A DNA stretch of 24,446 bases from an uncultured Phycisphaeraceae bacterium. GTDB taxonomy: Bacteria; Planctomycetota; Phycisphaerae; UBA1845. Positions 1 to 24,446 of the stretch are shown one piece after another. Each line of letters begins with the position of its first letter. Within the stretch, counting starts at the first letter, position 1. The notes beneath the pieces were generated by a model. It was not told the origin of the DNA. It saw nothing but the letters and a program-made list of their open reading frames with translations, and made no database searches. The stretch lies in contig CAZWWW010000003.1 in NCBI GenBank assembly GCA_964637715.1, positions 1-24,446 on the forward strand. Reading direction: 5' to 3'. The translations under genes and the position numbers were made by a program.

Positions 1-54
1 TGGCCCGCCCTACCCGAGTCGCAGCATGTTCTCCCGCCTAAACTGTCATGGACC

Positions 55-1032
55 CTATCCCACCTCACGCTGCTGGAAGGCGGAGACGGCAATCCCCAGA
101 ATGCCGACGGTGAGCAGGGTCGCGTAGCCGGTGGTCAGCAGAACATAGCCCGGTGTTACTGTCGTTGCGCTGTCGCCGCTTGTGAGTCCGTCGATCACCC
201 AGAAGGGTCCGATGTTGGGTATGACGTGGTAGGCGATCGAGGCGAGGTTGGACTTTCCCGCATATTGGCCGAACGCGTAATCGGAGATAAACCCCAGTGC
301 CAGAAACACGACGCACACCACGAAGGTCATCAGCTGTCCGAAACGCGTGGAGGCTGTAATCGCAACCGCGGCGGTCAACATCACAGCCAGAAAGACCAGG
401 TAGGCGGCGATAATGATTTGTCCGCCGATGTAGTTCGACCCGAATGGGATGACCTCCCAATGCTCGTTGAATTTGCCGATCAGGAGAACCGAAAGGGTCA
501 GCAGCGGAGCCACCACGGCAATGGTCGTCGTGGCGAAATGCTTGCCGTAGAAATAATTGCACCACGCCCCGCCCAGCAGCGCAAGAATCAGGCTGCCGAA
601 GCCCAATGCCAGAACGGGCGCATCCCACGGATCGGAACTGTTTTGGAGTACGCCGTGCCGGATCGTGAGCACGAACACCAGAAACATCAGGTAATAGGCG
701 AGGACCAGAGCCCCCAGCAACCCGGCAAACTTACCCAAAATGAACACCGGGCGGCCCACGGGCTTGGATATGACCGACAGGACGGTTTTGTTCTCGATCT
801 CCCGGCTCAAGATTCCGGCTGCGCTGAAGGCGGATAAGAACAATCCGCCGAGCAGGAGCGTAGAGAGTCCAAGATCGATGAGCAGCTTGTTGTCATCACC
901 GAGGGTAAACGCCGCCAGCGAAACGTTTAACACCAGCAGCAGGGCCGTTGTGATCAGAATGACGCCGTAAATCGGCTGCCTGATCGTTTCGAGGAAGGCG
1001 TTGGCGGCGATCGAATAGAGCTTTTGGAACAT
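55..1032 (-). CDS. ABC-2 family transporter permease (GldF/NosY-like polytopic membrane protein)
   Basis: 325-aa ORF with about 6 hydrophobic helices and an N-terminus typical of ABC-2 permeases (MFQKLYSIAANAFLETIRQPIY...; SREIENKTVLSVISKPVGRPVFILGKFAG). Paralogous in pattern to the permease at 7181..8587. Divergent from the SPFH cluster. Confidence 0.75.
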   Translation of the reverse strand: MFQKLYSIAANAFLETIRQPIYGVILITTALLLVLNVSLAAFTLGDDNKLLIDLGLSTLLLGGLFLSAFSAAGILSREIENKTVLSVISKPVGRPVFILGKFAGLLGALVLAYYLMFLVFVLTIRHGVLQNSSDPWDAPVLALGFGSLILALLGGAWCNYFYGKHFATTTIAVVAPLLTLSVLLIGKFNEHWEVIPFGSNYIGGQIIIAAYLVFLAVMLTAAVAITASTRFGQLMTFVVCVVFLALGFISDYAFGQYAGKSNLASIAYHVIPNIGPFWVIDGLTSGDSATTVTPGYVLLTTGYATLLTVGILGIAVSAFQQREVG

Positions 1033-1244
1033 AGTTCAGTGTTGCGTATTCACGATCGGTATTGGGTGGCGACCTCCACGGGTCCCGAGCCGGCCCGGTT
1101 GGCGTCGAACCCAAACTATTGTAACCTGCCCGCCCCGGCAAGCCGCCCGCGCCGCACGGAGCCGGCGGGGTTATGGCTTACGGTTGTTACGTTCAACACG
1201 GCACCCGGGTTCGCAGCGACCCGTGCAGAATACGCAGAGTCAGT

Positions 1245-3368
1245 ATGACCCCACACAACGCACCTGATGATCGTCGGGCACAGCACATAGCCGCGCTGGG
1301 GTTCCTTCTCCAGACGGTGGCGTTCGCCACGCTGGGGGGTATTGCGCTGTGGATGGAATCGTCAGCGGCCGGAGCCGTCACCCGGTTCGTGCTGGTGGGG
1401 CTGCCGGTGTGGGTCATCCTCTGGCTGGTGTTCAAGCAGATCCATCGCGTCCGAATCGAGCAACTCGAGACCAACGAAATCCGCCGCGCCCGCGCCGCCG
1501 GCGCGAGCGTCGCTATCTTTGATATGGACGATGAGGCCCTGCTCATCGAGCAGAACCGTCTGCGCTGGATCGTGCGCTGGCTACTCCCGGCGACAACGGT
1601 GGTCGTAGCGTTGCTCCTGCTGGGCGGGCAATTCGTTGGATGGGATTGGACGCTCGACGACGTGTTCAAACCAGCGCTCGAAGGCGGTCCTTCACCGACG
1701 AAAAACCCCATCATGATTATGTGGGTGGTTGTCGGCGTGGGGTTTGTCTGTTTTCTCTACGCCCGCTACACGATCGCACTGGCCAGATTGTCCGACTGGC
1801 GATTGCTTCACGCGGGCGCAGTGTTCATGTACGGCAACGCGTACGCCTGTTTGCTGCTCGCGATTTCCCTGATGGCTACGACGATCGACTGGTCGGAGCC
1901 GTTGCTGGCTTTGATCGTGCGCTGGGCGATGATTGTGCTGGGCGCCGAACTCGCGGTAAACTTCATTCTCGAGTTCTATCGACCGCGGGCGCCGGGGGTT
2001 GTGGCCAGGCCCTCGTTCGACAGCCGGTTGCTGAGTTTGCTCAGTGAACCCGGTGGTATCGCCAAGTCCATAGCCGAAACGGTTAACTATCAATTTGGAT
2101 TTGAGGTTTCGTCGACCTGGTTTTACCAGTTGCTCCAGCGCTGGTTGTTTCCCATTACGGTGGTCGCGGCGTTGATCGTCGTGGCCATGACCAGCGTGGT
2201 AATTGTCGATGCGGACGAACAGGCCGTCGTTGAGCGATTCGGTCGACCCGTCGGATCTGACGACGAATCGGTGCTTGGTCCCGGACTGCACATCAAGTGG
2301 CCCTATCCCATCGACGTGGTGCAGCGTGCGCCGGTACGAAGAATCAGCGAGGCGGTTATCGGCGAGGCGTCGGAGGACGAGGACGACAAACCGAACCAGG
2401 CCGTTTTATGGACGGAACCGCACGAGTATGTTCCCGAAATGATGCTGCTCGTGGCGGCCCCGAAATCAGCCGCGGAGTCAGCCTACGAAGCCAGCACCGG
2501 TGCACCGACTGAAGGCACCCGAAGTGTGGCGGTCAGCCTGCTCATGATCTCCGTGCCCATCGAATACCGCATCAAAGACGTGCGCCGGTATCTGTACAAC
2601 TATATTGAACCGGAAAAGCTGATCGAGAACGTGGCGTATCAATTCTTGTCCGACTATGCGGCGGGCGTGGATATCGATGAGTTCATCGGACCGGGTCGCG
2701 AGGCCATCAACGCCGAACTGAAAGAGGCGATCCAGCAACGCGTCGACGACCTTAAACTGGGCGTGGAGATCGTCTTTGTGGGGGTGCGTGGGGCCCACCC
2801 GCCCTCGAAAAACGGCGTTGCCGTTGCGTTTCAGAGTGCGGTTTCGGCGGAGACGAACATGGCCGCTACGATTAATACGGCCAACGGTGAAGCGCGGCGG
2901 ATTCTGACCAAGGTGGCGGGCACGGAGGGGCAGGCCCGCAATTTTGATGAAGCGATCCGCGTACGAAACCGGCTGCGCGCGCAAACGCCCGTTGATCCCG
3001 ATGCGTTGGCCGGTGCGGAACGACGTGTCGACCTTTTGTTGATGGGCGACGCGGACGAAGGTACCGAAGCGCTGAGCGGTGAGGTGGCGGCGATGATGGC
3101 CGATGCCCGCGCGATCGCAAGCGACCAGATCAGTCAGGCGTCGGCCAAGGTTCGCGCGTTTGCTACGGAAGTGGCAGCCTATGAGGCGGCCCCCACACTG
3201 TACAAGCAACGCAAGTCGTTCGAAGTGTACGAAGATATCGACGACGTGCGTAAGTATGTGATCGTTGGGGATACGTCCAACGTCATCCTTGAGTACATCG
3301 GTGTGGAGCAGGGCGGATTGGATCGGGTGCTCAGCGAGAATACGCAAAAGAAGGATACCGGTCACTGA
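1245..3368 (+). CDS. SPFH/band-7 (HflK-like) protein fused to a ~330-aa N-terminal polytopic membrane domain
   Basis: C-terminal half carries the HflK/HflC signature (VVIVDADEQAVVERFGRPV...GPGLHIKWPYPIDVV; ANGEARRILTKVAGTEGQARNFDEA coiled-coil tail). N-terminal half has about 6 predicted TM helices. The six-frame ORF begins at 1173 (ATG); the ATG at 1245 (MTPHNAP...) is the more plausible start, but this is uncertain. Confidence 0.75.
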   Translation: MTPHNAPDDRRAQHIAALGFLLQTVAFATLGGIALWMESSAAGAVTRFVLVGLPVWVILWLVFKQIHRVRIEQLETNEIRRARAAGASVAIFDMDDEALLIEQNRLRWIVRWLLPATTVVVALLLLGGQFVGWDWTLDDVFKPALEGGPSPTKNPIMIMWVVVGVGFVCFLYARYTIALARLSDWRLLHAGAVFMYGNAYACLLLAISLMATTIDWSEPLLALIVRWAMIVLGAELAVNFILEFYRPRAPGVVARPSFDSRLLSLLSEPGGIAKSIAETVNYQFGFEVSSTWFYQLLQRWLFPITVVAALIVVAMTSVVIVDADEQAVVERFGRPVGSDDESVLGPGLHIKWPYPIDVVQRAPVRRISEAVIGEASEDEDDKPNQAVLWTEPHEYVPEMMLLVAAPKSAAESAYEASTGAPTEGTRSVAVSLLMISVPIEYRIKDVRRYLYNYIEPEKLIENVAYQFLSDYAAGVDIDEFIGPGREAINAELKEAIQQRVDDLKLGVEIVFVGVRGAHPPSKNGVAVAFQSAVSAETNMAATINTANGEARRILTKVAGTEGQARNFDEAIRVRNRLRAQTPVDPDALAGAERRVDLLLMGDADEGTEALSGEVAAMMADARAIASDQISQASAKVRAFATEVAAYEAAPTLYKQRKSFEVYEDIDDVRKYVIVGDTSNVILEYIGVEQGGLDRVLSENTQKKDTGH

Positions 3369-3579
3369 TGTGGTGCGCTGCGTTGACGGATGCGTTGATC
3401 CGCGTGCCAAGGATGGGTCGCCACGGGTGCGTTCCCGCGGCGCATGACGGCGAGGCGTTTGACGGATGCAAGAGTCGATTCGGGAGGCGGTCTCGGTGTG
3501 CGGTCGTATCGGCGGGCTTCCCTGAGGCGTCGTGTGGGTACGGTTCGGTTTGTCGGTATCAGAGACGGAGTGTCATTGA

Positions 3580-4557
3580 ATGAAGAATATCGGCACCATC
3601 ATGGCGGCGATCGTCGTGGCGCTGGTGCTTGCCCTGTACATGTGCACCTTCAAGATTCGGTTTACGGAAGTGGCCATCGTCAAGACATGGGGTAAGCCCG
3701 CCAAGGAAGCGATTACCGAACCGGGCTTGAATTTCAAGTGGCCGCCGCCGATTCAAACGGTCGTGCTCTACGACAAACGTACCCGCGTGCTCGACGATCG
3801 TACGGAGGAAACGCGCACGATCGACGGCAAGAACGTCGTGGTGACCACGTTTACGCTGTGGCGCATCGCTGACCCGTCCAAGTTTCATACGAACTTTCCG
3901 AGCGGCGTGGAAGACGGCGAAAAGAAGTTGCGCACGGCGGTCATAACCCACAAGCACGCGGTCATGGGTCGTCATCGCTTTGGGGAAATCGTGTCCACCG
4001 ACCCCAAAGAGCGTAAGCTACGGGAGATCGAATCCGAAATCCGCAAGCAGATCGCCGACGATGTGTTGGACGCATACGGTATTGAAGTGCTCGGGTTCGG
4101 TATCAAGAAAATAGGGCTGCCCGAGGCCGTGACCACCTCCATCTTCGAGAGCATGAAGTCACATGAGCAGGCCAAGGCGGCGCGGTATCAGGCGGAGGGC
4201 GACGCCCGGGCAAACGACATTCTCGCCAACGCCAAGGCCGCGAAAGAACGGATTCTTTCAGCCGCCAACCAGAAAGTGGCGGACATCGAAGCCGAGGCCC
4301 AGCGCGTCGTCAGCAAGTACTACAAGGAATTCGATCAGCACCCGGAGCTCCGGATTTTTCTCGACGAATTGCGCACGACCGCTCGGGCCCTCCAGTCGCG
4401 CACGACGCTGGTGCTGCCCACCGCCGATCCGCCCTTCGACGTGTTTGATCAGGAGGCGCGGCGGCGGATTATCAGCGGCGATTCGATCGGCAACTCCGGT
4501 GCCGACAGTGGTGTACCCGTGACCGTTCGTGCGAAGCCGGAACCCGACGCAGACTGA
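3580..4557 (+). CDS. hflC: HflC-like SPFH/band-7 membrane protease modulator
   Basis: 325 aa. Single N-terminal TM helix (MKNIGTIMAAIVVALVLALYMCTF), then a motif closely matching HflC (KIRFTEVAIVKTWGKPAKEAITEPGLNFKWPPPIQTVVLYDKRTRVLD), then a C-terminal charged coiled-coil. GGAG 13 nt upstream of the ATG. Confidence 0.85.
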   Translation: MKNIGTIMAAIVVALVLALYMCTFKIRFTEVAIVKTWGKPAKEAITEPGLNFKWPPPIQTVVLYDKRTRVLDDRTEETRTIDGKNVVVTTFTLWRIADPSKFHTNFPSGVEDGEKKLRTAVITHKHAVMGRHRFGEIVSTDPKERKLREIESEIRKQIADDVLDAYGIEVLGFGIKKIGLPEAVTTSIFESMKSHEQAKAARYQAEGDARANDILANAKAAKERILSAANQKVADIEAEAQRVVSKYYKEFDQHPELRIFLDELRTTARALQSRTTLVLPTADPPFDVFDQEARRRIISGDSIGNSGADSGVPVTVRAKPEPDAD

Positions 4558-4562
4558 TCCCC

Positions 4563-5870
4563 ATGCACCAGCATAACAACCATTCACCCGCCCACGACGA
4601 CGACGACGCGCCGCCCGCGCTCAACGCGGTCGATGCCCCGCTCGACGCGGCCGGGCAATCACTGGCTGAGGCGCTGCGGGCGAGCTTCGGCATTCTGAAG
4701 ATCATCATGTTCGTGCTGTTCGTGCTGTACCTTTTTTCCAACGTGCGGCGCATCGAAAGTCACGAGCAGGCGATGACGCTACGGCTTGGGGCGCTACAAC
4801 CGGGGGTCAAAGAGGCGGGTCTGGTGTGGGCGTTCCCGTTTCCCATTGACGAAATCATCACCCTCCCCACCCGCAAGAGCAATGATCTTGTGATCGACAG
4901 CCAGACGTTCCACCGTCGCCCCAATGAGGTCGGACGGGACCTGAGCAGGATATCGCGCGGATCGTCACAGGGGCTCAACCCGGCGCTCGACGGCGCGCTG
5001 CTTACCGCCGATGCGGGTCTGGTGCATATCCGGTGGAAGGTCACCTACAAGATTGACGACGTCGCGAAATACATCACCAACATCTACGGTCGCCGGATCG
5101 AGGCGGCTGAGCAGCTTATTCAACGCACGGTGGAAAAGGCCGGCGTTCTCGTGGCCAGTGAACTCACCGCCGACGAAGTGATTCGCACACGCGTCGACTG
5201 GGTGCAGCGGGAGATGATCCGCCTGGTCAACCAGCAACTGACCGGGATAGATTCCGGGATCGTGGTAACCCGTGTTGAGATGAGTGAACGCACGGTGCCC
5301 ATTCCCGTGCGCGGGGCGTTCGACGGGACACAGGTCGCCGAAAATTTCAAGCAGAAGAGAATCCGGGACGCCGAGCAGGAGCGAACCAGAATCCTGAGCG
5401 AAGCGGCGGGTTCGTCCTATTCGGTATTGCTCAACGTGCTGGATAAGATCGATCGACGCAAAGCTGAGAGCGAGTCGGTGGATGATCTGCGAAAGCGACT
5501 CGATTGGCTGTTCGAGAACGATGCCGAGGGGGAAGCCGGTCGGCGCATCAAAAACGCAGGTACGTATCTTTCCCGCGTGGTCGGGCAGATTCAAAGCGAC
5601 GTGGAATTGTACCGTACGCTCCTGCCGGAGTTCGAGCGCAACCCCGCGTTGCTTGTAGCCCGGTTGTGGGAGAAAACGCGCGAGGAGATCTTCGACAACG
5701 ACGGCGTTACCAAGTTCTATAGGCCCGCCGGCGCGCAAATCCGTTTACACATTCCGCTTGACGCCGAGGAGCAGCGCCACGCCGAGGAACGAAGGTTGCA
5801 ATCCAAGGAGTTTGACGCCTCGAAACTTCGCCCCACGAAGTGGGTGCCCGTCGGACCGGAAGCCGAATAA
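4563..5870 (+). CDS. hflK: HflK-like SPFH/band-7 membrane protein
   Basis: 435 aa. Acidic disordered N-terminus, one TM helix (ILKIIMFVLFVLYLFSNV), then the HflK core motif (MTLRLGALQPGVKEAGLVWAFPFPIDEIITLP) and a long helical C-terminus. Starts 5 nt after the hflC-like stop. Confidence 0.8.
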   Translation: MHQHNNHSPAHDDDDAPPALNAVDAPLDAAGQSLAEALRASFGILKIIMFVLFVLYLFSNVRRIESHEQAMTLRLGALQPGVKEAGLVWAFPFPIDEIITLPTRKSNDLVIDSQTFHRRPNEVGRDLSRISRGSSQGLNPALDGALLTADAGLVHIRWKVTYKIDDVAKYITNIYGRRIEAAEQLIQRTVEKAGVLVASELTADEVIRTRVDWVQREMIRLVNQQLTGIDSGIVVTRVEMSERTVPIPVRGAFDGTQVAENFKQKRIRDAEQERTRILSEAAGSSYSVLLNVLDKIDRRKAESESVDDLRKRLDWLFENDAEGEAGRRIKNAGTYLSRVVGQIQSDVELYRTLLPEFERNPALLVARLWEKTREEIFDNDGVTKFYRPAGAQIRLHIPLDAEEQRHAEERRLQSKEFDASKLRPTKWVPVGPEAE

Positions 5871-5888
5871 TACAGATTATGTTTTGGT

Positions 5889-5946
5889 GTGCCGGTCGCG
5901 TCCTTGTTGTTCCCATGGATTGGCTCGAACCGGCACGATGTTTTGT
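5889..5946 (+). terminator. Putative hairpin terminator/attenuator between the SPFH genes and the ABC transporter genes
   Basis: 8-bp GC stem GTGCCGGT(5889-5896)/ACCGGCAC(5929-5936) followed by GATGTTTTGTAG. The loop is unusually large (~32 nt), so this is weak. Confidence 0.3.
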
Positions 5947-5948
5947 AG

Positions 5949-7184
5949 ATGTGGCCACGTATGGGTGACAAGACAGCGCCAGTTGTTCAAACCGTGGGTC
6001 TGTGCAAGACCTTTAAGGACTTCTGGCGGCGCGCGCGCGTCGAGGCGGTATCCGATCTCAACCTGGACATTCGCCCCGGCGAAGTCTTCGGGTTGCTCGG
6101 TCCCAACGGTTCGGGAAAGACCACGACCATCAAGATGATGCTCGGGTTGCTCTATCCGACACGCGGTCGGATTTCCGTATTCGGGAAACCGCCGACGGAT
6201 GTGTCGGTCAAGAACCGCATCGGATTCCTCCCGGAGGATTCCTACCTGTACCGTTACCTTGTCGCCGGGGAGACCCTCGATTTCTTCGGGCGCTTGTTTC
6301 GCCTGCCGAAGCGCGTACGCCGGGAGCGCTGCGAGCGCCTGTTGGATATGGTTGGCTTACGCCAGGAGGCGAAGCGTCCTGTCGGTGAATACAGCAAGGG
6401 CATGGCCCGGCGCATCGGGCTCGCCCAGGCGCTCATCAACGATCCCGAATTTCTAATCCTTGACGAACCGACGTCGGGACTCGACCCGATCGGTGCCCGT
6501 CAGATCAAGGATGTGATCAGAACGCTCGGGCGCAAAGGCAAGACGATTCTTCTTTCGAGTCATGTGCTGGCCGACGTCGAGGACGTGTGTGATCGGGTCA
6601 CGATTCTCTACGGCGGAACCCAGCGCGCGGTCGGCGACATCAACGAGTTACTCCGGGAACGCAGCATCACCCAGATCACAACCCCGACACTTTCCGAAAG
6701 CACCATAGCACAACTGCGCGATCTACTTTACCGTCTGGACAAAAAAGACATTCTCGACGTGTCGAACCCGCGTATGAAGCTGGAGGATTTCTTTCTGCGG
6801 ATCGTGGAGGAAGCCCAGGCCGCCAACGTGCGCACGTTCGGCGCGCGGCGCGGCGGCGAAGTGCCCGAGTTTCTCTCCCAGGCAACCCGGTCCGAAACCG
6901 AATCCGTTATTGATACGCTGGTCGCCGCTTCGTCGGAGCGGGTGCAAGCCGTTACCCCGACGTCCTTGGTCGCGGTGGATCATGACAACGCCCCGGCGCA
7001 GTCACGCCATGTGATCGAGGCGTTGCTCGGCAATGAGGAAACAGCGGACAGCGTCGACGTGGAGCCGGACGCAGAAGCCGTCGCACCGCCACAGTCCGTC
7101 GAGCGCCGGGCCGCGCCGGCCGCCGACCGGTCGGTGATTGACGCACTGGTTCATAAGGACGACGTGGACGAGGACGCCTCGTGA
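5949..7184 (+). CDS. ABC transporter ATP-binding protein with a ~130-aa acidic C-terminal extension
   Basis: Walker A GPNGSGKTT, ABC signature YSKGMARRIGLAQAL, Walker B FLILDEPTSGLD, H-loop SSHVLAD. The C-terminal tail is low-complexity, acidic, with a thrice-repeated SVIDxLV-like motif. Alternative start at the ATG at 5961. Confidence 0.9.
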   Translation: MWPRMGDKTAPVVQTVGLCKTFKDFWRRARVEAVSDLNLDIRPGEVFGLLGPNGSGKTTTIKMMLGLLYPTRGRISVFGKPPTDVSVKNRIGFLPEDSYLYRYLVAGETLDFFGRLFRLPKRVRRERCERLLDMVGLRQEAKRPVGEYSKGMARRIGLAQALINDPEFLILDEPTSGLDPIGARQIKDVIRTLGRKGKTILLSSHVLADVEDVCDRVTILYGGTQRAVGDINELLRERSITQITTPTLSESTIAQLRDLLYRLDKKDILDVSNPRMKLEDFFLRIVEEAQAANVRTFGARRGGEVPEFLSQATRSETESVIDTLVAASSERVQAVTPTSLVAVDHDNAPAQSRHVIEALLGNEETADSVDVEPDAEAVAPPQSVERRAAPAADRSVIDALVHKDDVDEDAS

Positions 7185-8587
7185 GCAGAATCTGGGCAGT
7201 AGCACGCCAGACGATCGCGGAAGGCGTGCGGATGAAAATCGCGATTGTCTTTCTCGTGTTGATCGGGCTGGTCGTGCTGGGTCTTCCGTTTTCGATCCGC
7301 GAGGACGATTCACTCACCAATGCGATCCAGAGCTTCATGTCCTACGCCTTTTCCGCCACGGGGTTGTTGCTCGGCGTGCTGGCGATCTTCATGTCGCGCA
7401 GCGTCTCCGACGAATTAACGCACCGCCAGGTCTTTCTGGTCATGACCAAGCCCATCCCACGCTGGCAATACATTTTCGGTAAGTGGCTGGGCATCGTGGT
7501 GCTCAATTCGGTATTCCTGGCGGGAGCGGGTGTAACCATTTACGGTATGGTTCAGTACATAAAAAGAACGCACCCGCCGCTCAATAAGGAATACGACCTT
7601 AAGGAACTGGACAACGAAGTGCTCGTCGCACGACACGCGGTCAAGACCAAGGTGCCGAGTTTCGCGACCGAAGCGGAGGCGGAATATGAGCGGAACCTCG
7701 AGGAGGGGGTATACGACGACCGCCCCGATTTCCGACCGGAGGAGGAGAAGCGCCGCCTGCTCGCCAAGCATGAGTCGATGTGGCGCGTGGTCGGACCACA
7801 GGACGGTCGCCTGTTCGAGTTCGAAAACGTTCTGCTCGATCGGACGCGCAACAGCCCCGTCTTTATTCGCTTCAAGGCGGAGGTCAGCAATTACCCGCCG
7901 GACGAAATCTTCCGCTCGGTATGGATATGTGGCAACGCATTCAAGAACACGCCCGTGTATCAGATCAATGTGCGCCTCGTGGTGGGGCGCTACCACACGA
8001 TCAAAGTGCCGGCGGACGCCGTGGCCGCCGACAACACGCTTACGGTTCGGTTTTTCAATCGAAACCCCTATCCGGGGGAGCGGCAATTCCGCAACGTGAT
8101 CCAATTTCGAAAGGCGGATGAGGTTGAGTTGCTCTTCGTCGTGGGATCGTTCGAGGGGAACGTGCTTCGCCTCCTCACGTTGATGTGGTGCAAAATCTCC
8201 TTTCTGGCGGCGCTCGGCGTTTTGATGACCACGATGTTTTCGTTCCCCGTCGCCGCGTTGGTTTCGTTCACCGTCTATGCGTTGGCGGGTACCAGCAAGT
8301 TCATTATGGAGTCGTTTGATTTCGCCTCAGCGGATTACGCGACAATGTGGACGTCGCTGAAAGAGTTCGCCCTTCATGTGATTCAATTCTCCTACCAGGC
8401 GCTCATGTATGTCCTGCCCGACTTCAGCCGGTACGATGCCGTCGAAAACCTGGTGAACGGGCGAAACGTAAGTCTGGTATGGGTGCTCCAGGGCATCGTC
8501 GAGCTTGGGGTGATTAAGACCACGATCGTACTGGGTTTGGCCATGCTGCTCTATTACCGCCGTGAGCTGGCGGAGGTGTCGTTGTGA
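7181..8587 (+). CDS. ABC-2 family transporter permease with a large extracytoplasmic loop domain
   Basis: GTG start overlapping the ATPase stop (GTGA). N-terminus and first helices match the ABC-2 permease pattern (IWAVARQTIAEGVR...; SRSVSDELTHRQVFLVMTKPIPRWQYIFGKWLG). ~220-aa soluble insert, then 4 C-terminal TM helices. Confidence 0.75.
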   Translation: MSRIWAVARQTIAEGVRMKIAIVFLVLIGLVVLGLPFSIREDDSLTNAIQSFMSYAFSATGLLLGVLAIFMSRSVSDELTHRQVFLVMTKPIPRWQYIFGKWLGIVVLNSVFLAGAGVTIYGMVQYIKRTHPPLNKEYDLKELDNEVLVARHAVKTKVPSFATEAEAEYERNLEEGVYDDRPDFRPEEEKRRLLAKHESMWRVVGPQDGRLFEFENVLLDRTRNSPVFIRFKAEVSNYPPDEIFRSVWICGNAFKNTPVYQINVRLVVGRYHTIKVPADAVAADNTLTVRFFNRNPYPGERQFRNVIQFRKADEVELLFVVGSFEGNVLRLLTLMWCKISFLAALGVLMTTMFSFPVAALVSFTVYALAGTSKFIMESFDFASADYATMWTSLKEFALHVIQFSYQALMYVLPDFSRYDAVENLVNGRNVSLVWVLQGIVELGVIKTTIVLGLAMLLYYRRELAEVSL

Positions 8588-8742
8588 CGGTCTGTTTTCT
8601 GATTGGCTTGTTCCGGTTGTACGACCGGAAAGAACGGGTGCTGAACACGCTCGCAGACCGCCGCGCCGAGGGATACGGACGAATCAATGGGGGCGACCAC
8701 AAACAGATTGCCTGTCGGTCTCTGCGCGATTGAGCACGAAGT

Positions 8743-10722
8743 ATGTCGCAAGTCGTTAGTTACACACTGCCCGAACACTTGAGTGCCCGGCGCACCGCGC
8801 AGCGGCATGAACGCGTTGTGCAGATCGTCGGTCTGGCCGTTGCGCTGACGTGTTTCGTCGGGGCGGGTTTGCTGATCCGTCCGGTAAACGATATCCGTAA
8901 GTCGCGACAACTGGTGATCGATCCAAGTACGATCAAGGGGCTTCCGCCGACCATTGCACTGCTGGGCAAGCTGGCGACATTCCGGGCGCTGGCGATCGAT
9001 TGGGCGGCCATTCGCGCCGAGCGGCTCAAGGAAGAGGGGAAGGATTACGAAGCCCTGCAGTTATCCAAGACGGTCTGTTCGCTGGCGCCGCGGTTTCCCA
9101 AGCTGTGGGTCTACGCGGCGTGGAACATGGCCTATAACATTTCGGTCAATCAATACACGCCGGAGGAACGCTGGCAGTGGGTCAGTAACGGCATCAAGCT
9201 CCTCCGCGACGAAGGCATTCAATACAACCCGCGTTCCGTGACGCTCTACAAGGAACTCGCCTGGATTTACTGGCACAAGATCGGGGATTTCCTTGACGAC
9301 CATCACCTCAATTACAAACGAGCACTGGCCGTGGATATGGAACGCGTCCTGGGTGCCCCACCCGTTGTGGTCAACCAACAGGAATACTTCGACTGGTTCC
9401 GCTGGATTGTCGACGCCCCCCGCGATCTCGCCGCCTTTATAGCGTCCGATCCGGACATAAAGCAACTGGTTGTGGCGTTGAAGGGGCTTGATCTCGCCCC
9501 GGACCTGTCCTTGCTCGAGTTCGTTGCACGTAACATGCGTCCCGAGCTGAGCGTCGAGTCGCTGCGGGAAGAACCGACCCCGGAGAAATCCGCCAAAGCA
9601 AAGCGGCTCGCCCTGATCACATCGCCGGAGCACAAAGAGACCGCCGACCGACTACTGGCTGCGGTTCGCTCCGACGTACTGCGCAACAAATACAAGTTCG
9701 ATCTCGATTTCATGTTCAAGCTGATGACCGAGAAGTACGGTCCGCTCGACTGGCGGAACGCCTTTGCTCATTCTCTTTATTGGTCCAGCTACGGCGACCG
9801 GATCAACAAGGGCTACGCGCGCACCGATGCGGCCGATTCCATGAACACGGCGCGGTTCGTGTTTTTCTCGCTGCAGAACCTGATCACCCGTGGGCACATG
9901 ATCCTGTTCCCCAATTTCGACGATCCGTTTTCGTCCTATATCGAGCTGACACCCGACACCCGATACATTCCCTACCTCTATCAGACCTATCTAAGGCTTG
10001 GGAAAGAGCAATTCGGTGATGACCGGCGGTTCAAGGAAGGAACGCCGGGTCCGAACTATATGAACGGGTTCGTTACGAATATGGAGCAGTGGATCCAGTT
10101 GCTCTATTTCGAGGGCGGTGAAAAGAACCTCTCGATGGCCGAGAACTTCTACGCCTGGTTGCGGCAGAACAACCCCAGTCCGGACGGTTCGACACAAGAG
10201 CGTTACACGAAAACGCTCGACGATTTCGTCATGGGACAGATTCTTGCGCAACTGGACACCTGGCGGGCGGCGGCGGCCATCGTCAGGCAGTTTACGCGGC
10301 GTGCCTTGAAGGAGTTCAGTCTCGGGCAGATTCAGCCCGCCATCGGCGCCATGTCGCTCGCCCGCAAGTGTTATGACTATTGGATGGCACCCACGAACGT
10401 CGACATCACGGAACGGCGCAAGCTTCAGGAACCGGTGGTCATGCTGCGCGACGAGATCATCGAGTTCATTCAGGATCCGCGCTACGAGCCACTGTTCAAA
10501 GCCCGTTTGTGGAAGAACCTGCCGCTGCGCCAGCGTCAGATGGCCTATGACGCGCTCGCGCCTTATTTCAAGAAGCTTTGCGCCGAGCAGGATCCGCCCT
10601 GGTCGATCATACGTGCGTTCCCCGAACCGCCCGGAATGATCGAGTTCCGCAAGACCAATATCGAATACCGCGGCGCGCCGCGTCGAAAAGGCGTCGACGA
10701 AGGTAAGCGGTTCAAGAAATAA
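8743..10722 (+). CDS. Hypothetical protein (659 aa, N-terminal membrane anchor, W/Y-rich soluble domain)
   Basis: Long ORF on the same strand 155 nt after the ABC-2 permease. One predicted TM helix (VVQIVGLAVALTCFVGAGLLI). No motif recognised. Composition and codon usage are consistent with neighbouring genes. Confidence 0.6.
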   Translation: MSQVVSYTLPEHLSARRTAQRHERVVQIVGLAVALTCFVGAGLLIRPVNDIRKSRQLVIDPSTIKGLPPTIALLGKLATFRALAIDWAAIRAERLKEEGKDYEALQLSKTVCSLAPRFPKLWVYAAWNMAYNISVNQYTPEERWQWVSNGIKLLRDEGIQYNPRSVTLYKELAWIYWHKIGDFLDDHHLNYKRALAVDMERVLGAPPVVVNQQEYFDWFRWIVDAPRDLAAFIASDPDIKQLVVALKGLDLAPDLSLLEFVARNMRPELSVESLREEPTPEKSAKAKRLALITSPEHKETADRLLAAVRSDVLRNKYKFDLDFMFKLMTEKYGPLDWRNAFAHSLYWSSYGDRINKGYARTDAADSMNTARFVFFSLQNLITRGHMILFPNFDDPFSSYIELTPDTRYIPYLYQTYLRLGKEQFGDDRRFKEGTPGPNYMNGFVTNMEQWIQLLYFEGGEKNLSMAENFYAWLRQNNPSPDGSTQERYTKTLDDFVMGQILAQLDTWRAAAAIVRQFTRRALKEFSLGQIQPAIGAMSLARKCYDYWMAPTNVDITERRKLQEPVVMLRDEIIEFIQDPRYEPLFKARLWKNLPLRQRQMAYDALAPYFKKLCAEQDPPWSIIRAFPEPPGMIEFRKTNIEYRGAPRRKGVDEGKRFKK

Positions 10723-10915
10723 ACGCCTGTCCTATGCCGCGCGAGGCGTTCCACGAGGCCTTTCTACGTCGCTACAGCACAGTCGGTTTTCGTGTGGCGA
10801 TCCGTCGCGGGCGTTCCCCTTTACAAAGGGGAGATGGTGGGGGCCGTTGCAACACAATAGTTTATTGTATGCTATTGACCGGCGGCGCGGCATCGATTTG
10901 CTTCGGACCCCGTTC

Positions 10916-12049
10916 TTATCCACAAGGACCCTCATTCGTCGCAACGGGCAGGGGGATGCCGGCGCCGTAGGTACGATCGGGCGGGGTGGGCTCAAACACG
11001 CCCGGTATGATCGTACCGCAATGGGGACAGGTCGAATCCTTCATGGCATTGTGTTCCACAAAGAACCCCCGACGTTTGATAAGCACCGCATCACACGATG
11101 GGCAGTGTGTGCTCTCTCTCGACCCGACGCCACCCGGCAGGTTTCCGGGATAAACAAAGCGCAGACCGGCTGAGCGACCGATCTCATAAGCGCGCAACAA
11201 GGTCTCCGGCGGCGTGCGCGGCGGGTCGGTCATTTTGTAGTCGGGATGAAAGGCCGTTACGTGCCACGGAATGTCATAAGATACACCCGCCAGAAACTCG
11301 GCGATGTCGCGCAATTCCTCGTCGCTGTCGTTAAAACCGGGTATGACGAGTGTGACGATTTCGACCCAAAAGCCCATCTGCTTCACGCGCCAAATCGTAT
11401 CGAGGACGTTCTGTAGTATCCCGCCGAGTTCACGATAGCGCTTGTCGCGAAAGCTCTTGAGGTCGATTTTGTACAGATCCACGTAGGGGCGGATGAACTC
11501 GAGGACCTGCGGTGTGGCGTTGCCGTTGCTGACGAATCCGCAGATAATGCCCTGCTGTTTGGCGCGTTTGAAGATTTCGACGGCCCAGTCGGCGGTGATG
11601 AGCGGTTCGTTGTAGGTGCTGACCATCACGGGCGTTTTGTAGCGGACAGCCATCTCGACCAGCCGGTCGGGCGTCAGGAAGTTGGGTCGGGAGACGGCTT
11701 TGTCGTCGCGCAGCGCCTGGCTAGTGACCCAGTTCTGGCAGTAGCCGCAGTGCAGGTCACATCCCAGCATCCCGAACGAAAGGGCGTCGCGCGCCGGGAA
11801 TGCGTGATAGAAGGGTTTCTTTTCGATGGGGTCTATCTGCAAACCGGCGACGTACCCCGCTGGAGCCCGCAGTTCGCCGCCGCTGTTGAACCGAACCCGG
11901 CAAACCCCGCCTCGTCCGGGCAGGATCGTGCAGCGGTGCCCGCACGCCAAGCACCGTACGCGACCGTCCCGCCCACGCACCACGAGCTGTGGCGCGGACG
12001 CCATCGTGTTGTCGAAAAGCAATTCTTTGAGTTGAACGGACCCAGGCAT
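10916..12049 (-). CDS. amrS: AmmeMemoRadiSam-system radical SAM enzyme (AmrS-like)
   Basis: N-terminal Cys cluster VRCLACGHRCTILPGRGGVCRVR, then IDPIEKKPFYHAFP, radical SAM motif CDLHCGYCQNW, and C-terminal zinc-ribbon-like THCPSCDAV...STCPHCGTIIPG. All of these match my recollection of the TIGR04337 family. The ORF extends to a TTG at 12076; the ATG at 12049 has a GGAG 8 nt upstream; homology would also allow the ATG at 12004. Confidence 0.8.
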   Translation of the reverse strand: MPGSVQLKELLFDNTMASAPQLVVRGRDGRVRCLACGHRCTILPGRGGVCRVRFNSGGELRAPAGYVAGLQIDPIEKKPFYHAFPARDALSFGMLGCDLHCGYCQNWVTSQALRDDKAVSRPNFLTPDRLVEMAVRYKTPVMVSTYNEPLITADWAVEIFKRAKQQGIICGFVSNGNATPQVLEFIRPYVDLYKIDLKSFRDKRYRELGGILQNVLDTIWRVKQMGFWVEIVTLVIPGFNDSDEELRDIAEFLAGVSYDIPWHVTAFHPDYKMTDPPRTPPETLLRAYEIGRSAGLRFVYPGNLPGGVGSRESTHCPSCDAVLIKRRGFFVEHNAMKDSTCPHCGTIIPGVFEPTPPDRTYGAGIPLPVATNEGPCG

Positions 12050-12167
12050 CGAGCGATCTCCGAAGGGACAAGACAACAGCGTTCTAATCTCTATTATACA
12101 TCAGGCGAGGGAATGGTCAGCCGTACCTTGAAACGGTCGGCCCCGTCTCGCTACCGAGGAGCCGACA

Positions 12168-13052
12168 TTGTCTCACAATCAGCACGACCACGAGCCGCAC
12201 GCGGGCGACGATCACCAACAGGACGAGCACAACGCGTGCCACGACGACCCGGTAATGCGTCGGGCCGACCCCGCACGCGGCGGCGTCCATCAGTCGACGC
12301 GCCCCTCGGCCCTTGTGGTGGAGCTTCGGGCTCATGTGCCGTTTTCGGTCACGGCTGTCGCCATCGGATTGATCGTCGCCGGCGCGATCTGCATTATCGG
12401 GTTGTCCGGTACGCGCGGTGCGGGTTGGAACGAGGGCGTTAGCCCGGCCCATGGGCGTTCGGTCGGCACATCGCCGGTCACGAGCGAGGGCCACGACCAC
12501 GTTGACGACCGCGACGAAGCACATTCCCCCGCGCGTCTGTTCTTTCATCTCTTCCACCCGGCGCACATGCTGTTCTCCGCCACGGCGACGGCGGCCATGT
12601 TTTTTCGCTATGATCGCCGCCGGCTCAAGGCCATTATCATCGGGCTGATCGGGGCGGTCGGCGTGTGCGGCGTGAGCGATGTGGTCATGCCGCAGATTTC
12701 GCTCATGATCCTTGGAATTCATGCGCCGTGGCACATTTGTGTGTGGGAACATCCGGGGCTGGTCTTGCCGTTTGCTTTTGTCGGTGTGCTCGTGGGGATC
12801 AGTGCATCGGCCAGCGTGATGCACGGCACCATCGTGTCCCACTCGCTGCACGTCTTCGCCTCGACGATGGCCAGTATCTTCTATATGGTTGAGCCGCTCG
12901 GCGGTACGGCGTGGATCGACATCATCGGCAAGATGTTCATCTTTATCGTTCTGGCGGTCATGGTCCCCTGTTGCTTGAGCGACATTGTCTTCCCCATGCT
13001 CATGACCCGCGCGGGGCGGGACGAGTTCGAGAGAGAACCCCACGCCCATTAG
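12168..13052 (+). CDS. His-rich polytopic membrane protein (putative metal-ion binding/transport)
   Basis: TTG start preceded by GAGGAG (6-nt spacer). N-terminal ~40 aa are very His/Asp-rich (HNQHDHEPHAGDDHQQDEHNACHDD). ≥5 hydrophobic helices with intramembrane His (HLFHPAHMLF, APWHICVWEHPG, MHGTIVSHSLHVF). The overlapping 310-aa antisense ORF (12117..13049) has R/D/H-rich junk composition and is rejected. Confidence 0.55.
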   Translation: MSHNQHDHEPHAGDDHQQDEHNACHDDPVMRRADPARGGVHQSTRPSALVVELRAHVPFSVTAVAIGLIVAGAICIIGLSGTRGAGWNEGVSPAHGRSVGTSPVTSEGHDHVDDRDEAHSPARLFFHLFHPAHMLFSATATAAMFFRYDRRRLKAIIIGLIGAVGVCGVSDVVMPQISLMILGIHAPWHICVWEHPGLVLPFAFVGVLVGISASASVMHGTIVSHSLHVFASTMASIFYMVEPLGGTAWIDIIGKMFIFIVLAVMVPCCLSDIVFPMLMTRAGRDEFEREPHAH

Positions 13053-13084
13053 CGCATAAAATCTTTTTCACGTGCCGGTTTTTC

Positions 13085-13345
13085 GATGGTTGATCTCGGT
13101 ACGTGAGCTTGCTCTATCGCATTCTCAATCCAAACGTAGCAGCGGATCACCACGCATGCTCTGGTGGCATCGGAACCGGACGCTACCATCGGATTGAGCT
13201 TGCTCGAGCTGACAACGCCTTGTGCCCTACAAAAGATCAGCCGTTCTTAGAGCAAGCTCTATTATTATGTAGCGGTCGAATCACCGTTTCACCCGGAGAA
13301 TCGACTCGATACGGCGATACACAATAACGGATATTGCTGTAGCGG
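13085..13345. repeat. Low-GC, highly structured intergenic element (nested stems); its right ~55 nt are repeated inverted at 24390..24446
   Basis: Nested complementary pairs: GAGCTTGCTCT(13105-13115)/AGAGCAAGCTC(13247-13257); CTCAATC(13122)/GATTGAG(13190); GTAGC/GCTAC; CACCA/TGGTG; GCTGA/TCAGC. GC is well below the window average. Lies between convergent gene ends. The segment 13289-13343 is near-identical to the reverse complement of 24390-24446. Confidence 0.5.
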
Positions 13346-13349
13346 GCTG

Positions 13350-14249
13350 TCAGCGCAATACCACGAGGACATATACGCCCAGCATCCAGCAATAGAGGGC
13401 GAAATAGTGCAGCTTCGCCCGGCGCACCACGGTGAGTAGTACGCGCAGTGCGATCATGCCTACCAGGAAGGACGCCCCGGCACCGACCAGCAAGGGTCCC
13501 CAGGGGATGGCTTGGAACTGCTCGGGGGGCAGCGCGAGCGTATCGCGCAGCTTGAGCAGCGTTCCACCAAGGATAGCCGGTGCGGCGATCAGGAAGCTGA
13601 ACTCCGCCGCCCATTGGCGCCGAAGTCCGCAGTAGGACGCGACACACAATGTCGCCCCACTCCGCGATATACCGGGAAGAATCGCCCCCGCCTGGGCCAC
13701 CCCGACCAGCGCCGCCTGCCACCAACGGAAGCTCCGCCACCCGCGTCGTCCGCGGGGAACCACCGCGAGCGCTCCCAGCAGCGTGCCGGTTATCAGCAGA
13801 CACACGCCGATCCACGTCGGTCGATCGAAGGCCGACTCGAACGTGTCTTTGAACATCAGTCCGATCACACCGGTGGGTACGCAGGCAACGATTGCGAGCA
13901 GGATAATCCGAAGCGCGGGTCGAGCCGCCCATCTCGTTCGCTCGGAGTTTTTTGCCGATCCGGGCGGATCGATGGGGGCGCGCAATCCGCGCGGATCATT
14001 CAGTCGTTTGCCGTCGCGCACGGCGGCGCGGAGCAGTCGGCTAATCGGTTCACGAAACACGACCAACACCGCCAGCAGCGTGGCGATATGAGCGAGCACG
14101 TCGAAGAGCAGGAGTGTGGGATGGTTGGGATCAAGCTTTAACCACCGCTGCGCCAGGGCGAGATGGGCGCTGCTGCTGATGGGTAGAAACTCTGTAATCC
14201 CCTGAAGCACGCCGAGCGCGAGCGATTCCACATAACCCAGGTCGTTCAC
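13350..14249 (-). CDS. uppP: Undecaprenyl-diphosphate phosphatase UppP/BacA
   Basis: Matches the UppP N-terminal motif (LALGVLQGITEFLPISSSAHLAL) and is polytopic over ~270 aa. The ORF is open up to 14435, but that part overlaps the pgsA C-terminus. The GTG at 14249 overlaps the pgsA stop (GTGA) and is the likely start. Confidence 0.85.
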   Translation of the reverse strand: MNDLGYVESLALGVLQGITEFLPISSSAHLALAQRWLKLDPNHPTLLLFDVLAHIATLLAVLVVFREPISRLLRAAVRDGKRLNDPRGLRAPIDPPGSAKNSERTRWAARPALRIILLAIVACVPTGVIGLMFKDTFESAFDRPTWIGVCLLITGTLLGALAVVPRGRRGWRSFRWWQAALVGVAQAGAILPGISRSGATLCVASYCGLRRQWAAEFSFLIAAPAILGGTLLKLRDTLALPPEQFQAIPWGPLLVGAGASFLVGMIALRVLLTVVRRAKLHYFALYCWMLGVYVLVVLR

Positions 14250-14866
14250 GCCGCCGCGCTTTCTTGAAGGATGTAGCGGGAGCGGATCAAGTATTGAATC
14301 ATGGACAGGGCGGTCACAATGACCGTCGCCCACGCCAGGGTCGATTTGATCCAACCCCCGACACCGCCGAACGCCCCCGCCTGTTCCCGCGCGATAATGA
14401 ACAGAATCACCGGAACCGCGATGCTTTGCATCCACATCTTCAACTTGCCGTGGATCGACGCGCCGAACCGTTTACCCATTGATTCGTTGAATCCGCGCAG
14501 CCCGGTGACCAGCAATTCGCGCACCACAATCACCACGGCCATCCACGCATGGACACCCGTGACGTTGTGCCCGCTTTCATCAACGAACCCCGAGCCGACG
14601 AACAACACGAACGCCCCGCAAACGAGCACTTTATCGACCAGCGGATCCAGCACGCGCCCCAGCGGCGTAATCAGACCATATTTCCGTGCGATATAGCCAT
14701 CGAGAAAATCGGTGGCGGCGGCGATCACGAACAAAACCCACGCGGCGTCGAGCTTCCACGTCTCCGGGGCGCGTTGTACGTACTGAGACAGCAGCGCGAC
14801 AAAGATGATGGCCAGTACGAGCCGGGCCAGCGTGATCCGATTGGGTAGATTCAGTGAATGCCTCAT
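14246..14866 (-). CDS. pgsA: CDP-diacylglycerol--glycerol-3-phosphate 3-phosphatidyltransferase (CDP-alcohol phosphatidyltransferase family)
   Basis: CDP-OH phosphatidyltransferase signature DFLDGYIARKYGLITPLGRVLDPLVDKVLV. N-terminus LPNRITLARLVL. The ATG at 14866 overlaps the rimO stop. The ORF is open to 14935. Confidence 0.85.
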   Translation of the reverse strand: MRHSLNLPNRITLARLVLAIIFVALLSQYVQRAPETWKLDAAWVLFVIAAATDFLDGYIARKYGLITPLGRVLDPLVDKVLVCGAFVLFVGSGFVDESGHNVTGVHAWMAVVIVVRELLVTGLRGFNESMGKRFGASIHGKLKMWMQSIAVPVILFIIAREQAGAFGGVGGWIKSTLAWATVIVTALSMIQYLIRSRYILQESAAA

Positions 14867-16311
14867 GCACTCAACACGGACAAGGAAACCTGTGTGGGAT
14901 GGGCGACGAGGTCGTATCCGTCGCGCCCGGTGCACCGAACGTGTACCATCGTACCGGGCGCCGCGATGCAGTTCGTCACCCGCGTCACACCATCGACGAA
15001 GGGCGCCTGACCTTCATGCCGCGCTTGAACGGTTCGGCCACTCACCCGCTCATCCACCAGCACGTCAAACGTCGAACCCACGCGCTGATCCGCCAGGGCG
15101 AATGCGACGTCCTGCTGAGTGGCCATCAACGCGTCGACGCGCTCACTCTTGATCTTTTCGGGAATCTGTTCCTTCATCCGACCGGCGGGCGTATCAGGCT
15201 CCAACGAGTAGGGAAACACGCCGAGGGCATCGAAACCGAAGTCGCGCACGAAGGTGACAAGCTCATTGAATTCTGCGTCGGTTTCGCCTGGGAAGCCCGC
15301 GATCATCGTCGTGCGAACGGTGACGCCGGGGATGCGCTCGCGGATACGTTCGAGCAATCGTTCGGTGGATGCGCGATCGATACGCCGGTGCATGGCTTTG
15401 AGCACGCGGTCATTGATGTGTTGCAGCGGGATATCGATGTAGTTGCACACGTGCTCGGATTCGGCGATCGCATCGAGAATCTCATCCGACAGGACAGACG
15501 GGTAGACGTACATAAGTCTTACCCAGCGCAATCCGTCCACCCTGTCGAGTTGGCGAAGCAATCCGGCGAGACCATCGCCGATTTGGTCTTCCCCCAGGCC
15601 ATAGCTGGTGGTGTCTTGCCCGATCAAGCTGATTTCCACGGCGCCGTCGGACACCAACTCGCGGGCTTCGTGGAGCACAATCTCCGGCGGTTTGCAATGC
15701 ATACGCCCGCGGATGGCGGGGATCGTGCAAAAGGTACATTTCTGGTCGCACCCTTCGCTGATGCGCAGATAGGCATAGTGTCTGGGCGTCAGGCGAAGGC
15801 GGGCTGTATCGAGCTGTACGAACGGATGATAGTCCGACAGAAAGACATCCGCCTTGCGCCGTGTCGCGTTTCCACGAGCCCCGCGCTTCAATCCGCGCGA
15901 TTTCTTTACGTTCGGGCTTGTCCCGTCTACTGATACGGCGCCGTCGGGTTGACCAAGCACGGCGCGAACAATGTCATCACGGTTGTTCACCCCGACCAGC
16001 GCGTCGATACCAGTGATACGCTCGAGTATCGTTTCCTTGTCGCGTTGAACAAGGCAGCCGGCTACGACCACGCGCCGGGTACGACCGCGTTTTTTACGTC
16101 GCGTTGCGTCGCGGATCACGTCATCCGCCTCGACGCGCGACGCATCGAGAAACCCGCAGGTGTTGATGACGATCACGTCGGCGTCGTCTTCCCCGCAGAT
16201 GGCGCACCCCGCCTCGGCCAACTGCCCGAGCATCTTCTCGGAGTCGACGAGGTTCTTCGCGCATCCCAATGAGACGAACGCGACCCGCGTTAGTTCCTTG
16301 TTTCCCTGCAT
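14863..16311 (-). CDS. rimO: Ribosomal protein S12 methylthiotransferase RimO (MiaB-like radical SAM MTTase)
   Basis: MTTase N-domain (VAFVSLGCAKNLVDSE...VIVINTCGF), radical SAM CDQKCTFCTIP, and a C-terminal TRAM-like domain. Contains a basic insert (SPNVKKSRGLKRGARGNATRRKAD) relative to typical RimO. Confidence 0.9.
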   Translation of the reverse strand: MQGNKELTRVAFVSLGCAKNLVDSEKMLGQLAEAGCAICGEDDADVIVINTCGFLDASRVEADDVIRDATRRKKRGRTRRVVVAGCLVQRDKETILERITGIDALVGVNNRDDIVRAVLGQPDGAVSVDGTSPNVKKSRGLKRGARGNATRRKADVFLSDYHPFVQLDTARLRLTPRHYAYLRISEGCDQKCTFCTIPAIRGRMHCKPPEIVLHEARELVSDGAVEISLIGQDTTSYGLGEDQIGDGLAGLLRQLDRVDGLRWVRLMYVYPSVLSDEILDAIAESEHVCNYIDIPLQHINDRVLKAMHRRIDRASTERLLERIRERIPGVTVRTTMIAGFPGETDAEFNELVTFVRDFGFDALGVFPYSLEPDTPAGRMKEQIPEKIKSERVDALMATQQDVAFALADQRVGSTFDVLVDERVSGRTVQARHEGQAPFVDGVTRVTNCIAAPGTMVHVRCTGRDGYDLVAHPTQVSLSVLSA

Positions 16312-16642
16312 ACTGTCTTACTCATCCAAACCGATTTCGGGCCGCCTACGTTTTACAGGGCAACCGACCGCACGGTATAGTCCCGCCGGTATCCTTATCG
16401 ATGCAGCACGCGACGCGTGGACGAAAAGTTCCCGAGCGGTTCAGACCCGGCTCCCGGGGTCTACATCAACCACCCGTTTCCTATCTTGCGCCTTGGCTCG
16501 CGCCGGACACGTGCTCCGCCGACACAGGCGTCGCGCTCCATCATCGTCCATTGGATCACCAGTCTATCAGATTTGAGCTCCGACAAAAGCGGCCCGGGTG
16601 ACCCCGTCGCACACCGGGGGCGCGACATAATTGGCGGTCGCA

Positions 16643-16696
16643 AAAAAGGTAGGGCAGGTCGTTCTTTCGCCAAAAGGCGGAAGGTTTACCTGCCCT
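16643..16696 (-). terminator. Rho-independent terminator downstream of galE
   Basis: On the - strand: AGGGCAGGT...ACCTGCCCT stem (9 bp, with an inner CGCC/GGCG stem), immediately followed by ACCTTTTTTGC. Lies ~78 nt after the galE stop. Confidence 0.65.
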
Positions 16697-16773
16697 GTTG
16701 TACGGGCGCCGATCCTGCCACGCACGCCCTCCGCGGCTCGGACACTCGGAAGACTTGTGCTACACAGCGCGCG

Positions 16774-17763
16774 CTACCGATCCCCAAAACCCTCAGGATG
16801 TGATTGGTGCCACGTCCATGCCGTTTGGATGATCTGCTCAATATCCGTGTATTCGGGTTTCCAACCCAGTTCCGTCTGAATCCCGGTGGGATCAGCGTAC
16901 AGTTCCGGGGGGTCGCCTAACCGACGCGACGCAGGCGCCGCGGGGATATCGTGGCCCGTAACGCTTCGCGATGCGTCGATCACCTGCTTGACGCTCGCGC
17001 CCTGACCCGTGCCCACGTTGTACGCGCGAAACGTAGCCGCGGGGTGACCCTCAACGGCGAGCCGGTGAACCGACGCCAGATCCTCGACGTGTACATAGTC
17101 GCGCACACACGACCCGTCGCTCGTGGGATAATCGACGCCAAAGACCTTGATCTCCTCCATTCGCCCCGCCGCGACTCGGAGCACGAGTGGAATAAGGTGC
17201 GTCTCGGGGTCATGGTCCTCCCCGATGTGCGCGTCCGCGGAGGCCCCGGCTGCGTTGAAATAACGGAGCGCCGTAGCCCCCAATCCCCACGCCGCGACGC
17301 AATCCTCGAGCACCCATTCGATGGCGAGCTTGGTGCGCCCGTAGGGGCTGATCGGTACCCGGGCCGCGTTTTCCGTGATCGGCACCGAGCTCGGTACGCC
17401 ATAGACGGCGCAGCTCGAGCTGAATACGAACGTTTTCACTTCGTGAACCCGGCACGCTTCGAGCAAACCGATGCTGTTGACAACGTTGTTGCGGTAGTAT
17501 TTGAGCGGGTCGCTGACGGATTCGCCCACCTCAGCCGACGCGGCGAAGTGCATCACCGCGTGAAAGTCCCCGTCTCCGAATACGCGGGTCAACAGGTGCG
17601 CATCGCCGACGTCGCCTTCAACAAGACGCGCCCGCTCATCCACGGCCGCACGATGACCCGTCGAAAGATTGTCGAGTACGGCCACGCCATGACCGGCTCC
17701 GCAGAGCGCACGAACGCAATGACTCCCGACATAACCCGCCCCGCCCGTAACCAGAATGTTCAT
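16774..17763 (-). CDS. galE: UDP-glucose 4-epimerase
   Basis: Rossmann motif MNILVTGGAGYVGSH and catalytic YxxxK (SPYGRTKLAIEW); length ~330 aa. The ORF is open to 17784, but MNILVTGG at 17763 matches the canonical GalE start. Confidence 0.85.
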   Translation of the reverse strand: MNILVTGGAGYVGSHCVRALCGAGHGVAVLDNLSTGHRAAVDERARLVEGDVGDAHLLTRVFGDGDFHAVMHFAASAEVGESVSDPLKYYRNNVVNSIGLLEACRVHEVKTFVFSSSCAVYGVPSSVPITENAARVPISPYGRTKLAIEWVLEDCVAAWGLGATALRYFNAAGASADAHIGEDHDPETHLIPLVLRVAAGRMEEIKVFGVDYPTSDGSCVRDYVHVEDLASVHRLAVEGHPAATFRAYNVGTGQGASVKQVIDASRSVTGHDIPAAPASRRLGDPPELYADPTGIQTELGWKPEYTDIEQIIQTAWTWHQSHPEGFGDR

Positions 17764-17770
17764 AGTGTGT

Positions 17771-18043
17771 CTACTCGACGACAATATCCGTCAACCGTGA
17801 GACGCTGATAACGACCGACCGCATCACCACCACCGCCCGACGGTTCACCGGCAGTTCTCCCTGGCATATATCGGCGACATAGGTCTCCTTGTTGGCATGT
17901 CCGTCACGGCAATCGTGCATGTCGGCGTCTTCAAGCACGAACGTATGGTCGGTGACCTCGGTCAGGCGACCTATGTAGACGATGGGCGTTCCGGTGTCGA
18001 GCACGACCGTGTCGCCGATCATTTGTTGTAATGCGTCGTGCAT
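17771..18043 (-). CDS. Small hypothetical protein (90 aa), possibly Sm/LSm-like β-barrel
   Basis: ORF immediately upstream of galE on the same strand. Alternating hydrophobic pattern GDTVVLDTGTPIVYIGRL...FVLEDA...RRAVVVMRSVVISVSRL is reminiscent of Sm folds. No strong SD seen. Confidence 0.4.
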   Translation of the reverse strand: MHDALQQMIGDTVVLDTGTPIVYIGRLTEVTDHTFVLEDADMHDCRDGHANKETYVADICQGELPVNRRAVVVMRSVVISVSRLTDIVVE

Positions 18044-18083
18044 GGTTGGTTTTGCTGATACTCCGGGGCAGCACCCCGCCTTT

Positions 18084-18223
18084 TAGTGCCGCGTCACAGC
18101 TGATGCTTAGGGTTCGTTGTGCGTGTCATGGGCAAACTTGTTTGCCCGTGACGGCCACCGGAACAACAGGACAAGCTGCTGCTTGCTCATGCTACCCAAG
18201 AAACAAGATGTGACAAAGCATTA
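18084..18223 (+). repeat. Structured ~140-nt repeat, copy 1a (family 1)
   Basis: ~80% identical to 19266..19405. Conserved central hairpin CATGGGCAAAC-TT-GTTTGCCCGTG (11-13 bp including one G·U pair if RNA). Terminal inverted GTCACA...TGTGAC. A partial extra fragment TCACAGTTGATG lies at ~18249. Confidence 0.7.
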
Positions 18224-18397
18224 GGCATCTTCAACAACCGTCAGCGTATCACAGTTGATGACAGCGTGGTAAGCTAACCGTGCGGTGGACAAACCGTATT
18301 AAACCCCAACTCGTTCGCGGCGCCCGGCCACAACCGCCCGCTAGGTCGCGCGCAGCGCCGACTTTACACCGCCCCCCTCCGCCTCGAACATGAGGGC

Positions 18398-19168
18398 ATG
18401 ATCGAAGCGGTCCTGTTCGATATCGGGGATGTGCTCATGCACTTTGAGACGTCACGGGCGCGGCGGTTTCTTGATGCCGCCGTGCGCCCGGTGTTCGACG
18501 GGTTGATCGAGCGGGGCCATCAACCACCGCCGTTTCGAACCTACGCCCGGCGCATCCGATGGTCGTTCGTTCGGGCGTTTATTCGATCGCGGATTGTTAG
18601 GCGAGAGGTGCCCACACTCGATGTGATGCGACGTGCCCACCAACGCATGGGTGTTTCGCTTTCCGCCGACGTGATGAATGAGCTTGCCATGCAGTGCATG
18701 CGCCCGTTCGAGCGGTTTTTCTCGACCAATCCGCAGGCGGTTCCCGTCGTGTCGCGGCTGCGTGATACGGGCTTCAAACTCGGCATCGTCTCGAATACGT
18801 TTTTCCCAGCATTCGCTATTGATGAGGTGCTCGAACGAGAGGGTCTGCTCGATCCGTTTCCCGTTCGCATCTATTCGTCCGACGTCGGGTTTATGAAGCC
18901 GCACCCGGGCATCTTTCGCGCGGCGCTGGATCGACTCGAGGTCGCACCGGAGCGAACCATGCACGTCGGTGATCTCATACGCAAAGACGTCCGGGGTGCG
19001 TCCCGCGTGGGCATACAGAGTGTGCTGATGCTACCAAAAGGGAAACGCCCATCCGGTCGGCCACAACCCGACTACGTGATTCATCAATTGACGGAATTGC
19101 TTTCACTGCCGGGCGTCAGGGAACGGGTCGGCACGTCGACACCTACGACCGTGCCCGCGCACCGCTAA
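18398..19168 (+). CDS. HAD-superfamily hydrolase (subfamily IA-like)
   Basis: Motif I LFDIGDVL, motif II IVSNT, motif III K in GFMKPHPGIF, motif IV HVGDLIRKD. GAGGG just upstream of the ATG. Confidence 0.7.
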   Translation: MIEAVLFDIGDVLMHFETSRARRFLDAAVRPVFDGLIERGHQPPPFRTYARRIRWSFVRAFIRSRIVRREVPTLDVMRRAHQRMGVSLSADVMNELAMQCMRPFERFFSTNPQAVPVVSRLRDTGFKLGIVSNTFFPAFAIDEVLEREGLLDPFPVRIYSSDVGFMKPHPGIFRAALDRLEVAPERTMHVGDLIRKDVRGASRVGIQSVLMLPKGKRPSGRPQPDYVIHQLTELLSLPGVRERVGTSTPTTVPAHR

Positions 19169-19265
19169 ATAGATGCTCACAAATGGGAAACCGAGCGATT
19201 TCACCTCGCCCTTGCGCCATAGGACACCCGTTTTCCTATTGGTTTCCCTATTGCGTGGAGTTATT

Positions 19266-19405
19266 TAGTGCACCGTCACAGCTTATTCTTAGAGTTCGTT
19301 GTGGGTGGCATGGGCAAACTTGTTTGCCCGTGACCGCCCCCCAGCAACACGGGCAAGCTGCTGCGTGCCCATGCCACCCCAAAAACAAGGTGTGACAAAG
19401 CACTA
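19266..19405 (+). repeat. Structured ~140-nt repeat, copy 1b (family 1)
   Basis: Same orientation as copy 1a. Identical core hairpin CATGGGCAAACTTGTTTGCCCGTG and ends TAGTGC...GTGACAAAGCA(C/T)TAG. Confidence 0.7.
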
Positions 19406-19629
19406 GCGTTAACGCACAGATTGTGTAGCGGCTGATCGCCCTCAACCTCCCCTTCGTGAAGGGTAGCGCGTGGGTCGGATCGTTACATGAAAACCGACTG
19501 TCCTGTGGCGTACAGCGGACGTGGGCGTTTGTCGGCTCATTGTTTGACAGGCAGCGCGCGGTATCCTGTTTCGCTTGTCGAATGAGGGTCGTCGAACCGC
19601 GAGGGGGCATAGGCGTAACGACAGCGATC

Positions 19630-20274
19630 ATGGATATCGATCTATCACCGGAACATCTCCTGTCCGCTTATGTATCCGGTGTGTTCCCGATGGCTGACGA
19701 TGAGGATGTCGTACGCTGGTTCGCCCCTGATCCACGGGCGATTATCGAACTCGACGCGTTCACCATGTCGCGCTCGCTTCGCGCGGTGGTGCGTCGCGGT
19801 ATCTTTGAGATTACCGTGAACCGCGCGTTCGAAGAGGTGATCGCCGCGTGCGCGGATCGACCCGACGGCACCTGGATTTCCGCGGAGATCGCAGACGCCT
19901 ATGTTCAACTGCACCGGCTCGGGTTCGCGCACAGTGTCGAGGCGCGGTGTGAGGGGAAACTGGTCGGCGGGTTGTATGGTGTGGCCATCGGGGCGGCGTT
20001 CTTCGGCGAGTCGATGTTTCACCGGGTGACGGACGCCTCCAAAGTCGCCCTTGCGGCGCTGGTGGGGCGCCTGCGAGATCGCGGCTTCAACTTGCTGGAC
20101 ATACAATTCATCACCGATCATCTGCGGCGGTTCGGCGCTGTGGAGATTCCCCGGTCCGACTACTTGCGGCGACTCCATCGTGCGGTTCAAGTATCTTGTG
20201 CATTCGACGACCGGATTGGTCCCACGGCGATTTCGGTTCAAAATGAACGTGACGACGCGACGACGTCTGATTAG
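19630..20274 (+). CDS. aat: Leucyl/phenylalanyl-tRNA--protein transferase
   Basis: Strong match to Aat along the whole length (LLSAYVSGVFPMADDEDVVRWFAPDPRAI...GKLVGGLYGVAIGAAFFGESMFHRVTDASKVAL). The six-frame ORF extends upstream to 19456 through repeat 1b. The ATG at 19630 (MDIDLSPEHLL) fits the family N-terminus. Confidence 0.88.
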   Translation: MDIDLSPEHLLSAYVSGVFPMADDEDVVRWFAPDPRAIIELDAFTMSRSLRAVVRRGIFEITVNRAFEEVIAACADRPDGTWISAEIADAYVQLHRLGFAHSVEARCEGKLVGGLYGVAIGAAFFGESMFHRVTDASKVALAALVGRLRDRGFNLLDIQFITDHLRRFGAVEIPRSDYLRRLHRAVQVSCAFDDRIGPTAISVQNERDDATTSD

Positions 20275-20282
20275 AGCGTTTA

Positions 20283-20392
20283 TCGTTTTCATGGGCCGGT
20301 TCTAGGACACGCGCACCGGCCTCGAGACCGGGAAGATCGCGCGGGCTGAAGCCCGCGGCTCGGAGCACAAAAACGGGAAATGCTCTAGAACA
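20283..20392 (-). repeat. ~110-nt structured repeat, copy 2a (family 2); inverted partner at 24247..24357
   Basis: The reverse complement of 24247-24357 aligns with 20283-20392: a shared TCGTTTTCATG end, a TCGAGACCGG block, and a near-identical hairpin CGCGGGCT-GAA-GCCCGCGGCTCGGA(G/A)CACAAAAACGG. Spurious ORFs 20111..20518(-) and 24066..24446(+) translate to related peptides, which confirms the repeat. Confidence 0.7.
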
Positions 20393-20441
20393 CGCACCAT
20401 CGGCATCGGACCGGGGCGTTGACCGGGAGGGTGTCGGTGTC

Positions 20442-22541
20442 ATGGGGTTGGCAGCCGGTGCGCAAGAGGGTTTGTCTGTAGTGCGGAAATCCACAAAACC
20501 ATCCCCCGTGGTTTTCACGGAGCAGCGACCGATGGATCAACCGGTGCGCGCTACGTCCGCCCAAGACGCAGAACACGCGTACACGGTCGCCGCATCGCCA
20601 GGCGCATCATCGTCACCTTTGCTCGTTGATCGGTCCGTACCGCCGGCTGGAAACGACCTGTTCCTGCGCAACATGCGTGCGCTGTGGCGGGTTGATCCGT
20701 GGTTGGCCCTGCGCGTCGACGCGGTTCGCGATGAGGATCGCCGGCCTGTGGAACCGGCGAAAAAAGGGGGATGGACGGTTCGGGCGGCGGTTCCCGACGG
20801 ACCCTCGCTGTACCTGCACAGCCGCTACGACCCGGTTGCCGAGGCACGCACCTTCGCCGAAGCAGTCACCATCGAAGACAAGTTCTGCTTCGTGGTGTCG
20901 GGGCTGGGTTTGGGTTATCACATATTGGCCTTGCACGAGCGATTGACCGGCGATGTGATTATCGTATGCGTTGAGCCCTCCATCCGTATGATCGCTACGG
21001 CGCTGACGCGCGTCGATCTCTCCGAGCTCATCGCGTCGCGTCGGTTTATTCTGCTCACCGACGATGACAAGGCCCGCCTGCATGACCGCCTTCAGGCGTA
21101 CAACACGCTCATTATGCTCGGGGCACAGTTTATCCAGCATGCGCCGTCGGTTCGGTTGGCCGCGTCCGAGCACGCCGCCGTGTCCCATGCGATCAGCGAA
21201 TTCGTCACCTACACGCGCATGACGCTCATGACCCTGGTGGCCAATTCGCAGATTACCTGCAAGAACATCGCCATGAACGCGGTAACCTATGTCTCGACCC
21301 CGCCGATCGACTTGCTGCGCAACCGTTTCTCCGGGGACCCGGCCATCATTGTCTCCGCCGGACCGTCGCTGCTCAAGAACATCGACCAACTCAAGGGACT
21401 GAAGGGGCGGGCGGTGTTGATCGCGGTTCAGACCGCGCTGCGACCGTTGATGCAGCGCGGGATCGTGCCGGACTTCGTGACCAGCCTCGACTTTCACGAA
21501 ATGTCGCGCAAGTTCTTCGAGGGCGTCGGTGACTTGTCGGACGTACATCTCGTCGCTGAACCCAAAGCGACTTGGCACGTGTTAGACAACTACCCCGGTC
21601 CGATCTCGCTGCTCGAGAACAGTTGGGCGCGGATGGTGCTGGGCGATGATCTCGCCGCCCGCGGCGGGCTCAAAGCCGGGGCGACCGTCGCGCACCTAGC
21701 GTTCTACCTGGCTGTTCATCTGGGGTGCGATCCGATCGTATTCGTCGGACAGGATCTTGCGTTTACCGGACATGTGTTCTACGTGCCCGGCGTGGAGATT
21801 CACCACGCCTGGCGCACGGAACTCAATCGGTTCAACACGATCGAACACAAGGAATGGGAACGCATCGTACGGAACCGGCCGATCCTGCGCAAGGTGAGCG
21901 ACGCCCAAGGCCGGAGTTTGTATACGGACGAACTGCTCTTTACCTATCTGGAGCAGTTCGAGACGGACGTCGCCGAGCTGCCCAATCGCGTGGTTGACGC
22001 TACGGAGGGTGGCGCGTGCATCCGCGGCACGGAAGCGATGAGTCTCGATCGCGTGGCGGCAGAGATATGCACGCGCGACATCGATCCGGAGCGCTTCGCC
22101 TACCGCCGTACGATGACCCGGCGGAACCCCGCCCGACTTCCCGCGGTGCGCGACGTGCTGACGCGCCGCATCGAACAACTGGACCGCGTGGTGACCACCT
22201 GCGATGAACTGCTGGAGGTGTTGGGCGAACTCGAAGGGCTGGCGGACGACGCGGATCGATTCAACAAACGCCTTTTGCGCGTGGATGAGCTTCGTGCGCG
22301 CATCGACAACGAACGCGACGCCTATCGCATCGTGAACGTCGCCACCCAACTGGCCGAGTTTCGGCGATTCTCAGCCGATAGGCGTCTGAGTACGACGACT
22401 CTGGACGACGCCGAGCGGGCGCGGCGGCAGATCAAACGAGACGTAGAGTTCATCACCGCGGTGCGCGACGGGGCGCTGACCGTCAAACCCATGCTCACTG
22501 CCTCCTGCGACCGCGTGGAGAAAGCGATCGAACGCTCATGA
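20442..22541 (+). CDS. DUF115 (MptE-like) / motility-accessory-factor (Maf)-like putative nonulosonic-acid glycosyltransferase
   Basis: 699 aa. N-terminal LFLRNMRALWRVDPWLALRV resembles the Maf N-terminus. Central IIVSAGPSLLKNIDQLKGLKGRAVLIAVQTALRPLMQRGIVPDFVTSLDFHE and FVGQDLAFTG match DUF115 core motifs as I recall them. GGGAGGG ~11 nt upstream of the ATG. Alternative start at the ATG at 20532. Confidence 0.65.
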   Translation: MGLAAGAQEGLSVVRKSTKPSPVVFTEQRPMDQPVRATSAQDAEHAYTVAASPGASSSPLLVDRSVPPAGNDLFLRNMRALWRVDPWLALRVDAVRDEDRRPVEPAKKGGWTVRAAVPDGPSLYLHSRYDPVAEARTFAEAVTIEDKFCFVVSGLGLGYHILALHERLTGDVIIVCVEPSIRMIATALTRVDLSELIASRRFILLTDDDKARLHDRLQAYNTLIMLGAQFIQHAPSVRLAASEHAAVSHAISEFVTYTRMTLMTLVANSQITCKNIAMNAVTYVSTPPIDLLRNRFSGDPAIIVSAGPSLLKNIDQLKGLKGRAVLIAVQTALRPLMQRGIVPDFVTSLDFHEMSRKFFEGVGDLSDVHLVAEPKATWHVLDNYPGPISLLENSWARMVLGDDLAARGGLKAGATVAHLAFYLAVHLGCDPIVFVGQDLAFTGHVFYVPGVEIHHAWRTELNRFNTIEHKEWERIVRNRPILRKVSDAQGRSLYTDELLFTYLEQFETDVAELPNRVVDATEGGACIRGTEAMSLDRVAAEICTRDIDPERFAYRRTMTRRNPARLPAVRDVLTRRIEQLDRVVTTCDELLEVLGELEGLADDADRFNKRLLRVDELRARIDNERDAYRIVNVATQLAEFRRFSADRRLSTTTLDDAERARRQIKRDVEFITAVRDGALTVKPMLTASCDRVEKAIERS

Positions 22542-24190
22542 GCGTTTCGGCTGTCATTCCCGCTGATCTTGACACCACGCCGCTGGGCACACGCAGTCGC
22601 CTGGCGGACGAGCTGTGCGGCGTGCCGGTGCTGCGCCGTACGGTTCAGCGCGTAACGCGGTGTGAGCAGATCGATGCCGTTATCGTGACCTGCCCGCCCG
22701 CTCAGCATGGGCGCTGCGCCGCGCTGCTCGCCGGACTACCGGTGCGCGTTCAGGCGGTCGACGCCGAAACGCCTCCGTGGCGCACCCTGGTTACTTCGGC
22801 CAGAAAATGGGCGCTGGATGGATGGCGCGGCGGTATCGGTGGAACGACCTGCTTCGACGAGTATGTGGACGCCCGGGTGCTGGCGGGGTTGCTTGGGGAG
22901 ATCGATGCCCGGGCGTTGTTCGTTGTCGCTCCCGGCGCGGTCGTGTTCGATTCCGATCTGGCGGACCGCATGATCGCCCACGGCCTGTCGACGCGTGAGG
23001 AGAGCAAACTCACCTTCGCCCAGACACCGCCGGGGTTGTCCGGGTTGCTGCTCAATGACGACATCGTCCGAGAGTTGGCCGAGCAATCCATTCCCATCGG
23101 CTGGGTGTTCAGCTATAAGCCTGACAGCCCCTTGAAGGACCTCGCGTTTCAGCCGTGCTGTTTCGAGGTCCCCCCGGAAGTTCGCTACGCCACGGGTCGG
23201 TTGATCGCCGATACCGACCGCACCGTAGCCCGACTGAAACGGTTGCTGAGCGCCTACAGCGACCCGGACGCCCGCACGACAGGTCGCTGGCTCATCGAGC
23301 GGGACGAAACGCACGTTGACGCACTGCCGCGCGAGATCGAACTGGAGCTAACCACCGACGACCCTTATCCCGAGAGCGTTCTTCGACCGCGCGGACCGAG
23401 ACTGGATCGATCAGGCCAAGCAGACGTTGAACTCGTCGAGCGGGTGATCGACGACTGGTGCCGGTTTGACGACACGTTGCTTGTTTTGGGCGGGTTCGGC
23501 GATCCGCTGCGGCATCCGGCCTTTGACCGTATTCTGGCCCTGGCGTCTCGCGGACTAAGCGATGGGACGCGGGGTTTGTGCGTGCGTACAACGGCGGTCG
23601 ATCTCGACGAGACGTGCATCGACACGATCATCGAACACCCGTTTGACGTGCTCAGTGTTGCGCTTGACGCCTGGACCGCTGAGCGCTATGCGTCGCTTCA
23701 GTCACCCGGCGCTACGGACCGATCCTTACTCGATGCCGTCGTCGGCCACCTTGATCGCTTGGCCGAACGGCGCATCGCACACCGCCACGTAACGCCCATT
23801 GTCGTGCCGGAGTTTACCAAAGCCGAACAAAACGTTGACGAGCTGGACGCGTTTCACGACGGGTGGCTCCGCAAGGTCGGTGCAGTCTGCATCACCGGTG
23901 CTGGTCATTACGCCGGACAATGTCCGAACCATGCCGTGATGAACATGGCTCCGCCTGCGCGAACGCCGTGTCGTCGGATCGTGTCGCGTTGCATGGTCCT
24001 CTGCGACGGGCGCGTCGTCGCCTGCGATCAGGACTTTCGTGGCTTGCACCCCCTTGGGAACTTGAATGAGCAACCACTTGAAACGATCTGGTCCGGTGAA
24101 TCGTTCATGCGAATGCGTAGCGCTCACCAAGCCCTGGATCTCAGCCCTTTTCCGTTGTGCGGTGCGTGCGACGAATGGCATAGACCGTAG
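22538..24190 (+). CDS. Fusion protein: N-terminal cytidylyltransferase-like (CMP-sugar synthetase fold) + radical-SAM-like half-barrel lacking CX3CX2C + SPASM/twitch-like Cys-rich C-terminus
   Basis: ATGA overlap with the upstream gene. N-terminus AVIPADLDTTPLGTRSRLADELCGVPVLRRTVQRV...IDAVIVTCP resembles KdsB/NeuA/SpsF-type nucleotidyltransferases. Mid-region LVLGGFGDPLRHPAFDRILAL resembles the radical SAM GGEPLLhP motif, but there is no CxxxCxxC anywhere. C-terminus CRRIVSRCMVLCDGRVVACDQ...PLCGACDEWH is SPASM-like. Confidence 0.6.
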   Translation: MSVSAVIPADLDTTPLGTRSRLADELCGVPVLRRTVQRVTRCEQIDAVIVTCPPAQHGRCAALLAGLPVRVQAVDAETPPWRTLVTSARKWALDGWRGGIGGTTCFDEYVDARVLAGLLGEIDARALFVVAPGAVVFDSDLADRMIAHGLSTREESKLTFAQTPPGLSGLLLNDDIVRELAEQSIPIGWVFSYKPDSPLKDLAFQPCCFEVPPEVRYATGRLIADTDRTVARLKRLLSAYSDPDARTTGRWLIERDETHVDALPREIELELTTDDPYPESVLRPRGPRLDRSGQADVELVERVIDDWCRFDDTLLVLGGFGDPLRHPAFDRILALASRGLSDGTRGLCVRTTAVDLDETCIDTIIEHPFDVLSVALDAWTAERYASLQSPGATDRSLLDAVVGHLDRLAERRIAHRHVTPIVVPEFTKAEQNVDELDAFHDGWLRKVGAVCITGAGHYAGQCPNHAVMNMAPPARTPCRRIVSRCMVLCDGRVVACDQDFRGLHPLGNLNEQPLETIWSGESFMRMRSAHQALDLSPFPLCGACDEWHRP

Positions 24191-24246
24191 GCACGCATGG
24201 CGACCACCGGACCGTCGCTTCCTCAATCAAGTGTTGACCGGCAGAA

Positions 24247-24357
24247 TACCTAACGCAGGTTCCGTTTTTGTGTTCCGAGCCGCGGGCTTGAGCCCGCGCG
24301 ATCGTACCGGTCTCGATGGCGGTTCAACCGCCAAAGACCCGGCACATGAAAACGAAA
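24247..24357 (+). repeat. ~110-nt structured repeat, copy 2b (family 2), inverted relative to 20283..20392
   Basis: See copy 2a. Hairpin CGCGGGCT-TGA-GCCCGCG. Begins ~57 nt after the stop of the 22538..24190 gene. Confidence 0.7.
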
Positions 24358-24389
24358 AACGCTCGCCATGCCGCAAGAACGGACCCGAT

Positions 24390-24446
24390 TGTCTACAGCA
24401 ATATCCGTTATTGTGTATCGCCGTATCGAGTCGATTCTCCGGATGA
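24390..24446. repeat. Inverted partial copy of the right end of the 13085..13345 element (family 3), truncated by the window end
   Basis: The reverse complement of 24390-24446 is TCATCCGGAGAATCGACTCGATACGGCGATACACAATAACGGATATTGCTGTAG. This matches 13289-13343 with one mismatch. It likely continues beyond the window. Confidence 0.65.

Follow-up and report, generated by a model that had tools for sequence, protein, structure and literature searches.

Two small transposon-like repeats probably make up the structured intergenic region downstream of uppP in an uncultured Phycisphaeraceae bacterium

Why should the gap that follows uppP on this contig be so long, so low in GC and so strongly folded, and is it one structured element, possibly an RNA gene, or something else? 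The window, by which we mean the whole stretch of DNA that was analysed (24,446 nt), holds this gap at 13053-13349 (297 bp), between an open reading frame on the plus strand (12168..13052, without a Pfam match) and uppP/BacA on the minus strand (Pfam PF02673, E = 1.7e-73; stop codon 13350-13352, likely start GTG at 14249). A sequence-only reading of the window had called the gap overlong with a GC dip, had seen complementary segments with an 11-bp outer stem in it, and had reported an inverted partial copy of it at the window edge, and each of these observations was reproduced. GC content is 50.5% in the gap versus 60.1% in the window. A perfect 12-bp complement joins 13105-13116 to 13248-13259, and the minimum-free-energy fold of 13085-13345 reaches −93.9 kcal/mol versus −73.6 ± 5.0 for shuffled sequences (z = −4.0, 0 of 200 shuffles equal). 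The segment 13289-13342 matches 24393-24446 in inverted orientation over 54 nt at 98% identity, including a core (13293-13342 against 24393-24442) in which 50 of 50 bases are identical (BLAST E = 7e-24). As regards the inverted match and the fold, the earlier description is accurate and lies far above chance.

The window is a whole NCBI contig, and sequence beyond its right end was obtained from a JGI contig (Ga0256747_1002873 of metagenome 3300023444, here L001), which was found via the product of the last complete gene (22538-24190). L001 matches window 17654-24446 at 100% identity and adds another 3.35 kb. Here the inverted match goes on past 24446, as the sequence-only reading had proposed to check, and reaches 97 nt at 96.9% identity (L001 6740-6836 against window 13342-13246). 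Another two copies, both more diverged, are found at L001 7193-7289 and 8052-8149, 0.4 and 1.3 kb past the window end, in both orientations. The unit that is repeated is 13248-13341 and not the whole of 13085-13345, the extent originally given to the repeat; the left half of that interval is a separate, related element.

Our conclusion, which we hold to be probable, is that the gap contains two MITEs, namely a 90-bp copy of a family designated A (13250-13339, minus strand) and an older 101-bp copy of a family designated E (13105-13205), both presumably mobilised in trans by a TA-duplicating DDE transposase of the IS630/Tc1-mariner type. The features of the gap and of the right-hand copy at the window edge are as follows.

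13105-13205, plus strand: E element, 101 bp, with termini GAGCTTGCTC... and ...GAGCTTGCTC; flanks gt/ga, not TA
13248-13249, no strand: TA flank at the right end of copy A2, read from the sequence; TA stands at this junction in most copies
13250-13339, minus strand: A2, family A body (nhmmer E = 3e-31; 96.9% identical to A1 and 87.8% to the Ga0114931 consensus; fold z = −3.45)
13250-13273, minus strand: right TIR of A2, ...GCTACATAATAATAGAGCTTGCTC, containing the quasi-palindrome GAGCAAGCTC, the pairing partner of the E terminus at 13105-13116
13275-13305, minus strand: internal imperfect hairpin of A2, GTCGA...TCGAC, predicted in every A-copy fold, preceded by GTAG on the plus strand and showing no compensatory changes
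13316-13339, minus strand: left TIR of A2, CAGCAATATCCGTTATTGTGTATC, identical at 18/26 ungapped positions to the opposite end in reverse complement (0 of 5000 shuffles)
13340-13341, no strand: TA flank at the left end of A2, read from the sequence; the preceding base is a pyrimidine in 19/20 copies
24394-24395, no strand: TA flank of A1, read from the sequence
24396-24446, plus strand: A1, family A, cut by the contig end; its whole body is L001 6743-6832, equal to window 24396-24485, and is followed by TA

The stems that the sequence-only reading had assigned to a single multi-stem element at 13085-13345 are borne out by the predicted fold, but the interval is not one element; it consists of E, A2 and a 44-bp spacer. 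The predicted multi-stem fold and the GC dip arise from the inverted ends and internal palindromes of AT-richer elements, and the "outer stem" forms because the left terminus of E pairs with the related right terminus of A2, E and A having in common the terminal quasi-palindrome GAGC(TT/AA)GCTC. Every other helix in the gap forms within a single element, from that element's inverted ends or internal palindromes. Outside both elements, about 94 bp of ordinary intergenic DNA remain.

Copies of family A were collected initially with the 20-mer GTATCGCCGTATCGAGTCGA, a probe common to the three copies seen at that stage, which gave matches on 17 contigs of metagenome Ga0114931. A family profile search yielded 26 distinct A copies on 19 contigs, 22 of them from Ga0114931 and 4 from this organism, the latter counted over only ~28 kb (window plus L001). 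All copies have the same sharp ends with unrelated DNA on either side, and the aligned copies give a 90-bp body consensus, CAGCATGGTCCGTTATTGTGTATCGCCGTATCGAGTCGAATGGCCGGATAAAACGGTGATTCGACCGCTACACAAAAAGAGAGCTTGCTC. Identity to this consensus is 95.6-100% for 17 copies, 74-86% for 5 older Ga0114931 copies and 80-94% for the 4 copies of the window organism, an age structure that would be typical of a transposition burst.

The inverted ends of family A are imperfect, about 70% identical over ~24 nt, and the termini read TA-CAGCATGGTCCGTTATTGTG and TA-GAGCAAGCTC. The number of ungapped matches in the first 24-26 nt (17-18, from 17/24 to 18/26) was reached by no shuffle. In addition, each A copy matches its own profile in reverse at E ~1e-6, indicating that the inverted symmetry extends over the whole element.

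TA stands on both sides of the body in nearly all of the 20 aligned A copies, and the flanks read YTA...TAR: a pyrimidine (C or T) precedes the left TA in 19/20, and a purine (G or A) follows the right TA in 16/19. These outer flank bases vary independently between the two sides, which rules out a duplication of 3 or 4 bp and agrees with one of 2 bp, the TA, within a palindromic YTAR target. A 4-bp CTAG duplication of the IS5 type, as in MITEPsy1, had been considered and was rejected, the outer bases being unlike on the two sides. The TA is so constant that it could formally belong to the element itself, and what argues otherwise is two nested cases only: a young A copy on L020 occupies precisely the TA at the end of an older A copy, and on L013 the TA at the end of a family B copy (see below) has likewise received an A copy. 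Removal of the insert together with one TA gives back the usual ...C-TA-G junction at both places, and the two nested insertions serve as internal empty sites. The sequence-only reading had named a dispersed or MITE-like repeat as one of several options, and it is this option that is borne out, by the 26 copies with sharp boundaries and unrelated flanks, the TIRs, the TA within YTAR and the nested insertions at TA.

Comparison with relatives gave a further view of the gap. The closest uppP outside this organism is 71% identical, and gene order on the downstream side of uppP is not conserved. Among homologues with a named source, the nearest belong to Phycisphaerae metagenome bins and show 58-61% identity, which makes the host an uncultured Phycisphaerae-like planctomycete. 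On the relatives' contigs L023-L026, the gap after uppP measures 22-118 nt and the downstream gene differs, so that the sites are not orthologous, while the gene order rimO-pgsA-uppP is kept in L025 and L026 and pgsA-uppP in L024. No family A or E copy was found on L023-L026. Subtraction of both elements and 4 nt from the gap of the window (297 − 90 − 101 − 4) leaves about 100 nt, which falls within the 22-118 nt of the relatives. No orthologous genes were found between the Ga0114931 contigs and the window (tblastx, all fetched loci), and hence no filled-versus-empty pair there.

Three more families, B, C and D, are present elsewhere in the window.

10775-10872, plus strand: D1, family D, 98 bp; flanks cTA and TAt; only the left terminus (~25 nt) A-like; TIRs 13/26
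18086-18221, plus strand: C1, family C, 136 bp; flanks tTA and TAg; TIRs 15/26, p = 0.001
19268-19403, plus strand: C2, family C, 136 bp; flanks tTA and TAg; TIRs 18/26, 0 of 5000 shuffles
19412-19505, minus strand: D2, family D, degenerate, adjoining C2; TIRs not significant, p = 0.21
20274-20385, plus strand: B1, family B, 112 bp; flanks tTA and TAg; internal GC-rich hairpin; TIRs 18/26, 0 of 5000 shuffles
24253-24364, minus strand: B2, family B, 112 bp; one flank decayed

In the sequence examined, copies number 26 for A, at least 5 for B (further ones at L001 7911-8018, on L013 and on L021) and 2 each for C, D and E, with sizes of 90 bp (A), 101 bp (E), 112 bp (B), 136 bp (C) and 94-98 bp (D). 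TIR matches in the first 26 nt amount to 16-18 for B, 15-18 for C, 14 for E and 13 for D1, all at p ≤ 0.003. Family E is 76% identical over 100 nt to L020 1866-1965, from another metagenome; its TIRs (14/26) have a shuffle p of 0.0014, and its RNA fold has a z of −3.0 for the plus strand and −4.4 for the minus strand. Its termini in common, its inverted repeats and its second copy suggest that it is an element, two copies being known, and the copy in the window looks old, with flanks gt/ga that would have decayed from TA. Family D was also tried as a diverged A and rejected, since the A profile matches D only at E = 0.66 and 5.5 and the likeness is limited to the terminal ~25 nt. The termini of A, B and E begin with (C/G)AGC, those of D at the left end only, and those of C differ (GTGC/ATGC). 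Judging by these ends, a common enzyme, or a set of related ones, probably acts on A, B and E. A wider reading, in which a single TA-targeting transposase lineage has given rise to at least three and perhaps five MITE families in an uncultured Phycisphaerae-like lineage (A, B and E clearly, D partly, C doubtfully), in the manner of a Stowaway-like radiation, is possible, and we offer it tentatively as less probable than not.

MITEs are defined as small elements with inverted ends, target duplications, stable folds and no transposase (PMC3184786, PMC11602168, PMC3733652), and range from about 50 to 800 bp (PMC11602168, PMC3733652). The elements described here are short, non-coding, AT-richer units with imperfect TIRs of ~16-26 nt. 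At 90-136 bp they are too short to code for a transposase, and inverted ends of the expected length (at least about 10-15 bp) are found in A, B, C, E and D1, those of D2 being not significant. Target duplication is seen for family A and is lacking from the window copy of E (gt/ga), and the copies are dispersed with unrelated flanks. They are intergenic and in mixed orientation relative to genes, occur at both the 3' and the 5' ends of genes, and insert into one another's TA flanks. The arrangement YTA-body-TAR is that of TA insertion with a 2-bp TA duplication, the mark of the IS630/Tc1-mariner group, whose members insert at TA and duplicate it (PMC2170065).

From this TA duplication signature we infer a partner of the same type, that is, an IS630/Tc1-mariner-type DDE transposase, with end binding and cutting as putative activities. 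Encoded elsewhere in the genome, such an enzyme would bind both inverted ends, excise the element and insert it again at the TA of a YTAR (CTAG-like) target, and a 2-bp staggered cut at the TA would lead to its duplication on insertion. No transposase gene with matching ends was found, 17 of 17 metagenome matches to the 20-mer being element-sized or cut by a contig end. In viral contigs the core 20-mer had no match, and a tandem-junction 18-mer had one, which lies within coding sequence and was therefore put down to chance. A scan with the 20-mer core of a genome collection whose species representatives do not include the source lineage returned three matches (Paraburkholderia, Streptomyces; unrelated genera) that were likewise taken as chance.

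The strong folds could also be read in another way, as the sequence-only reading had done in suggesting a structured ncRNA gene family: the repeats would be multicopy genes for small structured ncRNAs and the stems functional helices. Folding is indeed better than in shuffles (z between −2.7 and −4.4 for elements taken singly, −4.0 for the interval as a unit), the elements are intergenic, and a sigma-70-like site (GTGAAA-17-CATAAT) lies inside the A copy of the window. However, good folding is expected of any element with inverted ends, the promoter-like hexamers are unconserved (family consensus GATAAA...ACACAA), no terminator-like site was found in or beside the element, and orientation to neighbouring genes is mixed. 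A search of the whole window against Rfam gave no match at gathering scores, and for the gap at E ≤ 10 it returned only nqrA-Marinomonas (16.3 bits, gathering 95.5) and SCARNA18 (12.6 bits, gathering 40), both at chance level. RNAalifold on 20 A copies predicted 26 pairs, none with a compensatory change (covariation term +0.48), a test of low power since most copies are near-identical. The 17 near-identical copies, the TA flanks and the nested insertions are features of transposons and not of RNA genes, and we regard multicopy RNA genes as highly improbable. Even less credible is the proposal that the A copies at 13250-13339 and 24396-24485 form a functional pair that inverts the 11-kb block between them (uppP, pgsA, rimO, galE, aat and the DUF115 module). 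A1 and A2 do lie 11 kb from each other in inverted orientation and agree at 97% over 97 nt, and the idea of a large-inversion substrate, also raised by the sequence-only reading, is possible in principle for any 90-bp inverted pair, but it found no support. This pair is not special, because other A copies lie 0.4 and 1.3 kb past the window end in both orientations and copies of B, C and D lie within the block; moreover, three independent records (NCBI, L001 and the Logan contig L002) have the same right-hand junction, no recombinase gene is adjacent, and homologous recombination would have only 90 bp to act on, a short substrate.

Improbable too are REP/BIME-like palindromes spread by an HUH tyrosine transposase (RAYT or TIRYT) that acts on single-stranded hairpins in place of a DDE transposase. 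On the plus strand, the A body has GTAG two bases upstream of a 31-nt imperfect palindrome (13271-13305), classic GTAG-tagged GC hairpins are present at L027 1966-2043, and GTAG-tagged repeats as well as tyrosine-transposase-associated inverted-repeat families have been reported from Planctomycetes (PMC3733652). REPs, on the other hand, are units of 20-40 bp (PMC3733652), whereas the repeat unit here measures 90 bp, its boundaries lying 22-34 nt beyond the internal hairpin. It is not a single GTAG-tagged palindrome of 20-40 bp, the GTAG and palindrome forming only an internal part, and inverted ends with symmetric TA in a palindromic YTAR point to a staggered double-strand cut of the target. 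IS200/IS605-type enzymes are not known to make target duplications or to need inverted ends. A search of limited extent showed no RAYT gene. A last possibility, unlikely in our estimate and additional to transposition, is that the host may have retained these transposon-derived elements as cis modules, that is, as 3'-end hairpins, terminators or protein-binding sites. A2 begins 8 nt past the uppP stop codon, lies in sense to that gene and would be co-transcribed with it, A3 ends 19 nt upstream of a response-regulator gene (L001 7311), and the quasi-palindrome TAGAGC-NN-GCTCTA is operator-like. Elsewhere, MITEs can alter mRNA stability, supply promoters or be cut by RNase III (PMC10969869, PMC3733652), and Correia and ERIC elements are used by their hosts as cis modules in other bacteria (PMC10969869, PMC3184786). 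Position and orientation relative to genes are inconsistent, however, a T-run after the hairpins is absent and no terminator was called, and the 20-mer core only seems conserved because it served to pick the copies; those picked without it differ there, L020a by 3 mismatches. For uppP itself, the insertion of A2 would put a long hairpin in the 3' untranslated region, and an effect on the stability or termination of its transcript is speculation on our part.

The assemblies break at repeats. The right ends of the NCBI contig and of the Logan contig L002 lie inside family A copies, as do several contig ends of Ga0114931, and L002 breaks on its left within a family B copy. The contig end at the window edge is explained by the family A repeat, which breaks the assembly, and the window-edge copy is just another family A insertion. 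The NCBI contig, L001 and L002, three records of the organism that are identical, show the same junction at this right-hand copy (A1). The first 54 bases of the window fall within a TIR-bounded stretch that is complete on L027 and of which a single copy was seen. At the contig's left end, L027 1966-2043 carries GTAG-tagged GC hairpins of the classic kind.

In size, architecture and TA flanks taken together, the present elements most resemble Correia, ERIC and IS630-derived elements. Like the MITEs derived from the IS630/Tc1-mariner group (the Stowaway type of plants; in bacteria, IS630-family elements such as ISY100), they are short and non-coding, with inverted ends and TA flanks; this putative link is drawn from the target-site signature. 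Their terminal sequences match no element compared, and their host lineage is Phycisphaerae-like. Tc1-type ends read TA-CAGTG..., to which the present ends, beginning with CAG or GAG straight after the TA, are similar. Correia elements have TA duplications and no known transposase, and their ends, which are probably unrelated in sequence to those described here, come from an unrelated host. According to Tenzen and Ohtsubo 1991, as cited in PMC2170065, IS630 prefers TA in CTAG, a target echoed here by the YTAR preference. Correia/NEMIS elements of Neisseria are alike in length (about 104-157 bp; PMC3184786), in their ~26-bp inverted ends and in their many copies and subtypes, and they are intergenic, often gene-adjacent and co-transcribed with long hairpins (PMC10969869), a likeness to the present elements that is architectural only. 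A likeness in IHF site, promoter or RNase III cleavage would be conjectural. MITEPsy1 of Pseudomonas syringae (IS5 family; 100 nt, 18-nt inverted ends, CTAG or YTAA target; PMC3189936) is very similar in size and target motif, but it duplicates 4 bp and the present elements TA only, with independent outer Y and R. REP/BIME sequences are also intergenic dispersed repeats with a GC hairpin, and family A contains GTAG and a palindrome, yet REPs are single hairpins without inverted ends or target duplications, in contrast to units of 90-136 bp that have both. ERIC elements of Enterobacteriaceae share a size of about 127 bp, inverted ends, TA at both termini and a transcribed intergenic setting (PMC3184786); their copies are old and largely immobile, unlike the 17 family A copies that are 96-100% identical, and both host and sequence differ.

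The families are thus new members of a well-known kind of bacterial repeat, and the finding is an ordinary one, not a new RNA gene or riboswitch. It removes a false ncRNA or riboswitch lead, the "structured element" being two small transposon-like repeats, and it adds TA-targeting MITEs to a phylum for which none were found described in the literature searched. As the families fragment assemblies of the lineage, we advise that they be masked before searches for ncRNAs or regulatory motifs in Phycisphaerae-like bins. The biological value is modest, and its most interesting residue is the apparent density and diversity of the families, with their nesting and gene-bracketing. Were this density to extend across the whole genome, it would rank with the highest on record for bacteria, and MITEs of this phylum are hardly described. 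Nine copies take up ~3.8% of the contig, with four more in the next 3.4 kb, and five of the larger intergenic gaps of the window hold at least one copy. Copies of B bracket a gene pair (MptE-like plus radical-SAM) and copies of C bracket a HAD hydrolase gene, and these bracketing pairs could be MITE-bounded composite transposons.

The elements gather in the same gaps, inserting beside one another. In 5 of the 17 Ga0114931 metagenome contigs matched by a family A 20-mer (L006, L008, L014, L017 and L020), two copies of this short MITE-like repeat were located roughly 0-500 nt apart, usually one young (near-consensus) and one old (diverged), and on L020 the two copies abut, with a TA common to both. 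Copies of families B and C occur in pairs around genes in the window, where D2, a family D copy, adjoins C2 with a spacing of 8 nt:

18086-18221, family C copy C1, 86% identical to C2 and in direct orientation with it
18398-19168, HAD-hydrolase gene, enclosed by C1 and C2
19268-19403, family C copy C2
20274-20385, family B copy B1, inverted relative to B2
20337-20363, 27-nt GC hairpin TCGCGCGGGCTGAAGCCCGCGGCTCGG, internal to the family B copy
20442 or 20532 to 22541, MptE-like/DUF115 gene, between B1 and B2
22538-24190, radical-SAM/SPASM gene, between B1 and B2
24253-24364, family B copy B2

The arrangement of B1, B2 and the enclosed two-gene module looks like that of a composite transposon; on its outer side, however, B2 is not flanked by TA, so no duplication attests to the module having moved as one. 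The hairpin TCGCGCGGGCTGAAGCCCGCGGCTCGG was also found alone and 100% identical at L025 12477-12503 and L026 12224-12250, an intergenic site in a relative so distant that its uppP shares only 61% identity; L008, L010 and L021 carry versions about 88% identical. The hairpin may be an independent and older unit, REP-like or terminator-like, that family B captured.

On L001, a contig that continues the window beyond its right end, 19 nt separate the end of a diverged family A copy from the start of a response-regulator gene, whose promoter or 5' untranslated region the copy could possibly influence:

L001 7193-7289, diverged family A copy
L001 7311-7913, response-regulator gene (HTH_17 + Response_reg)

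At the left contig end, window 1-54 is part of a ~209-bp stretch, present as a whole at L027 1934-2142, whose inverted ends are perfect over 14 bp (GGGTCCATGACAGT). This stretch has the classic look of a REP/BIME, containing two mutually inverted GTAG-tagged GC hairpins (GTAGGGCGGGC...GCCCGCCCTAC).

Regarding the window genes, no Pfam match was obtained for two sizeable ORFs, 12168-13052 (+), whose 294-aa product is rich in histidine at its N-terminus and has hydrophobic segments, and 8743-10722 (+), encoding 659 aa. The longest uppP ORF starts from GTG at 14435, adding ~62 N-terminal residues in which Pfam likewise gave no match; translation probably begins instead at GTG 14249, in a 4-nt overlap with the stop codon of pgsA (14246-14249).

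Follow-up and report, generated by a model that had tools for sequence, protein, structure and literature searches.

The inverted repeats that flank a Maf-like transferase gene and its partner in an uncultured Phycisphaeraceae bacterium are ordinary selfish repeats around a conserved, uncharacterized operon. The window, i.e., the whole 24,446-nt stretch of DNA analyzed, was joined to the sequence that continues it (L119) to give 27.8 kb, and we put the probability that the two repeat arms belong to a dispersed repeat (here called F1), as copies independent of each other, and not to a cassette, at about 0.85. The earlier note on this DNA had proposed either a mobile or invertible cassette or a dedicated mRNA panhandle, and it had named ubiquitous REP-like elements and conservation of the two genes without repeats as findings that would speak against its view; both were observed, as described below.

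The repeats themselves are real, as had been claimed. The F1 arms at 20274-20388 and 24250-24364 are 115 nt each and 81% complementary, and a BLAST comparison of copies F1a and F1b gave 83.5% identity across 103 nt (E value of 8e-25 within 27.8 kb), far above the chance expectation for an inverted pair. A 30-nt core occurs at these two window sites only, with zero occurrences expected from shuffles. The copies and their cores lie as follows:

20272-20391, plus strand: F1 repeat copy a, a mosaic of ~120 nt (nhmmer E value, 1.1e-37)
20335-20364, plus strand: REP-like core hairpin inside F1a, GATCGCGCGGGCTGAAGCCCGCGGCTCGGA
24246-24366, minus strand: F1 repeat copy b, in inverse orientation to copy a, 83% identity (nhmmer E value, 4.1e-36)
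24274-24303, minus strand: REP-like core hairpin inside F1b

F1a combines terminal inverted repeats (TAGAGCrTTT...AAAyGCTCTA) with two hairpins, one variable (the inner hairpin) and one REP-like; the ends of F1b are more degenerate. The 5' end of F1a, placed by family alignment at ~20271-20274, does not lie 9 nt after the stop codon of the upstream gene aat, as previously stated, but overlaps it, the aat stop (20272-20274) being the first TAG of the element. The start of F1b was measured at 56 to 60 nt 3' of the gene 2 stop (24190), in agreement with the earlier estimate of ~57 nt. A third copy lies beyond the window end (L119:7911-8018), directly next to the stop codon of the gene that follows the pair, and is closer to F1a (88% identity) than F1b is (81 to 83%). 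The gene pair is flanked, but the description "exactly bracketed" is incomplete, given this third copy.

The neighboring gaps contain structured repeats of at least three further families. The 27.8 kb has 9 intergenic gaps of ≥187 nt, and 7 of them hold elements of the four families F1 to F4 (11 elements in all). The copies of the other families within the window are listed here:

10770-10841, plus strand: F2 repeat copy a, pairs with 19439-19510 (78% identity)
13246-13342, plus strand: F3 repeat copy a
18082-18224, plus strand: F4 repeat copy a, direct pair with copy b around the HAD hydrolase gene
19264-19406, plus strand: F4 repeat copy b, 85% identity to copy a
19439-19510, minus strand: F2 repeat copy b, pairs with 10770-10841 (78% identity)
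24393-24446, minus strand: F3 repeat copy, truncated at the window end and running to ~24489 in L119

Further F3 copies beyond the window lie one on each side of a response-regulator gene as an inverted pair, and F4 relatives are present in other Phycisphaerae MAG loci. The direct F4 pair around the HAD gene and the inverted F3 pair around the response-regulator gene bracket genes just as F1 does, so that bracketing is not specific to the Maf-SPASM pair, and REP/MITE-like elements occupy most of the gaps. The opposite orientation of the F1 copies around this pair is therefore attributed to repeat density and not to a cassette.

The enclosed genes, together with the gene upstream, form a conserved block:

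19630-20274, plus strand: aat, leucyl/phenylalanyl-tRNA-protein transferase (TIGR00667, 212.7 bits, above the cutoff)
20532-22541, plus strand: gene 1, putative Maf/MptE-like (DUF115) glycosyltransferase (PF01973)
22538-24190, plus strand: gene 2, a 550-aa fusion protein of three domains

The aat start at 19630 is that of the JGI gene call (the longest open reading frame begins at 19456); for gene 1, the longest frame begins at 20442, and the JGI call and homologues favor a start at 20532 or later. The Maf stop and the gene 2 start overlap in ATGA, and through this overlap the two genes are translationally coupled. The order aat-Maf-SPASM, with aat first and all genes in the same orientation, recurs in five other lineages (L121/122, L123/124, L125/126, L147, and L148) at 52 to 65% protein identity. 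The closest relative is colinear from the HAD gene through the response regulator, and HAD-aat-Maf-SPASM(-RR) is colinear in both L123 and L147. No F1 to F4 element was found at the corresponding sites of the syntenic relatives; the gaps measure 23, 178, and 203 nt in L123 versus 461, 257, and 773 nt at the window locus. The position of Maf-SPASM after aat is fixed and its orientation is the same in 8 lineages, and Maf does not accompany the SPASM gene in 2 of 10 lineages. Gene order thus points to aat-Maf-SPASM being an old, fixed, vertically inherited chromosomal operon in Phycisphaerae.

These patterns bear directly on the cassette proposal, in which the two inverted F1 copies would either delimit a composite transposon or serve as crossover sites for the inversion of a Maf-SPASM segment. 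The pair, at 81 to 83% identity over ~115 nt, does enclose exactly one transcription unit, and inverted repeats of ~100 nt are physically capable of homologous recombination. However, in the five other lineages Maf-SPASM sits behind aat in this same orientation with none of these repeats, and synteny contradicts a cassette. In addition, the locus has a single orientation in all three independent assemblies (NCBI contig, JGI, and Logan), no recombinase or transposase was found in the window, the third F1 copy and the other families also bracket neighboring genes, and the GC content is not distinct (0.61 to 0.66 versus 0.57 to 0.62 elsewhere). We consider a cassette extremely improbable.

A panhandle, in which F1a and F1b would pair over ~100 nt on an aat-Maf-SPASM or Maf-SPASM transcript and control its stability, RNase III processing, or translation, is also improbable, if slightly less so. 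The predicted F1a:F1b RNA duplex (-176 kcal/mol) is more stable than the two self-folds of -51 and -50 kcal/mol combined (-101 kcal/mol), and F1a, situated between aat and Maf, is internal to the conserved operon. On the other hand, the stable local hairpin of each copy forms cotranscriptionally, the third copy, which lies one gene farther on, offers the same complementarity, relatives have the same operon without any repeat, and no covariation was detected between or within copies. Any such panhandle would be a lineage-specific by-product and not a part of the module.

A functional RNA was also weighed, in which selection would maintain the F1 fold as a small RNA gene, a cis-regulatory element, or a terminator. 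Taken singly, each F1 copy adopts a compound hairpin (-49 to -53 kcal/mol) with negative z-scores (-2.4 to -4.4), and two of the three copies adjoin a stop codon, where 3'-end stabilizers and terminators sit. Nevertheless, F1 has no Rfam match even at an E value of ≤1; covariation equals the shuffled expectation; RNAalifold retains the invariant REP hairpin alone, without compensatory changes; the inner hairpin varies among copies; no U-tract follows the F1 hairpin, and terminator-like sites are at the background level; and the element does not keep a single orientation with respect to the gene upstream. The outer stem comprises ~18 pairs and is 80% paired, compared with 37 to 50% when the partner columns are slid. 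Pairing of this kind, without covariation beyond shuffles, fits terminal repeats that have been conserved and not an RNA fold under selection. A functional RNA is highly unlikely.

F1 is more readily described as a dispersed, nonautonomous repeat of ~115 to 120 nt, which combines one central REP-type GC-rich hairpin with terminal inverted repeats. The exact 20-base core of this hairpin was found at least 144 times in at least 118 loci of ~60 species genomes, nearly all of them Phycisphaerae/Planctomycetota, on several contigs per MAG and in many inverted doublets; its extragenic preference is weakly shown (11% versus 31% within continuous coding phase). Relatives of F1 that are nearly full length were found in other genomes and in metagenomes, with four contigs in metagenome Ga0114931 alone carrying relatives at 86 to 97% identity. 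In one related locus (L096:4657-5187), a gene for a 176-aa protein has inverted copies of the hairpin on both sides, at 4639 (minus) and 5220 (plus). This protein carries HUH and Tyr motifs, matches PF01797 and NF047646 (E value of 1e-8, below the NF047646 cutoff), and has homologues at 65 to 72% identity that bear the name "REP element-mobilizing transposase RayT." In the 27.8 kb around Maf-SPASM, neither a RAYT gene nor any other transposase gene was found. Because the REP hairpin flanks RAYT-type Y1 transposase genes and forms REPIN-like doublets in related genomes, a REP/RAYT-type (or MITE-type) source is the most likely one.

This likeness to the REP/BIME/REPIN and RAYT systems of Escherichia coli and Pseudomonas (PMC3733652) extends to the short GC-rich hairpin in many, mostly intergenic copies; to the frequent inverted doublets of the core with a 30- to 75-nt spacer; to the single Y1 (HUH) transposase gene between inverted copies; and, as in BIMEs, to the mosaic in which F1 combines REP with other motifs. 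There are also differences. REP superfamilies carry a GTAG or CGTC tag (PMC3733652), and neither is present in the F1 REP hairpin, whose conserved tail reads GGCTC (GAGCC on the opposite strand), with GCTC/GAGC unpaired. The 20-base core is exact across ~60 species genomes of one class, a broader distribution than that of most REP families. Finally, F1 holds a single REP hairpin and no doublet, set within a ~115-nt unit that has its own terminal repeats.

These last features raise a more serious alternative, namely, that F1 is a classical MITE whose movement depends on an IS630/Tc1-like DDE transposase with a TA target and not on RAYT, the REP hairpin being a passenger. F1 resembles bacterial MITEs such as the Correia elements of Neisseria in its size (100 to 150 nt), its terminal inverted repeats, its compound hairpin, its location next to or into gene ends, its TA flanks, and its absence from orthologous sites. 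The terminal repeats of ~18 nt are 80% paired, three copies lie within 27.8 kb, TA is found at both flanks in four well-delimited copies (F1a, L129, L131, and L138), and the orthologous gaps in L123 and other relatives are empty of F1; the single hairpin, in place of a doublet, also fits. However, the flanking T-TA-G and C-TA-A are part of the inverted repeat, so that TA is at most a candidate target duplication. No parent insertion sequence with F1 ends was seen in the sequence available, and the sole transposase found in association with any part of F1 is RAYT-like, tying the REP hairpin to a tyrosine (Y1) and not a DDE enzyme, unlike Correia-type elements. Movement by a DDE transposase is therefore a possibility that we regard as clearly the less likely one. 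In the preferred reading, the F1 copies most likely arose by REP/RAYT-type (or MITE-type) mobilization in trans into gene-free gaps.

Profile searches supported the domain calls made previously for both genes. Gene 1 matches the full PF01973 profile over residues 274 to 442 (139.9 bits versus a cutoff of 34.6; E value, 9.5e-41), and it shows full-length similarity to the PseD/Maf equivalog model NF050051 (E value of 1e-26), far below the equivalog cutoff (93.8 versus 670 bits); the Maf N-terminal domain PF20157 also scored below its cutoff (16.4 versus 23.5). These scores place gene 1 as similar to characterized Mafs but not an equivalog. It shares the central MptE-like/DUF115 domain with Maf flagellin glycosyltransferases, including the Maf of the Maf-2/GlfM pair (bioRxiv 10.1101/2023.12.03.569772), and like that pair it has a conserved cis-encoded partner gene immediately 3'. 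The partner here is a 550-aa cytidylyltransferase/radical-SAM-like/SPASM protein, in contrast to the 89-aa four-helix GlfM, and the locus follows aat in a housekeeping neighborhood and not in a flagellar or nonulosonic-acid gene cluster. Consistent with the earlier note, the 20 main window open reading frames scanned include no flagellin or NeuB/PseI-type gene, and neither the window frames nor ten homologous contexts yielded flagellin or nonulosonic-acid (Pse/Leg/Neu) genes.

In gene 2, the three-domain fusion described previously holds, with a radical SAM fold that lacks the CxxxCxxC motif. Residues 1 to 215 have a cytidylyltransferase fold matching solved cytidylyltransferases, although this region has no Pfam match and its PDB IspD matches are weak (E values of 0.07 to 0.9); PF12804 is precomputed for several homologues. 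Residues 260 to 450 form a partial TIM barrel with a fold like that of solved radical SAM enzymes, scoring below the PF04055 cutoff (20.4 versus 29.5), and residues 478 to 545 form a SPASM/twitch domain (PF13186, 44.1 bits versus a cutoff of 21.5; E value, 2.5e-11) whose profile matches BtrN (E value, 4e-7). The family model TIGR04321 "spiro-SPASM" aligns with residues 220 to 548 only and scores below its cutoff (112.8 versus 250 bits; E value, 1.7e-32); gene 2 is related to this family, and its N-terminal 220 residues fall outside the model; the gene 2 clade is from Planctomycetota (Phycisphaerae) and not from spirochetes. Our literature search found no publication on the TIGR04321 family.

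At the expected CxxxCxxC site, gene 2 has ELELTTDDPYPES; in contrast to the SPASM/twitch radical SAM enzymes BtrN, anSME, SuiB, and SkfB, the motif is replaced by TTDDPYP. It is absent from all 34 aligned homologues, which have no conserved Cys between residues 60 and 478. The C-terminal cysteines are retained, with C478, C496, C541, and C544 being invariant and C485 being at least 90% conserved. These ~5 conserved cysteines, which also set gene 2 apart from those enzymes, would suffice for one auxiliary cluster and are fewer than in a full two-cluster SPASM domain. The C-terminal half should be incapable of radical SAM chemistry, and it is likely to retain a single auxiliary Fe-S cluster that serves as a structural or redox-sensing scaffold.

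Overall, F1 is one of at least four structured repeat families that have colonized the intergenic gaps of this Phycisphaerae genome, and Maf-SPASM is the distal part of an ancient operon composed of aat, a Maf-like transferase, and a fusion protein. Judged by domain content, the N-terminal nucleotidyltransferase domain of gene 2 would likely convert a sugar or acid into an NMP conjugate, which the Maf-like enzyme would then transfer onto a protein acceptor.

The two inverted copies of repeat family F1 around the gene pair are genuine, as the earlier note had claimed: a repeat finder run on the window recovered arms at 20274-20388 and 24250-24364 (115 nt, 81% complementary, 3,861 nt between them), pairwise alignment of copies a and b showed long blocks of identity, and a 30-nt core (GATCGCGCGGGCTNAAGCCCGCGGCTCGGA) had two sites in the window, both within F1 copies, and none in 100 shuffles.

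Genes and repeat elements of the region (forward-strand positions; families F2 to F4 from self-comparison)
19630-20274 (+), aat
20272-20391 (+), F1, copy a
20532-22541 (+), gene 1, Maf/MptE-like
22538-24190 (+), gene 2, 550-aa SPASM fusion protein
24246-24366 (-), F1, copy b
10770-10841 and 19439-19510, F2
13246-13342 and 24393-24489, F3, with two further copies flanking a response-regulator gene downstream of gene 2
18082-18224 and 19264-19406, F4, flanking a HAD hydrolase gene upstream of aat

Each F1 copy self-folds into a compound hairpin (-44.5 to -53.4 kcal/mol) that combines an outer stem with two hairpins, a variable inner one and a GC-rich one (GCGGGC-UGAA-GCCCGC). Copy a had been placed 9 nt past the aat stop; its actual start is the aat TAG stop itself (20272-20274). 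"Exact bracketing" by one repeat pair is also an incomplete description, because the pair is not unique. The window is an entire MAG contig, and JGI contig L119, identical to it over 17654-24446, reaches 3.35 kb further and carries a third F1 copy (L119:7911-8018) that is 88% identical to copy a, i.e., nearer to it than copy b is. This third copy lies directly 3' of the response-regulator gene and provides its TAG stop (L119:7911-7913). Thus, at two of the three F1 copies, the TAG at the element's terminus also serves as the stop codon of the gene before it (aat or the response-regulator gene). The window aat is four codons longer than that of the closest relative, ending at the copy a TAG, and the F1 insertions appear to have replaced the native 3' ends of both genes.

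Self-comparison of the 27.8 kb thus available revealed three more structured repeat families (F2 to F4), 70 to 145 nt long and all with terminal inverted repeats. Together, the 11 repeat elements make up 28% of the intergenic DNA, seven of the nine gaps of at least 187 nt contain F1 to F4 elements, and three consecutive units (HAD, Maf-SPASM, and response regulator) are each flanked by a same-family pair. By a combinatorial estimate, three F1 copies distributed among nine large gaps would yield an adjacent pair in more than half of random placements, and half of such pairs would be inverted; the inverted F1 pair around Maf-SPASM is a coincidental arrangement. Two gene-free stretches, of 462 nt (16312-16773) and 359 nt (24490-~24848; L119:6837-7195), lack any detectable repeat, any ORF with Pfam support, and any Rfam match; the second of them sits between two direct F3 copies. 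Elsewhere in the window (1173-5870), three successive SPFH/Band-7 genes of 731, 325, and 435 aa, the first and second separated by a 71-aa ORF, form an unusual run of paralogs that is followed by an ABC ATPase/ABC-2 permease pair, and ORFs at 8743-10722 (+; 659 aa) and 12117-13049 (-; 310 aa) had no Pfam match at an E value of ≤0.01.

The gene 2 protein has more than 120 clusters of full-length homologues (48 to 65% identity), whose named sources are Planctomycetota/Phycisphaerae. We compared the contexts of nine homologues, giving ten lineages with the window, and five relatives have aat-Maf-SPASM in the same orientation: L121/122 (62%), L123/124 (65%), L125/126 (57%), L147 (53%), and L148 (52%). 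Between aat and the Maf-like gene, these loci have anything from a 4-nt overlap to a 199-nt gap, and the ATGA overlap between the Maf-like and SPASM genes is retained. HAD lies upstream of aat in L123, the locus of the closest relative, and in L147, and L123 also shares the downstream response regulator. Another small gene precedes the Maf-like gene in L143 and L146, and L144 and L145 have the SPASM gene but no Maf-like gene. No F1 to F4 element was found at the corresponding gaps in any compared homologue locus; the sole significant REP-like matches in these loci were upstream of the solitary SPASM gene of L145. The three gaps from HAD to the response regulator measure 23, 178, and 203 nt in the closest relative versus 461, 257, and 773 nt in the window, a difference of approximately the size of the inserted elements. 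Synteny therefore refutes the mobile or invertible cassette that had been proposed, as relatives keep the pair beside aat in the same orientation without repeats and the locus has a single orientation in all three assemblies. No recombinase or transposase was found in the window, the base composition of the segment is unremarkable, and the Logan contig ends inside copy a, as is usual for assemblers at repeats. Counting the window, six lineages (window, L121, L123, L125, L147, and L148) have aat as the gene directly before the Maf-like one, the spacing running from an overlap of 4 nt up to 257 nt, and this adjacency suggests that aat-Maf-SPASM is one operon. There is no evident functional reason linking aat to a glycosylation-type pair.

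The bracketing had also been suggested to act through panhandle pairing of the transcript ends. Provided that both copies are cotranscribed, pairing of a with b, at a predicted -176 kcal/mol, would be favored over the local folds of the two copies (-51 and -50 kcal/mol). However, local hairpins form first, the third F1 copy is equally complementary, and relatives have the operon without repeats, so that panhandle pairing would be at most an accidental, lineage-specific effect. It is possible that end-to-end complementarity of ~100 nt from REP-containing repeats modulates transcript stability as a lineage-specific extra. Better documented, and established for Escherichia coli REPs, is that REP-type hairpins protect the upstream mRNA 3' end or act as partial attenuators inside operons, and 3'-end protection or partial attenuation by copy a between aat and the Maf-like gene is more likely than a panhandle.

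One genome per species was scanned for exact matches to the 20-base core of the GC-rich hairpin within F1, GCGGGCTNAAGCCCGCGGCTC, which gave at least 144 matches at at least 118 loci, with ~60 assemblies among the matches listed, almost all of them Phycisphaerae or unclassified Planctomycetota MAGs. Flanks vary between loci, many sites are inverted doublets with a spacer of 30 to 75 nt (the REPIN arrangement), and some are short tandem arrays. Such exact conservation across ~60 species genomes is unusually broad for a REP. Matches labeled otherwise came from Alcaligenaceae (L019), Blastomonas (L069; lacking the usual flank and probably a chance match), and "Candidatus Bipolaricaulota" bin446 (L091; with an F1-like 3' tail and perhaps mislabeled or contaminated). 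As a test of whether the core is intergenic, the longest spanning ORF carried no information in genomes this rich in GC, and codon phase gave a weak signal only. Near-full-length relatives of F1 itself, sharing the 3' tail ...ACAnAAACGGGAAAyGCTCTAg and a complementary 5' end, occur in six MAG loci (L079, L099, L113, L045, L105, and L078) and in metagenomes, including four Ga0114931 contigs (86 to 97% identity); F4 relatives were found in other MAGs too. A metagenome scan with an F1-specific 19-base pattern, in a collection without the source metagenome, returned 16 loci, only 5 of which were F1 elements, the others being chance matches in an unrelated conserved gene.

Rfam gave no match for the whole window at gathering thresholds or for copy a at an E value of ≤1. 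We dropped the reading of F1 as a selected RNA fold because RNAalifold on 12 F1 copies recovered the invariant REP hairpin alone and no compensatory pairs, and covariation in the hand-drawn outer stem (80% paired) was not above that of shuffles. Promoter and terminator scans were both at background. Three other identities of the hairpin (attC/integron site, CRISPR, and intrinsic terminator) were rejected, since the copies are inverted, not direct, a GTTRRRY core and a U-tract are both absent, and the tandem-array "spacers" resemble one another. At locus L096, two inverted copies of the hairpin enclose a 176-aa gene whose product has HUH and Tyr motifs; homologues of this product (65 to 72% identity) are annotated "REP element-mobilizing transposase RayT," and it matches NF047646 and PF01797, both below threshold. 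The hairpin is thus associated, outside the window, with a RAYT (REP-associated tyrosine transposase), and, on the basis of the core distribution, the doublets, the lack of evidence for a selected RNA fold, and the L096 transposase link, we take it for the REP component of a RAYT system that is widespread in Phycisphaerae and regard F1 as a BIME- or MITE-like mosaic derivative bearing one REP. The F1 copies would then have been mobilized by a RAYT enzyme, although their terminal repeats and TA flanks may instead reflect a DDE-type MITE mechanism. The repeats belong to the known kinds REP, BIME, and MITE, and we found no literature on REPs in Phycisphaerae.

RAYT/REP units also occur in frame within valS and purH in two MAGs. 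A 1,546-aa ValRS ORF in Phycisphaerae MAG Bin_14R (L042:425-5065, -; JAJVHU010000013.1) contains three stop-free REP-hairpin insertions, with ValRS Pfam domains on either side in the same frame; one comprises an entire RAYT-like gene, with HUH and Tyr motifs, between REP doublets that are translated EPRGFSPRE...ARAEARGS, and another is a solo REP doublet within the anticodon-binding domain. These insertions resemble Rickettsia palindromic elements in sitting inside coding genes. In a Planctomycetales MAG (L112:908-3550, -; CAZQEN010000203.1), an 880-aa PurH ORF is interrupted at the conserved ...EF | AVxxKHxNPCG junction by an in-frame insertion of ~330 aa that holds a RAYT-like gene flanked on one side by three inverted REPs and on the other by three direct ones (78-nt spacing). 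The frame is kept in all four insertions, which is unlikely by chance. Such fusions are rare, or not called as single genes, since stand-alone proteins (116 to 296 aa) account for all of the best 120 RAYT homologues in the protein database.

Profile searches largely upheld the proposed identities of the proteins. The aat product is a bona fide leucyl/phenylalanyl-tRNA-protein transferase (TIGR00667, above cutoff). Gene 1 (ORF 20442/20532-22541), which overlaps gene 2 (22538-24190) by ATGA, encodes a full MptE-like/DUF115 domain (PF01973; E value, 9.5e-41), supporting the Maf/DUF115 call, and its similarity to the PseD/Maf flagellin-modification model spans the full length, at a score far under the cutoff. 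In gene 2, SPASM scored above the cutoff and Radical_SAM below threshold; the best NCBIfam match, TIGR04321 "spiro-SPASM" (E value, 1.7e-32; below cutoff), covers residues 220 to 548 only. A PDB profile search found the BtrN auxiliary-cluster domain (E value, 4e-7) and, weakly, IspD cytidylyltransferases; the N-terminal 240 residues, searched by sequence against the PDB, gave nothing meaningful, and this domain was identified by fold comparison only. The three domains proposed for gene 2 (cytidylyltransferase, radical-SAM-like, and SPASM) are thus correct, but the radical-SAM part is predicted to be unable to bind the SAM cluster, because its CxxxCxxC site, which reads ELELTTDDPYPES, has no conserved Cys among 34 homologues. 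In the same 34, C478, C496, C541, and C544 never vary and C485 hardly does; the cluster-less half is likely structural or regulatory, with one auxiliary Fe-S site probable. The gene pair belongs to known but uncharacterized families (Maf-like and a spiro-SPASM-type architecture), and we found no literature on "spiro-SPASM" or on Maf combined with SPASM.

Translational coupling and co-occurrence in 8 of the 10 lineages indicate joint action of the two proteins, as does the precedent of Maf-2 enzymes, which require a partner encoded downstream in cis (bioRxiv 10.1101/2023.12.03.569772). The cytidylyltransferase-fold domain would activate a donor, which the Maf-like enzyme would then transfer to protein. 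The noted absence of flagellin and nonulosonate synthase genes extends from the window to all compared contexts, none of which has flagellin or nonulosonic-acid genes nearby, and this, together with the housekeeping neighborhood (aat, HAD, and dnaX-ybaB-recR), argues against a classical flagellin system. The coupled pair retains its place downstream of aat across Phycisphaerae and is distant kin of the spirochete "spiro-SPASM" family. We tentatively propose, with about one chance in four of being right, that it is an undescribed protein-modification system outside flagellar and nonulosonic-acid loci, in which a nucleotidyltransferase/dead-radical-SAM fusion with one Fe-S cluster supplies or gates the donor of the Maf-like transferase.

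In repeat-rich genomes, inverted REP- or MITE-like copies bracket single operons by chance and give no grounds for calling a cassette. More unusual than the bracketing are the class-wide exact REP core and the in-frame RAYT/REP units in valS and purH of two MAGs. The core, kept exactly in ~60 Phycisphaerae species genomes, and its RAYT constitute a clade-wide marker and a system for studying long-term REP/RAYT coinheritance outside Proteobacteria. The aat-Maf-(cytidylyltransferase/dead-radical-SAM/SPASM) operon, in turn, is a testable candidate for glycosylation-type modification in Planctomycetota and provides a functional context for the uncharacterized spiro-SPASM-type architecture.

Follow-up and report, generated by a model that had tools for sequence, protein, structure and literature searches.

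The gene pair and its domains

The window, a 24,446-nucleotide stretch of a contig from an uncultured Phycisphaeraceae bacterium, contains a gene encoding a Maf-type glycosyltransferase followed by a gene encoding a 550-amino-acid (550-aa) protein (Table 1). The stop codon of the first overlaps the ATG start codon of the second in the sequence ATGA (22538-22541), and the second ends with a stop codon at 24188-24190. The database call for the Maf-type gene starts at 20532 (669 aa). The cysteines of the 550-aa protein are residues 27, 42, 52, 60, 105, 207, 208, 308, 348, 360, 451, 462, 478, 485, 489, 496, 541, and 544. Its AlphaFold model is confident (pLDDT 85.4, pTM 0.87), and its domain identities are borne out by two separate fold searches. 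The database holds 457 homologs, the best 120 of which are full length at 48-65% identity, and 551 clusters (50% identity) match the protein at E values of <=1e-30. The clade to which it belongs is large and mostly planctomycetal. Conservation was counted over 123 representatives, and the motif and Twitch cysteines were tallied over 243 family sequences; conservation is equal across all three domains, which we count as a sign of continued selection.

Table 1. Features of the gene pair, in coordinates of the window
Feature	Residues	Coordinates	Strand	Basis or remark
Maf-type (MptE-like/PseD-like) glycosyltransferase gene, upstream		20442..22541	+	Pfam, NCBIfam, PDB sequence and fold
Whole gene for the NTase-like, pseudo-radical-SAM, and Twitch protein (550 aa)		22538..24190	+	ORF list, full-length homologs, AF2 model
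Cytidylyltransferase-like domain (SpsF/CTP_transf_3 type) without the canonical Arg/Lys signature	1-262	22538..23323	+	
Insertion RKW..WRGG..(F/Y)DE	89-108	22802..22861	+	Most conserved element of the N-terminal domain; marker of the Maf-linked clade
Radical-SAM-type partial TIM barrel without SAM-cluster cysteines	263-470	23324..23947	+	
Loop after strand beta-1, in place of CX3CX2C: ELTTDDPYPESVLRPRG	270-286	23345..23395	+	
GGFGDP, counterpart of the radical-SAM "GGE" motif	318-323	23489..23506	+	
Twitch-type (truncated SPASM) Fe-S domain, Fe-S content predicted	471-550	23948..24187	+	Pfam SPASM match
Candidate Fe-S ligand	C478	23969-23971	+	
Candidate Fe-S ligand	C496	24023-24025	+	
Candidate Fe-S ligand	C541	24158-24160	+	
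Candidate Fe-S ligand	C544	24167-24169	+	

The N-terminal domain, a nucleotidyltransferase in the original prediction, folds as a nucleotide-diphospho-sugar transferase of the kind seen in CMP-sugar synthetases. The cytidylyltransferase signature, in which an Arg and a Lys are catalytic (ARGGSK..PxKN, or QARMGSTRLPGK), is missing, and the protein has PADLDTTPLGTRSRLADEL. The Arg of ARGGSK..PxKN aligns with D12 and the Lys with R21 (D24/E25 in the SpsF register). Family-wide, acidic residues prevail here or the position varies: most members have D or E at the Arg position, and the Lys position is R21 in 59 of the 123 representatives or, by register, the acidic D24/E25. No Pfam cytidylyltransferase model reached threshold against the 550-aa protein (IspD, PF01128, 12.5 bits against a cutoff of 27; CTP_transf_3, PF02348, no match), and PF12804 gave weak matches in a few homologs. 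An RLxxDT motif (R221, D225, and T226) is retained, so some residual nucleotidyl-transfer activity may persist.

It is conceivable from this motif that the protein is an active CMP-sugar synthetase supplying the CMP-activated donor of Maf, with the Fe-S domain as a redox or structural appendage, since Maf depends on a CMP-sugar and a separate CTP_transf_3 gene is absent from the vicinity in most planctomycetal loci. The altered signature and the subthreshold profile scores argue against such an enzyme, as do the loci of the true spiro-SPASM proteins and of the relatives that retain CxxxCxxC (referred to here as motif bearing), where a canonical CTP_transf_3 gene lies one or two genes away, so that the fused domain is not the synthetase of the pathway there. 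We consider the CMP-sugar synthetase that was first predicted very unlikely.

Within the insertion, W96, R97, and G98 are retained in 118-122 of the 123 representatives and D107 in 118. The AlphaFold model has low pLDDT at residues 98-101, inside the insertion.

A radical-SAM barrel without SAM-cluster cysteines

The central domain contains the partial (beta/alpha)6 TIM-barrel core of the radical SAM superfamily (PF04055). Pfam Radical_SAM matches residues 291-429 at 20.4 bits, below its gathering score of 29.5; since the match covers profile positions 24-157, the profile segment with the Cys motif is skipped. CxxxCxxC is missing from the 550-aa protein and from all six frames of 22400-24300, which rules out a copy hidden by a frameshift, and 229 of the 243 family sequences likewise have none of the three SAM-cluster cysteines. 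Two parts of the original prediction, the missing motif and a radical-SAM-like C-terminal half with a cysteine domain, are thus confirmed, the latter by profiles and fold searches that identify a radical-SAM barrel and an Fe-S cysteine domain. Motif-bearing relatives have CPLHCVWC, CKMQCSFC, and CPHACSYC in the very columns taken up by the loop that replaces the motif; at the three Cys columns the window protein has D, P/E, and R/L, and the family mostly D, A, and R.

Other parts of the barrel are well retained, including G321 (123 of 123 representatives) and D/E322 (122 of 123) of the GGFGDP element. Polar residues that line the barrel hardly vary (E270, kept by 121 of the 123 representatives, D312, T351, K428, and D441), and close homologs conserve no stretch more strongly than the replacement loop (ELTTDDPYP..LRPRG), with 14 of 25 columns at >=90%. 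With these residues and the loop so conserved, a new catalytic site would fit as well as a binding role.

The retained fold and GGFGDP motif might be taken to mean that the protein is still a radical SAM enzyme, acting through unconventional ligands or with a cluster supplied in trans, and the superfamily does include noncanonical cluster motifs, as in ThiC and Dph2. However, there is no cysteine in or near the loop, C308, C348, and C360 vary, leaving no conserved barrel cysteine, and the residues now found at the three Cys positions are of other kinds. Rare near-basal relatives of the window's clade retain CxxxCxxC, and in the motif-bearing members of the WRGG clade (P0164, P0270, P0272, and P0173) its cysteines align with the window's DDPYPESVLR loop. 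P0271 (TTRSRLQAAWS), which has lost the motif, is nested among intact relatives (TTQCPLHCVWC), and P0153, P0177, and P0178 carry partial motifs. To judge from these alignments, the SAM-cluster motif has been lost repeatedly in the family, and repeated loss with intermediate stages argues for dispensability rather than relocation. A surviving radical SAM activity is extremely improbable; with the SAM-cluster cysteines gone, the protein of the window lineage would be unable to carry out radical SAM chemistry, and reductive cleavage of SAM is predicted to be absent.

The protein may instead have been neofunctionalized, with a nonradical site (acid/base or SAM binding) that modifies nonulosonate or a CMP derivative ahead of transfer by Maf. 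The near-invariant polar residues and the conserved loop would suit such an enzyme, and the closest folds include BtrN, DesII, and BlsE, radical SAM enzymes acting on sugars or nucleosides. However, motif-bearing relatives hold many of these residues just as constant (D312, G321, H326, T351, D377, W443, and R475 do not vary across intact and degenerate members), and the residues may owe their conservation to substrate binding by the ancestor, not to a newly gained catalytic site. Beyond the close clade the loop varies (1 of 25 columns reaches >=90%), whereas a shared new catalytic loop would be expected to be constant. We regard neofunctionalization as unlikely.

The six-cysteine C-terminal array first described (C478-x6-C485-x3-C489-x6-C496 ... 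C541-x2-C544) is present, but only four of its members are conserved: C478, C496, C541, and C544 are retained in 120-122 of the 123 representatives and in 238 of the 243 family sequences, whereas the representatives usually have M or L in place of C485 and A or S in place of C489. Pfam SPASM (PF13186) matches residues 478-545 (E value of 2.5e-11; 44.1 bits against a cutoff of 21.5), and TIGR04085 (SPASM) scores 14.9 bits against a cutoff of 27. SPASM domains follow a seven-cysteine pattern, CX9-15GX4C ... CX2CX5CX3C ... C, that serves two auxiliary clusters. Here, C478-x12-G491-x4-C496 is present and the second block comprises only C541-x2-C544; the protein ends six residues past C544, and the CX2CX5CX3C half is thereby shortened to CX2C. 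In a PDB profile search the four conserved cysteines aligned on C169, C187, C232, and C235 of BtrN, which we take to be its auxiliary-cluster ligands, in the BtrN-type Twitch arrangement of four cysteines for one auxiliary [4Fe-4S] cluster with a beta-hairpin and a C-terminal CX2C. The SPASM/twitch-like motifs originally proposed thus narrow to Twitch: on this alignment the domain is a one-cluster Twitch and not a two-cluster SPASM domain. Its cysteines probably hold one structural or redox [4Fe-4S] cluster, and for the C-terminal half the binding of auxiliary clusters only, or a structural-partner role, appears most plausible. P0259, the member fused to Maf, does not have the Twitch cysteines; not every member, then, would need the cluster.

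Linkage to Maf and a proposed function

The main functional clue, absent from the original prediction, is the coupling to the upstream Maf-type gene. Its product matches MptE-like (PF01973; E value of 9.5e-41) and PseD (NF050051; E value of 1e-26 across 530 residues, at 93.8 bits against a cutoff of 670), as well as the Maf of PDB 5mu5 both by sequence and, full length, by Foldseek (E value of 4.6e-19, 709 columns); NCBI names its homologs [quoted passage not shown] Of the 80 GTDB loci from Planctomycetota, 73 have a Maf-like gene directly upstream of the family gene, at identities as low as 34%, and P0259 is the one natural fusion with Maf.

Housekeeping genes (Aat, HAD, glycine cleavage, and DNA ligase) surround the gene pair in the window and in most planctomycetal loci, with no flagellar or nonulosonate genes nearby there. 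Among the 80 loci, FliD and FliS were seen only at L020, beside a degenerate member. The motif-bearing near-basal relatives sit in islands of flagellin, FliD/FliS, Maf, CMP-sugar synthetase, and nonulosonic-acid biosynthesis genes; L088 reads flagellin, FlaG, FliD, FliS, DUF8042, Maf, family member, CTP_transf_3, NeuB, Epimerase_2, ..., PseB-like, DegT, and L084 and L085 are similar.

We favor, with moderate confidence, a nonradical Fe-S accessory subunit of Maf that descended from spiro-SPASM-type radical SAM enzymes and acts in flagellin O-glycosylation. The ancestral enzymes would have joined an SpsF-like nucleotidyltransferase domain, a radical-SAM barrel, and a one-cluster Twitch, would have been encoded between a Maf glycosyltransferase and a CMP-nonulosonate synthetase in flagellin-glycosylation islands, and presumably performed a radical step on CMP-activated nonulosonic acid. 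In the window lineage, the three SAM-cluster [4Fe-4S] cysteines and the radical chemistry would have been lost, and the barrel pocket, the four Twitch cysteines, the clade-specific WRGG loop, and the translational coupling to Maf kept. The protein would hold the donor (a cytidine-nucleotide sugar) and/or the acceptor, and Maf with its accessory subunit would form a two-component transferase that O-glycosylates flagellin.

Given the housekeeping flanks of most planctomycetal loci, flagellin as the target is an extrapolation that draws on few loci, and the Phycisphaerae pair may modify something else (e.g., another surface protein) or be no glycosylation system at all. These neighborhoods point that way, with FliD/FliS at L020 only, as does the presence of MptE-like domains in pterin kinase. 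However, the upstream protein fits Maf over its full length far better than it fits the kinase (fold match of 5e-5), its PseD match is long, and near-basal relatives lie inside flagellin islands. We think a nonflagellin role quite unlikely; the 550-aa protein probably works in flagellin glycosylation.

The choice of donor and acceptor by Maf is not settled, and missing components are suspected (bioRxiv 10.1101/2023.12.03.569772). If the accessory-subunit reading is right, its conserved, translationally coupled, and once fused partner would be a concrete candidate for such a component, one that a large bacterial group makes directly testable. The family would also offer a natural series of pseudoenzyme evolution, since its barrels range from intact through partly decayed to fully cluster-less while the Twitch cluster is kept, and with it a way to ask which functions the radical-SAM fold and its auxiliary cluster serve after radical chemistry ends. 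The motif-bearing relatives, placed between Maf and CMP-sugar synthetase in flagellin islands, would point to a possible radical SAM reaction in the making of nonulosonic-acid glycans, on which full-text literature searches found no paper. A broader proposal, which we hold tentatively and think somewhat unlikely, is that the Maf-type glycosyltransferases of Planctomycetota (and, in another form, of spirochetes) are obligate two-component enzymes. Their second subunit would be an ex-radical-SAM pseudoenzyme whose NTase-like domain and cluster-less barrel hold CMP-nonulosonate, its Twitch [4Fe-4S] cluster would tie flagellin glycosylation to redox or iron status, and the motif-bearing relatives would perform an unknown radical step in nonulosonic-acid glycan biosynthesis.

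Comparison with known systems

The best NCBIfam match of the window protein is TIGR04321, the uncharacterized "spiro-SPASM" family (E value of 1.7e-32), at 112.8 bits against a curated cutoff of 250 and over residues 220-548 only; true members (P0275, P0279, P0280, and P0281) score 555-567 bits. Relatives of the window protein align to profile positions 77-506. Common to both are the domain order (NTase-like, radical-SAM barrel, four-Cys C-terminal domain), the length class, and C-x17-C ... C-x2-C. An undescribed architecture, as was originally proposed, can therefore not be upheld, and JGI already applies the spiro-SPASM name to some homologs. As judged from sequence, the protein is an uncharacterized, catalytically degenerate branch of this known three-domain architecture. 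Another shared feature is linkage of the true members to a CTP_transf_3 gene and a flagellar gene (FlaA). True members, in contrast, retain CxxxCxxC (CPHACSYC or CPQNCVYC) and lack the RKW..WRGG..DE insertion, and no Maf gene is adjacent in the loci retrieved for them. TIGR04347, a catalogued pseudo-radical-SAM-like family ("pseudo-SAM/SPASM protein") compared by name only, matches relatives weakly and the window protein not significantly.

BtrN (PDB 4m7s/4m7t) is a Twitch-domain radical SAM dehydrogenase whose four auxiliary cysteines align with those of the window protein, but it has the SAM-cluster CX3CX2C, lacks an N-terminal nucleotidyltransferase domain, and acts on a free aminocyclitol. 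The SpsF/CTP_transf_3 cytidylyltransferases (Leptospira 6oew; CMP-Pse, CMP-NeuAc, and CMP-Kdo synthetases) differ in the signature Arg/Lys, replaced in the window protein, and in the 20-residue WRGG insertion, which aligns with a gap in CTP_transf_3. GlfM, predicted to be a small four-helix bundle and not homologous to the window protein, is a cis-encoded specificity factor of Maf-2 that is required for flagellin glycosylation (bioRxiv 10.1101/2023.12.03.569772). Its likeness to the window protein would lie in the inferred role only, as the product of a partner gene adjoining a Maf glycosyltransferase and a precedent for multicomponent Maf systems.

Domain composition and cluster sites of the window protein

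The product of the window protein gene was originally predicted to join a cytidylyltransferase to a radical-SAM-like domain and SPASM-like C-terminal cysteines, and this three-part anatomy proved correct by profile matches and fold searches. Pfam SPASM matched residues 478-545 (E 2.5e-11, above the gathering score), and Radical_SAM matched residues 291-429 with 20.4 bits, under the cutoff, starting at profile position 24, so that the Cys-motif part of the profile was skipped; IspD left only a trace. The top NCBIfam match was TIGR04321, "spiro-SPASM protein" (E 1.7e-32, 112.8 bits versus a cutoff of 250). An AlphaFold2 model with 20 homologues as input was confident (pLDDT 85.4, pTM 0.87). In a Foldseek search of the model against the PDB, BtrN was the top match (E 5e-10, target-normalised TM-score 0.71), followed for the C-terminal half by sactisynthases, SuiB, SkfB, DesII, and anSME; KpsU, KdsB, and IspD matched the N-terminal half. 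Residues invariant in the family are WRGG, D107/E108, D201, R221/D225, E270, R475, and D499. The only modeled loops with pLDDT below 50 (residues 98-101, 197-203, 472-475, and 547-550) coincide with the invariant WRGG, D201, R475, and W547/H548, a pattern typical of substrate-binding loops that become ordered upon ligand binding.

The gene is real, as it has 457 database homologues, of which the best 120 are full length, 48 to 65% identical, and from Planctomycetota/Phycisphaerae assemblies, and an exhaustive profile search returned 551 clusters (50% identity) at E<=1e-30. Its ATG shares ATGA with the stop codon of the upstream gene. No promoter or terminator signal exceeding the shuffled expectation was found in a scan of positions 20200-24446. 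The protein has GGFGDP at residues 318-323, and the claimed absence of CxxxCxxC, the cysteines holding the SAM-cleaving [4Fe-4S] cluster, was confirmed: searching the protein and all six reading frames of 22400-24300 for the motif found none, which rules out that a frameshift conceals one. A cryptic radical SAM enzyme, one retaining the barrel and acting despite the absent motif, is extremely improbable.

The C-terminal cysteines form the array C478-x6-C485-x3-C489-x6-C496 ... C541-x2-C544. Among 123 full-length representatives, C478, C496, C541, and C544 are present in 120 to 122, whereas C485 is mostly M or L and C489 mostly A or S; the predicted SPASM-like set thus stands for four of its cysteines and falls for these two. 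C485 and C489 were dismissed as a second cluster site, since conservation of either is confined to close relatives. In a profile search of PDB sequences the four conserved cysteines aligned with four in BtrN, C169, C187, C232, and C235, which ligate that enzyme's only auxiliary cluster. Of the two SPASM half-motifs, the window protein has the first (C478-x12-G491-x4-C496), and its second (CX2CX5CX3C) is shortened to CX2C, six residues from the C terminus. Together with the four conserved cysteines, this shortening marks the predicted C-terminal domain as a Twitch with one cluster rather than a SPASM with two. All four Twitch cysteines are kept in 238 of 243 family sequences.

The N-terminal domain aligned with canonical CTP_transf_3 proteins encoded beside relatives at 94% probability (hhalign), and the RLxxDT motif near its C-terminal side is kept (R221, D225, T226). 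The signature ARGGSK..PxKN, which in proteins of the 6oew type is QARMGSTRLPGK, reads PADLDTTPLGTRSRLADEL in the window protein. The position of the signature Arg is acidic in most family members, and that of the Lys is R21 (59/123) or the acidic D24/E25, depending on the alignment register. A separate canonical synthetase is encoded in all loci of motif-bearing relatives and of true spiro-SPASM genes; 6oew is homologous (E 1.6e-20) to the stand-alone cytidylyltransferase two genes downstream of the latter. The label of CMP-sugar synthetase is therefore not supported for this domain, and an active synthetase, in favor of which the retained RLxxDT speaks, is decidedly unlikely. The altered signature and the separate synthetases favor a nucleotide- or nucleotide-sugar-binding module as the more likely role of the fused domain.

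Linkage to Maf and genomic neighborhoods

The upstream protein matched Pfam MptE-like (E 9.5e-41), the NCBIfam flagellin modification protein PseD (E 1e-26 over ~530 residues, below cutoff), and the PDB Maf 5mu5, by sequence and, over the full length, by fold (E 4.6e-19; the next match, an archaeal pterin kinase, reached 5e-5). NCBI names its homologues [quoted passage not shown] and by sequence and modeled fold the gene encodes a Maf-type glycosyltransferase. The alignment with homologues begins only near residue 60, and pLDDT stays below 50 over the first 39 residues of the 669-aa model; translation probably starts at a site downstream of 20442. The gene directly preceding the family member is Maf-like in 73 of 80 GTDB Planctomycetota loci, down to 34% identity; these loci were found with two clade-specific peptide patterns, which is why Planctomycetota alone were returned. 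In the metagenomic protein P0259 (1,233 aa) the pair is naturally fused as Maf_flag10_N, MptE-like, and family member. Both the radical-SAM cysteines and all four Twitch cysteines are lost from this protein, and the Fe-S cluster would thus be dispensable in at least one lineage once the two partners are covalently joined.

The Maf and family-member pair is mostly found among housekeeping genes; aat (Leu/Phe-tRNA protein transferase) is directly upstream of Maf in 31/80 planctomycetal loci (within L002-L066), preceded in 14 loci by a HAD hydrolase gene. The motif-bearing relatives are located in unmistakable flagellin-glycosylation islands. One of these (L088) encodes flagellin, FlaG, FliD, FliS, DUF8042/TP0873_N, Maf, and the family member, and then CTP_transf_3, NeuB, Epimerase_2, a methyltransferase, an acetyltransferase, a PseB-like protein, and DegT; L084 and L085 are similar in content. 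FliD and FliS adjoin a degenerate member in another locus (L020), and true spiro-SPASM loci encode CTP_transf_3, a methyltransferase, an ATP-grasp enzyme, and FlaA. A target other than flagellin, which the housekeeping settings would fit and these flagellar settings speak against, is unlikely.

The TP0873_N/DUF8042 protein is possibly a helical specificity factor for Maf, comparable to GlfM; upstream of Maf, the window has no gene of this kind. Its name derives from a Treponema pallidum protein, a further spirochaete link. P0284, a separate fusion, adjoins a second radical SAM/SPASM gene, a stand-alone CTP_transf_3, and NeuB, and its composition indicates that fusion of cytidylyltransferase to radical SAM arose more than once in nonulosonate clusters. 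Elsewhere in the window, the second radical SAM gene, of the AmmeMemoRadiSam system, is unrelated to the window protein, and the SPFH/Band-7 paralogues are followed (region 1173-10722, +) by an ABC ATPase, an ABC-2 permease, and a 659-aa protein without a family match.

Coordinates of features in the window and in loci of relatives
Feature	Location	Positions	Strand	Remarks
Three consecutive SPFH/Band-7 paralogues	window	1173-3368, 3580-4557, 4563-5870	+	
AmmeMemoRadiSam-system radical SAM enzyme	window	10916-12076	-	TIGR04337, 276 bits vs cutoff 220
310-aa ORF	window	12117-13049	-	beside AmmeMemoRadiSam gene; no Pfam or NCBIfam match
MiaB-like methylthiotransferase	window	14863-16311	-	third radical SAM gene
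aat	window	19456-20274		upstream of Maf gene
Maf-type glycosyltransferase	window	20442 (open frame, 699 aa) or 20532 (database call, 669 aa) to 22541	+	upstream of window protein gene
Window protein gene	window	22538..24190	+	ORF list; 550 aa
TP0873_N/DUF8042 protein	L084; L088	3751-4359; 5340-5948		202 aa; between FliS and Maf
P0284, CTP_transf_3 + radical-SAM + SPASM fusion	L086	2195-3901		canonical CTP_transf_3, intact radical-SAM

Spiro-SPASM proteins and loss of the SAM cluster

True spiro-SPASM members (P0275, P0279, P0280, and P0281) score 555 to 567 bits against TIGR04321 and carry CPHACSYC or CPQNCVYC plus the same four C-terminal cysteines. Since they have the motif, the catalogued family is, on this sequence evidence, genuinely radical SAM, with the same three-domain layout as the window protein. 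Three of them (P0275, P0280, and P0281) have only four C-terminal cysteines, e.g., C426, C444, C485, and C488, and look like one-cluster Twitch rather than two-cluster SPASM proteins despite the name. The window protein belongs to a sister clade, which differs in a 20-residue N-domain insertion, RKW..WRGG..(F/Y)DE; W96, R97, and G98 of the insertion are kept in 118 to 122 of 123 representatives, and true spiro-SPASM proteins have no such insertion.

Within or around this clade, a few members, P0164 (CPLHCVWC), P0270, P0272, and P0173 (CKMQCSFC), align a canonical motif exactly with DDPYPESVLR of the window protein. None of the motif cysteines is present in 229 of 243 sequences, one in 4, and three in 10. 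A rough neighbor-joining tree rooted on spiro-SPASM puts the intact members close to its base. Intact relatives surround P0271 (TTRSRLQAAWS), and P0153, P0177, and P0178 still have partial motifs; the SAM cluster was therefore lost repeatedly from a protein that was itself retained. The barrel is evidently not decaying: the three domains of the window protein are equally conserved, and the most conserved stretch among close homologues is the replacement loop. Barrel residues D312, G321, H326, T351, D377, W443, and R475 are invariant in intact and degenerate members alike, which suggests that the ancestral ligand pocket persists. A neofunctionalised enzyme with a nonradical catalytic site in the barrel is rather unlikely.

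Proposed role and relation to known systems

We hypothesize that the ancestor was a radical SAM enzyme acting at a stage between the synthesis of CMP-nonulosonate and transfer by Maf. The window lineage retains the scaffold, the pocket residues, the Twitch cluster site, and tight coupling to Maf, and its protein would be unable to bind the SAM-cleaving cluster. In the mechanism with the most support, it may assist Maf as a nonradical accessory subunit, binding donor, acceptor, or both.

Searches of the literature for spiro-SPASM/TIGR04321, SPASM with motility accessory factor, and DUF115 with spirochete, and for radical SAM with flagellin glycosylation or with nonulosonic or pseudaminic acid, returned nothing relevant. 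The large clade without a SAM cluster, its pairing with Maf, which we term obligate (adjacent in 73/80 loci), and the radical step implied for nonulosonate glycosylation of flagellin appear to be undescribed in the searchable literature. The architecture itself, which the original prediction held to be undescribed, is already catalogued as TIGR04321, and NCBIfam also holds an existing pseudo-radical-SAM/SPASM family, TIGR04347; with this precedent, the window protein is not a new kind of protein. The role proposed for it is analogous to that of GlfM, a cis-encoded factor that some Maf enzymes need (bioRxiv 10.1101/2023.12.03.569772).
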